Source: Candidatus Micrarchaeia archaeon (GTDB lineage Archaea; Micrarchaeota; Micrarchaeia; Micrarchaeales; Micrarchaeaceae). From it: a stretch of 54,705 bases of DNA. The number at the start of each line of letters is the position of its first letter. Positions within the stretch are counted from its first letter, which is position 1. The translations under genes were made by a program, and so were the position numbers. Positions 1-54,705 of the stretch are shown here, piece after piece. Below the pieces are notes generated by a model, which had not been told where the DNA came from, did not search any database, and worked only from the letters and a program-made list of their open reading frames with translations. The stretch spans positions 1-54,705 of the forward strand of contig JBMFTN010000001.1 of the NCBI GenBank assembly GCA_049966995.1, given 5' to 3'.

Positions 1-91
1 TTATTTTTAGGATTTGGTTTTATAAGATCTTAATTTAGCAGAACTGCATAAAGCAACATATTTAAATATCTGAAAAAATATATAATAAAAT

Positions 92-514
92 GTGGAGGTA
101 ACTGACCCTGTATGGAAAAGTTTGCTCAACAGCTCGATTGTACGCAAAGAAATAGAAGTTAGAGTCTTGTCTGCAAGATATGACGATGCCAGGGGTACGC
201 TTATAATAAAGACACCTTGGTTATACAAAGAAAACAAACCAGTACATATATTCGTAAATGATATAAGTGAAGAGAGGGTCTTTTGTGATTTTGGATGCAA
301 AATCAACCAGAGAGGTTTCCTTGATTTAGATGATAATAAAGAATACTTTGTACACTTGCTAGTTTATAAGAAGCAATCCAATAGATGGGATTATCCGTTT
401 ACGCTTTCAACGAAATATAATCAGGCAGGGCTTTTTGTAAGGACATTCAACAAAGGGAATTTGCTTAGAAAAGAAGGCACTAATGAAATTCAGACCAACA
501 CTATGAATTTCTAA
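92..514 (+). CDS. hypothetical protein (GTG start, uncertain)
   Basis: Open frame of 140 codons after an AT-rich TATA-like stretch (about 74-90). I recognise no motif, and the only start is GTG or a later TTG. Confidence 0.3.
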   Translation: MEVTDPVWKSLLNSSIVRKEIEVRVLSARYDDARGTLIIKTPWLYKENKPVHIFVNDISEERVFCDFGCKINQRGFLDLDDNKEYFVHLLVYKKQSNRWDYPFTLSTKYNQAGLFVRTFNKGNLLRKEGTNEIQTNTMNF

Positions 515-603
515 TTTTTATATTGTACTTAAAGCGATAGATTAACGCTAAATAGAAAAAGAATAAGAAAAAAAGGCAAAAGCCGAAATATTAAAAATTT
601 GCT

Positions 604-945
604 TTAGCCTTTGTAGACTAATCCAAGGATACTTCCAACAAGGCCGAGTATAAACCCAATAATGAAGCCACCACCATTTGCAAGACCGATTATTGTGAAA
701 ACCAAAGCAATTATCGACCAGGTGTGCACTTTTGATATGTCTGTAGAGTTCATAAGTACTCCTGCAAGAATTACTAATATTCCAGATACTATGCCGACTA
801 TACCGACTACTGCACCAATACCACCTAAGAAAAATGTTGCTGCTCCGCCTAATATTGCTACGAAAATACCGCCCAATAAAGTGAATATACCACCTATCAG
901 CACAAGGGCAAATGCTGCTGTAGGCTTATTGCTTTGAGTTGCCAT
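604..945 (-). CDS. small glycine-rich integral membrane protein
   Basis: 113 aa made almost entirely of G/I/L/V-rich hydrophobic segments (about 4 predicted TM helices). It has a clean ATG and lies in an isolated intergenic context. Confidence 0.55.
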   Translation of the reverse strand: MATQSNKPTAAFALVLIGGIFTLLGGIFVAILGGAATFFLGGIGAVVGIVGIVSGILVILAGVLMNSTDISKVHTWSIIALVFTIIGLANGGGFIIGFILGLVGSILGLVYKG

Positions 946-1029
946 TTTATCACAATAATAATATTTAAGATATATTTAAAAACTTAATGGTTTTACGATG
1001 AGGTATTAATGGCATTTGTCGTATGTCGT

Positions 1030-1719
1030 TTATATTTTCCTGAATTCAACACTTGCTTTTTGCATGAATCCTTTTAATACTGCGCGCTTCATTTCGGCAA
1101 ACATGTTTCTATATTCAGATGGTTCTATTGCAAGGAACACAACCTTTTTAATGTGAAGATTGTTTATTGCTATATCTATATCGGGCTGCACTTCCTCTAT
1201 GCTGCTTGCATGTATAAAATATACGTTGCTTATTTTAACACCTAGGCTTTTGCATATGTCTTCATATTTTTTACCTGAAGGATAAGTAAATACCAAAATA
1301 TGCTCTTCGTTTTCTTCTGGATTTTGGTTTTTAAGGTCTATGTACTGCTCTTCAATTTTTATACCTCTTGAGATCTTTGACAAGCTTTCATTTTGCATAT
1401 GCCTGTTGATCTCTTCAAGCTCTTCTAAATTTGAGAAGGAGGATTTAACGAACTGCTTGACAAGTCTGTCGTAAATTTCATTGCTTGGCTTAATTCCATT
1501 TTTTATTGCTCCATAAACTACTTTCATTGCGCCGCAGTCTGTATGGGGCATGAGTATTATTTTGCTTATGTTATGCGCATTGAGCATGGAAGTTATGCTG
1601 TTTGACAAGCCTTCCACGTTTGCCCCTGCATTTCTTAGTATAATGGTACTTTGGTTATTTTGTTTATCTATTATTGAATTGAGCCTTCTGTCCATACAGC
1701 TTATCAGGAGGGTATTCAT
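1030..1719 (-). CDS. beta-carbonic-anhydrase-like protein with C-terminal extension
   Basis: The N-terminal half has the beta-CA zinc-ligand pattern C-x-D-x-R (SCMDRR), then RNAGAN, then H-x-x-C-G (HTDCGAM). About 110 extra C-terminal residues have no recognisable motif. Confidence 0.5.
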   Translation of the reverse strand: MNTLLISCMDRRLNSIIDKQNNQSTIILRNAGANVEGLSNSITSMLNAHNISKIILMPHTDCGAMKVVYGAIKNGIKPSNEIYDRLVKQFVKSSFSNLEELEEINRHMQNESLSKISRGIKIEEQYIDLKNQNPEENEEHILVFTYPSGKKYEDICKSLGVKISNVYFIHASSIEEVQPDIDIAINNLHIKKVVFLAIEPSEYRNMFAEMKRAVLKGFMQKASVEFRKI

Positions 1720-1794
1720 TGAATCACTTGCGCGAAAATACGCTCTAATTTATGGTAATCTGTATTTATATTAATTTATTAATAAATATAGTAT

Positions 1795-3348
1795 ATGCTA
1801 AATGGATGGAATGAGCTTGAGCCATATTCGCGCCTTGTTAATACAGAAGGGATTGAGCCCAGAGCTTATCAGATAAACATAGCTAAAAGCATATACAATG
1901 GGGGGAATACCCTTGTCGTACTACCCACAGGACTAGGTAAAACTTTCATTGCTGTTTTGGCAATAGCATATGTGCTTCATCACGCTAAGAAGGCAATATT
2001 CTTAGCCCCAACAAAGCCATTGAGTGAGCAGCACTATAACACAATGCTTAAGCTTCTTAATATAGATCCCAAACTTGTGTTATTACTTACGGGAAGCCTG
2101 CCGCATAGCAAGCGCTTGGAACTGGAGCAGCAGGCAAAGGTAATTATAGGAACGCCACAGACGGTTGCCAATGATTTAAAAAAGGCAACACTATCTCTCG
2201 AAGAAACAGGGATTGTTATTTTTGACGAATGCCACAAGGCAGTAGGCAAGTATGCGTATACTTACATTGCGAATGAATGCAAGCTGAGGGGTGTGCAGAT
2301 GATAGGGCTGACTGCCTCTCCAGGAAGCGATAGAAAAAAGATAAACACCCTTGTTGAAACACTAGGCATAAGCAATATTGAGATTAGGATATCCACAGAT
2401 TATGATGTTGCCCCGTATGTAATGAAAAAAGATACTAATATTGTGTACATAGAAAAAAGCAGGACCATAGAGGAGATAGGGTCGCTTCTTAAGCCAGTTA
2501 TAGATGAGCACCTTCAAGCACTCTACAACACAGGCTTAAGCCGTTTCAAAAACTTTGAGAATATGCCAAAGGGGCGGTTGCTGGAAATAGGAGACTACAT
2601 ATCAAAGCTAGAGGCTAGAAACTACAGGTTCATGGCAATATACCATTATTCTTATGTGTTGCATTTGGCTCATGCTTACGATTTGATAACAACAGAGGGC
2701 ATTAGCCCATTTATGGCTTATATGCGCAGCCTTGATGAAAAAGCAACAAAAAGCAAGAATATAAAAGGAATTTTGGCAAATAGTGCCGTAAGCACAGCAC
2801 GCCACATTGCGGCAAATGCAGAAACAACAGGAGAAGAACATCCAAAAATGACCATGCTTGCCAATTTGCTAGGCAATGAATTCAGGGATCAAAATGTCAT
2901 AGTATTTGCACAGTATCGCTCTACAATAAAAAAAATTGTTGAAGTGCTTTTAAATAATGGGATAACAGCACATGCTTTTGTAGGGAAGAAGTACGGCGTC
3001 ACACAGGCGCAGCAGCAAAGCATAATAGAGGATTTCAGGAAATCAAAATTCAGGGTTCTGGTCACAACATCCATAGGGGAGGAGGGCTTAGATATACCCG
3101 CTGTGGATATGGTCATATTTTATGAGCCAATACCAAGCGAAATACGTAATATACAGCGCAAGGGCAGGGCAGGCAGGCTTAAATACGGGCGAGTTGTTAT
3201 CTTAGTAACGCTTGGGACAAGAGATGAAGCTTACCTTATGATATCACGCATAAGAGAAAAAAGGATGTATGATAATGTAGTAAAAATTAAAGAGCATCTG
3301 CTGCTTGGCCATGCTGGAAAGGTTGAAAAGCAACAAAAGCTCGGATAG
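1795..3348 (+). CDS. hef: Hef/FANCM-like superfamily-2 helicase (helicase module only)
   Basis: Motifs seen: RAYQ, PTGLGKT (Walker A), DECH (motif II), TASPG (motif III), an inserted helical domain, TSIGEEGLDIP and QRKGRAGR (motif VI). No ERCC4/XPF nuclease domain follows. Confidence 0.8.
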   Translation: MLNGWNELEPYSRLVNTEGIEPRAYQINIAKSIYNGGNTLVVLPTGLGKTFIAVLAIAYVLHHAKKAIFLAPTKPLSEQHYNTMLKLLNIDPKLVLLLTGSLPHSKRLELEQQAKVIIGTPQTVANDLKKATLSLEETGIVIFDECHKAVGKYAYTYIANECKLRGVQMIGLTASPGSDRKKINTLVETLGISNIEIRISTDYDVAPYVMKKDTNIVYIEKSRTIEEIGSLLKPVIDEHLQALYNTGLSRFKNFENMPKGRLLEIGDYISKLEARNYRFMAIYHYSYVLHLAHAYDLITTEGISPFMAYMRSLDEKATKSKNIKGILANSAVSTARHIAANAETTGEEHPKMTMLANLLGNEFRDQNVIVFAQYRSTIKKIVEVLLNNGITAHAFVGKKYGVTQAQQQSIIEDFRKSKFRVLVTTSIGEEGLDIPAVDMVIFYEPIPSEIRNIQRKGRAGRLKYGRVVILVTLGTRDEAYLMISRIREKRMYDNVVKIKEHLLLGHAGKVEKQQKLG

Positions 3349-3498
3349 CGTATTTTATATAAAAGGACATGGATTTGAAATGACAGTATCCTGTTCTTCA
3401 CAATAATTTTTATATTATAATGCTTATATACTTATGATCGCTTGCTGAATGCGCCTGCTTATGTGTGCTTTCAGCTTGAACATAATGTGCGTGATTAA

Positions 3499-3885
3499 TT
3501 GCTTAGATATTCTAAAGGGGCAAGAAGCGAAAGAGAGCTGCTGAACCATTTTCATAATCTCAATTATTCGGTTGCAAGGGCAGCAGGTAGTGGAGTAAAT
3601 TCACTAAGCCCGGACATAATAGCAGCAAAAAATGGTAAGAGCTTTGTGTTTGAATGCAAAGCATGGGACAAAGGGAGCATTTCCATACCTAACGAGAAAA
3701 TCGAATCCTTGCTTTCGTGGGAGAAGGATGGCAATATGATGGCTTTAATCGCGTGGAGAATGAACAACAGCGGCTGGTTTTTCATAAGCCCTAAAGACAT
3801 GAAGAAAACAGAAAAAAACCACACTATAACTAAGGATGCGATAAAGGAGAAAGGATTTCGGCTAGACTTTTTCAACAGTATTTGA
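3499..3885 (+). CDS. hjc: Holliday junction resolvase Hjc
   Basis: 128 aa with G-x-x-x-ERELL, ARAAGSG, PDIIA and FECK. This is the archaeal Hjc nuclease catalytic pattern (E...D...E-x-K). TTG start. Confidence 0.8.
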   Translation: MLRYSKGARSERELLNHFHNLNYSVARAAGSGVNSLSPDIIAAKNGKSFVFECKAWDKGSISIPNEKIESLLSWEKDGNMMALIAWRMNNSGWFFISPKDMKKTEKNHTITKDAIKEKGFRLDFFNSI

Positions 3886-3897
3886 TGGGGTTATGCC

Positions 3898-4896
3898 ATG
3901 GCAGAAATACCGGAAAACTTAAAATCTACAATGAAAAAGCAAGGTTATCATTTCGTAGGAAAGCATTCTGCAGTAAAGATTTGCGAATATGCTGCAAACG
4001 GCTTAGAGGACAAAGAGCTTTGCTACAAAGCCAAGTTTTATGGCATAAGAAGCTGGCAGTGCATGCAGTCTACTACAGCAATAGGTTGCGACTTGCGTTG
4101 CAGGTTCTGCTGGCGCATCATACCGGAAGAGCACGGCTATAAATGGAATGAGCTTAACGCCGTAGAATGGGATGACCCAGATTATATAATAGATGGAATG
4201 ATAAAAGAGCAGAGGCGTATAGTTAGCGGCTACAAAGCGGTTGCTGATACGGACTTAAAGAAAAAAAGATGGGAAGAAGCAAACAGCCCGAAGCACGCAA
4301 CTTTGAGCCTTACTGGAGAACCGCTGTTTTACCCAAAGATGTCGGAGCTTATAGGCAAATTTCATGAGCGAGGAATGAGCACCTTTGTAGTACACAACGG
4401 CACACTGCCAAATGCTATAAAAAAACTCAAAAACTTGCCTACCCAATTTTATATATCGCTGCAAGCGCCTGATGAAGAGACATATCTAAAGACAACAGCG
4501 CCTAAAATCAATAATGCATGGAGCAAATTTAAGGAATCGCTAATGCTCATGGCAGGGATGAAGACAAGAACCGTTCTAAGGATGACTCTTGTGAAAGGGC
4601 TTAACATGATAAATCCTGAGGGTTATGCTGAATTAATAAAGATTGCAAGACCGAATTATGTCGAAGTAAAAGGTTTTTCCTTTGTTGGCGGTTCGCGTGA
4701 GGAACAGAGAGGATTGTCGCTTTCCAGCATGCCAAACCACGAAGAAATAAAGGAATTTGCAAAAAAAATTGCTGAATTGACAGGGTATATATGGACTGAT
4801 GAACACACGACGAGCAGAATAGTGCTTTTAAGCAGAGACCAAAAATCGATAGACGAAAGGATCATCGACTTTGACAAAATAGGCCAGAAAGATTAA
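3898..4896 (+). CDS. taw1: tRNA 4-demethylwyosine synthase (radical SAM, Taw1/TYW1)
   Basis: Radical-SAM CxxxCxxC (CDLRCRFCW) preceded by an auxiliary Cys cluster (C..CYK....WQC). Length and the KGFSFVG region are typical of archaeal Taw1. Confidence 0.8.
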   Translation: MAEIPENLKSTMKKQGYHFVGKHSAVKICEYAANGLEDKELCYKAKFYGIRSWQCMQSTTAIGCDLRCRFCWRIIPEEHGYKWNELNAVEWDDPDYIIDGMIKEQRRIVSGYKAVADTDLKKKRWEEANSPKHATLSLTGEPLFYPKMSELIGKFHERGMSTFVVHNGTLPNAIKKLKNLPTQFYISLQAPDEETYLKTTAPKINNAWSKFKESLMLMAGMKTRTVLRMTLVKGLNMINPEGYAELIKIARPNYVEVKGFSFVGGSREEQRGLSLSSMPNHEEIKEFAKKIAELTGYIWTDEHTTSRIVLLSRDQKSIDERIIDFDKIGQKD

Positions 4897-4908
4897 ATTA
4901 AAAGGATA

Positions 4909-4998
4909 TGGACTCTGCGGGATTTTCATTGCAAAGCAAATTTGAACCCGCAACCTCCTGCATGCCATGCAGGCGCGCTACCGTTGCGCCAAGAGCCC
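4909..4998 (-). tRNA. tRNA-Ala(GGC) with an 18-nt BHB intron in the T-loop (intron 4923-4940)
   Basis: Hand-folded cloverleaf: acceptor GGGCTCT/AGAGTCC with the G3:U70 Ala identity pair, D arm GCGC-AACGGTA-GCGC, and anticodon arm CCTGC-ATGGCAT-GCAGG. The T arm GCGGG...CCCGC is interrupted. The interrupting region folds as GCGGG-TTCA-[AAT]-TTGC TTT GCAA-TGAA-[AAT]-CCCGC, a complete helix-bulge-helix-bulge-helix. Excision restores the T-loop TTCAAAT. Confidence 0.85.
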
Positions 4999-5010
4999 AA
5001 CAGCATAAAT

Positions 5011-5241
5011 TTATACCGGCGATACGAATAGTATGTTGCCCCCGCGAAGCAATATAGTGCCAAGTTTGGCCTTTAGCCCGCCGTCTTCAAGTTCTTCCGC
5101 GTCTTCTATTACTATGTTCATATGCGCATCGAACGAAGTAATCTTCCCCCTTATGCTTACATTGTTCTTTAGTCTGACCAGTGCTTGCTGTCCTAGTATT
5201 TTGTTTAAGAGATCAAAAGGTCTTTCTTGTTGCATCTTCAC
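5011..5241 (-). CDS. archaeal Sm-like (LSm) protein
   Basis: 76 aa with Sm1/Sm2 motifs (VRLKNNVSIRGKITSFDAHMNIVIEDAEE ... ILLRGGNILFVSP). Confidence 0.85.
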   Translation of the reverse strand: MKMQQERPFDLLNKILGQQALVRLKNNVSIRGKITSFDAHMNIVIEDAEELEDGGLKAKLGTILLRGGNILFVSPV

Positions 5242-5259
5242 ACCTACAAATATCGGTTG

Positions 5260-6300
5260 TTATTTAAGTTTTTTAATGTTTTCTTTTTTAACCATTAACT
5301 TTACATAGCCAGTGCCAACAGCAATCTGCTTTCCTATAAGTATGTTTTCTGCAACTCCGTTTAGCGGGTCTTTCTCCCCGAATATGCTTGCATTGACAAG
5401 ATGCTTTACCGTTTCTTCATAGGCGGCTTTGGCCAATACTGAACTCTTTTCTCCCGCGACGCCATGCCTGCCTATACTTTTTATTGTACCATAGAAGGTC
5501 ATCGTATCCGCTATTAAAGAGATATGCCTAAAACTTATGGTCAATCCTTCATCCCTTATTGTGGTAATAAACTCGTTGGCAAGTATATTTCGTGCCGCTT
5601 CTATCCCGTATGCTTTTGCCACCTCGAACGGATCATTGCAATATATGTGCCACTTGTCAACACCTTCTATGTTCATCACTTCAAGCATGTTGCTGCCACT
5701 TGTAGCTATAAAGAAGCTTTTATCCTCTGCCTCCTGTATTATTGCCTTGCTTATCCCAGATATGCCGGACACCCTCGCATTCAGTACATGAACAAATTCA
5801 GTTCGTATCGCCTTGATTCCTGATTTTTTGCTGGTTTTGACTTTTATTACTTCACCATCAACACTTACTTCTACGCCACCTAATTTTTCTATGCTGCTAT
5901 GTACATTTTTCACCGTAAGCTCATAAAATGAAAGTTTTTCATGGTCTATTTTCATTGTCATCTGGCCTGCCTTGAAGTCTTCCTCATAGTCTTTTATGAG
6001 ATTCGAAACCTTTACCTCTTCAAGCTTCCTCCAGATTTCCCTCACTTTTTCGTATTTGTATTTTATATTATCTTCAAAATAAATCCACATCAATGGGGAT
6101 TTTGGCCTTTTTCTTGCATCTGCAAGTTCTATCATCCTAGGAAGCCCTTTTGTTTGAATCACTGAACTTACTCCTGCTGAATGGAATACCCTGAGCATCA
6201 TCTGCGTACTCGGTTCTCCTATTGACTGCGCGGCTACAGTGCCTATAGCCTCTCCGGGAGTAGCTTTTGTATTGTCTTCCTTTGCTGCCATAATTATCAC
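5260..6300 (-). CDS. rpoA2: DNA-directed RNA polymerase subunit A''
   Basis: [28 protein letters not shown] (trigger-loop region). It overlaps the rpoA1 stop by 4 nt. Confidence 0.95.
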
Positions 6301-8843
6301 TCTATATCTTTTATAAGTTCTTTTGTAGGCTCATTGCCGTCTCCACCATAGATGGTTTGTATAAGCGCATTGCTTGCATCTTTTACCGCAAGGTTGTCAT
6401 CCAGATAGAAATCCTGCATGGCATTTATTAGTCTTCTCTGTAGGTATCCGCTTTGCGTTATTACTACGTATTTTACTACTGCTGAATCTCTTGCGCCCAT
6501 TCCGTGCATGAAGAGTTCGGTAGGCTTTAGTCCTGAGAAGAATGATGAGGTTATAAAACCCCTGTTTTCCGGATCCTTGTCATTCTTTTTAAAGAAAGGC
6601 ATTGTTCTGCCGGAGTAACCTCTTATGGTCTGCTTGCCTCTGACTGCTTGCTGGCCGAGAAGCAATGAAGTTGCTACCACATTCAATATGTTACCTCTTG
6701 CCCCTATGGTCAGCATAAGCTTTGCATTGTTTGTCATGTCGAGGGATTTGTTGAGCAGCTTGCCTGACAATGAACGCGCCTGCTCAAGCTGGGCCATCAC
6801 TTCCATTTCAAGAGTTTCCTTCTTTGTATAGCCGGGCAATGGCTCTATCTTGTTTGCTTTGTAGTCTGCATAAAGATTATTGACTTTCATTTTGATATCA
6901 TTTATAATTGCATCTTTTTCTTTATACACTTCATCCTTCATGTAGTAATCCCTTATGCTTATCGTAACGCCCGCATGATATGCAGACCTTAGGGATATCC
7001 TAGCTAGCTTGAATAGAAAATCTCTTGTGAATTCGGGCCCATAATCTTTGTAGAGCTTGAGTATGAGAGCACCACCCTTTTCGCCAACCTCGTTTTCGCC
7101 AAGTATACCCTTGACAAGCTTGCCCTTCTTTATTACGCACTCACCGAGCTTGCTCTTATTCTCAAAATTCAGGTCTTCTGGAAGCAGCATGGAGATAAGC
7201 TCCTTGCCTGAGTATGTGCCATCCTTTTCCGGATCAGGCAACTTGAATATTCCAATATCACTGAGCATTATGGATGCTTCGTCTTTAGAGTAATAGCTGC
7301 CATCTTTAGTAAGATGGTATACGCCAGAAAGCTCATCCTCTTCTATAAACATAAGGGGCTTGCCGTCTCTTGGCGAAGGTATCAGATCCCTCGGCTGCAT
7401 CAGATATCTTGCCTCTGCCTGCGCTTCTATTGATTGAGGAACATGCAGGTTCATCTCATCTCCATCGTAGTCTGCGTTGTATGGATATGCAGCAGATACG
7501 TGTATCCTTATTACTTTGCCTGGCAGTATTTTTGCCGTGTGGGCCATTATTGAAACCCTGTGCAGTGTGGGCTGTCTGTTCATTAATACTATATCCCCAT
7601 CAATAAGCTGCCTTTCTATTATATAGCCGGGCTGCACTTCCTTGAGCAGTTCTTCCCTGTTTGTGTCTGAAACTCTCTTTCTTATACCTTCTTTTGTTAT
7701 CATATTGATTGCCATTGGGTACTCTGTGTTTTCGAGATACTTCTTGGCTTCTTCAAAATTCCACTGGGTTAGGTAAATAGGCACAGTCAAATTTTCTGCC
7801 ATTCTTTTTGGCACACCAACTTGGTCAATAGTGAGGCTTGAGTCTGGCACAATTACGGTTCTTGCAGAAAAGTTTACACGCTTGCCGCTTAAATTGTATC
7901 TAAGCCTTCCCTCTTTTCCTTTAAGCCTTTGCACAAGGGTCTTCAACGGCCTTGTGCTCCTGTGCCTTGCAACAGGTACACCAGGCGTTTCATTGTTGAA
8001 ATAGGTAGTAACCTGATATTGGAGCAGCTCCCACAGGTCATCGATTATTATCTGCGGGGCGCCAGCATCTATATCCTGCTCTAATCGCTGGTTTATGCGC
8101 ATTATGTCTACAAGCTTATGAGTAAGGTCATCCTCGCTTCTTTCTCCAGATTCCAAGGTTATCGAAGGCCTTACATTTACAGGAGGAACGAGAAGCACGG
8201 TAAGCACAAACCATTCTGGGCGAGTTATTTTTGGATCTATGCCCAAAAGCATAAGATCATCATCGCTTATCTTTGAAAGCCAGTTCAATATTTCGTCTGG
8301 CTTGAGCCTCTCGCTGTTTATGTAAAAGAAAGTTGGCCTCTCCAGTTTGATCTTTGGCTGCTCTGCACCACAGTGCGGACATTTCTTTATGGCCTTTATT
8401 TTTTTAAGAAGATCCATGCCGCTTACTTCGTGCTCGCTCTGATTGTCCTGATCCTCTTCTTTGACAATAAGATCGCTAACAACAGGTTTTACTTCTTTTA
8501 TCTGCTCATCGTTGAGTAATATCCTGTGGCATTTGTAGCAGGTAGATTGAAGCAATAAGTATATTATTTTAGCATATTCTGGATGGATTACTGGCCTTAC
8601 TAGATCGATATGGCCAAAATGACCAGGGCATGTTTTTGCTCTGCCTCCACATGTTTTGCATTTCAGCCCTGGATCTATTACTCCAAGCCTCTGGTCTATC
8701 AATCCACCATCTATTGGATAGCCGTCTTCATTGTAGGTATCTGGAACAACCAGCTTTGCTACGCTGATGCGCCTTATCTCATCAGGCGAAATGACGCCAA
8801 ATCTTATATAATCAATAAACTCTGCTTGCATCTTATCACTCAC
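6297..8843 (-). CDS. rpoA1: DNA-directed RNA polymerase subunit A'
   Basis: Zn-binding CKTCGG...CPGHFGH, catalytic [16 protein letters not shown], and RQPTLHR. Confidence 0.95.
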
Positions 8844-10650
8844 TCTTTAATTTTATCTTTGGGTTGATATGGAGAGACTTAATCTCATCGAGAAGCAGCT
8901 TGAATGCGTAGCTTATTTCAACCATTTCTAGGTCATTGCTCTTGCAGCTCGGGCATATGGGCTTATTTTTAATGTAGTCATAGTAGCCTACCGAACCGCA
9001 ATTCTTGCATATCCATATTGGCGCTTTGTCGCTCTGCTCTAGCATTCTGTCTTTTAGCAACAGGCTTGCGCCATGTCCAACCAATGCATCTCGTTCCATT
9101 TCTCCGAATCTAAGGCCTCCTCTTCTTGGCTTTCCTTCTGTAGGCTGATGTGTCAAAATCTGCACTGGACCTCTAGCCCTCACTTGCAATTTAAGGCTTG
9201 ACATATGCCACAGCTTGTGGTAGTACACGACTCCATTGAAAATTTTTGCCTCAAACTTTTTGCCTGTGCGTCCATCAAAAAATTCCTCATCTCCAAACTT
9301 GTCAAATCCATACTGTTCCAATATTGCCCCGTACTTGTCAACAAGATCCTTGCCGTTTGTTGAAAAGGTTGTACCTTCAGCTTCTTCGCCTTTTAAAGAG
9401 CATGCCTTTCCGATAAGCATTTCAAGCATATGCCCAAAAGTCGTTCTGCCTGGAAGGCTGTGGGGATTAAGTAGCATGTCTGGTACGATACCATCTTTCG
9501 TAAAAGGCATGTCTGATTGGGGCACAATCAAACCTGTTACTCCTTTTTGTGCATGCCTGCTTGCAAATTTATCACCTGCTTCTGGGATTTTAGCACTCCT
9601 TATCCTAACTTTTACAATCTTTGTGGCGCCAGCAGTTTCGCTTAGCATTACGCTGTCTACAATGCCTTCCTCACCAACTCTCACCATAATTGAATTATCA
9701 CGACTTTTTTCCATTGTTGCTCCAAATGCGGTTTGCTCCTCTAGAAATCTGGGCGGGGATACCTTGCCTATAAGCACATCGCCATCCTTGATCTCTAATT
9801 CAGGCTCTATGATACCATCTTCACTCAGCTTCGAGTATGCATGCTCACCGAGATAACCCTCTGTTGTCGGAGGAGGAACCTCAAAATGATCTTGCTGCCC
9901 TCCAGGATACCTCCTTTCTTCATCTGTATAAGTCCTTAAGAATTCACTGCGGCCTATGCCTCTCTCGACTGCAGCTTTATTTAATATAATCGCATCTTTC
10001 ATGTTATATCCATAATATGTTGACAGAGCAACTACGAAATTCTGCCCTGCAGCATGCTTTTCCATGTGCACTGACCTATATGCAACACTGTTTACTATCG
10101 GCTTCTGCGGGTAGTATAATATAAACGCTCTCGGATCGTATCTTTTCATAAAATTTATGGCATAAAGACCCTGGGCCTGCTTTGTAAAGTTTGATATTAA
10201 TGAATGCTTTCCCACTGTATCATATTCGTTCATTACAGACAGGTTCATTGTCAAGCCTAGTATAGATACGGGGTCTATCTGGAGATGTGTTGTCTTTGGT
10301 GTAATGTCTTCTTCCTTTATAGCTATCAGAGTGTTCTCCTCTTCCTCTGCATCTAAGTACTCAATAACGCCCCTTCTCACCAGATAATTAAAGTCAATCT
10401 CTTTTTTTGCAAGCCTTTCTTTGAGCTCCGGCGTGAACTTGCTTACACCATTTTCGACTATTATGTATGGGCTTCTAACCCTTCCCCTATCTGCATTTAT
10501 GTGAACTTCATTCAATTTCTTGAAATATGCGACATTTATTTCTCCGCTTATTATACCTAATCTTCGATTTCTCCTTACTTCTTCGGCAAAATCCTTTCCT
10601 GATTCGGTATAGCCAATTAATCGTCCATCAAGATATATTTCGGTCTTCAA
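8836..10650 (-). CDS. rpoB1: DNA-directed RNA polymerase subunit B' (C-terminal part of split RpoB)
   Basis: GDKFASRHAQKGV, LRFGEMERD, and the C-terminal zinc ribbon CKNCG...CPSCK. Confidence 0.95.
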   Translation of the reverse strand: MKTEIYLDGRLIGYTESGKDFAEEVRRNRRLGIISGEINVAYFKKLNEVHINADRGRVRSPYIIVENGVSKFTPELKERLAKKEIDFNYLVRRGVIEYLDAEEEENTLIAIKEEDITPKTTHLQIDPVSILGLTMNLSVMNEYDTVGKHSLISNFTKQAQGLYAINFMKRYDPRAFILYYPQKPIVNSVAYRSVHMEKHAAGQNFVVALSTYYGYNMKDAIILNKAAVERGIGRSEFLRTYTDEERRYPGGQQDHFEVPPPTTEGYLGEHAYSKLSEDGIIEPELEIKDGDVLIGKVSPPRFLEEQTAFGATMEKSRDNSIMVRVGEEGIVDSVMLSETAGATKIVKVRIRSAKIPEAGDKFASRHAQKGVTGLIVPQSDMPFTKDGIVPDMLLNPHSLPGRTTFGHMLEMLIGKACSLKGEEAEGTTFSTNGKDLVDKYGAILEQYGFDKFGDEEFFDGRTGKKFEAKIFNGVVYYHKLWHMSSLKLQVRARGPVQILTHQPTEGKPRRGGLRFGEMERDALVGHGASLLLKDRMLEQSDKAPIWICKNCGSVGYYDYIKNKPICPSCKSNDLEMVEISYAFKLLLDEIKSLHINPKIKLKSE

Positions 10651-10661
10651 AATATCACCAT

Positions 10662-12128
10662 TTAATCAGATTTTTCAACTAGCTTTAGCTCTTTAAGCTT
10701 GTCAAGGAGAACTTTTTCCTCGGCTCCCACTGTCACTTTTGCCATTAGTGCAAGATATCTGGTAAGGCCAACCTCTACTCCTTCTGGGGTTTCGCTTGGG
10801 CACAATTTATTTACATGCGTGCCGTGTACATCTCTTGCTTTAAAATGAGGGTGCTTCTTTGCAAGCGGTGATTTTATCCTTCTAAGATGCGCTAGCATCG
10901 TAGCCACATTCGTCCTCTCGAGAACTTGAGAAACACCTGTCTGGCCTGCAGGCCATGAACCTGTGCCCATTGAATAGAGGAGCTTTTCTGTAAGTGTGTC
11001 AGGATTTATGTTTGTTCTTACAGATAGCCTCCTACCCCTTGCTGTGGTCCTTTCAACATGATATCTGATATCTTTGACAAAAAACTTGAAAGCGTTATTA
11101 AATAGCTCTTCCATCAATTCGCCTGCAAGCTTTATGCGCTTATTCATGTAGTGATCTCGGTCATCTGGCTTGATATAGCCTAGGCCAACCATTGTTGCTT
11201 TTTCAGCCATCTTAAGCAGAAAATACGCTTTTTCTTTTCTTTCTTCAGGGCTTATTCCGATATGTGGCAGTATATACGTATCAAGCTGGGTTTCAGCTCT
11301 TTTCTTTCTATACTCTTTTGCCTGGTTTGGTGCTACAATCTTACCTATCTCCATCAATGCATCTGCAGTACCAAGGTCTTTGGCAGCGCTTATGTCTATA
11401 TTAAGAGTAAGGTCATTCTTGATATCCTTATTTTTACTAAACTTTAGTATATCTTCATTTGACAGACCCAACGCCTTTAATATAAGAACAAAATCAGTAC
11501 CCTTTGCTACTGTTGGAAATGAAAGAGAGTATATTCCATATTCATCCCTTGATACACTGCACCTTGCCCTAAAATTCAAAGTAGTTGAAAAAACCTTGCT
11601 TACGGTCTCGCCTTTTTCTTTCGTTACTATAATCCTATTTGGGGCCAGATCTTCGATTCCTATGAGAACCCTTTCTGTGCCTTTTATTATAAAGTAGCCA
11701 CCATAGTCGTAAGGATCTTCGCCATCGCTCAAAAGCTGCTGAGTGGACATATTGCGCGTATAGCATAAATCGCTCTTTACCATGACTGGAAGTTCACCGA
11801 CAAAAACCTCCCCTGCCGCATCTGCTTTCTCTATTCCGCTTATTATTGGTACATATGTTATGTACATCGGCGCAGAATAAGTAAGATTTCTTTCTAGAGC
11901 TTCGTGGGGCAGTATCTTCTTCATTGAGCTGTCTGATTCTATCACTCTTGGCTGCTCAAGCCTTATCCCGGTAAGCTTTATTGCAAAGTTTGGGACATCC
12001 GGCTGTATAATACTGTTAGCCTCTAGAACCTTTTGGATACCAATTCTTACAAATCGATTATAACTCTCTATCTGCTGTTGAACCATTGATGTGTTATTTA
12101 GATAAGACTCCAGCAAATAATGATCCAT
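10662..12128 (-). CDS. rpoB2: DNA-directed RNA polymerase subunit B'' (N-terminal part of split RpoB)
   Basis: N-terminal RpoB/Rpb2 lobe and protrusion sequences (QQIESYNRF, GYFIIKGTERVLI, CPSETPEG). It sits immediately upstream of B'. Confidence 0.95.
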   Translation of the reverse strand: MDHYLLESYLNNTSMVQQQIESYNRFVRIGIQKVLEANSIIQPDVPNFAIKLTGIRLEQPRVIESDSSMKKILPHEALERNLTYSAPMYITYVPIISGIEKADAAGEVFVGELPVMVKSDLCYTRNMSTQQLLSDGEDPYDYGGYFIIKGTERVLIGIEDLAPNRIIVTKEKGETVSKVFSTTLNFRARCSVSRDEYGIYSLSFPTVAKGTDFVLILKALGLSNEDILKFSKNKDIKNDLTLNIDISAAKDLGTADALMEIGKIVAPNQAKEYRKKRAETQLDTYILPHIGISPEERKEKAYFLLKMAEKATMVGLGYIKPDDRDHYMNKRIKLAGELMEELFNNAFKFFVKDIRYHVERTTARGRRLSVRTNINPDTLTEKLLYSMGTGSWPAGQTGVSQVLERTNVATMLAHLRRIKSPLAKKHPHFKARDVHGTHVNKLCPSETPEGVEVGLTRYLALMAKVTVGAEEKVLLDKLKELKLVEKSD

Positions 12129-12185
12129 TTTATCACTTTAAACATTGGCAGTACATTCTTAACACTGATTTGGTTAAGAGAACAA

Positions 12186-12413
12186 TTAACCCTTTACAAC
12201 AAGCCTGTAATAGATATACTTGCCAGTCGGATCTACTCTGTGAATTTCTATCAAATCTCCAACCTTCGCATTTATCTTCTTGACCTGGGGATCGCTTTCT
12301 AGTATCTTTGGAAATTTGTCGAGAGTCGTATTGAAGCGTTTCGCAATCTTTTTGGCCTCGCTATTGCTAACTATAGTATGCTTCGGTATAAGGTCCATAG
12401 GTATAGGAACCAA
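12186..12413 (-). CDS. rpoH: DNA-directed RNA polymerase subunit H (Rpb5 C-terminal homologue)
   Basis: 75 aa with LIPKHTIVS...FPKILESDPQ...GDLIEIHR...YYRLVV. It is the first gene of the rpo operon. Confidence 0.9.
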   Translation of the reverse strand: MVPIPMDLIPKHTIVSNSEAKKIAKRFNTTLDKFPKILESDPQVKKINAKVGDLIEIHRVDPTGKYIYYRLVVKG

Positions 12414-12624
12414 TCGCTCACCAAAAAAATAACCACTAGCTTTAAAGGGTCTAATAATTAAGGAAACAAAACAAATAAATACTTAATGTTTTTTGGGTAT
12501 GTAATTTAATCTACGCAATTATATTGGATTTTTTATAAATGCATTTTATTTGACTAGAGTACACTTTATTTAACAGGCATTTTGGAATGCTTTGGAAAAA
12601 CTAAACCTTTTGAAAAAACAAACG

Positions 12625-12636
12625 TTTTTATATTTA
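12625..12636 (+). promoter_or_regulatory. candidate TATA box (TTTTTATATTTA) with purine-rich BRE-like flank
   Basis: AAACGTTTTTATATTTAA lies about 60-70 nt upstream of the ATG at 12695, inside the long rpoH/cdc48 divergent spacer. Confidence 0.3.
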
Positions 12637-12694
12637 ATTGAAAAGAATAGAATAGACCCTTGGAAAGCATAACATGTTTTGCTATTGGGTTAAA

Positions 12695-12820
12695 ATGGTG
12701 ATACATATGATACCATACGAAGCAAAAAAGTCAAGCGATGATGAAGACGAAGAGGATGAGGAGGAAGAAGAAGACGACGAAGACGGAGACGACGATTTGG
12801 ACGAAGAAGATGAGTACTAA
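12695..12820 (+). CDS. small hyper-acidic protein (41 aa; 37 aa if started at ATG 12707)
   Basis: Hand translation: MVIHMIPYEAKKSSDDEDEEDEEEEEDDEDGDDDLDEEDEY*. It is below the ORF-track size cutoff. A TATA-like element lies upstream and an 18-nt T-tract downstream. Local GC is higher than in the flanking spacer. Confidence 0.4.
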   Translation: MVIHMIPYEAKKSSDDEDEEDEEEEEDDEDGDDDLDEEDEY

Positions 12821-12840
12821 AAACTTGAGAAACAAAAAGA

Positions 12841-12858
12841 TTTTTGCTTTTTTATTTT
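12841..12858 (+). terminator. oligo-T tract (TTTTTGCTTTTTTATTTT), candidate archaeal intrinsic terminator
   Basis: T-run 21 nt after the stop of the acidic ORF. Archaeal RNAP terminates at oligo-T stretches. Confidence 0.3.
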
Positions 12859-13041
12859 AACTTGAGAAATAATTTCCCTATTGCTTTTGATGTGCTTCTC
12901 TATCTCTCTTGATTATTTATTTGCTTGGCCTCAGTTTTAATCAGAAAGATATATAAATGTGAGAATATTATAAATATTTAAGTTAGCTTTTTATTTGCAT
13001 ATTTTGCTTTTTAATGATATTTAGTGATATTTGGTGTTATT

Positions 13042-15198
13042 ATGACTGAGGGAATAGAATTAACTGTTGCGGTCTCACTAGTACCTGATGATGGTAGGAG
13101 CATTGCAAGGATAGATTCAAAAGCGCGCAAACTATTGAATGTTATCTCCGGGGACATAATCGAAATAAAAGGGAAACGCAAATCTACAGCTGCAATTGTG
13201 TGGCAAGCCCACCAAGAGGATGAAGGCCTGGATTTTATAAGAATAGATGGATATATTAGACAGAATGTCGGTGTAGGCATTGGCGATAGAGTTTTTGTTA
13301 CAAAAGCGGATGTGAAAGAAGCAGAAAAAGTGATCCTTGCACCTCCAGCAAATCAGAGGACACCTATGTCTCCAGACTTCTCGGAGTATGCAAAAAACAG
13401 GCTTGAAGACAAACCATTGGTTAAAGGAGACGTAGTACCAATTGCAATGTTTGGCTTTGCGTTTAATTTTGTAGTAGTACAGGTTATTCCACATGGAGTT
13501 GTTAAGGTTACAAGAAATACGGATGTCGTAGTAAAGACAGAGCCTGTTTCTGATACAACAATAAAAATAGGGGATGTCCACTATGAGGATATAGGCGGCA
13601 TAAAAAATGAGATTCAGAAGATAAGGGAGATGGTAGAGCTGCCAATAAGATATCCAGAGCTTTTTGAGAGATTAGGCATAGAACCACCAAAAGGGGTCCT
13701 GCTCTATGGCGCGCCAGGCACCGGAAAGACGTTGCTTGCAAAAGCAGTAGCAAATGAAAGCGATGCCCACTTCATTGATATATCGGGGCCTGAATTAGTA
13801 AGCAAATTCGTTGGAGAAAGCGAAGAGAGACTTAGAGAGATTTTCAACGAAGCAAAGCAGAAAGCACCAACAATAATTTTCATGGATGAAATTGATGCTA
13901 TAGCCCCAAAAAGAGAAGAAGCAACTAATGAAGTAGAAAGGAGGATGGTTTCACAACTTTTAACACTTATGGATGGAATTTCTTCAAGAGGCCAGGTCAT
14001 TGTAATAGGCGCAACTAACAGGCCAAATGCAATTGATCCGGCTCTTAGAAGGCCTGGGAGGTTTGACAGGGAAATAGAGATTGGCGTGCCAGACAGAAAT
14101 GCTAGAAAGGAGATAGTGCAGATCCATACAAAAAATATGCCTTTGGCAAAAGATGTCGACATTGATGAACTTGCAAATGTAACTCACGGATATACTGGAG
14201 CGGATATTGCTGCGCTATGCAGAGAAGCGGCAATGGCGGAGTTACGCCATTTATTGCCAACAATAATAAACAAAAAGAGCATACCAAATGAAGTCCTAGC
14301 AAACTTAAATGTCACGAGAAGCGATTTCATGGAAGCTCTTACCCTCATACAACCAAGCGCATTGAGGGAAGTCTTCGTAGAAAGGCCAAACGTACACTGG
14401 AGTGATGTTGGCGGCTTGGAGGATGTTAAGCAACAGCTGAAAGAAGCAGTAGAATTGCCTGTAAAGCATCCGGAAGCATTCGAAAAAATAGGGATAAGGC
14501 CTGTAAAGGGGATACTGCTTGTAGGCGCGCCAGGCACCGGAAAGACGTTGCTTGCAAAAGCAGTTGCTACTGAAAGAGAATCGAACTTCATATCCATAAA
14601 AGGACCAGAACTTCTAAGCAAGTATGTTGGAGAAAGCGAAAAGGCGGTGAGGGAAATATTTAGGAAAGCAAAGCAGGCCGCACCTTGTATAATTTTCATT
14701 GATGAGATTGATGCAATAGCGACAGTAAGAGATTCAGGAGATAACGACTCGCTTGTAACAGAGAGAGTAGTGGACACGCTATTGACAGAATTTGATGGAT
14801 TGGGAGAGCTAAAAAATGTTGTCGTGCTTGCCGCGACAAACAGACCAGATATGATTGATCCAGCACTCCTTAGGCCGGGAAGGTTTGATAAGATAATAGA
14901 GATACCGCTTCCAGATGAAGCAGCAAGATACGAGATATTCAAAGTGCATACTAGGAAAATGCCGCTCGACAAGGACGTAAAACTTGAAGAACTTGCAAAA
15001 AATAGTGAGAATTACACAGGTGCAGAGATAGAGAACATCGTAAGAGAAGCTGGCATGAGTGCAATAAGAGCAAACAGAGACAAGGTAAACAAGCACGATT
15101 TCGAATTTGCAATACAGGAAGTCAAACCGGCAATACCAAAGGAACTTGCGGATAGGATAAAACGTTTTAAGGAAGAGCCCGAAAATATGTATAGATAA
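13042..15198 (+). CDS. cdc48: Cdc48/VCP/p97-type AAA+ ATPase (two AAA domains)
   Basis: N-domain ([21 protein letters not shown]), two Walker A motifs [15 protein letters not shown], two Walker B motifs (FMDEID / FIDEID), and a C-terminal HbYX-like tail (MYR). ATG 13042 is preferred over the upstream GTG 13024 in the track. Confidence 0.95.
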
Positions 15199-15223
15199 AA
15201 AGTATAATTAAAAAGATGGTAAA

Positions 15224-15604
15224 ATGAAAATTGTGTATTCAGATCCAAAAACAGGCAAAAGCGCCCAGATGGAACTTCCTGAAGATAAAGTAGCGATACT
15301 TACGAACTTCAAAATAGGGGATGTTTTAGATGGCGCATTGATAGACCTTAATGGCTACAAGTTCAAGATTACAGGAGGCAGCGACAGCAGCGGATTTCCC
15401 CTTGTGAAGGGTATACAAGGCACTGGCAAAGTTAAATCTCTCAAGCTGGTGAGCGTTAGGGGCAGGCATAGCGGCGAACACAGGCGCAGCACGGTAAGAG
15501 GCAACACAATAGCACCTGGCATAGCCCAGATCAATATGGCTATTGTGGAATATGGCGAGAAACCTTTGGAAGAGCTCTTCCCCAAGAAAGAGGCAAAACA
15601 ATGA
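15224..15604 (+). CDS. rps6e: 30S ribosomal protein S6e
   Basis: MKIVYSDPKTGKS...GYKFKITGGSDSSGFP...RRSTVRG is the typical archaeal eS6 pattern. Confidence 0.9.
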   Translation: MKIVYSDPKTGKSAQMELPEDKVAILTNFKIGDVLDGALIDLNGYKFKITGGSDSSGFPLVKGIQGTGKVKSLKLVSVRGRHSGEHRRSTVRGNTIAPGIAQINMAIVEYGEKPLEELFPKKEAKQ

Positions 15605-16821
15605 GTGGTAATGTGTCTGACATGATGCACAGTGTACTGAATATTGGTACCTTAGGGCACATAGACCATGGCAAAACTTCTATAACAAGGGCAATAACAC
15701 ACGTTTGGACAGACAAGCACAGCGAGAGCATAAAAAGGAATATGACAATTAAATTGGGGTATGCCGACGCTATAATAAGGAAATGCGAATGCGATGGAAC
15801 TATTTACACAACTGAGGAGAAGTGCCCAAAATGCGGCTCTGAAACGAAACCAGTTATGCGCATATCTATACTGGATTCGCCCGGGCATGAAACGCTTATG
15901 GCAACAGCGATATCGGCTAGCAGCTTAATCGATGGAATAATATTTGTAATTGCAGCTAATGAGCCGTGCCCAATGCAGCAGACAAAAGAGCACTTGATGA
16001 TAATTAATATACTTGGTATAAAAAATGTAATTATTGCTCAAACAAAGATAGATATTGTAGGAAAAGATGCTGCACAAGCGCACTATCAGCAGATAAAAAA
16101 CTTTATAAAAGGCAGCATTATAGAGGATGCCCCTATTGTACCTGTAATTGCAAATCTTAATATAAACATTGATGTATTGCTTGAAAAAATTACCAATATG
16201 GAAATACCTAAAAGAGACACCAGCTCCGACCCACTGCTTTATGTTGCACGCTCTTTTGATATCAATAAACCAGGCTCGGATGTAAGCAAGATAAAAGGAG
16301 GGATTATAGGAGGCTCTCTTATAAGAGGGGTTATTCATAAAGATGACAAAATTGAGATACGGCCAGGCATCAAGCTTGTCAAAACTAAGCGTGAGACCTA
16401 TGAGCCGATAATAACAATTGCAAAAGAGCTAAGCAACGGAACGGACAAAATCGATGTTGCACTGCCAGGGGGGCTTATAGGCATTGAAACCGAAATAGAC
16501 CCGACTTTTACAAAAGCTGATGGCTTGGTGGGAAACGTAGTGGGGCTTGTGGGAAAACTTCCACCCGTACTAAATAGCATTTCGCTTAATTACACAAAGC
16601 TTAACAGAAACGATATCCCAGAACAGGTCATAGGCGTAAATGAGCCACTGATATTGGGAGTGGGAACAAATACAACAATAGGCTATGTTCAGAAAGCCAA
16701 AAAGAACAATATAGAAGTTACATTAAAGCATCCGGTCTGTGCAGAAAAAGGCATGCGTATAGCGATAATGAGGAACATTGGTAAAAGATGGCGCCTCACA
16801 GGATATGGCATTATTTCCTAA
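15601..16821 (+). CDS. eif2g: translation initiation factor 2 subunit gamma
   Basis: GTPase motifs GHIDHGKTS, DSPGHE and QTKID, with the zinc-ribbon insertion CECDG...CPKCG. It overlaps rps6e by 4 nt. Confidence 0.9.
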   Translation: MSGNVSDMMHSVLNIGTLGHIDHGKTSITRAITHVWTDKHSESIKRNMTIKLGYADAIIRKCECDGTIYTTEEKCPKCGSETKPVMRISILDSPGHETLMATAISASSLIDGIIFVIAANEPCPMQQTKEHLMIINILGIKNVIIAQTKIDIVGKDAAQAHYQQIKNFIKGSIIEDAPIVPVIANLNINIDVLLEKITNMEIPKRDTSSDPLLYVARSFDINKPGSDVSKIKGGIIGGSLIRGVIHKDDKIEIRPGIKLVKTKRETYEPIITIAKELSNGTDKIDVALPGGLIGIETEIDPTFTKADGLVGNVVGLVGKLPPVLNSISLNYTKLNRNDIPEQVIGVNEPLILGVGTNTTIGYVQKAKKNNIEVTLKHPVCAEKGMRIAIMRNIGKRWRLTGYGIIS

Positions 16822-16835
16822 CGTAGCATAAATAT

Positions 16836-17258
16836 ATGGGTAATTCAATGACTAACACAGATATTTTAAAAATGGTGGACCATAGGATTATCGGAGTAAA
16901 CCTGAACACCAAACTAAGCACAGTAATAACATTGATGAAAAATATGAATGTAGAGATAATACCGATCATGGAAGGAAAAAAACTTGTGGGCATACTAAAT
17001 GACAGACGTGTTGCAGAATATACTAAAAGAGCAGATATGGATCTTTACAAAGTTAAGGCCGGAGACATAATGGCGAAACCCCTTTTTGTAAAATCTACTG
17101 ATTCCGTAAATAGCGTACTTGACTATTTCATAAAAAACAGGATATCTAGGGTACCAGTCGTAAATAATGAAAAAGATATGGAGTGCGTAGGGGTAATAAG
17201 TGCTACAGAAGTGCTAGAATTCAAGATGAAAGAAAGCAAAAAACTGCATTTAAAATAA
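16836..17258 (+). CDS. CBS-domain pair protein
   Basis: 140 aa with two CBS-like repeats (IPIMEGKKLVGILNDRRV; ISRVPVVNNEKDMECVGVISATEVL). Confidence 0.75.
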   Translation: MGNSMTNTDILKMVDHRIIGVNLNTKLSTVITLMKNMNVEIIPIMEGKKLVGILNDRRVAEYTKRADMDLYKVKAGDIMAKPLFVKSTDSVNSVLDYFIKNRISRVPVVNNEKDMECVGVISATEVLEFKMKESKKLHLK

Positions 17259-17304
17259 AAGCGTTAAATAAAAAGAGCGGAAATGTCCGCCAACAAGGTT
17301 ATGC

Positions 17305-17601
17305 TTATTTTGTAAGAGTTATCTGAATGGCACTTACCTTTGATTTTGTACCATCTTCATTTGTCAGCTCTTCTGAGGAAGTTCTTATGCTCTTCTCTTT
17401 TACATCAGGCAAGAATCTGTTCAGCACTATTTCCTTTACATCTACAGCTCTTGATATTGCGTTGCCTCTTGCCTTTATTGTTACCTCATGCTGACCGCCG
17501 TTGAATTGCGTTACTACTGCGAGTACGTAGTTCATTGTGGGCTTTTTGCCTATATATATTATATTCTCGTTTTTTTGCTCCTCGTTTTGTTCCCCGTTCA
17601 T
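17305..17601 (-). CDS. albA: DNA/RNA-binding protein Alba
   Basis: [21 protein letters not shown]...[20 protein letters not shown] is the Alba/Sac10b signature. Confidence 0.9.
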
Positions 17602-17764
17602 GTGATCACTTAGTTTAGTTAATAGCGCAATATCTGATGTTCATTCAGTATGGTACATTAAATGTTTAAACTGATTATGCAGCAAAATCATGTTAGAAAT
17701 AATTTTATTATATAATATATGCAAAAAGGTATATATATGTTTGGACCTTCTTCAGTTTATTAAC

Positions 17765-18658
17765 TCATTTTGATTTGGTTTTGCTCGCCAGCTTCTTTAT
17801 ATTTAACAGTTCCTTGTCTGGATTCACATTAAGGCCCAGCTCCTTAAGAGTCTGGAATGGGTACACAATTGCGATGTCCCTAAGTAGCTTTACCTCTTCT
17901 ACTATGCCTATTTCTTTAGCTACATCCATATTAAAGTCTATAGTTTGCAATACTCTTAACGCGATATCTCTTGTAAGATTGATCACTTCTTCGTCCGGCA
18001 ACTGCTTCTCCTTTATGACTTTTTTTGCTTCTTCATAACCATCTTTTGAATAATCCTCATTTTTAGAGAAGACCTTTCCAAATGCCCTCATGTATTCTGG
18101 GGACACTGAATAAAAAACTTTATAAAGAATCAGCCCAAAAGCTTCGGCATATGCATCTCTTAGAACAATGTTAACTGCAATTAGCCTTTTTTGCCATGTG
18201 TCTAAGGATTCTATATACTCGAAAAGCTTGATGATGCGTGGATCTGGCTCATTGACCTTGTATCCGAGGCCCTCTATGAGGTTCTTAATTGCAACTGCAT
18301 GCTTTGCTTCTGCCAATGAAAACTGTTCTGCATATTCATTGAATTTCTTATCATAACCAATAGGGCTTGATACCCATTTCTTTGCAACTTTTGACATCAG
18401 GTCCTGCTCGTAGAATATTGCATTCAATATACGCATCAAAGAGCTTATCTTGAGCTTTAAGCCGTTAGGCAGCACCACATAATCGCTTGTTACTGCTCCT
18501 TTCTTGCGCTTTGTTTCTATAAAGCTCATTGCAAACTTTATAGTTCGCATTGGGTTGCGCCGAGCATACCTAATGGCATAGGGAGTTATCCAAGAGGGTA
18601 TGTTATACTTTTTTAACATAGTATTTACTATAGTATCTACTCCTTTCAACTCATACAC
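17765..18658 (-). CDS. hypothetical all-helical protein (possible ferritin-like four-helix bundle)
   Basis: 297-aa ORF with good coding character. An ExxH-like element (AEAKH) and acidic helices give only weak support for a di-iron fold. Confidence 0.45.
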   Translation of the reverse strand: MYELKGVDTIVNTMLKKYNIPSWITPYAIRYARRNPMRTIKFAMSFIETKRKKGAVTSDYVVLPNGLKLKISSLMRILNAIFYEQDLMSKVAKKWVSSPIGYDKKFNEYAEQFSLAEAKHAVAIKNLIEGLGYKVNEPDPRIIKLFEYIESLDTWQKRLIAVNIVLRDAYAEAFGLILYKVFYSVSPEYMRAFGKVFSKNEDYSKDGYEEAKKVIKEKQLPDEEVINLTRDIALRVLQTIDFNMDVAKEIGIVEEVKLLRDIAIVYPFQTLKELGLNVNPDKELLNIKKLASKTKSK

Positions 18659-18707
18659 CTGTTTATGTACCTAACGTGAATACTATAAAATTATATCTAT
18701 TTTTGTT

Positions 18708-20309
18708 TTACTTTGCTTCTTTTTTTGCCTTCTTCTTTGAAATGGCCCTCTTATACCCATAGAATACCATTGCCGCTATTACTATTATTACAATTATTGA
18801 GTTGGCAAGCGAATTGTATTCCGAGCCTGCATTTGAGCTGACAGATGCAAAATAGTTTTCAGAAGCTGAAAACTCTTGGGTGAGTCCCCCATTTGATTGC
18901 CTCCACTGCTCGTATATTGCAACAGGATATGCGCCACTCTTTGCTTGCGTATCGATGCTTACATAGAAAGTTGCATTCACTTCTTGGCCGGGCGCTATGT
19001 TGTTTATGTACACATTTGGAGTAATTGGGGTTATGGGATACACTGTTTGCAATGAAAAAGAAACCTGCTGTGCATCTTCATTTCCAATGTTTTTAATATG
19101 GAATGTCAACGGAGCATATGAAGCTCCCGGGTTGAGGATGCCTTCTTCGCTTGTTATGTTGAAATCTGCTATGTTTTGCAATTGAAGTGGGATATATTTT
19201 AGGATTGCTGTTGCATTTTTATAGTTTGAACTTTCATAAGAGATTTTTATTGGAAGATAGTAAATGCTGCCATTAAGGTTTCGGTTTGCGCTAACGTAAA
19301 GCTGCTCGGGAACTGAAGCGCCAGGAGGTAGCTGACTTATAAAGAAGCTTGATATGCTACCAAGGCTCAAATCGCTTGTATTATAAAATGACACAGTTAC
19401 ATTTTTTGCCAAACCTTCTCCAGTATTTTCTATTTCAAACTGCAAGGTCTGATTGCCTCCTGCATAAAGCATTTGAGGGTATGCGCTAGATACAACTGCC
19501 ACAACATTTGGCTTTTCTATTGCTACATTTAGCAAGATGCTTTCGTTCCTTGTTATTATTGCACCAAATTGATTTGTATATGAAACAGTCATATTTATCT
19601 TGTAAGTGCCTCCGGAGATATTCTGACTCGGCAATAACATTACCGCAAATTGGTTTTCACCGCTTGCCGGCAAATTACCAATGTTGAATTTTGATGGACC
19701 TATGACCCTAAAAAAGCCAGTTGAATTAACAGCTATGCTAATATTTTGGGCTGGACCGCTGCCGCCATTGGTTGCCACTACATTAAGGTTAAAGTTTTGA
19801 CCAGGGGTTATCTCAACAGGGCTAGCGCTTAAGTCTATGTTTGCAGGGCCGTATACATAAAAGCTAATGGGCATCTCCGACTGAGCAGGTACATCAATGC
19901 TGCTAGTGCCTTCTGTCTGTGTAGTTTCGTAAGTCGCAAGAACATCTATAGTATATTCACCTGATGGGAGAGTAGACGGAATATGGAAAGTATATACAAA
20001 TCGATTGTAGCCTATACCCCCATATAAACCAGTACCTATCACATTTATTAGGTATGTGTATGCTGGCGAAACATTAATAAGTTGATTCTGCGAAACCAGT
20101 TGAAGATTCACGTTTTTCAGGTTTCCGGAATAACTATTATAAAGCTGGAAAGTTATGTTTATGTTGCTGCCCGAAACAACTGGCTGGGGGTATATGCCTA
20201 CGTTTACAAGAGATAGTGCGCCGTCTGCTGCATTTGCCACTGCTTGTGCCCCTGATATCTGTATTACTATTGATATAAGCAAGGTTATGGCCAATAATAT
20301 TTTTTTCAT
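18708..20309 (-). CDS. secreted CARDB/COG1361-like multi-beta-sandwich surface protein with C-terminal TM anchor
   Basis: N-terminal signal peptide (MKKILLAITLLISIVIQISGAQA), about five repeated ~100-aa Asn/Ser/Thr-rich modules, and a C-terminal hydrophobic helix plus KKKAKKEAK tail. It sits downstream of the ABC-2 transporter genes, a common archaeal arrangement. Confidence 0.6.
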   Translation of the reverse strand: MKKILLAITLLISIVIQISGAQAVANAADGALSLVNVGIYPQPVVSGSNINITFQLYNSYSGNLKNVNLQLVSQNQLINVSPAYTYLINVIGTGLYGGIGYNRFVYTFHIPSTLPSGEYTIDVLATYETTQTEGTSSIDVPAQSEMPISFYVYGPANIDLSASPVEITPGQNFNLNVVATNGGSGPAQNISIAVNSTGFFRVIGPSKFNIGNLPASGENQFAVMLLPSQNISGGTYKINMTVSYTNQFGAIITRNESILLNVAIEKPNVVAVVSSAYPQMLYAGGNQTLQFEIENTGEGLAKNVTVSFYNTSDLSLGSISSFFISQLPPGASVPEQLYVSANRNLNGSIYYLPIKISYESSNYKNATAILKYIPLQLQNIADFNITSEEGILNPGASYAPLTFHIKNIGNEDAQQVSFSLQTVYPITPITPNVYINNIAPGQEVNATFYVSIDTQAKSGAYPVAIYEQWRQSNGGLTQEFSASENYFASVSSNAGSEYNSLANSIIVIIVIAAMVFYGYKRAISKKKAKKEAK

Positions 20310-20318
20310 TTATATCAC

Positions 20319-21440
20319 TCATTGAAGAGTACTTTTAAGTGCCCTAAAGCTCAAAAATGTCATTAATACGAAAAAGGCAATCAATATACTGAAATCTATA
20401 ATTATAGCGTTAATAGGATAAAATCCATAAAGCATAACATCGCGTATACCGTTTGTTGCATATGTTAGTGGATCTATCTGACTGAGAGGATACAGCCATG
20501 ATGGTAATGAACTTGTTGGGAAAAACGCTCCGGAGATAAACCATAACGGGAGGATTACTGCATTTGTTAATATTGAGTATATTTCTATTTTTGGTATTCT
20601 TGTTGCAAGCATCATTGAAAGGCCTGAAAAACCCGCTGTAACCATGACTACTATAGCGTATATCCACAAAAGGCCAACGAAGTTTCCCGCAAATGTGGCC
20701 CCATCAAGTAAGCCCATCGCCAAAGCAATGTTTGCTGTTATAAATGATACTACAATAGTGTAAAACATTTTGCTCACAATTATAGTCCTCTTGTCTATCG
20801 GGGATATGAGGAATGCCTTAAGATTGCCAAGCTGCCTGTCAGTTATTATTGACATGCCACCCCCGAACATGGCCCCAAAAACCGAAACCATTATGATTAT
20901 GCCAGCAATAAGGAAGCTCTTATAGCTTATTCCTGTAGCAAGAGTTGGATCTGCAAAAACACTGCTAGATTGATGAACTGGAGCATTTTGAAGTAATGCC
21001 TCCTTTGTTATTGGCGCACTAAACTGGGATGCTATTGATGTTATTGTCTCTATTGAAGCACCCAGATTAACAAAATTGTTGTTATAGTATAAGTATACAC
21101 TTGGGTTACCTTTTGGAAATGAAGGCATTATCGTAACAACAACATATATTTTGTTGTCCTTAAGTAATTGGATTGCCGCTGCCTGATTTATGATACCTTC
21201 AATTATCAACGAATGCGTTGCTTGAAGAGCATCTATAAATTGCTGTGCAACAGGCGTTTCTGCATAATTAACTATTGCAATTGTGGTTGTTGTAGAAGAT
21301 GTACTTCCTAGATTCCCTAGGAATAAGATAAGGGTAAGAGGAAAGATTAGGGACCTTAGGATATTTGCCTTTATGTTGCTTCTGAATATGAGCATTTCCC
21401 TTTTGAATAAGGCAAAAGTATCATTCCAAAAATGTGCCAT
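20319..21440 (-). CDS. ABC-2 type transporter permease
   Basis: One N-terminal TM, a large extracytoplasmic loop and a C-terminal 5-TM bundle, typical of ABC-2/YadH permeases. ATG 21440 is preceded by GGGTGAT (Shine-Dalgarno-like). The track's TTG 21461 is the alternative start. Confidence 0.8.
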   Translation of the reverse strand: MAHFWNDTFALFKREMLIFRSNIKANILRSLIFPLTLILFLGNLGSTSSTTTTIAIVNYAETPVAQQFIDALQATHSLIIEGIINQAAAIQLLKDNKIYVVVTIMPSFPKGNPSVYLYYNNNFVNLGASIETITSIASQFSAPITKEALLQNAPVHQSSSVFADPTLATGISYKSFLIAGIIIMVSVFGAMFGGGMSIITDRQLGNLKAFLISPIDKRTIIVSKMFYTIVVSFITANIALAMGLLDGATFAGNFVGLLWIYAIVVMVTAGFSGLSMMLATRIPKIEIYSILTNAVILPLWFISGAFFPTSSLPSWLYPLSQIDPLTYATNGIRDVMLYGFYPINAIIIDFSILIAFFVLMTFLSFRALKSTLQ

Positions 21441-21450
21441 AAAATCACCC

Positions 21451-22446
21451 TTATCTGCCAAACCTTATGTTCCCCCTTGGATTTTTCATGCTGCCAACTT
21501 CATCCCTCATTGTATTCCCAGTAAGCTTTATAAACACGTCATCAAGGGTTGGCAAGTGCATGCTTATTGCGAGCACATTTATCTTTTCTTTCTCCAAGCG
21601 ATCTGCTATCTTCCTTATAGTAGCCAAAGGTTCTTTGCGTATATTTGCTGTGATCTTATCTACTTTTACTTCTGGATTGACACCACTAATCTCCTTTATT
21701 ATGTCAACCACCTTGTTTACTTGTTTTTCTTCTGCAATTACTTCCAAGATATTTTCTCCAACAATTCTCTTTATTTCTGAACTTGTGCCCATTGCAATTA
21801 TTTTGCCGTAGTCGATTATTGCGATTCTGTCACACAGGGCATCTGCCTCTTCCAAGTACTGGGTCGTTAATATTATGGTAATCCCCATTTTATGAAGATT
21901 CTTTATATGGTTCCACATTCCGGTCCTATTCTGTATGTCTAATCCTGTAGTTGGCTCATCCAGTATAAGCAACTTCGGTTCATGAATTAAGGTCTTTACT
22001 AATAGCAATCTCCTTTGCATTCCGCCTGAAAAGGTACCTGCTTTTTTGTCTGCAAATTCAGTCAACTGTGATTCTTTTAGCGCTTCTGAAACGCGTTTTT
22101 TTGTCTGCTCGCTGTTGAGATGATACAATTTTGCAAAAAGTTCAAGGTTCTGCCTTGCAGTTAAATCTGCCTCTACAACTGTCTCTTGCGTCATTAGGCC
22201 TATTTGCTGCTTTAATTCTTTCCCGTGCTTGGTTATATCCAAACCATTTATACTTATGCTTCCAGATGTAGGCTTTAAGAGCCCAAGCATCATGTTCAAA
22301 GTGGTGGTTTTACCTGCACCATTTGGCCCTAAGATCCCAAATATTTCGCCTTTTTTTACATTGAAACTTATGTTGTTAACAGCTGTAAAATTTCCAAACT
22401 TTTTTGAAACATTTTTTACTTCTACAAAATCCATAATATCACGCAT
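21451..22446 (-). CDS. ABC transporter ATP-binding protein (DrrA/CcmA-like)
   Basis: Walker A GPNGAGKTT, Q-loop, signature FSGGMQRR, Walker B LLILDEPTTGLD and the H-loop. Confidence 0.9.
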   Translation of the reverse strand: MRDIMDFVEVKNVSKKFGNFTAVNNISFNVKKGEIFGILGPNGAGKTTTLNMMLGLLKPTSGSISINGLDITKHGKELKQQIGLMTQETVVEADLTARQNLELFAKLYHLNSEQTKKRVSEALKESQLTEFADKKAGTFSGGMQRRLLLVKTLIHEPKLLILDEPTTGLDIQNRTGMWNHIKNLHKMGITIILTTQYLEEADALCDRIAIIDYGKIIAMGTSSEIKRIVGENILEVIAEEKQVNKVVDIIKEISGVNPEVKVDKITANIRKEPLATIRKIADRLEKEKINVLAISMHLPTLDDVFIKLTGNTMRDEVGSMKNPRGNIRFGR

Positions 22447-22834
22447 TTAAAATTTTTTTGATGTTTTTTACAGCTGAAGCGAATTCTTCATTTATCTCGT
22501 TTACGCTTTTACGGCCTTTTTGAGTAAGTGCGTAATACTTTCTTATCCGGCCATTTGAAATAGACTGTGTTTCTACTATGTAACCTTCATTGTTCAATGT
22601 TTTGAGTATATTGTATAAATCATTCTTAATTTTTTTTGTGTCCTTGAAAAAAAAGTTTATGTTTGGCATGCATTCCAATTCCTTTAATAGCGAATATGCA
22701 TAAACTTTCTTTTTACTAATTTTTTTCAACACTATGAGCTTCATCAGCATTCTTTTAAGATCTGCACTTATATTAATATCGTGATTTGCAACTAAACTAC
22801 TTTTTTGAAAACTTACCAATAGAAACACCATCAA
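22439..22834 (-). CDS. PadR-family winged-helix transcriptional regulator
   Basis: YAYSLLKEL...LYNILKTLNNEGYIVET....GRIRKYYALTQKGR matches the PadR wHTH pattern. It is the first gene of the ABC operon and overlaps the ATPase gene by 8 nt. Confidence 0.75.
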   Translation of the reverse strand: MMVFLLVSFQKSSLVANHDINISADLKRMLMKLIVLKKISKKKVYAYSLLKELECMPNINFFFKDTKKIKNDLYNILKTLNNEGYIVETQSISNGRIRKYYALTQKGRKSVNEINEEFASAVKNIKKILNA

Positions 22835-22856
22835 TTAGAGAATAGTTTAAAATTAA

Positions 22857-22878
22857 TATAGTTTAATTTAAAACTATA
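22857..22878. promoter_or_regulatory. inverted repeat TATAGTTT-N6-AAACTATA, candidate PadR operator within the padR promoter
   Basis: Perfect 8-bp arms 23-44 nt upstream of the padR start. A third half-site copy (ATAGTTTAA) lies at 22842-22850. PadR regulators bind palindromes overlapping their own promoters. Confidence 0.3.
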
Positions 22879-22905
22879 AATATTTAAAGTTTTTCAAAAA
22901 AAGTG

Positions 22906-24411
22906 TTACAATTTTTCCTGTTCTTTTGCGTAAATTAGTATGCCTTCAAAAGGCCTTGTTATCTGACCGGCACGTATTCCGTAAATGGCTTTTATCCCTT
23001 TCTTGTTAGCTAGCTCAAGCAGCCTCTGAGTGATTATACCATCAAAAACTATAATCTTTGCGCTTGTGGAATCCTGGATTGACTGTATTAATTCGCGTAT
23101 TGGCACTTCTTCTATAAGGTTTTCGTTCTCATCATATAAGCGACCCCTTAATGTATTATGAAGTTCATCAAGTGCTGCAATATATTTCTGTTGTATTTCT
23201 GGGCCTTTACTTATAGAAGGTATAGATTCGAGGCTTTCTAACGCTGCTGGTTTTTCATTCTCTTCATCTATAGATTTTATGCCAAAATTCTGCTGAGCAC
23301 TTCTTACTGGCTGCTCTTTTGCTCTTGACTCTTCAACTGCTTGGTTTTTATTGTTCTGGATATAAAGCTTTTTTGCTATTGCTCCTGGGCTTAATACACC
23401 AGAGCTTTCATTATGCTGCATTTGCCTTGCTTCATTCTGGTTGTATTGATTATTTTGATTGTACTGGTTTGCTTCATGGGGTTTATCCTGCCTTATTTGT
23501 CTATTGTCAGGTTTATTGTCAGGCCGATTATAAGCTTCATTCCTGTATGCTTCATTGCCCTCCTTTGCTTCTTTTGACAGATACTGTTCTATTGGCATTT
23601 TTGACCTAAGGGCTTTTATTATATCCTTTCTTGTAAGTTCTTCTACCTCTTTGCCGCTAGGTGCTTTTGCCACATAGTCAATATCGCAAACGCTGAGTAT
23701 GCCACGGATTATCATGTCTCCGCCGCGGTCACCATCCACAAACAATGTGGATTCCTTTGATTTCGTCAGGTCTATGATGGTCTTTGGTATACTGCCTGTT
23801 GCACCACCAATGGCAATGCAATTTGTGATATCGTTTTTCAGCAGATTTATGACATCTGCCCTTCCTTCAACCAGGATAAGCTCATCGTTTGTTGCAATAT
23901 CCGGGCCAGCAGGCAGGTTCTCTGGGCCATATGTGCTTATTATGCTAGCCTTCACATCCACTTCAACAAGCTCGCTAAGCTCTTTGCTATCTGGTATCTC
24001 CGTATTTATAAGTGTTTTTAAAAGCTCTTTTGCCCGGTTTATGACCTTTTTTCGCTTTTCGTTTCTGGTATCCTCTATCTTTTCAACTTTTAGTGTTGTA
24101 TCAAAAGGCCCTACACGATCTACAGATTCTATTGCCGCCGCGAGTATGCATGTCTCTACCCTACCAAGCGAAGAGGGTAAGAACAGCTTTCCATACGTTT
24201 TGTTTGAGGTTGTGGCTGCTTCTATTTCTATCCTGCCTATCTTGCCACTTTTCTGCAGCTCCCTTAAGTCAAGTTCGCCTCCAAGCAATCCTTCAGTCTG
24301 ACCGAAAACCGCGCCTATAACATCTGGTTTCTCTACTAGACCCCCAACTTCAAATCTACATGTTACCATATACTTTACAATGTCAATGTAAGTTTTTGCC
24401 ATTTTAACCAC
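22906..24411 (-). CDS. dnaG: archaeal DnaG primase/exosome-associated Toprim protein, with Q/N-rich insertion
   Basis: The conserved archaeal DnaG N-terminus (YMVTCRFEVGGLVEKPDVIGAVFGQTEGLLG) and Toprim motifs (ILVEGRADV...LFVDGDRGGD). A low-complexity insert of about 120 aa precedes the C-terminal domain. Confidence 0.85.
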   Translation of the reverse strand: MVKMAKTYIDIVKYMVTCRFEVGGLVEKPDVIGAVFGQTEGLLGGELDLRELQKSGKIGRIEIEAATTSNKTYGKLFLPSSLGRVETCILAAAIESVDRVGPFDTTLKVEKIEDTRNEKRKKVINRAKELLKTLINTEIPDSKELSELVEVDVKASIISTYGPENLPAGPDIATNDELILVEGRADVINLLKNDITNCIAIGGATGSIPKTIIDLTKSKESTLFVDGDRGGDMIIRGILSVCDIDYVAKAPSGKEVEELTRKDIIKALRSKMPIEQYLSKEAKEGNEAYRNEAYNRPDNKPDNRQIRQDKPHEANQYNQNNQYNQNEARQMQHNESSGVLSPGAIAKKLYIQNNKNQAVEESRAKEQPVRSAQQNFGIKSIDEENEKPAALESLESIPSISKGPEIQQKYIAALDELHNTLRGRLYDENENLIEEVPIRELIQSIQDSTSAKIIVFDGIITQRLLELANKKGIKAIYGIRAGQITRPFEGILIYAKEQEKL

Positions 24412-24720
24412 TTGATTGTAATGGTTTAAGAAATAGATTATACCCTAGGCTTATGAAAACTTACAGACGCCTGTAGTATAAATGCAGGCTTAAATATACT
24501 ATAAGTATAAATTGAAGTCATTAAGTATAACCTTTCTTTACCATTGCTTTAATTATATTAAAATATATAAAAATAAAAAGGTATCGTTACTGCTTGGTGT
24601 TTGAATAAGAAGGCGCTTCAATTCGGCAACAAATACTTGGCGCACTTCTCACAGAATGCCTTGGTGATGCTTTTGCGATACATATTAAATTCTTTTATTA
24701 TAAACATAAATAGGGAGAAT

Positions 24721-27366
24721 ATGAAACCAGAAAGCAATAGGGCACAGATTGCGCTTGAATTTCTTATAGTCTATTCCTTTGTATTGGTTGTATTTATAAT
24801 ATTGTTTGTTTTAATAGCCTCGCAAAGAGCAGTAACGCTTACACAGCAAGAATACGAGCAACTTCAGCTGCAAGTACAGAATATAGCAATGTATATAGAT
24901 AACGCATATGCGGCAGGCAATGGCTACTCTGCGACGATTCCTATTGTAGGTTCCATAGGATCATTGCCTTATAATATATCTATATCAAGCGCAGGCGTTG
25001 TGAAAGGTAGCATAACTATAGGCAAGCAGGTCATAAATGCTTATGGCTTTAGCAATGTGAGGAATATTATTGTTAATGGAACTGCAATCGCATATGATAA
25101 CAATATTGGCTTGTATCAAATACCGATATACAAGGGCTTTATTACGCTATCAAACTCAAAAGGCCAGGTGTTTATAGATAAAAAACCACCAGATATGCTA
25201 TCGCTTTTAAGAACGATCAATATTCAAGTGCCATCTGATGTCAATGTTGCTGAATTTAATGGAGTTAACAGCACGATCATTGGAAATTTAAGCAATTACT
25301 TTTGGGGTAATAATTCATTTACCATTTCTGCTTGGGTGTATATAACCCCAAAAACAAACGGCCCGCTGATTGGAATCGCAAACACCACAAGTGAAAACGG
25401 TTTAAATGCCACTCTTATAAGTGCCAACGGACTAATTGTATATGGCTTCTTGCCAGGGTTTGATACACTTTTACCATATAAGCTGCACACTTCTGGTTGG
25501 GATATGCTAACACTTACATACAATGCATTAAGCTATGGCAATGTGACTTTCTTTGTGAATGGCCAAGAAGCAGGATCTATGATTGGAAAGTACAATACTG
25601 TAGGAAGAACTGATTACTGGATAACGAATGCCACGGCGAAAAGACCTGCAGGAGTTAACCACTACTTTACTGGAATGCTAGCGAATGTGCAGGCATATTA
25701 TGAAAGTTTAGACCCTGAGCAGGTTATGCAGCTTTACGAAGAAGGGATTAATGGCGCACCGATATCAGATAAAATAGTATCGTGGTGGCCACTGAATGGA
25801 AATACTAGAGATTATAGCCCTAATAATCACAATGCAAAAAGCCTTAATTTAACCTATGGAGATGTTGAAGGCATTCAATTGCATGCTTTAAGCCAAGGGG
25901 GTGCAGCTTCTGCAGGTTTACCTGTTGGAATCGTATCCAGCATTGGCTCTGTAAACGGGAATAGCAGCTTTGAAGCGGAGAGGACAAATAAAACTGGATT
26001 TGCAATGCTGTTTATTACTGCAAACTCTTTGAATTTTGGAAAAGGCATCATGAATATAACCATGTATAACGGCAATTCCACCATGGCAGAAAATCTAACA
26101 GGATGGTGGCCACTGAATGGCAATGCTTATGACTACAGTGGCTACGGCAATAATGGCACTGCTTATGGCATAGATTGGGTCAGCCCGCCAGCAAATCAGT
26201 CAAACTTTGAATCTGCACTATTCGGCCAAAAAAACAGCGTTTTGGGGCGTTTAAATATCACATCTTCGGGCTTTACAATATCCGCATGGATTGATGGTAA
26301 TACTTTAAGCCTTAATAGGAATATTTTTGAACTTTTTGACAACAAAACGAAGAATCACAATTTGCTTGCAATAGGCATCAATGCGTCAGGATACGCATAC
26401 ATAAGGTGGAGCAATATATTTAACACTACGCAGTTCGAGTATTCTGGTGGCAGCATAAAACCAGGGGAATGGTACTTAATAACGGGAGTTTGGAATGGAA
26501 ACAACAACACACTTGAACTTTATCTAGATGGCGCTTTGGTAGCAAAAGGACCTGGCAATGGCACCACACAAGCGTATATGAACTTATATAATATTGGAGG
26601 GCCTTACTCCACAATAAACAGCTTTGACGGCTTGATTAGCAATGTACAGTTATATAATAGAGCATTGTCGCAGAATCAAGTTTATGGTTTGTATAATGCA
26701 GGAATCGAATCTTTGCCTATTATGAATGAATTAATAGGATGGTGGCCTTTGCTTGGTACGCCAAATGACGCCATAGCTAACAGCACTATTATATTTGCTA
26801 ATTTAACATACCAAAACGTGGCACTAATACAAAGTGGCATTTCAAGAAGCAGAATTGCATACTTTAATGGCAGCGCTTATGTTAATATATCAAGTTCAAG
26901 CAGCATAACACCTACAAATACTATAAGTATGATGGGCTGGATTTACTTAACCAAACCAGTATCAGCTATAGCACAAAAGGAGGGAGCATATGGCATGGAT
27001 GTTGGCAATGATGGCATATCTCCAGGCACATTCAACGCTTATATCGGGGATAGCAAGGCAACATGCCAAAATTATCCATATAACCTATCAATAGACAAAT
27101 GGTATTTTGTTGGCTTCACGTATAATGGCACAAACATAGACACATATGTAAATGGGCAGCCTTACTGTTCTGAATATACGAGCTACAGCATTCCTTCTGG
27201 GAAAACACCACTTGCATTCGGGGGCCCTGGTGACACCGATGGCTATGTCAATGGCTACCTTTCTGATATGCAAATTTACAACACAGCACTTTCAGCTGAA
27301 GAGGTGCAAGCATTGTATGAGAATGGCCTGCCACCTATCAAGAGCATAAATATTACAATGGGGTAA
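24721..27366 (+). CDS. pilin-like protein (class III signal peptide) fused to three LamG/ConA-like lectin modules
   Basis: True start MKPESNRA|QIALEFLIVYSFVLVVFIILFVLIA is an archaeal prepilin motif, preceded by GGGAG. Three LamG C-terminal signatures are present: LANVQAYYESLDPEQVMQLYEEGI, ISNVQLYNRALSQNQVYGLYNAGI and LSDMQIYNTALSAEEVQALYENGL. Two of the three modules open with WWPL(N/L)G (WWPLNGNAYDYSGYGNNGT, WWPLLGTPND); the first module does not, and a further WWPLNGNTRD opening after it is not followed by a recognisable module. I counted at least about 30 N-x-S/T sequons by eye. Confidence 0.75.
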   Translation: MKPESNRAQIALEFLIVYSFVLVVFIILFVLIASQRAVTLTQQEYEQLQLQVQNIAMYIDNAYAAGNGYSATIPIVGSIGSLPYNISISSAGVVKGSITIGKQVINAYGFSNVRNIIVNGTAIAYDNNIGLYQIPIYKGFITLSNSKGQVFIDKKPPDMLSLLRTINIQVPSDVNVAEFNGVNSTIIGNLSNYFWGNNSFTISAWVYITPKTNGPLIGIANTTSENGLNATLISANGLIVYGFLPGFDTLLPYKLHTSGWDMLTLTYNALSYGNVTFFVNGQEAGSMIGKYNTVGRTDYWITNATAKRPAGVNHYFTGMLANVQAYYESLDPEQVMQLYEEGINGAPISDKIVSWWPLNGNTRDYSPNNHNAKSLNLTYGDVEGIQLHALSQGGAASAGLPVGIVSSIGSVNGNSSFEAERTNKTGFAMLFITANSLNFGKGIMNITMYNGNSTMAENLTGWWPLNGNAYDYSGYGNNGTAYGIDWVSPPANQSNFESALFGQKNSVLGRLNITSSGFTISAWIDGNTLSLNRNIFELFDNKTKNHNLLAIGINASGYAYIRWSNIFNTTQFEYSGGSIKPGEWYLITGVWNGNNNTLELYLDGALVAKGPGNGTTQAYMNLYNIGGPYSTINSFDGLISNVQLYNRALSQNQVYGLYNAGIESLPIMNELIGWWPLLGTPNDAIANSTIIFANLTYQNVALIQSGISRSRIAYFNGSAYVNISSSSSITPTNTISMMGWIYLTKPVSAIAQKEGAYGMDVGNDGISPGTFNAYIGDSKATCQNYPYNLSIDKWYFVGFTYNGTNIDTYVNGQPYCSEYTSYSIPSGKTPLAFGGPGDTDGYVNGYLSDMQIYNTALSAEEVQALYENGLPPIKSINITMG
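26104..26166 (+). repeat. 63-nt near-identical segment shared with 31939-32001 (LamG module start)
   Basis: TGGTGGCCACTGAATGG(C/T)AA(T/C)GCTTATGACTACAG(T/C)GGCTACGGCAATAATGGCACTGCTTAT has only three differences, all synonymous. The flanks diverge. Confidence 0.9.
26737..26768 (+). repeat. 32-nt perfect repeat shared with 29942-29973 (LamG module junction)
   Basis: GGATGGTGGCCTTTGCTTGGTACGCCAAATGA is identical in both genes and encodes GWWPLLGTPND. Confidence 0.9.
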
Positions 27367-27371
27367 CATAA

Positions 27372-27908
27372 ATGAAAGCACAATTTTGGAGTTTTGACGT
27401 GATTTTCGCTATTGTAATATTTGGTGTAGCAATAACAATAATTGCATTTACCTGGTACCAAATTAGCACTCAGCTTTCCCTATCTTATGGCAATGGCGCC
27501 GCCATAATGGAGCTGCAGGCTGATACACTAGCAAAAAGCCTGCTTTCTGAAGGTTATCCTTCAGACTGGGAAAGCCTGATTAATACCACCAACAGCAGCA
27601 CTTGGAAATATGTCAGCATTGGCATATTAAATAGAACGGGCATATCAATCAAGAAGCTTTATGCATTCATGTCTATGTCAAATTCAAACTATCAGGCAAC
27701 GAAGCAGGCTTTGGGAATAGGTTTTGACTATTTTATAGTAATAGAAAGCAAGCTTTACAATAACGGCATTAATATTACAATAGGCAGAAACCCTGCCAAG
27801 AATAATGCCCTTACTATATATGTTGAAAAACGCAGTAGCTTTATCAATGGGGTACCCGTAGAAATTAATATTTACCTTTGGACCCAAACACCTTTTGGTG
27901 TTGAATAG
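27372..27908 (+). CDS. small pilin-like protein (class III signal peptide)
   Basis: MKA|QFWSFDVIFAIVIFGVAITIIAF N-terminus followed by a globular domain of about 150 aa. It starts 5 nt after the preceding gene. Confidence 0.6.
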   Translation: MKAQFWSFDVIFAIVIFGVAITIIAFTWYQISTQLSLSYGNGAAIMELQADTLAKSLLSEGYPSDWESLINTTNSSTWKYVSIGILNRTGISIKKLYAFMSMSNSNYQATKQALGIGFDYFIVIESKLYNNGINITIGRNPAKNNALTIYVEKRSSFINGVPVEINIYLWTQTPFGVE

Positions 27909-27919
27909 AGTATGATGCA

Positions 27920-30148
27920 ATGAATAATCTAAAAGGCTTTATATTCACATTGGATGCTTTGTTTGCACTGATAATCGCAGCTGCTGGAATATCCATACTC
28001 CTTTATATACATCCCCTCACAAACGGAGGGTATTCTATACCTGTATCCGAGGCTTCAAGCATGCTTAACGGCTTACTCAACACAAATTTGCAATCTGTAT
28101 CATTACCGGGCTTATCAAATAATATTACATCGAACAACGCTTCTTTATTTGGATGGCCGCAATTTGGCAATTACGAAAATGAAACCGCATCAACAGCTTA
28201 TGGTCCAGAGACAACTTCAACACTTTTTTCCTTTAACACAGGCCGTTATCCCATATCTGATGTGCTTGCAGATAAAGGATTGGTAATAGTTACATATGGC
28301 GACAGCATTGTGGCGCTAAATGCAACAGATGGCAGAAAAATTTACAGTATAAATACTGGTTCTAACATAACTGGAATGCCCGCAACTTACATGAATGAAA
28401 TAATCTATGCGAATAGCACAGGTTTCTTGTGTGGCGCAAACATTAAAAATGGAACTATTGTATGGACAAGCAAGATTAGCGTACCGGTAGATACGCCAAT
28501 ACTCGTAGAAAATGGTTATGCCACTTTTGGCAGCTCTTATTTATTTTATCTTGTAAATCCTTTAAATGGTAGTGTAGTTTCCACAAACACGGTGAACCAG
28601 AAATTGACTGCAATGCCTCCAGTGTATGACAATGGAGAGTATATTGTTTCTGCTAGCGGCCCGCTGCCAACAACAAATTTTGTTTACGGGTTTGCACTTG
28701 AAGGCACGACACTGGTAAAGTTATGGAGCACTGAGTTGTCCACTCCGCATACAACTATTCCAATCATTGCAAATGGCAGGATTATTCTTGGCAGTGGCAG
28801 CAACCTGTATGACATAACAACTTCTGGCATCAAGAACTCTTCTGCTTCTTTAGACCTTCAGGTAAGCGGAATAGCATATAGCAATGGCTTTATATATGCT
28901 GAGACTAAGGATGAGATTTACTCTGTGCCATTAAATGCTTCTGGAGAACTCGGAATGCCTTTGCCAATACGCAACACACCGATCCAATCCATAAATGAAA
29001 CTCCAACGTTTGCTGATGGCAATATATATGTACTGATAAACGGTAGCATATTCCAATCATACAATATATCAAATAGGAACTTAATATTTAGCGTGAAGTT
29101 GCCTAGCGAATATGGATTGAATTCCCAAATATATAATATGGGTGATATTGTCATTGCATATGGCAATGCATACGTTTCAAGCGGGGATATGCTTTATGCT
29201 TTTGGCGGTTACATCACAGACCGTACAGCGCCGATACTTTATGCAATAGCAGAAATGTATCTTAACAAGCAAGGCGCTGAGGCAGACATTATATTGAATA
29301 GCACTGCTATTTCTCAAGATAGCGCTATGTTTATAAATGGTACATATGCGCCTTCTATTTCAATGGCATATTTTGATGGCAATTCAGCGATATATGAACT
29401 TGGTATACCGATAATAGCATATAATTATACAATAAGTGCGTGGTTCAAGCTGAATAATTCAACTTCTTCATCAGGGCCAAATGGAGGCGAATATCCCATA
29501 TTAACATTATACAATGCTACAAATAACGGCGGAATTGGAGGGGGCCAAACGATCAGCCTTGGTAATGTGTGGGCAGGCGGCAAATATGGAGAATTAAGCT
29601 TTAATGAAACAAACTCTAAATTCTGCAGCACAGGCTCAGGAACTGTAATACCTAACAAATGGTACAATGCAATTTTGTCTGTTTATGGGTATAAGAATTA
29701 TATTAATGTTATAATTTATCTAAATGGCAAGGAGGCGGTTTCATGCCATCTTACTTTAAGCCCTGCAAGCATTGAATATCCTGCATTGGCAATTGGAAGC
29801 AATCCTATTGGCAGGGAAACATTTGGACAAGGCTTTATATCGAATATACAACTTTACAATTCAACACTGCAGCCAAATCAAGCGAGCGCCCTTTATGCTT
29901 TAGGAATATTTTCCATACCGCCAGGCACTAACAAGCTGGTCGGATGGTGGCCTTTGCTTGGTACGCCAAATGATTATAGCCACCATGGCATTGTGGCAAT
30001 ACAAGATAATGTAAGCTATGAAGAAGGCAATGTTACGCCTGAAACGCTTTTGAATGCTTACGAAGTAAGCAAGGAAAGTGTGCCTCTAAGTATAGAGGTG
30101 AATGGTACTTATCATATATACAATGTAAGTGTTGTCATATGGCATTGA
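27920..30148 (+). CDS. pilin-like protein fused to PQQ-like beta-propeller and LamG module
   Basis: MNNLKG|FIFTLDALFALIIAAAGISILLY N-terminus. Repeated strand motifs such as GDSIVALNATDGRKIYS, GANIKNGTIVWTS, YLVNPLNGSVVST and GDMLYAFGG are typical of PQQ/BamB-like propellers. A C-terminal LamG signature (ISNIQLYNSTLQPNQASALYALGI) is followed by WWPLLGTPND. Confidence 0.7.
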   Translation: MNNLKGFIFTLDALFALIIAAAGISILLYIHPLTNGGYSIPVSEASSMLNGLLNTNLQSVSLPGLSNNITSNNASLFGWPQFGNYENETASTAYGPETTSTLFSFNTGRYPISDVLADKGLVIVTYGDSIVALNATDGRKIYSINTGSNITGMPATYMNEIIYANSTGFLCGANIKNGTIVWTSKISVPVDTPILVENGYATFGSSYLFYLVNPLNGSVVSTNTVNQKLTAMPPVYDNGEYIVSASGPLPTTNFVYGFALEGTTLVKLWSTELSTPHTTIPIIANGRIILGSGSNLYDITTSGIKNSSASLDLQVSGIAYSNGFIYAETKDEIYSVPLNASGELGMPLPIRNTPIQSINETPTFADGNIYVLINGSIFQSYNISNRNLIFSVKLPSEYGLNSQIYNMGDIVIAYGNAYVSSGDMLYAFGGYITDRTAPILYAIAEMYLNKQGAEADIILNSTAISQDSAMFINGTYAPSISMAYFDGNSAIYELGIPIIAYNYTISAWFKLNNSTSSSGPNGGEYPILTLYNATNNGGIGGGQTISLGNVWAGGKYGELSFNETNSKFCSTGSGTVIPNKWYNAILSVYGYKNYINVIIYLNGKEAVSCHLTLSPASIEYPALAIGSNPIGRETFGQGFISNIQLYNSTLQPNQASALYALGIFSIPPGTNKLVGWWPLLGTPNDYSHHGIVAIQDNVSYEEGNVTPETLLNAYEVSKESVPLSIEVNGTYHIYNVSVVIWH
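29942..29973 (+). repeat. partner copy of the 32-nt repeat at 26737-26768
   Basis: Direct comparison in the sequence. Confidence 0.9.
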
Positions 30149-32331
30149 AAAAAACAAAGGGGATATTACTCACGCTTGCCGTGATTGTATTGCTAGTATT
30201 GATTATAGGCGAGCTGATAATGTATGTAGTTCTTAATATAAGCTATAGCACCATAAGTTCTCAAACAGGATCCCTTTCTAGCACAGGGTATTTTATACAA
30301 GGCATAAAGAGTAGCGCGTATGCTTTTACATTGAGTAGTTTACACAGTGCACTTGCTGCTTTAATTAAATATGAGGCTACGCCTAGTTTGAGGCACTATC
30401 ATTTTATAACAAATGCACAGCAAGCCATAGAATCACTCATGTATAATGGCACCATATATGGAACAAATATGACTAGTTACATGAATAGTACAATGCTCGA
30501 ATTTGCATATATGGCTGAAGAACAGGCAAAAAACGAGTATCTTAATCTTACCATAGAAAATTCAAGCATTTATGTTTTCCAAACTGGGCCTTTCACGCTC
30601 GCTGCTCGATATACTGCATTAGGTATAGTTAATTCAAGCTATGGTAAATTTGTTTACCCTATAAGCGCAACTGCAAACATGTCTTTGAACGGGATGCCTG
30701 ATCTATATAGTATTGAAAGTGATAATCCATCAGTAATACATGCTTCTGATACATATCCGCAGGCATTTTTAGTTGGAGATGTTTTTGCAAGTTCTGCCAA
30801 TATATCAAATGAATCCTTTGTATACGGGACCGTGATAAAAATAAATGGAACAACATGCGCAAATGTACCACTCCAATTCAGGAACAATTACTTTATACTT
30901 GTAATGCAAAATGCCAAAAATGTAGATAAAGGCATGTGCGGTATGGGCGGGCTTATTACCTCGCAGATAAATAACACAAATTTTGGCAAACCATACCTTG
31001 TTTATCCTTCATCCGAATTTATATCCGTTTTTAACGAGATCCAAAATGGCACAAAATTGCTAATTTCCGGCAAAGGCAAATCATTGCTAAATATAACACA
31101 GATAAAAGAAGCTATACAGAATAATTATTATTATGCAACTCCTTATGCTCCTTCATACCTTGGATGGGCAAGCGGATCTCTTAATAGATCACCATTTGGC
31201 ATATTCTCATTTAGCGTGCTGCATAGGTACGTAGCACAGCTAAACACCAATGGTACAACAAAGCCAAAAGCATTTTTGAACATAAAAGGTGCTGTGCCTA
31301 GGTCATATCCAGAATTTTCTTATTCTGCTTGGTTCTATCCAACAAGCGCTGAGAATTATTCAAGAATAATAACTACAAGCAGCGGAAGCAGTGGTACTAT
31401 TGAGCTAGCCCTCTTAAATGCAAATCAGACAATACATACAACATCCGGTAATACAAGTACAGTAGGCCCTGTACCTGGAATAAGGATTATGGCTGTAAGT
31501 GGTGGCACAAGTAGCAGTAGCTCTACAACATCTACAACTACCACTATACCACCTCAGACTGTTTCAAGCGCAAATACTGTTTTAAAAACAGAGTATATAT
31601 ACGTAGACGGATTTGGAATAGATGGCTGGATTAATACCACTGCAAGAGTACCTATGAATAAATGGAATTTTATAGCTGCCACATACAATGGTAGTACGTA
31701 CACTGTTTACTTAGACAATATGACAATATGGAAAAAAGCTAATGTATCTCTTTCAGGCGCTTCAATGGGCAACATGCAGATAGGAGGCACTACTTCATCA
31801 TATAATATTGGCAACCAATTTTTTGGGGATATCGCCAATGTTCAATTTTATAATACATCATTGTCAAAGCAGCAAGAGTTTGAATTATTTATGGATGGCA
31901 TATCTGGCATACCGATATCCAACAGTTCTCTGGTAGGGTGGTGGCCACTGAATGGTAACGCTTATGACTACAGCGGCTACGGCAATAATGGCACTGCTTA
32001 TAATGTTACTTTTGGAGGCCTGAATGATTATGGTGGAGACGCACTCCTCTGGGGAACATTTTATTCGATACCACGTGAAGTTGAAGGGATTAACTGCAGG
32101 AACTTTACGAGCTGTGGTACATCACAAGCACAGAGTTTATATGTGGGCAACCTTACACTGTGGTCTAATGTGTCTGCCGTATTGAATGAGACCACAACGT
32201 TCAACTTGCAAAACGCAATTGTTTCAACAAGCTTCGATTATATAACGACAACTACTTCCTCTACAACATCCACAACGTCAACTACAACCACCACTACAAC
32301 TACAACAATAGCTAGTGGGGCGCCAAGTTAA
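30139..32331 (+). CDS. pilin-like/N-terminally anchored protein with LamG module and poly-Thr tracts
   Basis: MALKKTKG|ILLTLAVIVLLVLIIGELIM N-terminus. LamG signature IANVQFYNTSLSKQQEFELFMDGI is followed by WWPLNGNAYDYSGYGNNGTAY. An internal S/T tract (SSSSSTTSTTTT) and a C-terminal TTTTSSTTSTTSTTTTTTTTT tail are present. It overlaps the upstream gene by 10 nt (ATGGCATTGA). Confidence 0.65.
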   Translation: MALKKTKGILLTLAVIVLLVLIIGELIMYVVLNISYSTISSQTGSLSSTGYFIQGIKSSAYAFTLSSLHSALAALIKYEATPSLRHYHFITNAQQAIESLMYNGTIYGTNMTSYMNSTMLEFAYMAEEQAKNEYLNLTIENSSIYVFQTGPFTLAARYTALGIVNSSYGKFVYPISATANMSLNGMPDLYSIESDNPSVIHASDTYPQAFLVGDVFASSANISNESFVYGTVIKINGTTCANVPLQFRNNYFILVMQNAKNVDKGMCGMGGLITSQINNTNFGKPYLVYPSSEFISVFNEIQNGTKLLISGKGKSLLNITQIKEAIQNNYYYATPYAPSYLGWASGSLNRSPFGIFSFSVLHRYVAQLNTNGTTKPKAFLNIKGAVPRSYPEFSYSAWFYPTSAENYSRIITTSSGSSGTIELALLNANQTIHTTSGNTSTVGPVPGIRIMAVSGGTSSSSSTTSTTTTIPPQTVSSANTVLKTEYIYVDGFGIDGWINTTARVPMNKWNFIAATYNGSTYTVYLDNMTIWKKANVSLSGASMGNMQIGGTTSSYNIGNQFFGDIANVQFYNTSLSKQQEFELFMDGISGIPISNSSLVGWWPLNGNAYDYSGYGNNGTAYNVTFGGLNDYGGDALLWGTFYSIPREVEGINCRNFTSCGTSQAQSLYVGNLTLWSNVSAVLNETTTFNLQNAIVSTSFDYITTTTSSTTSTTSTTTTTTTTTIASGAPS
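31939..32001 (+). repeat. partner copy of the 63-nt segment at 26104-26166
   Basis: Direct comparison of the two stretches in the sequence. Confidence 0.9.
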
Positions 32332-32522
32332 AACCGCGTATTTTTAGCATGAGTTTTTCGCGTCTGTTTTGCCTTATCTAATCTATCTGCGTGGATCAAA
32401 GCGTTAGAATGCCAAACAAAATGAGCGGAATAAAGTAGATGCAATGTTTTAACGGAGGTTATAGCCAACTAAAAACAGGAAAAACACTGCGATTACATTA
32501 TTGATTGCAGGGTAATTTGCAC

Positions 32523-33515
32523 TTATATACCTGTGCCTATGCTGACAAATAACGACCCTATAACAGCTTCCATTACAAGAAAGATCACTATTCCAATAAT
32601 TATGAAAACAGGCAGGTATTTTATACCTTTTACAACTGAACCGGAGGAGATAGCACTCATTATGAGCGCAGAGAATCCTGTAATTATTATTATTGCAATT
32701 ATTGAAAAGTAGTAATATGTTGTAGGTGTTATCTTAGGGGGGCTAGGCCTTAGAAAAGAGAGGCCTGTTGTTGGCAATCCGCCAGGATTGCTTGAAAGGA
32801 TCCCCTTCCATACTGTATCAGTCACTACAATCATCTGGCTGGTCAACCCATAAAGGACAGGAGCTGCAACAAGCCCGGCAAAAGCTATGAATATGCTATA
32901 CATAAACAATTGACCGGCAACTTCCTTTTGTATGAGCTGCTGGTTTCTCATGTCCCTTGAAATCTGCTCTATAAGATCAGCCATTGCGCCACCAAACCTC
33001 AATGCTTCTATCATCATTCTTATTGCATGGGCAAGCTGAAAAGAACGGTAGCGCATTGCAAGCTTTTTAAGTGCATCTTCCAGGTTTTCTCCACCGAAAA
33101 CGCTTCTTGTCATCGCCTTAACATCGTCACTTAGAGGTACAAATTCTGGCCTTGCTGCAAGCAGAAGCGCTCTATCAAGGGCTATTCCACTTCTTAGATT
33201 TGCTGAGGTGATCTGCAGGAAATCAGGCAATTCTTGCTCCATCTTTGTCTTTCTTTTATCAATTAAGTATTCCAAAAACATGTATAATAGAACGACATAC
33301 AAAGCAGCCATTCCAAGGCCGGAAAAGAAGGATATTACTATTCCGTATTTGAGGTGATACATAACAAAAGATATAACTATAAGGATTGCAAAAGCGCCTA
33401 TTATTGTAATGCGCAAAAATTTCTCAACGCTTGTCTTTATACCTGCAAGATCTATCTCATTTGAAACTAGCAGTGCCACAGGTCTTGATACAAGCCTTTC
33501 AAATCTTATTTTCAT
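32523..33515 (-). CDS. type IV pilus/Tad-like platform membrane protein (single T2SSF domain, TadC/EpdK-like)
   Basis: T2SSF-domain pattern LPDFLQITSANLRSGIALDRAL...LEDALKKLA...MIEALRFGG, flanked by TM helices. It is the last gene of the ATPase operon. Confidence 0.8.
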   Translation of the reverse strand: MKIRFERLVSRPVALLVSNEIDLAGIKTSVEKFLRITIIGAFAILIVISFVMYHLKYGIVISFFSGLGMAALYVVLLYMFLEYLIDKRKTKMEQELPDFLQITSANLRSGIALDRALLLAARPEFVPLSDDVKAMTRSVFGGENLEDALKKLAMRYRSFQLAHAIRMMIEALRFGGAMADLIEQISRDMRNQQLIQKEVAGQLFMYSIFIAFAGLVAAPVLYGLTSQMIVVTDTVWKGILSSNPGGLPTTGLSFLRPSPPKITPTTYYYFSIIAIIIITGFSALIMSAISSGSVVKGIKYLPVFIIIGIVIFLVMEAVIGSLFVSIGTGI

Positions 33516-33519
33516 GCTA

Positions 33520-34620
33520 TCACATACTAAATACAGGCCTAGAACTCCTTATCATGGCCAGGAAGATTATCTGCAGAATCAACAGGAATACAAGAACAAA
33601 TGCTAGTAAAACTGTCGTCACGCTTATTATTGATATGAATGTTGTTAGTATTGTAACCACAGCTATACCCATGCTGGGCAGTATGACTCCAAAAAGCATG
33701 TAGAACATCGCAATTGCATTAAGTCTCTGGCCGTATCTTCTAAGTTCTATTATGCGCTCCTGGGATATCTGGTCAATCATGCTCTGCAAAGCAGAGACCA
33801 CGTCCGCGCCGGCTTTTATGCTTACTGAAGCTTGCAGCATTATCCTCCTGAATGAAACACTCTTTGTTTCTGCCACTGCATCATCAATTGCTTTTTCTAA
33901 AGGCTCTCCAAGCTGAACCCTGCTCACTATGCGTGCAAACTCCTTGCTTGCTTCGCCGTAACCTGTGCTGACAGAGACTATTGCATCGAAGAGAGGCATT
34001 CCAGAACGCAATGATATAATCATATCTCTAGCTGCAAACAGTATATCGCGCTCAACATTTCTAGAATCTGCAATGCCCCTTCTTGTCGGATAATTTAAGA
34101 ACATATTGAATAAGATCTTAAAGATTACAAAACCCAGAAGTATGGCAAACAAAGCGCTTGCTGGAATTGACATTTTAAGGTCTAGAAAAAGTGCAAATAT
34201 GATAACAGCCAATAGGATACTTGAGGACAACGCCGCGTAAAACATCCTTTTTACAAATTCATAAATAGTCCCTTTTATATGATGTTCTGACACCGCAAGG
34301 TCCAACCCTTTGCGCTTTGCACCTACTCCCTCTAAATATAGCCTAAATCTGCTAGGCTTACTACCCTTTTGCGGCACATTTTGTTTTTGATACTGGCCAG
34401 CAGTTTGGGCATTTGGAATTGCTTCTTGGTACTGCGGTGCATTTGATGGACCAATTGAAGTTTCATTATACTGCATTGTACTTTGCTGGACGGTACTTTG
34501 GCTTGAAGGTATATTTGGGGCTTTTGGCTTCCTGAATGAGAAAAGGCCAGGCTTGGGCTCTAGCTCTATTATTTCATTTCCTACTTTTATTGTACGCTTT
34601 TTCTTGCCGAACAACATCAA
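33520..34620 (-). CDS. type IV pilus/Tad-like platform membrane protein (single T2SSF domain, TadB/EpdJ-like) with Q-rich N-terminal extension
   Basis: DMIISLRSGMPLFDAIVSV...LGEPLEKAIDD...ASVSIKAGAD is a T2SSF domain. The Gln/Pro-rich cytoplasmic N-terminus of about 90 aa (residues ~35-90 low-complexity) has no recognised domain. Confidence 0.8.
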   Translation of the reverse strand: MMLFGKKKRTIKVGNEIIELEPKPGLFSFRKPKAPNIPSSQSTVQQSTMQYNETSIGPSNAPQYQEAIPNAQTAGQYQKQNVPQKGSKPSRFRLYLEGVGAKRKGLDLAVSEHHIKGTIYEFVKRMFYAALSSSILLAVIIFALFLDLKMSIPASALFAILLGFVIFKILFNMFLNYPTRRGIADSRNVERDILFAARDMIISLRSGMPLFDAIVSVSTGYGEASKEFARIVSRVQLGEPLEKAIDDAVAETKSVSFRRIMLQASVSIKAGADVVSALQSMIDQISQERIIELRRYGQRLNAIAMFYMLFGVILPSMGIAVVTILTTFISIISVTTVLLAFVLVFLLILQIIFLAMIRSSRPVFSM

Positions 34621-35330
34621 TTCACCTTATGCAAAAGAGAGAGCGCTTCGCTGAGTCTCTGGTCCCTTAAATCAAATAAGGACTTCTCAAGCTCGCTCTT
34701 AGGCACTAGCTTGTTCTGTTTTCTTAGATCTGAAAGCATTTGGTCAAGCCCATAAAGCTCTTCTTCTACTATTATGATATGCTCGCTATCAAATACGTTT
34801 TCCTTTAGGCCTTCTATTATGCGCTCAAGCTCTGCAATCTGATCTGCAAGAGTGAGGTTTGGAAGTACTAGTTCGCTTATGTTGACGCGCTTTATCTTAT
34901 AGCTTGGCTTTCTTGCAGCAGCACCAAGTTTCTTTATCAGGGATCCGAGTTCTAGCTTTGCCTTTTTGTTTTCTATTTGAGGCTGTACTGCTTGTGGCTG
35001 TGCTGCAGGCACATTCTCTGGCGGGTTAACATTCTGCACAGGCACTTCTACGGTCTGTGCTGCTCCAACTTTCTGCTGTGAATACGATATCTGCTCCAAT
35101 CCAGAGGTTATCAAGTGCGGCGGCTTCTGTTTTTCTCTTATTAGGTACTCACCCTTTCCCTTACTCTCTATACTGTTGATAATTTGCAAAAGGCTTTGAT
35201 ATGGCGTACTTGGAGCGCTTGTGGAATTTAGTATTGGGCTAATATCGACATAGCTTACGTCTGGAACTTTGACACCATTTTCTATGTCTTTGATCACATC
35301 CAGCATACTTTTGTAATCCATATTAAACAC
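34617..35330 (-). CDS. uncharacterised soluble pilus-operon protein (P/Q-rich linker, C-terminal helical domain)
   Basis: 237-aa ORF translationally coupled (4-nt overlap) between the ATPase and TadB-like genes. No TM and no motif I can name. Confidence 0.5.
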   Translation of the reverse strand: MFNMDYKSMLDVIKDIENGVKVPDVSYVDISPILNSTSAPSTPYQSLLQIINSIESKGKGEYLIREKQKPPHLITSGLEQISYSQQKVGAAQTVEVPVQNVNPPENVPAAQPQAVQPQIENKKAKLELGSLIKKLGAAARKPSYKIKRVNISELVLPNLTLADQIAELERIIEGLKENVFDSEHIIIVEEELYGLDQMLSDLRKQNKLVPKSELEKSLFDLRDQRLSEALSLLHKVN

Positions 35331-35338
35331 TCAATCCA

Positions 35339-36877
35339 TCAGCTGAAAAGGCTTTTGTCATATTTAACATCATCATTGACAATATCTAATATTCTTTGCT
35401 TATGTTTATAATAATTTGCAATTACAAGCCCTGCATCATTTACCTCTGTTACATTGTTCTTTACCATCCAGTTTAGTATTTTGCTCTTTTCGTTTATTTC
35501 ATCATTTATTTCGCTTCTTGTAAGGCCCCCATATAGGTTTAAGGTCTCCATGAGCCTGCTCATCTCGTGTATATGAGAGAAGGTGTCGCTGCGCATGTCC
35601 CACTTGTATAGTATGTCAACATCACCATCCCGGAGTACTTCCCCGAATTCAAGCACGCGCCTTATCCCTTTACTTCGATGCCTAAAAAGCACAACAACTG
35701 CACCGAGGGCATTAAGCATTATCTTTGGTATATTAATAGGAGGATTTGTCATTCTCACTATAGTGTCTTGTGCATTGTCTGCATGGACTGTACCATATAC
35801 CGCATGACCTGTGTGTATGGCCTCGAATAAAGTCTCGGCATCCTTCTGCGACCTTATTTCTCCGATGAGCACTATGTCTGGTCTTTGCCTAAGCGCATTC
35901 ACCATCAGATCATACAATGTTACTTCACCTTTGCCTTCTGGGTTTGCCTGACGGCTAAGCATCGGCACCCACTGCAAAAATGAGGGCAGGGTCAGCTCTC
36001 TAGTTTCTTCTATTGATATTACCCTCCTGCTTGCGGGGAAAAATATGCTTGAAGCATTAAGGAAACTTGTCTTCCCGCTAGCAGTGCCTCCGGAAAACAG
36101 CATGCTTATTTCGTATTGTATTGAAAGCCATACAAGCGCTGCAAGCTCAGGGTCGATGGAGTGATTTTTTATTAGGGCAGGCATTGTCCATGGATTCTTA
36201 GAAAATTTTCTTATTGTAATTGTATTTCCTGATTGCGAAACAGGAAACAGCGTGGAGTTTGACCTAGAACCGTCTGGAAGCTCTGCATCCATCAAAGGGG
36301 ACAGGTTGTTTATTTCCCTGCCTATTCTGCGCCCTATCTGCTCTGACTGCTCGTATATTTCCTCTTCGCTAGAAGGTTTTATATTGGTCTTGCACCAGCC
36401 GTATATTTTATGGAAAACATATATTGGGCTTTTTGAGCCGTTTACGGTAATTTCTTCGAGGTTCTCATCTGCTATCAATCCTTCAAGATCTCCTAGGCCA
36501 AGCATCATGTTCAGTATGTATGATATAAGTATCCTTTTTGTTTCTCCGCTTGTGTTAGGTAAATACTTGTCTATAAGGGTATTGCTTGCTGCTATATACT
36601 TGTTGTTTAGCTCTTCCAAGTACTCCTTGTCTTCTATCCTGGTTGGATCTGCTGGAACCATTGACATAAGCTCTCTTCTGAATGAAAGAAGCAGGAGCTT
36701 TGTTGCTTCGCCTATGCCCGGGTATGTCATGTTGTACAAAGGCACAAAATCAGTGCCGCGAGTAAGCAGCACGTGTACCCGCATACCGTGCGCATCTAAG
36801 TTGTATTCTGCGAGAACTTCCTCTTTTTCATCATCAATTTTTTTTGCTGGTTCAGGCATCTTATCAGTCATTTGCAA
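35339..36877 (-). CDS. type IV pilus assembly ATPase (FlaI/ArlI/PilB/VirB11 superfamily)
   Basis: Walker A GGTASGKTS, Asp box, Walker B PDIVLIGEIR and His box TGHAVYGTVHA. Size and N-terminal domain are as in archaeal FlaI/EpdL-type ATPases. Confidence 0.9.
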   Translation of the reverse strand: MQMTDKMPEPAKKIDDEKEEVLAEYNLDAHGMRVHVLLTRGTDFVPLYNMTYPGIGEATKLLLLSFRRELMSMVPADPTRIEDKEYLEELNNKYIAASNTLIDKYLPNTSGETKRILISYILNMMLGLGDLEGLIADENLEEITVNGSKSPIYVFHKIYGWCKTNIKPSSEEEIYEQSEQIGRRIGREINNLSPLMDAELPDGSRSNSTLFPVSQSGNTITIRKFSKNPWTMPALIKNHSIDPELAALVWLSIQYEISMLFSGGTASGKTSFLNASSIFFPASRRVISIEETRELTLPSFLQWVPMLSRQANPEGKGEVTLYDLMVNALRQRPDIVLIGEIRSQKDAETLFEAIHTGHAVYGTVHADNAQDTIVRMTNPPINIPKIMLNALGAVVVLFRHRSKGIRRVLEFGEVLRDGDVDILYKWDMRSDTFSHIHEMSRLMETLNLYGGLTRSEINDEINEKSKILNWMVKNNVTEVNDAGLVIANYYKHKQRILDIVNDDVKYDKSLFS

Positions 36878-38143
36878 TTATTTAAATTTCTTAGACATAT
36901 CATCAATATCTTCTTTTATCTTTTTTATTTTTCCTTTTGATTTTTTACTGCCCTCTGATATATTTTTAAGCCTTGATGATTTTTCGGCAAATGAATTTTT
37001 GGGCAGCCTCTCCAGCGCTTTTAGCTGGTTTGACAATTCGGCAACATCGCGCTTTGCTCCTTCGACTTGATTTTTTATGTCGTCAAATTGGCTTTTCAGA
37101 TCGCGCAATTTGCTGTCTATCATGGACACTTCGCCAAAAGAATTCTTCAACTCGTTTATTTTTGCTATGAGCTGCTTTGATGTTGCATCTATCTGCACTT
37201 TGCTGCTATTTAGTGTATTGTAAACCTTTTGATACATGTCGTTGAATTCAGATTTTTCCATGTTAAGCATACGCAATGCGCCTGCCCTTTGGGCCCTGAA
37301 TTCCTTGAGCTCAGAACCTGCAGCCTTGACTTCTGCACTTCGCTCCTGCATTGCCTTAATAATGCTTTCAAGTTCAAGATTGCTTGTTTTTAGTTGATTT
37401 ACTACGTTTTGGCCTTTTTCGCTTGCTTGCTTCTTCAGTGTTTCTGCCTGAATTGCGATGTTCTTGCTTAAGATCTTAAAGGATTCGCTTGTGCTAGTTT
37501 CTATGCTACGGATGGCTTCCCTCGCCTCTTCTGCTGCTTTGAGTATATTAGAAATTTTGGTATTGCTTTCTGCTATTGCCCTGTCAAAGCCCGTAGAGCT
37601 TATTGAATCAAGCCTATTGCTTAAAGCTTCAATGCGCTTGCTTATTGAACTGTTTGTTTCTTCTGCCTTTTTTATTATAGCATCGAGCCGTTTGTTGCTT
37701 GAATCTGCTATTTCGTTGAATTTGTTTATTTGAGAAAGCAAGGCTTCAACACCAGGCAGCGATGTCTTATAAAGCATTTCGAGTGAATCCAAATTGACAT
37801 TTATGTTCTTTAGCTCGTTTGAAAAGCCTTCTAAAGTTGCGGACTGTGATGACAGGTCAGAACTTAGCACATTTTTTTGTTCTTCTAGTTTCTTTTCAAC
37901 TGCGCCGAGATCTTCCCTGCCCATTGGCATAATTTCAAGATACATCTTTCCTATTTCATAACTTACTTTTAATATGCCGCCACTCTCCAGGACTTTTGCC
38001 CACGCTTCTACTACTTTTGGATCAATTCCCAAAGTTAAACTCACACTATTCAAATCCATTTTTCCTTTTGATTTTAATAGATCTATCAAAGAGTCTATAG
38101 TAGTTTTTGTCTCAACATTTTCAGCGTTCTCCATCTCGGCCAC
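36878..38143 (-). CDS. uncharacterised protein: N-terminal wHTH-like domain plus ~340-aa coiled coil
   Basis: The first gene of the ATPase operon; its stop codon abuts the ATPase start codon. The N-terminus (TIDSLIDLLKSKGKMDLNSVSLTLGIDPKVVEAWAKVLESGGILKV) resembles a winged helix. The rest is heptad-rich with E/K/S/L/N. Confidence 0.55.
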   Translation of the reverse strand: MAEMENAENVETKTTIDSLIDLLKSKGKMDLNSVSLTLGIDPKVVEAWAKVLESGGILKVSYEIGKMYLEIMPMGREDLGAVEKKLEEQKNVLSSDLSSQSATLEGFSNELKNINVNLDSLEMLYKTSLPGVEALLSQINKFNEIADSSNKRLDAIIKKAEETNSSISKRIEALSNRLDSISSTGFDRAIAESNTKISNILKAAEEAREAIRSIETSTSESFKILSKNIAIQAETLKKQASEKGQNVVNQLKTSNLELESIIKAMQERSAEVKAAGSELKEFRAQRAGALRMLNMEKSEFNDMYQKVYNTLNSSKVQIDATSKQLIAKINELKNSFGEVSMIDSKLRDLKSQFDDIKNQVEGAKRDVAELSNQLKALERLPKNSFAEKSSRLKNISEGSKKSKGKIKKIKEDIDDMSKKFK

Positions 38144-38193
38144 AATAACTATTTAACTAGAAATGTTTTTAACTATTGCCTTGCGGTTCTATG

Positions 38194-38907
38194 TTATAGT
38201 ATGTTCCTGTAAAACATAGAAAATAAAAGAGCAATGAATATCATTATAATTATTGAAATCAACGGAATCCCGGCAAAAAGGAACATTAGTAGGAATATCG
38301 TGGCCATTGTTGCAATATATATCCGCTTGTCCCACATGAGCACTTTGCTGCCGTCAAGCGGAGGTATAGGGAGCATATTGAAAAATGCTAAGAGTATGCT
38401 TATGAATATCGTAAAGGAAAGCATAACTGAGATGTAGCTGTTTTTCAATGGATTAAGGATTAAAAGCAGCAGCAAAGAAGCAATAAAAACAGCAAAGTTG
38501 GTAAGCGGACCTGCTATTGAAACAATACCTTCTTCCTTGCGTGTAAATTTTGACGTATAAATCATTGTCGCTCCAGGTATGCCGAGTAGAAAGCCGAAGA
38601 ACCCTGTTGCTAAGGTTATCATAAGACCCATATAAGAAGTTCTGAAAGCAGCTATGGCGCCATAATGCTCAGCTACAAACTTGTGCATGAGTTCGTGAAA
38701 TACGAAACTTAGTGTTACGCCAAAAGCGACAATGGGCAGCAGGTATATAAAATATGAAGCAAATGCGGCAAAATTTGACATTCCTTCTGCCCCGCCGCAA
38801 AGGGTAAGGGTAAATGCAGTAATTAGAACCAAATCCGCTATTATGATGTCTTTTATTTCCTTCTTTTCAGAGATGTTTTCCCTAAGCATAAATATTATTT
38901 TTAACAA
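38194..38907 (-). CDS. site-2 protease family (M50) intramembrane zinc metalloprotease
   Basis: HELMHKF (HExxH) within a TM helix, and NMLPIPPLDGSKV (the NxxPxxxLDG motif). Confidence 0.8.
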   Translation of the reverse strand: MLKIIFMLRENISEKKEIKDIIIADLVLITAFTLTLCGGAEGMSNFAAFASYFIYLLPIVAFGVTLSFVFHELMHKFVAEHYGAIAAFRTSYMGLMITLATGFFGFLLGIPGATMIYTSKFTRKEEGIVSIAGPLTNFAVFIASLLLLLILNPLKNSYISVMLSFTIFISILLAFFNMLPIPPLDGSKVLMWDKRIYIATMATIFLLMFLFAGIPLISIIIMIFIALLFSMFYRNIL

Positions 38908-38944
38908 GTATATAAAAAACTTTCACCTAAATAATATGTGCAAT

Positions 38945-39017
38945 AGCTCCATCGTCTAGTGGTCAAGGATAGCGGGCTCTGGACCCGCCGACGCCAGTTC
39001 GAATCTGGCTGGAGCTA
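38945..39017 (+). tRNA. tRNA-Gln(CUG), intron-less
   Basis: Hand fold: acceptor AGCTCCA/TGGAGCT (A1:U72), anticodon arm GCGGG-CTCTGGA-CCCGC, T arm GCCAG-TTCGAAT-CTGGC, discriminator A. Confidence 0.85.
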
Positions 39018-39108
39018 TGAGTGATTAGCAAACTTTAATAAAAAGGCTATTTTTGGCGCGGCTGAGATATCATTATAAAGATTTTCTGCACTACTAAAAT
39101 TAGCATAT

Positions 39109-39549
39109 GTGTTATTAATTAGGTGTTTAACTGTGGTAAAAAATATAAACAACCACGTGATTGTTTGCGGCTTTGGCATTCTAGGGCGTAAAATAGTGGA
39201 TGTGCTGGCTGAACACGGAGTCAAGTTTTTGATTGTTGATATTGACCCTAAAGTTATGAGTATCATTAAAGAATATGGCTATGAGTATGTAGAAGGAGAC
39301 GCCACGCGATCTAAAGTGCTAAGAGAAGCAAACATTGAGAATGCGAAGGCTATAGCAATCGCACTTGATGATGATGCAAAAAACCTTTTTATTGTGTTAA
39401 CGGCAAGGGATCTCAATAAGGATATATTTATAGCCGCCCGCGCAAATGACGAATTTGTGCGTGGCAAGCTCATCGAAGCCGGAGCGGATTATGTAGTTAT
39501 GCCGCAAAAGGCAGCAAGCAGAGAGATTGTAGATGAGCTCTTAAAGTGA
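39109..39549 (+). CDS. soluble TrkA-N/KTN (RCK) NAD-binding domain protein
   Basis: Rossmann motif VIVCGFGILGRKIV, then DID....EGDAT and AIAIALDDD. The start is uncertain (GTG 39109 or GTG 39133). Confidence 0.8.
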   Translation: MLLIRCLTVVKNINNHVIVCGFGILGRKIVDVLAEHGVKFLIVDIDPKVMSIIKEYGYEYVEGDATRSKVLREANIENAKAIAIALDDDAKNLFIVLTARDLNKDIFIAARANDEFVRGKLIEAGADYVVMPQKAASREIVDELLK

Positions 39550-39553
39550 GTTT

Positions 39554-40324
39554 ATGGCTGCATCTGGCTTATACGAAGGCATGACCCCAAGGATTGTTTT
39601 GCTTCTTGTTGTAATTATAATTTTGGTGTTTTTCACTTCTGTGTTTTATATATATAGAATAACTGGCAACAGGTATACTGCTACGTATTTTACGCTTTCC
39701 GCATTGTTTGATTATAGCTCAATAACGGGAAGTTCCAATATCAACTTGAATATACTGCAGAATACCAATGAATTTGATATTATGTTTATTATATCTGCAA
39801 TTGATGGCCTTTCAAAAGCTGCACTTGTTGGTTTTGTAATGGCTGCATTCATAAATGCGCTTATGGTTCTTGATATAGGGGCGAAAATGGGCAGAGTAAC
39901 AGCAAGAAGTATTAGGGATCATGTTGTAATATGTGGTTATTCCCAACTTTCTGAGAGACTATGCAATGATCTCAAAAAGCACGGCATTAAATTTGTGATA
40001 ATTGAAAAATCACAAGAAAAATCAGATTTGCTTGCTGACCTAGGGTATAGGGTAGTGGTAGGAGATTTTACTAGAGATGAAGACCTTAAGAAGGCAAATA
40101 TCGAAAAAGCACGTACTATCGTCTTTGCTTCAGACAATGAATATATAAACCTTTTAGGGATTGTGACTGCAAGACATCTTTACCCCAACTTGCAAATTAT
40201 TTCAAAAGCAAAGGAAGAGCTTACAATAACAAAAATGCAGCGGGGTGGGGCCGATGTCTGCATTATACCTGAGGTAATAGCGGGCATTGATATTGGCAGC
40301 ACTGTGATTAAACATGTGGTCTAA
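39554..40324 (+). CDS. 2-TM channel-like protein with C-terminal RCK/KTN domain, degenerate selectivity filter
   Basis: TM1, then a pore-helix-like YTATYFTLSALFDY, then SSITGSS where K+ channels have TVGYGD, then TM2, then an RCK domain (VVICGYSQLSERL...VGDFT). Confidence 0.7.
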   Translation: MAASGLYEGMTPRIVLLLVVIIILVFFTSVFYIYRITGNRYTATYFTLSALFDYSSITGSSNINLNILQNTNEFDIMFIISAIDGLSKAALVGFVMAAFINALMVLDIGAKMGRVTARSIRDHVVICGYSQLSERLCNDLKKHGIKFVIIEKSQEKSDLLADLGYRVVVGDFTRDEDLKKANIEKARTIVFASDNEYINLLGIVTARHLYPNLQIISKAKEELTITKMQRGGADVCIIPEVIAGIDIGSTVIKHVV

Positions 40325-41049
40325 TGGCATCAAATAAGGCAAAATATGAATTACTTGGTTTCGCCGCACTTTTATTTGCAATAGCGGTATTATTAACTAT
40401 AAGCGCAGGCGTAACGCCGTATACTGCGCTATTTCAGAATGCTTTTGGTTCGCTTGAAATTGACTACACATTGTTGAATTTTAACATCGCTGAAAACCCG
40501 CTTATACTCATATCAGCATTCATAAACACAGTAGTATTTGCAATAATAACGGTAGTTTTTGCAAGCATTTTCTTTAGCACAATAACAAAAATAAATCTGC
40601 GGGAACGCAGAGTTCTGGCAAAGGTAAAAAGGCTAAACCACCATATTATCATTGCACCATATAATCAATTTGCGCTTGAAGTTGCAAATGAGATAAGAAA
40701 AAGGGATAAAGAGGTTGTTTTAATAGCAAACACGAGGCAAGAATTTGAACACCTGTACAGGGAAAGGTTTTTGGCTATTGTTGGCAATCCCAGCACTACT
40801 GAGCTATTTGACGCTGCAAATATACGCAACTCCGAATATGTTATAATATGCTCTGAAAACGATGTGAACAACACTTTGATAACTATGGCAGCAAAAACTG
40901 CAGGGCCACGCGCTAGGATAATTTCAAGAGTAAGCAATGAAGCAAGCATACCAAAATTGGGCATCGCTGGCGCATATAGGATGATAATGCCCGAAATTAC
41001 TGCCGGAGAAGAGGTAGGTGAAGAGCTTGCAAAAAGGTTTACAGGCTAG
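40324..41049 (+). CDS. 2-TM membrane protein with C-terminal RCK/KTN domain (no recognisable filter)
   Basis: Two long hydrophobic helices flank a re-entrant-like segment (TPYTALFQNAFGSLEI), then an RCK domain (HIIIAPYNQFALEV...VGNPS). Its start overlaps the previous stop (ATGG/TAATG junction). Confidence 0.7.
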   Translation: MASNKAKYELLGFAALLFAIAVLLTISAGVTPYTALFQNAFGSLEIDYTLLNFNIAENPLILISAFINTVVFAIITVVFASIFFSTITKINLRERRVLAKVKRLNHHIIIAPYNQFALEVANEIRKRDKEVVLIANTRQEFEHLYRERFLAIVGNPSTTELFDAANIRNSEYVIICSENDVNNTLITMAAKTAGPRARIISRVSNEASIPKLGIAGAYRMIMPEITAGEEVGEELAKRFTG

Positions 41050-41080
41050 CGGGCAAGGCTTTAATGCATTTTGCTAGCGA

Positions 41081-42625
41081 CTAATTTGGATGCTTTGGCT
41101 TTTTCATTTCACGTAGTGCTGAGCTTCTGTAAGCATCCCATTGGCTTAAGAAATAGCTGTTCTTACTGAGAGGTTTCACACCTTCGGGATTCTCTTCGTT
41201 CATTGACTGCCTATAAATGTAGTTATTATATGTCTGCTCTTTTATTTTCTCAAGTTCATCAGGTTTGATGTTACTTTTGCTATTTCCTAGTATAATGTAA
41301 TCGGAAATGCGCTGGTTAAAAGAATTTGAGATGTTTGCCGTTCTCTCTTCAACTTTCTTATAGTAGTCAGCCATTCTTTGGTGTTCTATCTTTGTTGCTT
41401 CGTCTTTTGCTTTTTCTGCAAGCTTAGCCTCCGATTCGTGTAGTTTTTTCATTCTTTCGTGTATGGACTCTACCTTAAGCTGTGGATTGCCCTCCTTGTC
41501 GAGGCCAAAGAATTCTTCAGGCTTCATTGCTTTGATAAACATTTTATTGTTTTGCTCTTCGAGCTTTGCTTCTGAAAAACGCCTCAGTGCATCATTGAGA
41601 TACTCTTCGTTTGAATAGTCATTCTCTCTAGCCATCTTCAAATTGTTGTAATACTCTTTGGATCCTTTGATTGATCCTTTGGTCAATGCACCAATTGCGT
41701 ATATTTCTCCGATAAAAGGCACTCTAGAATTTTTGCTTAGTTTATTATAGCTAGACGCCCTCTCGAATATTGTTTTGCTTCTGTCTGCACCTTCTTCTTT
41801 TGCTTTTTTGTATGCCTCTCTGCGTGCCCTCTCGCTTTCTTCTCTAAATGATTTACGCTCTGCCTTCACCCTTTGATTGATAATATTGCGTGCCTCTTTT
41901 TTTGAATTTCCAAACTGTTCCCAATTTCTCTTATCTAGCCTCGCTTGAGCCTTGATATTCTTCTTGTATGTTTTTATAATCGTCTTATTTGCTTTTATCA
42001 CAGGCCTATTGCCAACTCCTGGGGTATAATGAAGCCCCGACTTGCCGCTTCTTATTTTCAGTGCCCGGTTGTATTTAAACTCACGATACCTCCCAATAAC
42101 TGGAGTTTGAAACACTGCAAGTCTTACGCTTTGCGGTCCATTTTTTCCTTTTGAGGTGCTTTGATCGCCTCCAGAAGCGTTAGGTGTTTTGAGAGGAACA
42201 TTTGAATTTGCTGAACCACTCCCAGAAGAGGTAGGTGTTTTGAGAGGAACATTTGAATTTGCTGCGCCAGCACCCATCAGATTTTTTAAGCGGTTCTGCG
42301 CAATATCTGCTTTTGTCTGCAATTGCGTATTCCTGTAATTTCTATAGTGGGTACCAAGCGAACCAAAGATATTTGATGGAATTAGAGAGCTTGGAGTGCT
42401 CCTGTATGCATTGCCAGCAGTCATGCCCTTGCCCGCATTCTTTCCAGCGCCGCTTGCAATTCCAAGCATCGCACCTATTCCAAAAAGCGCAAATATGTCA
42501 GATCCGCGCATAAGTCCTGCGGCAGCACCTATTAGAATAAGTATTACTATTATAGGGATGAAAGCATATATTGCGCCTATGCTTAATATTATTGATAGCA
42601 TTTCTATCATATAATATAAGTGCAT
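41081..42625 (-). CDS. membrane-anchored Lys-rich helical protein with 17-aa tandem repeat
   Basis: N-terminal TM pair with a Gly-rich segment, the duplicated ANSNVPLKTP(T/N)xSG repeat, then about 330 aa of K/E/R-rich predicted helix. No motif I can name. Confidence 0.5.
   Translation of the reverse strand: MHLYYMIEMLSIILSIGAIYAFIPIIVILILIGAAAGLMRGSDIFALFGIGAMLGIASGAGKNAGKGMTAGNAYRSTPSSLIPSNIFGSLGTHYRNYRNTQLQTKADIAQNRLKNLMGAGAANSNVPLKTPTSSGSGSANSNVPLKTPNASGGDQSTSKGKNGPQSVRLAVFQTPVIGRYREFKYNRALKIRSGKSGLHYTPGVGNRPVIKANKTIIKTYKKNIKAQARLDKRNWEQFGNSKKEARNIINQRVKAERKSFREESERARREAYKKAKEEGADRSKTIFERASSYNKLSKNSRVPFIGEIYAIGALTKGSIKGSKEYYNNLKMARENDYSNEEYLNDALRRFSEAKLEEQNNKMFIKAMKPEEFFGLDKEGNPQLKVESIHERMKKLHESEAKLAEKAKDEATKIEHQRMADYYKKVEERTANISNSFNQRISDYIILGNSKSNIKPDELEKIKEQTYNNYIYRQSMNEENPEGVKPLSKNSYFLSQWDAYRSSALREMKKPKHPN
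42171..42264. repeat. tandem 51-nt duplication (33 nt perfect: TAGGTGTTTTGAGAGGAACATTTGAATTTGCTG at 42181 and 42232)
   Basis: Direct comparison. The period of 51 nt equals the 17 aa of the ANSNVPLKTP repeat. Confidence 0.9.
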
Positions 42626-42669
42626 ATTTAATATATATTATTTTGCATGATGGACCGGAATTGCAAAAA

Positions 42670-45600
42670 TTATTTATGCTTAAGATGCTTCTTTTCCTTC
42701 ACTCTTTTTGGGGAGCTTTTTGCATAATGGTATATAAGTAGCACAACAGCTATCTCAAAAGCTACCATAAAGTACATGTTCAGCTTGCCAAAGCTCAGCA
42801 TGAAGTTCCCTATTTCTGAGTCTACCGTTACAGAAGCAGGTGAGGAGGTATAATTGTATTCTAGACCAAATTGTTTTATAAATTCCGGCTCCGGAGGGTT
42901 ATTACCATAATACTGGGCAATTATTTTTACGGTTTCTGTACCACACGCTGGGATTCTGGCGCTAAATTGACCATTTGACGAGGTCCTAACGATTTTCATA
43001 AGCCCAAGCTGCGTGGTAAACATCCCTGTTCCATTATCAAAGTAAGGTATGCAGTATTCAAAACTATGTGTGTTAGCATCAAAATTCACCGCAAAAAGAC
43101 CATTTGCATTGAATATATTGCAATTGTATTTCTCAACACCGCTTGCTAACAAGCTTTTGGGTTCTGGCGGGCATGCACCCGTTGAATTGTATTGGGGTGC
43201 ATAATTTGTTGTGTTTGCTTGCAGATACCCTTTATTTTGGGTTACTAAAGCCAATGGATTGGCGTAGCTACAATCGCCTGCAATGCCAAAAGCGCAATTA
43301 AGCGCATGTGTATAATAGGTAAATAGGTCTGGGAATGTGTTGTTATAGTAGTTTATGTTTGTGTCAAAATAGAGGTATATTGGTGCGTTTGAAAGTGGAC
43401 TTATTCCAAATGGATTAGCGGTTAGAACAGTACCATTTATCTGCATCATTGTTTGATTGGCGTTTGTAGGACTCACTATTGGTGACACGTTCATTACAAT
43501 TTCTGTGAGGTTTGACAAATCAACATAGAATGGCATGTTTATCTTATTATCAAATGTGTCTATGTACACATACATCAACTTGTTGAATCCAAGGATATTT
43601 GAAGCCGCAGACATGTTTAATATCAAGCTATCCAAATATGCTGAACGCTGGTATACATCAAAAAGTTGAACAAAGTTGATGCTGCTGTTTGGAATAAATT
43701 TTATCAGACTTAATCCTGGAAGAGGATTGTAAAACGGCCCGGTAACACTTGTTATATTGTAGTCCTGCATCATGAATCCGGGATAACTATTTCCACCATA
43801 AGACTGATTTGCAGATTCAATCTTGTAGTTATACACCCTGCTGGAATTTATCATCATGTCTGTGGTAACACCGCTGGAATTAACTTCCTGCAATACGTAT
43901 ACCTGGCCAAAAACCCTGCTTGTTGAAATTCTTGAATTTAGGTATGGCAACAGGATTGAGCCAGCATTTGATAAGTTTGGCACATAATACTTGTTTTGGG
44001 GGGTAAGCTCAAAGAACGTTGGCCCCCCTTGAACGGTTTCATTCAGTACAGAAGGAGCTATGGCCACTTGTGCTGCCGTATACCCTTCATATGTTTTTGT
44101 AGCAGGTCCATACGATATAGGAGAGCAGAATGGAGTGAAATCCATGCTGTAGGGATTTCCAATTATCTGGGTGCTGATGTCTTCAGTCTGAGCGCTTGTC
44201 TGTTTTATTTCTTGAGTAAGGTAGTAGCTGTAGTTGTAGGGTATAAGCACATAGCCATTGATATTGCTGTTTATGTAAGTGCTGGGTTCAACAATAGTTT
44301 GGGGTGTTACCCCAAAATTGCTTAGAACTTCGCTTGGGGTAATGCTAGATTGGTTATTATAGCCGCTTTCTCCGATATTTTTAGCATTTTCTATAATAGT
44401 TTTATTAGTAAAATTGATTGCGAATATGGAAGCAAGAGAGTTCTTAAATGACAGGTAAAGCTCTGGCGCTCCCGTATTAAGTGCATAATTGAATGAGCTT
44501 GAAACTGCGAGGAAAGGTGGGCTCATCTCTGCTATAGTATTTGCCACGTTTGCATTATATGCACATGGGGTTAAGCTTATTCCATTTACGATTTCGTTTG
44601 CGCTGATATAGCAAGTGGCTTCAGGAAGCGGATTTATTTCTAAATTGTATTTGGTGTAGTTTGTTATATGTGGATTGAATGAAAATAATTCAGTATATAG
44701 ACCATTGGTTTTCTTTTTGTTCTGCGCATTTGTGCCGCTGTATCCAACCACATTGGCAAGCATTGTAAACGTGCCATTAAAGCTTGAGGATACTGCAATT
44801 GAAGTTGAATTTATTGTAGAATTTCCTATGGCACTGAGCCATGGACCCATAGGAGGTATAATTGCACTGGTAGTTGGCTCGTAAACAGCAGCATCAATTG
44901 CGAGGTTGTTGTCCCATGCCGCGTTGCTTATTGAGGGATTAACCTGAACATAAGTAATGCCTAATCCTCCACTCATGGTAAGGCCATTATCCACTTCTAG
45001 CGTACCAAATGGACCTATTGCATAATTCCACCAGCTATTCAAGCTCGTACCTGCAAAATTATCATAGAAGTTGAAAACTTGAAATCCGTCATCATACTGA
45101 GCATAAACTTGGCTGAGTTCTGGAGCCTCACCTATGCCGAAAGTACCAGAGCTTGATAATAGATTTTCATTTTTTGAGCCAAAAACTATATACACATTTG
45201 AACTTCCATCTGCTGGCACAGCCTGATCAAGTCTAAGCCATATGAGGAGGTTTCCACTTTGGTTGGCTTCTATCCAGGCGGGAATTACTTGGCCATTTGA
45301 ATTAACAAATTCAAAATTGGCTAATGCACCATTAAAATTAATGTATTTTTTGAGCTCTGATTCAGATATGTTGAGTAATTCCTGGAAAGGCACAGGAGTA
45401 CTAGCAGACTGATTGTTTTGGATTGTCAACTCAGCAGCATATTCGAAGCCTTGAGGCAATGAAGGGTAATTATTTATGGGTAAAACTTTGCTGATTGAAT
45501 AACCAGGCATAATGCCATCTGGGGGATATGATCTAGCTCTTGTCCATGCAACTGTTATTGGAGTAAAGCCTGCATCATATAGCATTAGACGCAGGTCGTT

Positions 45601-48600
45601 TGAATATCCAGGTATGTTGTTGGTTATTATTTGGTTTGATGTTGCTATATAGATGTATGAATTTCCATAGAATTTTGCTTCGTTCTGAGAAGCTGAAATT
45701 GAAAATGTGTTCATCTGGCCTGCCTGGTATTGCATCACATTATTAAAGGTGTGCTGGGATTTGCTCACCGAAGCCAGATCTGCCCATTCACCAGATGGCT
45801 GAGCAATTAAGCCTAATCCCGAATTTCCCCCAGATTGCGATGTAGAGTATAAGCCTATAGAGAAGTCTGGCAAGATTCCATAAGCAGGCCAATTGTATAG
45901 GCAATTTGCAGCGCAGTAAGAGACGTAACTGCTTGGATTAACCATAATATTAGCAGATAACACAATGCCGTATGGTGGAAATTCGTAGTTTGTCACGCCA
46001 CCCTGGGATAGGTCTGGTATGCTGCTAGAAGCAGGAACTAAGGTACTGAACTTTTGCGCGTTTAATGGTATCTCTGTGTTGTTTGCCGAAAAAGCACGCA
46101 AAAGCAGTATTGAGGAGTCCTTTCCACCAATGGTGAAATTCCATAGGTCAAACACATAAAGAGTCCCGTCTTCGTCTAGCAAAGCTATTGGATGGTGATA
46201 ACCTTTTTTATCATAAACTGCTGGCGCGCCTAAATAGGCTGCAGCAACCTCACCATCATCAAATGGGCCTCCATTTGCAAGATATCTTGTAATATCCATT
46301 TTATAAGATGAATTCGAAAAAGAAAGGTTGATCTCGCCCTGATATATCATGTTTGGGCTTGCATATACAACGATGTTTCCTGGAAAGCTGCTATTAGCAA
46401 GATAAATCTCCTTACCGTTTGGGGAAACAGCAATCTCATGCGAAGGAACAAACCCCGTGGGTTTGCTTTCAAAGACTATTTTTTTGTTGCTTGAGCCAGG
46501 ATTTTGGGGATTGCTGTTTGAGTAGAGAGCACCTATAAAGAAAGTTGGCTGTGAAGGAGATGAAGAAGATGTGCAAGAGAGTGGGTCAATAATGCATAGG
46601 TCCTGGCTAATTCCACTCAATAAGCTACCTATGTCATTTTTATTAAGATAGCCCGTAATGAAAACATCGTCTGTGTAATCAGATGCTAATGCTGTTGGTA
46701 TGATGCCACTTCCGGTAAGACCCCACCAAGAGTTTTCGGCTGAAGTGAAATTTGTAACATTTACAAGGTATAAGTTTGTAGACTGCTCTTCAAGTGAATT
46801 GTTCCAATAATGAACCCATGATGCATTCCATGCTTTCCATGTTGAAGGATTTTGTTCGGGTACAATGTTTGGCTGATCGTTTGTCAGGTTAAAGTACCCA
46901 GTAGGCACAAATCTGAAAGTATACAAGAATGTCTGAGTATCAGAACTAAAGCTAGGGACTATAGAGGAGGCTGTAGAGGAGTAGTTAAGTATGTATATAT
47001 AATCATTGGGTGATGCTGCAATAAATGCTGGGTTATATATTCGTATATACGCATAATTACCTGCTGCGCCAAGGGCCCCATAGATGCTTTCAAATATCGG
47101 CCCAAGCTTAGATATTTCGCTCAATACAGAATTGTTCATAGAGCTCAAGAATATGTCAGAAGCATCTGTAAAATAGTTTGGATTAGGCGGAGATTTTGCT
47201 GATGCAATATTTAATGGGAACATTGTTAGGTTCCCTTTGTAATTTGCAAAAAATGCAGAGCCCGTTGAAAGTGGAAACGGTTCCATATAGTTCGCAGGTT
47301 CTAAATAGTTGTGAGGGCTGTACATATCGTATGACATGTTAAGATATTCGGTGCCATTAGATACAGAAGTGGCTAATACAGGCATGCTAAAGCTGTATAG
47401 GAAATATGGTATTCCAGGAACATAGTTGTATTGGAGGGAGGTCATAGGAGCAGATGCAGTTGCAAGTCCTGTAGGAAGTACTACACCCAAAAAACTTCCA
47501 TATGTTGTATATGCAGATATGTAGTTGCCTTGATCTTCTGAATTTTCCTTATATTTGTAAGTCATTGTATATGGTTCTCCTACAGTATATTCAGGAAAGT
47601 CTATTCTTCCATGACCTATGAAAGTCCATGTACCACTGGGGCAAGAGTGCGTAATACCAAAATCAGAATCAAGTTTTAATGCAAACAAGCAAGGTGTATT
47701 AACAGGATAGTTTTTTGTGGGATAATAATACATGCCGAATAGCCTTAGCCAGTCTTTCGTTGGCGGCTTCAAAAGCTGGACAGGCACAGTTATGTTTGTA
47801 TTGTTAAGCTTGGTAAGATTGGACTGCTCACTGTAGGTATAAGTGTAAGCACAACTCCAGCTCCATATAACATTTTCAGAGTACTCGCCAGAATAGTAGT
47901 TTATATAAGGCAAATCAGTATATGTTTTGCTGTTATAGAACTCTCCGTGCTTTATTGCATAATGGAATTTCGTAAGGTTTGCATATTTAGCATACCAAGA
48001 CCAAAGCACAGACTGGTTGCTGTCCGGAACCTGATTGTATATAAGAGAAGAGGTATTATAGCCGTTTGATATATTGTAGTTAATATTGCTAGGATTGGCA
48101 GAGTTGATCAAGCCTGCTTGACCTGAAAATGCAAGATTATCGGCAACCGCCTGAGCTATGTTTGTTATATTCAGAGATATTGAAGAAGAAGCCAAGGAAT
48201 ATAGAGACCAGCTTGTCTGAGTTGTAAGCCCGGTTTTAGTTACAAGCGGATTCTGATTCGCATTGCATCTATCACCTATTATGTAAGAAACAGAATTTGT
48301 AGAAAAATATTCGCTTGTGTTGAGTGAATTGGGGGCCAAAGGGCACGTTATAAGCCATTGTGCTGTGTTGTTATTTGAATTTATTATGTATGATGTTGAA
48401 GGCTTCGGTGTCTCGAACTTTGATATTGAATATATAAAACCCCCGATTGAAGATGCATATTCATTGTAGTTTGTGGTTATTTTTGCATAGTTTATATATG
48501 TGCAGTCCCCATATGATGAACCAGAAGTGCAGCTACCATAATAAATCTGCGTAAATGGAACATTTTTAAGCATGGCAATTGCATTTCCGCCTTCGCTTGA

Positions 48601-48699
48601 CGCAGAAGACAAAAAGCTGGCAGCACTCGGGGATAAATTAAAATAAAGCAGGAATAAAGATAAGAGGATTAAAGGCAAAACAGCTCGCATTTTGATCAT
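42670..48699 (-). CDS. giant (2009 aa) secreted, C-terminally anchored surface protein with DUF2341 + ConA-like lectin core
   Basis: Sec-type signal peptide (MRAVLPLILLSLFLLYFNLSPSAAS). Asn/Ser/Thr/Tyr-rich and extremely dense in N-x-S/T sequons. The central DUF2341-like pattern is FEFVNSNGQVIPAWIEANQSGNLLIWLRLDQAVPADGSSNVYIVFG (about 45060-45390), followed by FNFYDNFAGTSLNSWWNY. A C-terminal TM helix and KRVKEKKHLKHK tail end the protein. Confidence 0.8.
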   Translation of the reverse strand: MIKMRAVLPLILLSLFLLYFNLSPSAASFLSSASSEGGNAIAMLKNVPFTQIYYGSCTSGSSYGDCTYINYAKITTNYNEYASSIGGFIYSISKFETPKPSTSYIINSNNNTAQWLITCPLAPNSLNTSEYFSTNSVSYIIGDRCNANQNPLVTKTGLTTQTSWSLYSLASSSISLNITNIAQAVADNLAFSGQAGLINSANPSNINYNISNGYNTSSLIYNQVPDSNQSVLWSWYAKYANLTKFHYAIKHGEFYNSKTYTDLPYINYYSGEYSENVIWSWSCAYTYTYSEQSNLTKLNNTNITVPVQLLKPPTKDWLRLFGMYYYPTKNYPVNTPCLFALKLDSDFGITHSCPSGTWTFIGHGRIDFPEYTVGEPYTMTYKYKENSEDQGNYISAYTTYGSFLGVVLPTGLATASAPMTSLQYNYVPGIPYFLYSFSMPVLATSVSNGTEYLNMSYDMYSPHNYLEPANYMEPFPLSTGSAFFANYKGNLTMFPLNIASAKSPPNPNYFTDASDIFLSSMNNSVLSEISKLGPIFESIYGALGAAGNYAYIRIYNPAFIAASPNDYIYILNYSSTASSIVPSFSSDTQTFLYTFRFVPTGYFNLTNDQPNIVPEQNPSTWKAWNASWVHYWNNSLEEQSTNLYLVNVTNFTSAENSWWGLTGSGIIPTALASDYTDDVFITGYLNKNDIGSLLSGISQDLCIIDPLSCTSSSSPSQPTFFIGALYSNSNPQNPGSSNKKIVFESKPTGFVPSHEIAVSPNGKEIYLANSSFPGNIVVYASPNMIYQGEINLSFSNSSYKMDITRYLANGGPFDDGEVAAAYLGAPAVYDKKGYHHPIALLDEDGTLYVFDLWNFTIGGKDSSILLLRAFSANNTEIPLNAQKFSTLVPASSSIPDLSQGGVTNYEFPPYGIVLSANIMVNPSSYVSYCAANCLYNWPAYGILPDFSIGLYSTSQSGGNSGLGLIAQPSGEWADLASVSKSQHTFNNVMQYQAGQMNTFSISASQNEAKFYGNSYIYIATSNQIITNNIPGYSNDLRLMLYDAGFTPITVAWTRARSYPPDGIMPGYSISKVLPINNYPSLPQGFEYAAELTIQNNQSASTPVPFQELLNISESELKKYINFNGALANFEFVNSNGQVIPAWIEANQSGNLLIWLRLDQAVPADGSSNVYIVFGSKNENLLSSSGTFGIGEAPELSQVYAQYDDGFQVFNFYDNFAGTSLNSWWNYAIGPFGTLEVDNGLTMSGGLGITYVQVNPSISNAAWDNNLAIDAAVYEPTTSAIIPPMGPWLSAIGNSTINSTSIAVSSSFNGTFTMLANVVGYSGTNAQNKKKTNGLYTELFSFNPHITNYTKYNLEINPLPEATCYISANEIVNGISLTPCAYNANVANTIAEMSPPFLAVSSSFNYALNTGAPELYLSFKNSLASIFAINFTNKTIIENAKNIGESGYNNQSSITPSEVLSNFGVTPQTIVEPSTYINSNINGYVLIPYNYSYYLTQEIKQTSAQTEDISTQIIGNPYSMDFTPFCSPISYGPATKTYEGYTAAQVAIAPSVLNETVQGGPTFFELTPQNKYYVPNLSNAGSILLPYLNSRISTSRVFGQVYVLQEVNSSGVTTDMMINSSRVYNYKIESANQSYGGNSYPGFMMQDYNITSVTGPFYNPLPGLSLIKFIPNSSINFVQLFDVYQRSAYLDSLILNMSAASNILGFNKLMYVYIDTFDNKINMPFYVDLSNLTEIVMNVSPIVSPTNANQTMMQINGTVLTANPFGISPLSNAPIYLYFDTNINYYNNTFPDLFTYYTHALNCAFGIAGDCSYANPLALVTQNKGYLQANTTNYAPQYNSTGACPPEPKSLLASGVEKYNCNIFNANGLFAVNFDANTHSFEYCIPYFDNGTGMFTTQLGLMKIVRTSSNGQFSARIPACGTETVKIIAQYYGNNPPEPEFIKQFGLEYNYTSSPASVTVDSEIGNFMLSFGKLNMYFMVAFEIAVVLLIYHYAKSSPKRVKEKKHLKHK

Positions 48700-48866
48700 T
48701 CTATATTATTTGCTTATTATATAAATATTTATCTCTATTATGCAATGGATAGCTGTTGGGGCTTTTCTTAATAATTTTTTTGATATGTATCTAAATTGGA
48801 ACACTGTATATGGAATTATTATAAAATATAAAATAATTTTCGCTGCATCAATAGAATAGCGATAAA

Positions 48867-49526
48867 ATGTTTGAAGATCTCCATTGGATAGGACATGCTA
48901 GCTTTTACATCGAATATAAGGACTTTGTAGTATACATAGACCCATTTAGGGTTCCAGACAAAATATCAAAAGAGAACAAGGCGGATTTGATACTAATAAC
49001 GCATGCACATTTTGACCATTTTAGCAAGCCAGACATAGACAAAATTAAAAAAGGCAGCACTTTGATAATAACTTCCACGCAAACACTAAAAGAAGACGAC
49101 AAGGTTATGATAGCAACTCCGGGCTTCAGATACAGCTTTGAAGGCATTGACATAGAAGCGGTTGCTGCTTACAATACCAAAAAAGAACGCCTTAATTTTC
49201 ATCCAAAATCTAACAAGTGGGTTGGCTATGTGCTTAAAACAAGTGAATACACACTCTACCATGCTGGCGACACGGACTTCATAAACGAAATGAAAGCGCT
49301 TAAAGGTATCGACTTATCATTGCTGCCCGCCGGAGGCACTTACACAATGGACATCTACGAAGCAATTGAAGCTGCAAATACCATTGACACAAAGTATGCG
49401 GCACCGATTCACTACAAAAATCTTCTGGGCATGGATGGATCAAAAAAGGCAGAAGAAACATTTAAAGAAAAAGTTTCAAAAGCGCTTATACTAAAGGAAG
49501 TCCAGGAGCCTACCTACTCTTTTTGA
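48867..49526 (+). CDS. metallo-beta-lactamase-fold hydrolase (UPF0173-like)
   Basis: HxHxDH motif (THAHFDH), a later H (YHAGDT) and PIHY. Size about 220 aa. Confidence 0.8.
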   Translation: MFEDLHWIGHASFYIEYKDFVVYIDPFRVPDKISKENKADLILITHAHFDHFSKPDIDKIKKGSTLIITSTQTLKEDDKVMIATPGFRYSFEGIDIEAVAAYNTKKERLNFHPKSNKWVGYVLKTSEYTLYHAGDTDFINEMKALKGIDLSLLPAGGTYTMDIYEAIEAANTIDTKYAAPIHYKNLLGMDGSKKAEETFKEKVSKALILKEVQEPTYSF

Positions 49527-50340
49527 GCTGCCCTTTCTTGTCCAGCCCTACTATACTGTCCTTTATTTTTTCAGCCACGGCTTCGATTTTTTCAGGTGCC
49601 AGTTTGAATACACGCTCATTTTCTATGCCAATCGATTCTGAAAGCTTCTGCGCCTGCTCACGGCTTATGCCAATGGAGCCGCTTGAATCTATTATTGCAT
49701 TGCGCAGCTTCTTTTTCTTGTGGTTCATAAGCATTGCAACTATGTTTTCGATTCCGGCTTTTGGCTTATGAATCTTTGGCTTTATGAACACAATTGTAGA
49801 GTCAACCTTTGGCCTTGGATAGAAATTCCCTGCTTTCACGTCAACAATTTTGTAAACGGAAAGCTCAAGGCTCACCATGACGCTGAGCTTTGAGTACTTT
49901 CTTGTATCGCGCTCCGCAAGCATGTGCTCCACAAACTCTTTCTGCAGGCAAAGAAGCGCAGGCATCTTGTGGGCTACAACCCACCGTATAACATTGCTTG
50001 AAAGATTATATGGTATATTTGCAATCAGTATATCTAAGCCTTTTACATATTCATCGTCAAGCTCAAAAAAATCCTTGTTTATTATGGTAAGGTTGTGGCA
50101 ATCCACGCTATTGCTCAGCAGTGAATATAATATAGGGTCCTTTTCAACAGAAACTACGCGCTCGGCGACCTTGCATATTTCCCTTGTAAGGATGCCAAAG
50201 CCAGGGCCTAGCTCCAATACACGCTTGCCCGCACCGTATCTTGCCTCCATCTTTGCATATTCGGGGTTTATCAGAAAATTCTGGCCAAGACTTCTCTTTG
50301 GCTTTATGCTCCTCGCCAATTCCAAATATTCGTTTACCAT
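49510..50340 (-). CDS. rsmA: 16S rRNA (adenine1518/1519-N6)-dimethyltransferase KsgA/RsmA/Dim1
   Basis: LGQNFL, SAM-binding ELGPGFGILT, and ANIPYNLSS. The start is set at MVNEYLEL (ATG 50340), not the upstream extension in the track. Confidence 0.85.
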   Translation of the reverse strand: MVNEYLELARSIKPKRSLGQNFLINPEYAKMEARYGAGKRVLELGPGFGILTREICKVAERVVSVEKDPILYSLLSNSVDCHNLTIINKDFFELDDEYVKGLDILIANIPYNLSSNVIRWVVAHKMPALLCLQKEFVEHMLAERDTRKYSKLSVMVSLELSVYKIVDVKAGNFYPRPKVDSTIVFIKPKIHKPKAGIENIVAMLMNHKKKKLRNAIIDSSGSIGISREQAQKLSESIGIENERVFKLAPEKIEAVAEKIKDSIVGLDKKGQLKKSR

Positions 50341-50397
50341 TTTGCTCAAATGTATTTTCGCAACAAAATTTATATTGGTTACATTGTATATATAATT

Positions 50398-51840
50398 ATG
50401 AAAAACGCGCAGATGAAGGCGCAAAACGCCATTGAATTCCTAAGCACTTACGCTTTTATGATAATGGTTATTGTTGTGGCCTTGCTGCTTCTCTTTATGT
50501 TCTTCAATATACCTAAATCAGCGATACCTGGTTCCTGCAACTTTTATAGCGGCTTCAACTGCAAAGATGAGATATATTCAAATACCAGCAGTGGCTCCGA
50601 GCTTCTTATTGAGGCTACTGACATGATGCCAGGGACTGTAAACACGAGCAGTTTCAGCGCCTACCTTAATTATATGAATAGTACTTCTGGAAGCTGCACG
50701 CCAAGCTTTGCGGTAGATGGCCAAAGCATATACTGCGTGGCGCATTTTAACACAAAGGCAAGATTAGGACAGATGTATACGGGCACCTTTAAGATAAAGG
50801 CAAACTACTGTACTGCAAGCGTTTCTAGCCTATACAACGGAAGCTGCCCGCAGAACAGCAATTACACATTTGCCGGATACATAAGCCTGCAGTCTTCGCC
50901 TATGCCAGCACTGAGCTTAAACTGCAAGCAAAAAACAATACCAATAATAATTACAAACTCTCAAAAAAGTGCTGCACCCGCGCACTTCCAACAGATGCTA
51001 CGCTTTGATCCAAGCAATTTTTCCTCTTGCGAAAGGCCTGACCTTGGGAACATAAGGTTTTACTACAAAAATACTGAGCTTTACAGCTGGTGCGAATCAA
51101 ACTGCACAAGCGCATCTAAAGGCAATGCGATATTCTGGGTCAAGCTGCCTGTGGCAGTGCCATCAGGAAAAAATATTACAATAGACATGACATTCCTTCC
51201 TTACCAGGTAGATTATGATGGAGTTTTTGCAGGAGAAGCGCCGCAATTAAGCAGCAAGTATGCGGAATATGATAATGGTGCCAACATCTTCAATTTCTAT
51301 GACGACTTTAGGGGGGATGCACTAAGCGGAAAATGGGTATACAACGCGAATTTGAATGGCACACTTGTTATCAACAATGGGATGACTTATGTGCAATCCT
51401 CAAAGGCTTATGCTCCTTTCATTTACACCAATACCAATTTCTCCAAAGGCATTTTTGAAGCTTATGGAAGCATATCAGGCTTTAGCGGCTCAGGCATTGA
51501 TGTGTTTGGATTGGGAAACAGCACGGCAAGAATGGCAATAGGCTATGCAGGAGGGAATTATGGCATTATAATGGAAAATGCCACGCAGTCTTATGTGGTG
51601 GGAGGGCTTTCCAGCGGCATGCATGTGTGGCAGCTTTACGTGCCTCCTTCCCTGTCTTACATATCCGCTTCTCAGGATTACGGATATAGCATAAACACGA
51701 CAAGCAATATGCCTTTGGTGCAGATGCCTATCATGTTCATGTCCCAAAGCAATGCAACATTTGGGCCGTTTTACTGGGTGCGCGCGCGAGACATGCCTCC
51801 AAGAGGGGTTATGCCAAGTGCGGTATTTGTAACTAAATAA
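50398..51840 (+). CDS. pilin-like protein (class III signal peptide) with DUF2341 + ConA-like lectin module
   Basis: MKNAQMKA|QNAIEFLSTYAFMIMVIVVALLLLFMF N-terminus. DUF2341-like GNIRFYYKNTELYSWCES....AIFWVKLPVAVPSGKNITIDMTF, then FNFYDDFRGDALSGKWVY, paralleling the core of the giant protein. The start is trimmed from the track's 50350. Confidence 0.65.
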   Translation: MKNAQMKAQNAIEFLSTYAFMIMVIVVALLLLFMFFNIPKSAIPGSCNFYSGFNCKDEIYSNTSSGSELLIEATDMMPGTVNTSSFSAYLNYMNSTSGSCTPSFAVDGQSIYCVAHFNTKARLGQMYTGTFKIKANYCTASVSSLYNGSCPQNSNYTFAGYISLQSSPMPALSLNCKQKTIPIIITNSQKSAAPAHFQQMLRFDPSNFSSCERPDLGNIRFYYKNTELYSWCESNCTSASKGNAIFWVKLPVAVPSGKNITIDMTFLPYQVDYDGVFAGEAPQLSSKYAEYDNGANIFNFYDDFRGDALSGKWVYNANLNGTLVINNGMTYVQSSKAYAPFIYTNTNFSKGIFEAYGSISGFSGSGIDVFGLGNSTARMAIGYAGGNYGIIMENATQSYVVGGLSSGMHVWQLYVPPSLSYISASQDYGYSINTTSNMPLVQMPIMFMSQSNATFGPFYWVRARDMPPRGVMPSAVFVTK

Positions 51841-51931
51841 CAGCCACTGCTAGAATAGAAAATCTTCAATCTTTAGCAAATACATAAAACGCAAAATAGC
51901 AAACTCTATAAACTTTATTTAACAATATTAG

Positions 51932-52195
51932 ATGGTTCTTATGCCTGGAAAGATAAGGGTTGGGAAGGTTGAACATTTTTATGATAAGATAGGAGTAGCT
52001 GCAGTTGTTGTTGAAGATGAAATATCAATAGGTGACACACTTATCTTTATGCATGGCAATGAAGAAGTCAGGCAGAAGGTAACAAGCATACAGATAAACC
52101 ACATCAACGTACAGCATGGCTTCAAAGGGGATTCTATAGGCATAAAAGTCGACCAGCAGGTAGACGAAGGCAGCGACGTATACAAGGAACTATGA
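51932..52195 (+). CDS. small beta-barrel protein resembling translation-factor domain II
   Basis: 87 aa. GKVEHFYDKIGVAAVVVEDEISIGDTLIF....VTSIQINHINVQHGFKGDSIGIKV resembles the EF-Tu domain-2 barrel. The call is from pattern memory only. Confidence 0.4.
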   Translation: MVLMPGKIRVGKVEHFYDKIGVAAVVVEDEISIGDTLIFMHGNEEVRQKVTSIQINHINVQHGFKGDSIGIKVDQQVDEGSDVYKEL

Positions 52196-52201
52196 TGTTT
52201 T

Positions 52202-52308
52202 GCCCCAGTAGCTCAGTGGTATGCTTAAGCACACTAAAGAGCGTCTGCATGGTAACCATGCAGAGACCATAAAGCAGAAGGTCGAGGGTTCAATTCCCTC
52301 CTGGGGCT
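52202..52308 (+). tRNA. tRNA-Thr(GGU) with two BHB introns: D-loop (52221-52237, 17 nt) and canonical 37/38 (52255-52272, 18 nt)
   Basis: Hand fold: acceptor GCCCCAG/CTGGGGC and T arm GAGGG-TTCAATT-CCCTC. The D region folds as GCTC-AGTG-[GTA]-TGC TTAA GCA-CACT-[AAA]-GAGC, and excision gives the D arm GCTC-AGTGGTA-GAGC. The anticodon region folds as TCTGC-ATGG-[TAA]-...-CCAT-[AAA]-GCAGA, and excision gives the loop ATGGTAA. The mature length is 72 nt. Confidence 0.85.
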
Positions 52309-52353
52309 CTATTTTTGCAGTAAGGAACCCTAAGGGGCTTTGCTAAATAATTA

Positions 52354-52770
52354 TCATTTTTGCATGAATATTTTAGCACACTCTATTATTTGCAGATCAG
52401 GTTTTATCTTCAATTCATACATAGAATTTATTAGGACGGTTATGTTGTAAGCTATAAGTTTACACAATACTTCGTTGGTCTGCGATACAAATTTCTTGCT
52501 TTTTAGGCAGTCACCAAACTTCGCCTTTATTGCAAAGAATGTGGTTTCTACATTGCTTCTTGTATGGTAGTGCAAAAGAAATTCTTCTTGATTCAGTTGA
52601 AAGTAATGGAACATCTTTCGCCACAACCTTGCCCTGCTTCCCGTATTTGACATAGCAGTTGTATTGCTCTTGTATGGTATGTATGCCATTCCACCTATTT
52701 CCTGCACTCGCATGTAGTTTGTATCCGAAGAAAAGGGTTTATAATGGGCTACGCCCCTTATTTTATGCAT
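52354..52770 (-). pseudogene. C-terminal remnant of an IS4/IS5-superfamily DDE transposase
   Basis: The 138-aa ORF carries the Y-x2-R-x3-E-x6-K signature (YHTRSNVETTFFAIK). It lacks the N-terminal DNA-binding region and first catalytic Asp region. Only 56 nt separate it from the next gene, and I found no terminal inverted repeats. Confidence 0.65.
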
Positions 52771-52856
52771 GTTGGACTCCCTTATAGAGATAGGTATAAT
52801 TTAAATACTTTTGCGAGAAATATTACTTGAAATTTACGTATGATAAGCTGGTTTAC

Positions 52857-54263
52857 ATGATGAAAATTAAAGATAGTAAAGATAAAAGCTTTAACATGGT
52901 AGTCGATGATAACATGCTTAAAAATACAGGAGAATCTAATACCACAGATCTTTCGAAAAGGGTTACAACTGCAGCACTTACCGAAGCCAAGTTTGGCAGC
53001 AAAGTTGTTGTCGCTGGCTACATAAAAAGAATAAGAACTGTCAGCGCAAATCTTGCTTTTGTTTTACTTGCTGACCAGTATGGAGAGGTACAATTAACAT
53101 GCAAGAGTGATTCACTTAAAAATATAAAAGATATTCAAAAATTTACAAGGCATTCTTTTATAGTTGCTGAAGGGACTCTTGTAAAAGGACAAGCCAAAGT
53201 AGGGATGGAAATAGAAGCTACCAAATTGGAGCTTTTGACTGATAAGCCAGCACAACCATTGCCAATAGAATTGGAAAAAGTAAACACTGGACTGGAAACA
53301 AGACTTAACTATAGATGGATAGACCTGCGCGATACAAAACACAGAATTCCAATAATTATGCTTTCTAAGATAACTGCAGAATTTAGAAACTTTCTGACAA
53401 AAGAAGCATTCATTGAAATCTTCTCGCCTAAATTTACAGGTTATCCAACAGAAGGAGGATCTGAAGTTTTTAGTGTGGATTATTTTGGAAGGAAAGCTTA
53501 TCTTGCACAATCTCCCCAGTTCTATAAGCAGATGGCTATCTGCTCTGGTCTAGAAAAAGTGTTTGAAATTGCGCCTGTTTTTAGGGCAAATCCATCATTT
53601 ACTTCTAGGCACGATACGGAGTTTACATCGTTCGATTTGGAGATGGCATACATAACTTCGCACCACGATGTAATGACACTTGAAGAGAGAATGCTAAATC
53701 ATGCAATAAAAGGCTTGTTGAGAACATCTTCTGCTGAGATAGCTCAGGTAACAAATAATCCATTAAATGAACCAGGTAAGATACCAAGAGTCAAGATGGA
53801 GGAAGCCTATCAGATAGTTAGCAAAAATAATATAACACCAGAAGGCGACTTAAATCCTGATGGTGAAAGGGAGCTTGCAAAATATATTAAAAATGAGACA
53901 GGAAACGATTTTGTGTTTGTCACAGATTACCCATGGGCAGCTAGGCCTTTCTACCACATGCTTGGCGAACCTATGAGCGATGGTACTAAGACAACAAAAA
54001 GTTTTGACCTTATATTTAGGGGTGTAGAGATAACAACTGGTGCACAGAGGGAGCACAATTATGACAAGCTAGTAGAAAACGCAAAAGCAAAAGGCTTGAA
54101 TACAGAGAACTTGCAATACTATTTAGACTTCTTCAAATATGGAGCCCCTCCTCATGGAGGATTTGGGTTCGGCCTTACAAGAATTGTAACTCAGATGCTT
54201 GACTTGGAGAATGTAAGAGAGTCAACACTAGTTCCAAGAGATCCGAAAAGGCTACGCCCTTAA
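52857..54263 (+). CDS. aspS: aspartate--tRNA ligase (archaeal type, class IIb)
   Basis: N-terminal OB anticodon-binding domain (VVVAGYIKRIRTVSANLAFVLLAD), motif 2 FRANPSFTSRHDTEFTSFDLEM, and motif 3 GAPPHGGFGFGLTRIV. ATG 52857 is preferred to the track's TTG 52827. Confidence 0.9.
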   Translation: MMKIKDSKDKSFNMVVDDNMLKNTGESNTTDLSKRVTTAALTEAKFGSKVVVAGYIKRIRTVSANLAFVLLADQYGEVQLTCKSDSLKNIKDIQKFTRHSFIVAEGTLVKGQAKVGMEIEATKLELLTDKPAQPLPIELEKVNTGLETRLNYRWIDLRDTKHRIPIIMLSKITAEFRNFLTKEAFIEIFSPKFTGYPTEGGSEVFSVDYFGRKAYLAQSPQFYKQMAICSGLEKVFEIAPVFRANPSFTSRHDTEFTSFDLEMAYITSHHDVMTLEERMLNHAIKGLLRTSSAEIAQVTNNPLNEPGKIPRVKMEEAYQIVSKNNITPEGDLNPDGERELAKYIKNETGNDFVFVTDYPWAARPFYHMLGEPMSDGTKTTKSFDLIFRGVEITTGAQREHNYDKLVENAKAKGLNTENLQYYLDFFKYGAPPHGGFGFGLTRIVTQMLDLENVRESTLVPRDPKRLRP

Positions 54264-54703
54264 GGATAAGGTAAATGAGAGTAGAGCCTTGGATAAGGAA
54301 CTATATCTTTAACATGATTAAGCTGAAGCAATACCCTAATTGCCCTTTCTATCCCCATGCCAAAGCCACTATGTGGTGGTAATCCATATTCTCTTAGCTG
54401 ATTATACCATTTGTAGACTTCTGGGTCATTAGGTACAAAGTCTTCTTTTTGACGTTTGCGAAGCTCATTAATATCATATATTTTTTCAGCTACCCCTAGG
54501 ATTTCACCGTAACCCGGGATAAGCATATCGGCAGTTAGTGTAGATCTAGGATCTTTTTGGTTTATTCTATAAGGAAATGGCTCTACACTTCTTGGCAGGT
54601 ACTTTATCCATAAAGGACTTTTGAATTTTTCACCAAGGAATATTTCCTCATCATTGCCCAAGGATGCACCATACTCAATTTTAAATCCTTCTGAATTTAG
54701 CAA
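54260..54703 (-). CDS. class IIb aminoacyl-tRNA synthetase, AsnRS-like, C-terminal part (gene continues beyond the window)
   Basis: WYNQLREYGLPPHSGFGMGIERAIRVLLQLNHVKDIVPYPR is a class IIb motif-3 region of AsnRS/AspRS type. The GGSQRE-type segment reads GVAEKI here. The apparent TTG start is just the window edge. Confidence 0.7.
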   Translation of the reverse strand: MLNSEGFKIEYGASLGNDEEIFLGEKFKSPLWIKYLPRSVEPFPYRINQKDPRSTLTADMLIPGYGEILGVAEKIYDINELRKRQKEDFVPNDPEVYKWYNQLREYGLPPHSGFGMGIERAIRVLLQLNHVKDIVPYPRLYSHLPYP

Positions 54704-54705
54704 TT

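Follow-up and report, generated by a model that had tools for sequence, protein, structure and literature searches.

A conserved cassette of prepilin-like LamG and beta-propeller proteins facing pilus-type machinery genes in Micrarchaeota

Four adjacent genes (g1 to g4) in a 54,705-nt stretch of DNA from Candidatus Micrarchaeia archaeon (GCA_049966995.1, JBMFTN010000001.1:1-54705; hereafter, the window) encode proteins with prepilin-like N-termini, which raises the question of whether they belong to a pilus and what the large modules carried by three of them would do there. A first-pass annotation had taken them for pilus-displayed or pilus-tip lectin-type adhesins of a small-genome archaeon. 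The last point was borne out, the organism being a member of the Micrarchaeota (DPANN), and the interpretation as a whole was partly supported, namely with respect to the N-termini, the LamG and propeller modules, the small genome, the linkage to a pilus and the homology of the g1 N-module. We consider it rather probable that g1 to g4 supply the minor-pilin-like, non-major subunits of a type IV pilus (T4P)-like filament, which would be assembled by a convergent operon, and predict that they form a tip adhesin complex.

Gene arrangement and prepilin-like N-termini

The four genes are located on the plus strand between positions 24721 and 32331: g1 (24721-27366, 881 aa counted from the ATG), g2 (27372-27908, 178 aa), g3 (27920-30148, 742 aa) and g4 (30139-32331, 730 aa). 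With spacings of 5, 11 and -10 nt, they are co-directional and tightly packed as originally described, and ORFs and translations agreed exactly with the earlier ones. The longest ORF of g1 begins at an upstream TTG (24601); an AGGGAGA sequence lies 5 to 6 nt 5' of the ATG at 24721.

Each protein starts with a short basic leader, a [KR]-[G/A/S] dipeptide and more than 20 hydrophobic residues (g1, NRA↓QIALEFL; g2, MKA↓QFWSFD; g3, LKG↓FIFTLDAL; g4, TKG↓ILLTL; arrows, putative cleavage sites), and thus all four fit the class III (prepilin) signal peptide pattern that had been proposed for them. Among all ORFs of the 54.7-kb window, this pattern was found at the gene start only in g1 to g4 and, in a looser form, in a gene at 50398-51840. 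The four N-terminal types were moreover kept in orthologues from dozens of genomes ([KR][AGS]↓QIALEF, K[AG]↓QFWSFD, KG↓FIFTLDA and KG↓ILLTL). Given the window-wide scan and this conservation, the N-terminal pattern of the four genes is not a product of chance. Orthologue alignments revealed a near-invariant Q at +1 and a conserved acidic residue at +5 or +6. In g1, Q at +1 and E at +5 could be seen by eye and were conserved across 65 orthologues, with QISLEF and QLSLEF as variants. The N-terminus of g4 has no acidic residue at +5/+6 and in this respect resembles GspK, which likewise lacks the conserved acidic residue. The N-terminus of g1 resembles the DUF361 motif QXSXEXXXL, in which Q occupies +1 and which is known from proteins processed by EppA (PMC2910488); the corresponding profile, PF04021 (Class_IIIsignal/DUF361), matched g1 aa 6-27 with E 3.7 and 8.1 bits, below its cut-off of 23.7.

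If g1 to g4 were plain signal-anchored surface glycoproteins, with uncleaved anchors or Sec signals, they would act as tethered adhesins or envelope components independent of the neighboring machinery. Such anchors would be in line with position -1, which was Leu, Met, Val or Ile in ∼23% of g1 and g2 orthologues; these are off-consensus because archaeal prepilin peptidases have a G/A/S consensus at this position. The same holds for the nonsignificant PF04021 match, for g2, which had no pilin match in the PDB, and for the surroundings of the cassette, as Pfam scans of sizeable ORFs detected no Peptidase_A24 gene in the 54.7-kb window. However, both the near-invariant Q and the conserved acidic residue would be needless for a mere anchor, and synteny with ATPase and TadC genes was kept across dozens of species-level genomes despite only ∼30% identity of the large proteins. 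In addition, the g1 N-module has homologues of pilin size in T4P loci with a PF04021 pilin, and the equivalent gene of Ca. Mancarchaeum acidiphilum Mia14 belongs to an arCOG of FlaFind-positive T4P components (PMC5498576; PMC4858521). We therefore regard mere anchoring as quite improbable, and return to minor-pilin-like subunits as the favored interpretation.

Large modules joined to pilin-type N-termini

In g1, a pilin-sized N-module (approximately aa 1-150) precedes three Laminin_G_3 modules (aa 195-335, 509-654 and 716-863; nt 25303-25725, 26245-26682 and 26866-27309), as already suspected and now upheld by Pfam (whole-protein E 4.8e-53). In searches with N-module HMMs that included 1773 decoy sequences, the g1 N-module matched whole stand-alone proteins of 142 and 155 aa from other Micrarchaeota (60 and 65 bits; E 1e-17 to 1e-19), and the g3 N-terminus matched a stand-alone protein of 202 aa (37 bits). 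Given these matches to stand-alone proteins of 142 to 202 aa, the large proteins appear to be pilin-sized subunits with grafted modules. As far as sequence comparison goes, g1 is such a pilin-sized module onto which LamG modules were grafted.

In g3, an 8-bladed, BamB/PQQ-like beta-propeller (approximately aa 100-430, nt 28217-29209), assigned by Pfam, AF2 and Foldseek, is followed by one Laminin_G_3 module (aa 500-654, nt 29417-29881; Pfam). Pfam matches to the propeller included PQQ_2 (40.7 bits; cut-off, 27.6) and Beta-prop_ACSF4, and Foldseek aligned it with BamB at target-normalised TM-scores of up to 0.79 (E 1e-18); the best 50 matches comprised BamB, YxaL, tetrathionate hydrolase and designed propellers. 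The initial assignment of a PQQ-like propeller plus LamG was thus upheld by HMM and structure searches, and the propeller can be refined to a BamB-like, 8-bladed one. An AF2 model (pLDDT 67) placed just the N-terminal helix ahead of the propeller, without a globular pilin domain in between. Full-length homologues of g3 numbered 18, at 25-36% identity. Identity of the propeller with PilY1 (IPR008707) was rejected, as there was no PilC/PilY1 Pfam match and none among the best 50 Foldseek matches.

The ConA-like/glucanase-type and PQQ-like propeller domains might also suggest that the proteins are secreted or surface enzymes, i.e., glycan hydrolases or a dehydrogenase feeding a metabolically reduced symbiont, with secretion taking place through the pilus-type machinery. 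Weak matches to trans-sialidase, to sialidase lectin-like domains and to PQQ dehydrogenase models point in this direction, but all enzyme-family matches were far below their cut-offs, including PQQ dehydrogenase with 19.9 bits versus 480, and no evidence supported a PQQ enzyme function of the g3 propeller. Moreover, the best structural matches of the propeller were nonenzymatic BamB scaffolds, and the sialidase-type matches fell, judged by Pfam names, on carbohydrate-binding and not on catalytic modules. An enzymatic role is hence very unlikely. A binding role as minor-pilin-like adhesins, which we favor, also concerns the remaining large protein, g4.

The g4 protein combines a DUF2341-like N-domain (approximately aa 100-346, nt 30436-31176), assigned from orthologue and HMM matches and added here to the LamG plus poly-Thr architecture described before, with a Laminin_G_3 module (approximately aa 395-579, nt 31321-31875; Pfam E 1.2e-9). 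The latter is split by a poly-Ser/Thr insert (aa 457-469, nt 31507-31545), and a poly-Thr tract is found at the C-terminus (aa 703-723, nt 32245-32307), so that Pfam and sequence upheld both elements. PF10102 was matched by 5 of 31 orthologous g4 N-domains (best E 5.6e-9), the window's own g4 having no match. T-runs are present downstream of the g4 stop codon. A g4 N-domain HMM matched (23 bits) a DUF2341 protein encoded elsewhere in the window, on the plus strand at 50398-51840 (the start may be 50413), which a liberal N-terminus scan had identified as a fifth class III-type protein (MKNAQMKA↓QNAIEFL) and which has a significant PF10102 match (32.7 bits; cut-off, 23.4). Proteins with the same KA↓QNAIEF type of N-terminus are encoded directly after g4 in four related loci (L010, L025, L030 and L040), and the 50398-51840 protein is probably one more substrate of the system that serves g1 to g4.

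The remaining cassette gene, g2, is the best conserved one (median identity, 52%); a protein search gave 111 clusters of homologues, and 133 Micrarchaeota species genomes contain relatives. Its AF2 model (pLDDT 87) consists of an N-terminal helix of 50 residues (8-57) and a 4-stranded sheet, a predicted topology that is pilin-like and suggests a plain conserved core subunit. No Pfam family was found for g2; a PDB sequence search returned no pilin and no significant match, and a Foldseek comparison with the PDB likewise gave none (best E 6e-3, TM 0.23, ribosomal proteins).

HMM and structure searches thus upheld the LamG and propeller assignments. As Laminin_G_3 comprises a broad range of members, sugar binding by the modules of g1, g3 and g4 is a prediction. 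A subunit of Tat-fimbriae, TafC (NF052521), was rejected as a relative, as the matches reached 57.8 and 19.8 bits versus a cut-off of 410 and covered only the LamG-like C-terminal portion of this model; no twin-arginine motif was seen in the N-termini of g1 to g4. The dense N-x-S/T sequons noted previously were confirmed in the three large proteins: g1, g3 and g4 contain 30, 25 and 31 sequons (3.4-4.3 per 100 aa), whereas 12-14 (standard deviation, ∼3) were expected from composition-preserving shuffles, i.e., an enrichment of ∼2-fold. Among the window proteins counted, cytoplasmic and pilus-machinery membrane proteins had 0-1.6 and other predicted surface proteins 2.6-2.8 sequons per 100 aa.

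Pilus machinery and relation to known systems

An operon on the minus strand (32523-38143) converges on the cassette, its nearest gene being 191 nt from g4; this context was absent from the first-pass annotation. It is headed by a conserved 421-aa coiled-coil protein (36878-38143) with weak coiled-coil-type matches only, followed by a T4P/archaellum-type secretion ATPase of the FlaI/VirB11 family (35339-36877; Pfam T2SSE E 4.4e-32) and a 237-aa protein (34617-35330), which had no Pfam or NCBIfam match and kept its position in at least 40 loci. Two half-genes encode a TadC/FlaJ-like platform (T2SSF): the first (33520-34620; E 3.3e-17) has a weak ArlJ/FlaJ match and conserved synteny, and the second (32523-33515; E 5.6e-15) is conserved in position, as is the coiled-coil gene. 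The nine-gene order, with g1 to g4 facing TadC, TadC, the 237-aa protein, the ATPase and the coiled-coil protein, was found in most of 84 Micrarchaeota loci examined and also in the complete genome of Ca. Micrarchaeum sp. A_DKE. The linkage to a pilus, as anticipated from the N-termini, is therefore strongly supported by a T2SSE and two T2SSF genes in phylum-wide conserved synteny. Ca. Gugararchaeum shares the four N-terminal types and their order, on proteins of only 147, 178, 170 and 294 aa that adjoin T2SSE, two T2SSF genes and a PF04021 pilin.

Compared with classifications of archaeal T4P loci, as had been proposed, the locus fits clade 1, also termed "system 1" and reported in DPANN (bioRxiv 10.64898/2026.04.22.720090), of which the Epd pilus of Methanococcus maripaludis is the studied example. 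In clade 1, an ATPase and two TadC genes are accompanied by minor pilins that are FlaFind positive and by large FlaFind-positive DUF2341/COG5306 surface proteins that are predicted tip adhesins, the major pilins being stand-alone (Makarova, Koonin & Albers 2016, PMC4858521). The window likewise encodes one ATPase, a platform split into two TadC genes and several FlaFind-type nonmajor subunits with DUF361-type residues (Q at +1, E at +5), the major pilin of clade 1 being usually stand-alone; the 50398-51840 product, with its PF10102 match and its KA↓QNAIEF N-terminus, corresponds to the large DUF2341 (COG5306) surface proteins of this clade. Since a split TadC platform is also known from subsystems 4A and 4B of some DPANN (bioRxiv 10.64898/2026.04.22.720090), this trait is not exclusive to clade 1. 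Neither an EppA peptidase nor a FleN/MinD ATPase, "often found" and not obligatory in clade 1, was detected in the window by Pfam among sizeable ORFs. In contrast to clade 1, the bulky modules are mainly Laminin_G_3 and a BamB-like propeller, with DUF2341-like domains only in g4 and the 50398 gene, and the four genes make up a cassette of fixed order, three members of which have 700-900 aa.

The closest described counterpart is the locus MIA14_0170-0177 of Ca. Mancarchaeum acidiphilum Mia14, from the same phylum and with the same gene order, from which the orthology is deduced. For Mia14, MIA14_0176 carries the annotation of a secreted T4P component, LamG genes are reported as expanded and "linked to type IV pili loci," and one FlaK-like peptidase is reported (Golyshina et al. 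2017, PMC5498576). Placement of our ATPase in clade 1 (arCOG01819) is by analogy, taken from what that source gives for the syntenic Mia14 locus. The text and tables on these LamG proteins do not call them prepilin-like or modular pilins (PMC5498576).

In bacteria, modular pilins consist of a pilin module with a grafted adhesion or lectin module whose tip exposure was predicted or shown, ConA-like/LamG grafts included. Those of Streptococcus sanguinis are PilB with a vWA and PilC with a ConA-like lectin module (PMC8179133; Shahin et al. 2023, PMC9934059), and exposure at the tip is assumed for modular pilins including PilC (Raynaud et al. 2021, PMC8179133). The fusion of a pilin module to a module that is not T4P specific is, judged by sequence, likewise found in g1 (three LamG) and g3 (propeller plus LamG). 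Unlike in the bacterial survey, from whose text the word "archaea" is absent (PMC8179133), the present proteins come from another domain of life, have archaeal-type N-termini, up to three LamG modules per subunit and three modular subunits per cassette; Pfam searches at E up to 10 detected no prepilin N-methylation motif (IPR012902) in the N-termini of g1 to g4. Four low-abundance pilin-like subunits encoded together are reminiscent of the bacterial tip complex of four core minor pilins plus PilY1 (FimU-PilVWX/PilY1) and of GspH-I-J-K of type II secretion. PilY1 is similar in being a beta-propeller adhesin associated with the tip (PMC8179133), but is a separate nonpilin protein, whereas in g3 the propeller is fused to a pilin-type helix. 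The architecture is thus already catalogued in outline in archaea and bacteria and has not been studied in Micrarchaeota.

Filament tip or surface array

[quoted passage not shown] Class III signal peptides on nonpilin binding proteins are established (PMC2910488; PMC3047682), three of the four subunits have more bulk than a filament body would accommodate, the ATPase has a weak match to the bindosome ATPase BasE, and filaments or pili are not described in the Micrarchaeota culture papers searched. Furthermore, Pfam and N-terminus scans detected no small major pilin gene in the 54.7-kb window, nor did most close-clade loci contain a major pilin. Some related loci (L066, L085 and a subclade with an extra gene upstream of g1) nevertheless encode small QxSxE pilins of 70-160 aa within them or nearby, and Mia14 has a stand-alone class III pilin, MIA14_0118 (PMC5498576). 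The match of the ATPase to BasE (NF053672) reached 117 bits (cut-off, 1000), a candidate identity we rejected, and that to NCBIfam FlaI was far better (263 bits, below the cut-off of 550). The Sulfolobus system (Bas) differs also in its substrates, which here are not ABC-transporter binding proteins. We hold such a display to be unlikely and prefer a T4P-like filament with the cassette at its tip.

In this filament, the convergent operon, with its FlaI-like ATPase, split TadC platform and two conserved accessory proteins, would drive assembly. Each subunit would be made with its short basic leader and hydrophobic N-terminal helix, and a FlaK/PibD/EppA-type peptidase encoded elsewhere would remove the leaders. 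Through contacts between N-terminal helices, the four subunits would then build a complex that initiates the filament or forms its tip, with g3 presenting its propeller and LamG module directly behind the helix and g4 its DUF2341-like domain, LamG module and Thr-rich stalk. Modules of 500-700 aa would suit a tip and not a filament body, hence the predicted placement. A small major pilin encoded elsewhere would polymerise beneath the complex.

With large modules of the sugar-binding type in three of its four proteins, the cassette probably forms the sticky part of the pilus. Micrarchaeota N-glycosylate their surface proteins, and A_DKE grows in co-culture with a member of the Thermoplasmatales that lacks an S-layer (bioRxiv 10.1101/2021.04.28.441871). 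The LamG and propeller modules, presumably heavily N-glycosylated, would bind surface glycans or glycoproteins, the wall-less Thermoplasmatales host being a likely target. Median identities to the window were 67% for the ATPase, 54-61% for TadC (61% for the second half-gene), 52% for g2 and 30-32% for g1, g3 and g4; the rate of evolution of the modular proteins is about double that of g2 and the machinery. Module junctions share near-identical DNA: a repeat encoding GWWPLNGNAYDYSGYGNNGTAY in g1 (26100-26166) has a 94% identical copy in g4 (31935-32001), another encoding GWWPLLGTPN in g1 (26737-26768) is 100% identical in g3 (29942-29973), and exact junction repeats of at least 20 nt occurred in 30 of 64 cassettes. 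Such repeats could permit the exchange of modules, and both they and the fast evolution of the modular proteins would fit selection on binding specificity.

The cassette and its facing operon

The cassette at 24721-32331 (+) comprises four co-directional, tightly packed prepilin-like genes: g1 (24721-27366, 881 aa, from ATG), g2 (27372-27908, 178 aa), g3 (27920-30148, 742 aa) and g4 (30139-32331, 730 aa), separated by gaps of 5 and 11 nt and then a 10-nt overlap (-10 nt), exactly as read in the first-pass annotation. The longest g1 open reading frame starts at a TTG at 24601; the ATG at 24721 was preferred because an AGGGAGA motif lies just 5' of it and orthologues begin their basic leader there. 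T-runs follow the g4 stop codon. A scan for sigma-70 promoters and intrinsic terminators gave counts at shuffle level and is uninformative for an archaeon. An exact look-up of g2 in the contig index returned no match.

On the opposite strand, 191 nt from g4, lies a pilus-type operon that was absent from the first-pass description. It encodes two T2SSF proteins of TadC/FlaJ type (32523-33515 and 33520-34620), a conserved 237-aa protein without family (34617-35330), a T2SSE secretion ATPase (35339-36877; in NCBIfam closest to FlaI, with a sub-threshold score of 263 bits) and a 421-aa coiled-coil protein without family that has a possible N-terminal winged-helix-like part (36878-38143), all on the minus strand. 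The 237-aa and 421-aa proteins each occupy a fixed position in the operon across Micrarchaeota and may be lineage-specific pilus assembly factors. A Peptidase_M50 gene (38194-38907) comes next after the coiled-coil gene, and three tandem TrkA_N (RCK) genes, two of them with N-terminal membrane segments, are located at 39109-41049 (+).

For comparison, loci were fetched around relatives of g3 and g2, and the window proteins were mapped onto the resulting 84 loci. In most of these, where the contig was long enough, g1-g2-g3-g4 face TadC-TadC-unknown-ATPase-coiled coil, and the conserved nine-gene order includes the complete genome of the co-culture strain "Ca. Micrarchaeum sp." A_DKE (L041). A g2 relative is encoded in at least 133 species-level Micrarchaeota genomes, including cultured A_DKE, and homologues with a named source were nearly all from Candidatus Micrarchaeota/Micrarchaeia (DPANN), with a few labelled Marsarchaeota or otherwise. 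Median identity to the window was 67% for the ATPase, 54-61% for the two TadC proteins, 52% for g2 and 30-32% for g1, g3 and g4. The modular proteins g1, g3 and g4 diverge faster, and g2 is the conserved core subunit. Among the fetched contigs, a distant Micrarchaeota one (L088) carries intein and LAGLIDADG insertions in its genes for EF-2 and RNA polymerase A'' (7384-11139 and 13002-15358).

N-terminal types and grafted modules

All four genes start with the prepilin-like N-termini recognized at first reading, NRA|QIALEFL (g1), MKA|QFWSFD (g2), LKG|FIFTLDAL (g3) and TKG|ILLTL (g4; the bar marks the predicted cleavage site), and in each case more than 20 hydrophobic residues follow the leader. 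When every possible start in six frames of the whole window was scanned, this leader pattern occurred at the gene starts of g1-g4 alone; a looser pattern added one further gene, 50398-51840. Comparison of orthologues revealed that every cassette position has its own conserved N-terminal type: [KR][AGS]|QIALEF for g1, with an almost invariant Q at +1 and, at +5, E or more rarely D, K[AG]|QFWSFD for g2, KG|FIFTLDA for g3, and KG|ILLTL for g4, in which an acidic residue near the start is absent. The g1 N-terminus, with its Q at +1, resembles the DUF361 motif QXSXEXXXL, reported in substrates of EppA, a peptidase specific for pilins (PMC2910488). The Pfam model of the DUF361-type class III signal matched g1 at an E value of 3.7, and Pfam searches with the isolated g1-g4 N-termini returned no significant class III or pilin family. 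The -1 residue was off-consensus (Leu, Met, Val or Ile) in ∼23% of g1 and g2 orthologues, which counts against the mechanism proposed below. The Pfam result and the off-consensus residues speak for, and the position-specific N-terminal types against, a reading of the four products as plain signal-anchored glycoproteins, which we consider distinctly unlikely.

Structure prediction, as advised at first reading, gave g2 a pilin-like topology, with no significant PDB match. An AlphaFold model based on 45 homologues (pLDDT 87) consists of a helix at residues 8-57, short helices and a four-stranded sheet, a predicted pilin-like "lollipop" topology. Foldseek searches of this confident model against the PDB gave insignificant ribosomal-protein matches only, leaving the pilin fold unconfirmed by structure search, and PDB sequence searches with g1, a g2 profile and a g4 N-domain profile returned no informative relatives. 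Because neither Foldseek nor the sequence profiles gave a significant match, the putative pilin fold is read from topology alone; the missing structural match for g2 is one of the main weaknesses of the proposed mechanism.

A g2 profile search of 1.84 billion representatives yielded 1130 relatives at an E value of ≤0.001. Distant named relatives were also Micrarchaeota, including "Ca. Gugararchaeum," in which the four N-terminal types occur in the same order, as small proteins of 147, 178, 170 and 294 aa. After them come genes for T2SSE, two T2SSF proteins and a PF04021 pilin of 157 aa. In two further lineages, the g1-type proteins have 142 and 155 aa and the g3-type proteins 198 and 202 aa. 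The small proteins, together with 1773 decoy ORFs, were then searched with HMMs of the N-terminal modules. The first ∼150 residues of g1 aligned across the full 142- and 155-aa proteins (60 and 65 bits; E values of 1e-17 to 1e-19), and the g3 N-terminus matched the 202-aa protein with 37 bits over its N-terminal ∼80 residues only. Since its N-module aligns with whole small proteins, g1 is a pilin-sized protein that acquired large C-terminal modules. At the level of sequence, these searches demonstrate that g1, and g3 by its N-terminus, are counterparts of pilin-sized proteins onto which modules were grafted. In g4, a separate domain occupies the N-terminal ∼350 aa; it matched a 458-aa stand-alone protein in locus L086 (106 bits) and the window's own DUF2341 protein (23 bits); a Pfam DUF2341 match was found in 5 of 31 orthologue N-domains (best E value, 5.6e-9). 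These matches indicate that the g4 N-domain is of DUF2341 nature.

Surface modules and further candidate substrates

Pfam searches confirmed the LamG modules described in the first-pass annotation. Laminin_G_3 was found three times in g1 (aa 195-335, 509-654 and 716-863; E value, 4.8e-53), once in g3 (aa 500-654), together with a PQQ_2/beta-propeller, and once in g4, where it is interrupted by a poly-Ser/Thr insert and a poly-Thr tract occupies the C-terminus. The high sequon density also held, with 30 (g1), 25 (g3) and 31 (g4) sequons versus 12 to 14 in shuffles; the counted cytoplasmic and pilus-machinery membrane proteins had 0 to 1.6 per 100 aa. The initial observation of the cassette is real and well observed.

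In the g3 model (pLDDT 67), the N-terminal helix leads through a poorly predicted linker to an eight-blade propeller, which is modelled with confidence; a LamG jelly roll and, at the C-terminus, a conserved hairpin follow. By Foldseek, the propeller superposes on BamB with a target-normalised TM-score of up to 0.79 (E value about 1e-18). The PQQ-like propeller reported at first reading stands as a fold, by both Pfam and Foldseek, but not as a PQQ-dehydrogenase: a function like that of PQQ-dehydrogenase or BamB was discarded, since scores were far below the cut-offs and, to our knowledge, archaea have no outer membrane. Homology of the propeller to PilY1 was likewise unsupported, with no PilY1 among the best 50 Foldseek matches. 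TafC (Tat-fimbriae, NCBIfam) was dismissed because the match was far below the cut-off and restricted to the LamG part. That the modular proteins are secreted or surface enzymes, a reading that starts from the propeller and LamG domains and is opposed by the low PQQ-dehydrogenase scores, is highly improbable.

The motif GWWPLNGNxxDYSGxGNNG stands before every LamG module. The DNA at these junctions is 94% identical between g1 (26100-26166) and g4 (31935-32001) and 100% identical between g1 (26737-26768) and g3 (29942-29973); the LamG modules themselves are far more divergent. Exact junction repeats of 20 to 89 nt, within or between cassette genes, were present in 30 of 64 complete cassettes. 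These repeats may reflect gene conversion or module exchange, or else strong amino-acid and codon constraint.

A fifth prepilin-like gene (50398-51840, +) encodes a protein with the N-terminus MKNAQMKA|QNAIEFLSTYAF, starting QNAIEFL, a DUF2341 domain above the Pfam cut-off and 10 Cys. Proteins with this N-terminal type directly follow g4 in loci L010, L025, L030 and L040, and the product is probably a fifth substrate of the pilus system. In a subclade (loci L032, L036, L039, L052, L053, L055, L058, L079, L081 and L083), an extra gene just upstream of g1 encodes 150 to 168 aa with the N-terminus K[AG]|QSSFELLITLSFG, starting QSSFELL, and a variant locus (L066:6287-7097) contains three QxSLE pilin-like genes of 70 to 122 aa. 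Both kinds are candidates for the major or additional pilins missing from the window. Pfam and leader-pattern scans found no small pilin in the window, and Pfam found no Peptidase_A24 gene there; both results count against the proposed mechanism. The former also speaks for a short bindosome-like display structure in place of a long pilus; the defining features of the Sulfolobus bindosome are missing from the window, and we regard this alternative as unlikely.

Other predicted surface proteins are encoded nearby. The gene at 42670-48699 (-) specifies a giant 2009-aa protein that carries a Sec-type signal and, at the C-terminus, a transmembrane anchor with a basic tail; it contains 54 sequons and 20 Cys and matches DUF2341 weakly (22.3 bits; cut-off, 23.4). 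It is reminiscent of the large "S-layer-like" DUF2341 proteins that Makarova et al. (PMC4858521) connected with clade 1 pili, and it is followed by a very basic 514-aa protein without family (41081-42625). At 18708-20309 (-), a surface protein of 533 aa, rich in sequons and with NPCBM_assoc and CARDB domains, is encoded beside an ABC-2 transporter pair and a PadR regulator (20319-22446, -); CARDB surface proteins were highlighted in "Ca. Mancarchaeum acidiphilum" Mia14 by Golyshina et al. (PMC5498576). Beyond the fifth prepilin-like gene, a 107-nt tRNA (52202-52308, +) was called by Rfam and is absent from ARAGORN output, so that an intron is likely; next to it lies a DDE transposase fragment of 138 aa (52354-52770, -).

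Relation to known pili and possible role

Comparison with classifications of archaeal type IV pili (T4P), as advised at first reading, placed the locus in a type already known. Clade 1 T4P have an ATPase, two TadC genes and at least five FlaFind-positive minor pilins, with large DUF2341 proteins as proposed tip adhesins and stand-alone ∼70-aa major pilins; FlaFind-positive members tabulated there include COG5306 surface proteins and arCOG03821/arCOG07613 "secreted components" (Makarova et al. 2016, PMC4858521). Golyshina et al. 2017 assigned MIA14_0170-0177 of Mia14 to this group, in the order ATPase, unnamed, TadC, TadC, two unnamed, "secreted T4P component" and one further gene, and linked the expanded LamG genes of Mia14 partly to T4P loci (PMC5498576). 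The window matches this locus gene for gene, judged by gene order alone. [quoted passage not shown] Sequence evidence supports membership in clade/system 1: the platform is split, DUF2341 proteins are present and the N-terminal motif agrees. The window contains neither EppA nor FleN/MinD genes. The cassette is the Micrarchaeota version of a known archaeal pilus locus type and no new kind of system. Newly added here are the conserved order of four types, the grafting in g1 and g3, the predicted g4 DUF2341 domain, the probable fifth substrate gene and the junction repeats.

The gene set, domains, N-terminal types, synteny, N-module homology, faster modular divergence and sequon enrichment, all shown here, form the basis for a proposed mechanism. 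The g1-g4 leaders would be cut by an A24 peptidase whose gene would lie outside the window; for Mia14, a single FlaK-like peptidase gene is reported (PMC5498576). Joined by their N-terminal helices, the four subunits would then form a complex for initiation or at the tip, and a stand-alone major pilin would polymerise below it. The LamG and propeller modules would bind glycans or glycoproteins, plausibly on a wall-less Thermoplasmatales host: surface proteins are N-glycosylated in Micrarchaeota, and the Thermoplasmatales partner of A_DKE has no S-layer (bioRxiv 10.1101/2021.04.28.441871). Neither of the two Micrarchaeota co-culture papers examined, on A_DKE and ARM-1, mentions pili, pilins, LamG or adhesins, and this lack of reported filaments counts against the mechanism. 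Bacterial modular pilins with ConA-like lectin modules are established (PMC8179133); the window proteins lack the defining features of these pilins and of PilY1, but the working principle of the modular pilins does apply. In its boldest form, which we offer as a doubtful possibility, the cassette would encode a "grappling head" of four subunits, shared by the whole phylum and mounted on the Micrarchaeota pilus; lectin or propeller modules on three of the subunits would recognise the Thermoplasmatales glycan coat. In that case, Micrarchaeota would identify their hosts primarily through this cassette. The near-identical junction DNA (GWWPLNGNxxDYSG) would act as a recombination site at which binding modules are exchanged inside each of the three genes or from one to another, and would so diversify the range of hosts.

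The cassette bears on how DPANN archaea recognise and retain their hosts. It pairs a conserved core subunit with fast-evolving lectin-type modules and ties both to pilus machinery, much as bacteria do with their "modular pilins," and the locus is a concrete, testable candidate attachment apparatus in cultured Micrarchaeota.

Follow-up and report, generated by a model that had tools for sequence, protein, structure and literature searches.

Two single-domain platform genes are a published defining trait of Epd-like and Tad systems (PMC6668835), and euryarchaeal clades 1 and 2 commonly have split platform genes (PMC4858521). The Epd system of Methanococcus maripaludis (EpdJ/EpdK/EpdL) combines two contiguous single-T2SSF genes with one ATPase of CpaF affinity. 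Epd-like type IV pili (Makarova clade 1; Denise et al. 2019) also involve adhesin-type proteins of large size that bear class III signals, and DUF2341, while their major pilins are encoded apart from the motor genes; clade 1 loci have DUF2341 adhesins as a signature (PMC4858521). Closer to the genome considered here stands the locus MIA14_0170-0177 of Ca. Mancarchaeum acidiphilum Mia14, a member of the same phylum, which was catalogued in 2017 (Golyshina et al., PMC5498576) and assigned to the Methanococci/Methanothermobacteria/Thermococci group of type IV pili (PMC5498576). It comprises a CpaF-family ATPase (0170), one unlisted gene (0171) and two TadC genes (0172 and 0173), followed by secreted or pilin-like components; it has LamG proteins linked to it, and the gene for the prepilin peptidase, MIA14_0570, lies elsewhere.

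The 54,705-nt stretch of DNA analysed here (the window) comes from a member of the Micrarchaeota (DPANN), a tiny host-dependent archaeon. A search of public runs found none containing this stretch, and pili go unmentioned in the A_DKE co-culture paper. Five minus-strand genes of the window have the same layout as the Mia14 locus, with pilin-like components encoded beyond the platform genes in both (Table 1). We consider it probable that they encode an assembly motor with cytoplasmic and membrane parts, belonging to a Tad/Epd-like archaeal type IV pilus (Makarova clade 1, CpaF-family). Like Epd-like loci, the window encodes large adhesin-type proteins with class III signals and a DUF2341 protein, the latter possibly a tip adhesin supplied in trans. 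Gene order differs, being ATPase-g237-platform-platform in the window, whereas in Epd and Tad loci the ATPase and a secondary ATPase come after the platform genes (PMC6668835). Unlike Epd, the window has neither EppA nor an ATPase of the FleN/TadZ/FlaH type or any other secondary ATPase.

Table 1. Features of the proposed type IV pilus locus and associated genes in the window.
Feature	Coordinates	Strand	Description
cc421	36878..38143	-	421-aa soluble protein; first gene of the module
ATPase gene	35339..36877	-	Secretion-superfamily hexameric ATPase (T2SSE/VirB11-like), CpaF/TadA-type affinity
g237	34617..35330	-	237-aa soluble protein
F1	33520..34620	-	One T2SSF domain, TadC-like platform protein
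F2	32523..33515	-	Second single-T2SSF platform protein; TadB-like by position
Convergent four-gene cassette	24721..32331	+	881, 178, 742 and 730 aa; class III N-termini
DUF2341 protein	50398..51840	+	Pfam DUF2341 1e-7; class III N-terminus MKAQ|NAIEFL
Intergenic stretch upstream of cc421	38144..38193	-	50 nt, A/T-rich
Convergent intergenic region	32332..32522	.	191 nt, oligo-T tracts on both strands

An ORF check placed the five ORFs exactly at the coordinates of the initial annotation, and the junctions it gave (0 nt, 8 nt, a 4-nt overlap and 4 nt) are correct for maximal ORFs; its start codons need minor correction. Four of the five maximal ORFs open with GTG or TTG, ATG codons lie one to three codons inside them, and the gene-called versions in the protein database measure 418, 510 and 234 aa for cc421, the ATPase and g237, respectively. 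Judging from the sequence, translation probably starts at the ATG codons at 38134 (cc421, 418 aa), 36871 (ATPase, 510 aa), 35321 (g237, 234 aa) and 34617 (F1), the last sharing 1 nt with the g237 stop (TGATG). With these starts the junctions become gaps of 6 nt and 17 nt, the 1-nt overlap, and a 4-nt gap between the F1 stop and the start of F2. Junctions in relatives are likewise tight (median gaps 12, 8, –1 and 4 nt), the one between F1 and F2 measuring 30 nt or less in 48 of 49 loci. The stretch upstream of cc421 carries TTAAAAA and TTAAATA boxes no more than 30 nt from the cc421 start and is probably the promoter region of the five-gene unit. At the opposite end, operon and cassette lie tail to tail at the reported distance of 191 nt. 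TTTTT occurs twice on the plus strand after the cassette stop and TGTTTTTCCTGTTTTT on the minus strand after the F2 stop, so that this region probably contains the terminators of both units.

The ATPase possesses Walker A, Walker B and His boxes, with the motifs GGTASGKTS, DIVLIGEIR and TGHAVYGTVHA, and matches Pfam T2SSE (4e-32). By raw score against PDB entries it is closer to afGspE (226 bits) and FlaI (198 bits) than to CpaF (158 bits). Four-point bootstraps over 301 ungapped columns paired it with CpaF, outside FlaI and afGspE, in 500 of 500 replicates, and a 2-residue insertion is common to both proteins (PNPEG/PNLEG); this CpaF-side placement is defined by three PDB references only (FlaI, afGspE and CpaF) and one indel. 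Identity of the ATPase across Micrarchaeota is 50–84%. JGI pipelines call many of its orthologues ‘flagellar protein FlaI’. Bacterial Tad/Flp systems (CpaF/TadA, TadB, TadC, TadZ) share with the window the PNxEG insertion, the quartet grouping and the split platform, as well as a single bifunctional-type ATPase with no PilT paralogue. Unlike them, the window has no TadZ, its pilin-like proteins are huge rather than Flp-sized, and, because the system operates in an archaeal envelope, there is no secretin or RcpA.

F1 and F2 each contain one Pfam T2SSF domain (3e-17 and 6e-15). F1, which shows predicted TM segments, aligns to positions 13–248 of the 555 in the ArlJ profile, i.e. to its N-terminal half; no corresponding match to the C-terminal half was obtained for F2. 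Since the two proteins have no similarity in a pairwise comparison (E 0.89), they are ancient paralogues. The initial reading that the split platform points to Tad/Epd is borne out, supported by the ATPase pairing and the shared insertion; its novelty was over-rated there: the split platform is a known hallmark of Epd-like and Tad pili. The ‘Q-rich extension of about 90 aa’ ascribed to F1 does exist, but the cytoplasmic N-terminus spans ~120 aa, has a Q content of only 8% in this window, and consists of a conserved peptide of ~25 aa and a linker of variable length.

All four proteins of the convergent cassette have prepilin-type class III N-termini (MKPESNRAQ|IALEFL, MKAQ|FWSFDV, LKG|FIFTLDA, KTKG|ILLTLA), and three of them (730–881 aa) carry large LamG and/or beta-propeller ectodomains, with Pfam matches to Laminin_G_3 (down to 6e-53) and PQQ/beta-propeller families. 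Of 40 loci that could be assessed, 35 have a convergent LamG gene after F2. The motor presumably handles the four cassette proteins as minor pilins or adhesins. No scanned ORF of the window matched Peptidase_A24, and the upstream protease is M50 by Pfam, as the initial annotation had it in stating that no GxGD prepilin peptidase is encoded here. The same cassette could be read differently, as the cargo of a bindosome- or pseudopilus-like system that displays the four proteins at the cell surface and builds no long pilus. Such a system would resemble Bas of Sulfolobus, which assembles sugar-binding proteins. The class III N-termini, the large ectodomains and the absence of a small major-pilin gene from the 54.7-kb window are all compatible with display, as is the LamG expansion tied to type IV pilus loci noted in Micrarchaeota (PMC5498576). 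However, the NCBIfam BasE model scored only 117 bits against a cut-off of 1000, and in clade 1 the small major pilins typically come from stand-alone genes located elsewhere (PMC4858521). The Mia14 list includes stand-alone pilins, and ARMAN cells have been described as forming pili-like connections (as cited in PMC5498576). We regard the display reading as unlikely and favour a pilus.

Linkage of the five genes was counted in 80 loci, seeded three independent ways. All five occur in order in 58 of the 59 Micrarchaeota loci that span the module, a synteny which excludes chance. The gene for cc421 lies directly upstream of the ATPase gene in 72 of 72 loci and that for g237 directly downstream in 73 of 73; in one genome (L052) this trio is kept together without the platform genes. 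Rearrangement breakpoints in eight genomes fall between M50 and cc421, just upstream of the latter. In most loci synteny also extends to the clearly unrelated neighbours, M50 and three TrkA_N genes.

Both accessory proteins had been called unassignable, and they stayed so after searches of Pfam, NCBIfam and PDB sequence profiles, AlphaFold modelling with Foldseek, and an exhaustive profile search, none of which identified a known pilus component. The AlphaFold model of cc421 (pLDDT 83) has an H-H-H-beta-hairpin followed by six long helices, as expected from its first description as a wHTH-like plus long coiled-coil protein: an acidic winged helix at residues ~14–72 (16–71 in the model) precedes ~350 aa predicted to form long hairpins of helices or a coiled coil, and the chain ends in a basic tail rich in Lys. 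No TM segments are predicted. Foldseek matched the winged helix to ArsR/MarR/Sso10a-type domains with probability 1.0 and the remainder only to generic long-helix proteins (rmsd >25 Å). This resemblance, a weak match to NCBIfam Sul12a (1.5e-3) and the position of cc421 as first gene of the unit could mark it as a DNA-binding transcription regulator of the operon, or an Sso10a-like chromatin-type wHTH/coiled-coil protein, rather than a structural partner; regulators associated with type IV pili are described as common in archaea (PMC4858521). We find this decidedly unlikely, as 12 of 13 members have an acidic to neutral winged helix (pI 4.5–6.0), the long helices follow this domain, the gene is packed tightly against that of the ATPase, and the two remain together even in L052, where the rest of the operon has gone. 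Eleven members bear the tail, and in 10 of these its charge is +3 to +9.

The second protein, g237, begins with two short acidic helices that contain the repeat Y..LL..I..IE. A variable, disordered linker (residues ~58–118) and a basic helix (~119–150) lead to an acidic three-helix bundle at residues 161–236 with the near-invariant motif LVLPxLSxxDQxxELERIIEGL. In an alignment of 22 members all 12 invariant columns belong to the C-terminal part, and the bundle is modelled with pLDDT >90. No transmembrane segment is predicted, in line with the initial view of a soluble protein, but the P/Q-rich composition attributed to the whole is confined to the linker. Pfam, NCBIfam and PDB gave no match, nor did Foldseek at E ≤ 0.001; the exhaustive profile search found 303 representative clusters among 1.84 billion proteins. 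If small Micrarchaeota genomes were syntenic in general, as conservation of the TrkA_N and M50 neighbours might suggest, cc421 and g237 could be unrelated passengers. Yet 14 of 62 loci have lost M50 and TrkA from the vicinity, whereas the two accessory genes are never missing; the breakpoints lie beyond the five-gene block, relatives retain junctions of –1 to 12 nt, and the trio outlasts separation from the platform genes, making the passenger explanation very improbable.

An ordinary archaellum (ArlI/ArlJ) operon, which the JGI labels and the rank of ArlI as best NCBIfam match of the ATPase might suggest, has virtually no chance of being correct: the ArlI equivalog score is 263 bits, below the cut-off of 550 bits, a split platform stands in place of a fused ArlJ, window ORFs contain no archaellin, ArlF/G, ArlH (KaiC), ArlCDE or ArlX domains, the quartet sets the ATPase outside FlaI and afGspE, and Mia14 has no archaellum genes (PMC5498576). 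The ATPase is thus, on its sequence, not an archaellum ArlI, and the original call of a pilus-assembly operon holds.

The table for Mia14 names only recognisable genes; by layout, not by alignment, 0171 and the gene upstream of 0170 are the positional equivalents of g237 and cc421, both missing from that table and neither discussed. Bacterial Tad has no counterpart of either protein, and they are not among the clade 1 arCOG families in one of the four parts of Makarova's table. UpsX and AapX of Sulfolobales are cytoplasmic accessory proteins of type IV filament motors. Together with ArlX/ArlH/ArlCDE and arCOG07564 they resemble cc421 and g237 in being soluble or peripheral, often coiled-coil, ATPase-adjacent and lineage-restricted. 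The analogy is one of position and composition only, no similarity of cc421 or g237 to anything in PDB having been detected in sequence or fold. ArlX has a TM anchor, which cc421 lacks; a further difference is the winged helix of cc421. A role as regulatory subunit has been proposed for arCOG07564, a coiled-coil protein of halobacterial subclade 4F, and ArlX is described as forming a ring around ArlI/ArlH (PMC5019145).

In the pilus motor that we propose, the hexameric ATPase would dock beneath a platform of two single-T2SSF membrane proteins, a pair that may have arisen when a two-domain gene of the FlaJ/PilC type split long ago. ATP hydrolysis would push processed pilins from the membrane into the filament. 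Substrates would include the four pilin-like LamG/beta-propeller proteins, acting as adhesins or minor pilins, whereas genes elsewhere in the genome would supply the major pilin and a prepilin peptidase of the GxGD type. We infer that cc421 and g237 physically associate with the ATPase; most likely they are scaffold or adaptor subunits of the motor. Foldseek gave no structural analogue, and there is no sequence analogue, to back any specific role, and the two may be functional analogues of TadZ/FleN, ArlH/ArlX/ArlCDE or PilM/GspL. Their scaffold around the motor might work through tethered short motifs (the N-terminal helices of g237 and the N-terminal peptide of F1) and through complementary acidic and basic surfaces.

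The machine itself is thus of an ordinary, known type, and the novelty lies in its accessory set: two previously undescribed soluble proteins that constantly flank the ATPase across the phylum and are most likely its phylum-wide, fast-evolving partners.

The module comprises five minus-strand genes that encode, in gene order, cc421 (a winged-helix/long-helix protein), the ATPase, the soluble protein g237 and the platform proteins F1 and F2. All five ORFs lie exactly where the initial annotation had placed them. Its junction lengths are true of the maximal ORFs, but ATG codons one to three codons further in give other values: from these starts, in gene order, the first two junctions are gaps of 6 and 17 nt, the third is a 1-nt TGATG overlap and the fourth a gap of 4 nt. 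Protein-database entries produced by gene calling have lengths of 418 aa (cc421), 510 aa (ATPase) and 234 aa (g237). Median junctions among relatives are 12, 8, -1 and 4 nt in the same order; thus, tight packing is a conserved property. F1 and F2 are separated by 4 nt in the window; the median spacing across loci is likewise 4 nt, and 48 of 49 loci stay within 30 nt. The spacer 5′ of cc421 is 50 nt long and A/T-rich, while the 191-nt convergent spacer 3′ of F2 carries oligo-T tracts on both strands.

The window is archaeal, its gene content including split RpoB, RpoA′/A″, eIF2-gamma, S6e, Cdc48, Alba and Hjc, at a G+C content of about 39%. All close homologues of the studied genes belong to Micrarchaeota (DPANN), with Ca. 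Micrarchaeum sp. A_DKE and ARMAN-1 among their sources. Public MAG labels on five entries with a typical Micrarchaeota locus (L016, L018, L021, L033 and protein P0050) read Methanothrix sp., Candidatus Marsarchaeota or Baltobacteraceae; since those loci are colinear with Micrarchaeota loci, these labels are most likely binning or labelling errors. None of the public sequencing runs contains the window stretch.

Features of the pilus module and its neighbourhood
Feature	Positions	Strand	Description
Cassette	24721-32331	+	four genes convergent on the module
F2	32523-33515	-	330 aa, platform protein
F1	33520-34620	-	366 aa, platform protein
g237	34617-35330	-	237 aa
ATPase	35339-36877	-	512 aa
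cc421	36878-38143	-	421 aa
M50 protease	38194-38907	-	short, site-2-type zinc metalloprotease; 50 nt upstream of cc421, same strand
Three tandem TrkA_N (RCK) genes	39109-41049	+	second and third with N-terminal hydrophobic segments
514-aa protein	41081-42625	-	N-terminal membrane segment; Gly/Ala/Ser-rich repeat GSGSANSNVPLKTP twice; Lys/Glu-rich helical C-terminal part
Giant 2009-aa protein	42670-48699	-	N-terminal signal-like segment; weak DUF2341 match only
DUF2341 protein	50398-51840	+	class III (prepilin-like) N-terminus MKAQ|NAIEFL
tRNA	52202-52308	+	Rfam, spans 107 nt; none reported by ARAGORN
DDE transposase fragment	52354-52770	-	adjoins the tRNA

The ATPase belongs to the type II/IV secretion ATPase superfamily (T2SSE/VirB11). 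It matches PF00437 (T2SSE; Pfam, 4e-32), aligns with afGspE, FlaI and CpaF, and contains Walker A (GGTASGKTS), Walker B/Asp-box (DIVLIGEIR) and His-box (TGHAVYGTVHA) motifs. In four loci (L041, L042, L063 and L088) it appears as two separate BLAST segments, which suggests that in some MAGs the gene is frameshifted, misassembled or split. F1 and F2 each contain one T2SSF domain (PF00482; Pfam, 3e-17 and 6e-15) and lack similarity to each other in a pairwise comparison. In the ArlJ profile, F1 aligns with the N-terminal half; mapping of F2 to the C-terminal half was unsuccessful. The cytoplasmic N-terminal extension of F1, described initially as Q-rich, is present but is not simply Q-rich: it consists of some 25 conserved residues (KKK.R.I.V.G..IEL.PKP), after which comes a linker of about 20 to 130 aa.

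We compared the ATPase with three solved references, afGspE (2OAP), S. acidocaldarius FlaI and Caulobacter CpaF. Four-point bootstraps over 301 ungapped columns grouped the window protein with CpaF against FlaI and afGspE in 500 of 500 replicates. A two-residue insertion is present in both Micrarchaeota ATPases (TRQPNPEGKGEVT) and CpaF (TRPPNLEGSGAVT) (PNPEG/PNLEG), while FlaI and afGspE are without it. Within this three-reference comparison the ATPase is therefore nearer to CpaF/TadA than to FlaI/PilB-type archaeal ATPases, and PGAP names for its orthologues include ‘CpaF family’ and ‘TadA’. The platform is of the corresponding kind, being encoded by two contiguous genes with a single T2SSF domain each. 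Two such genes, derived from gene fission, are what defines the Epd-like/Tad clade in Denise et al. (2019; PMC6668835), and according to Makarova et al. (2016) a pair of tadC-like genes typifies clade 1 and is also common in clade 2 (PMC4858521). In the Micrarchaeon Mia14, Golyshina et al. (2017) catalogued a pilus locus, MIA14_0170-0177, with a CpaF-family ATPase (0170), TadC genes 0172 and 0173 and secreted components, and assigned it to the Methanococci/Methanothermobacteria/Thermococci group (PMC5498576); per-gene data for 0169 or 0171 are absent from the supplements of that paper. As the literature agrees on this point (PMC6668835, PMC4858521, PMC5498576), the split platform is the hallmark to be expected of a machine of known kind. 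The initial reading of the platform as Tad/Epd rather than fused FlaJ type is thus in accord with the ATPase quartet, the shared insertion and published work. Indirect support for placing the ATPase in archaeal clade 1 (arCOG01819) rather than clade 4 comes from the Mia14 assignment and the PGAP names; resting on afGspE, FlaI and CpaF as references, the clade assignment is supported though incomplete.

Several parts of such machines are absent from the locus. No window ORF contains a ParA/MinD or KaiC-type domain, as would be expected of a secondary ATPase (TadZ/FleN arCOG00589, FlaH), and none was found in those relatives' loci that have precomputed Pfam annotation; the secondary ATPase may be encoded elsewhere in the genome. 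As had been noted at the outset, no prepilin peptidase is encoded in the window, where no ORF matches Peptidase_A24, as would be expected of a dedicated EppA-type (long-form) enzyme. The window also holds no small class III ORF of the size of a short major pilin (~60-70 aa). Mia14, which is without archaellum genes, has a single FlaK-like peptidase encoded elsewhere, and its LamG proteins are linked to pilus loci (PMC5498576).

The main, though less probable, alternative for the machine as a whole is a bindosome-like display function; the ATPase scores 117 bits against the BasE-type model NF053672, for which the cut-off is 1000. An ordinary archaellum operon, which had been named as the outcome that would overturn the initial reading, is rejected: the ATPase lies off the FlaI side and scores 263 bits against the ArlI equivalog NF058587 (cut-off 550), the ArlJ match is 20.7 bits against a cut-off of 550 (NCBIfam), the platform is split, and no window ORF contains archaellin, ArlF/G, KaiC-like ArlH or ArlCDE/X domains. 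A Taf system is likewise rejected, the TafC match of the cassette proteins reaching 57.6 bits against a cut-off of 410 and only a LamG-type domain being common with Tat-fimbriae subunits.

Homologous loci were assembled from three independent sets: 50 named genomes retrieved with a g237 motif as seed, 31 metagenome contigs retrieved through cc421 motifs, and ATPase-seeded or protein-identity look-ups with homology confirmed by profiles. Counts were taken over 80 non-duplicate loci, with assessable loci as denominators. The gene for cc421 is immediately upstream of that for the ATPase in 72/72 loci and g237 immediately downstream in 73/73; F1-F2 come next in 60/61, and all five genes stand in order in 58/59, which answers the initial question of whether the order is conserved in related genomes. 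The linkage of cc421 and g237 to the ATPase is thus tighter than that of the platform genes. The exceptional locus L052 (MAS4.bin50, 7059-10429) has cc421, ATPase and g237 as a tight trio, with T2SSF genes absent within ~9 kb downstream, where genes for an aldo/keto reductase, a K+ channel and Sua5 are found; a DNA ligase gene lies upstream. Its platform genes must be elsewhere or lost. In eight genomes different genes, for example a PadR-ABC-CARDB cluster, occur upstream of cc421, and therefore the breakpoint falls exactly at the start of the module. Median identities to the window proteins are 68% for the ATPase, 62% for F2, 53% for F1, 36% for g237 and 28% for cc421. Taken with the linkage counts, these values describe two fast-evolving soluble proteins tied to a slowly evolving motor.

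Neither soluble protein could be assigned to a pilus component, in line with the initial description: profile and Foldseek checks gave nothing specific for either, and a profile-profile comparison indicates that the two are unrelated (probability 0.3%). For cc421, searches of Pfam, NCBIfam and PDB sequence profiles returned nothing at family level apart from coiled-coil noise and a weak wHTH match to Sul12a. In its AlphaFold model (pLDDT 83) residues 16-71 form a winged helix, and six long helices come after it. A Foldseek search of PDB pairs the winged helix with ArsR/MarR/Sso10a-type domains at probability 1.0; beyond it, only generic long-helix proteins (MCP, Rad50, spike HR1, apolipoprotein) are returned, at rmsd >25 A. 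Most of the 22 invariant columns are in the N-terminal domain. The fold is one of DNA-binding regulators, and a role of that kind is the main, though less probable, rival for cc421. The charge does not match a basic DNA-contacting surface: in 12 of 13 members the winged helix is acidic to neutral (pI 4.5-6.0, net charge -4 to 0). A C-terminal tail is present in 11 members, and in 10 of these its net charge lies between +3 and +9.

The protein g237 has no match in Pfam, NCBIfam or PDB sequences, and Foldseek against PDB gives none at E ≤ 0.001. It begins with two short acidic helices that repeat the pattern Y..LL..I..IE, continues with a disordered P/Q-rich linker of variable length, and ends with a basic helix and an acidic three-helix bundle (AlphaFold, pLDDT >90); all 12 invariant residues are in the bundle region (LVLPxLSxxDQxxELERIIEGL...). 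Searched exhaustively by profile against 1.84 billion representatives, g237 yielded 303 clusters, 259 of them below 1e-10, and the labelled members are all Micrarchaeota ‘hypothetical protein’ entries. Hydrophobic moments of basic segments, analysed for membrane-targeting amphipathic helices, were moderate and undistinctive. The clade 1 arCOG families in one of the four parts of the table of Makarova et al. are pilins, surface proteins and membrane proteins, with no soluble helical protein among them, and the only coiled-coil cytoplasmic component that these authors describe is arCOG07564 of halobacterial subclade 4F (PMC4858521).

The four proteins of the cassette have class III N-termini, and three of them carry large LamG and/or beta-propeller domains. 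The genes are tightly packed (positions 30139-30148 and 27366-27920), with gaps of 5 nt and 11 nt and an overlap of 10 nt between the 742-aa and 730-aa genes; for the 921-aa maximal ORF the true start is almost certainly the ATG at 24721, giving 881 aa. A convergent LamG gene is found 3′ of F2 in 35 of 40 assessable loci. Because DUF2341 adhesins mark clade 1 pilus loci (PMC4858521), the DUF2341 protein of the window may be a tip adhesin of the pilus, encoded in trans. The 2009-aa protein may be a surface adhesin; large proteins (>1400 to >2200 aa) occupy the equivalent position in L001 and L003. The 514-aa protein has no Pfam match. In most Micrarchaeota loci the TrkA_N trio is conserved in divergent orientation to the M50 gene; in L057 it is inverted and directly abuts cc421. 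The M50 protease as the missing pilin peptidase is unsupported: it adjoins cc421 in only 48 of 62 loci and parts from the module where rearrangements occur, so that it is probably no pilus component but a neighbour by synteny. Further along, the tRNA is probably an intron-containing archaeal tRNA.

The locus encodes a Tad/Epd-type ATPase and a split platform, with pilin-like substrates adjacent and two obligatory soluble neighbours. We propose that an ATPase hexamer would drive assembly of processed pilins by the F1/F2 platform, with LamG proteins of the cassette serving as minor pilins or adhesins, and that the major pilin and peptidase would act in trans, as in Mia14. The proteins cc421 and g237 would bind the motor as scaffold or adaptor subunits, as suggested by the absence of TM segments, the tight packing against the ATPase gene and conserved features of an interaction type (an acidic winged helix, basic tails, short tethered motifs and an invariant face of the bundle). 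A bolder version, which we consider rather unlikely, is that cc421, g237 and the tethered F1 N-terminal peptide form an unrecognised cytoplasmic scaffold replacing the TadZ/FleN/ArlH-type secondary ATPases of Tad/Epd/archaellum motors, and that the machine, with its LamG adhesin-pilins, builds pili-like cell-cell connections attaching ARMAN/Micrarchaeota to Thermoplasmatales hosts.

We conclude that the initial observation is confirmed and its reading supported, but that the machine is of a known kind, already catalogued in Micrarchaeota. General knowledge of type IV pili is unchanged, as the split platform and operon type are already in the literature; what is new is two undescribed protein families that are constant partners of the ATPase, a modest and testable addition. 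Micrarchaeota are obligate episymbionts with genomes of about 1 Mb, and of their surface-machine loci this is one of the best conserved, with an ATPase identity of 50-84% across the phylum. A co-culture already exists for Ca. Micrarchaeum A_DKE, which carries the locus (L026) at about 404-425 kb of its complete genome (NZ_CP060530.1); the A_DKE paper does not mention pili. The two unannotated obligatory neighbours of the ATPase are concrete, testable candidates for motor scaffolding or regulation, and add a data point on Tad/Epd-type motors recruiting lineage-specific accessory subunits.
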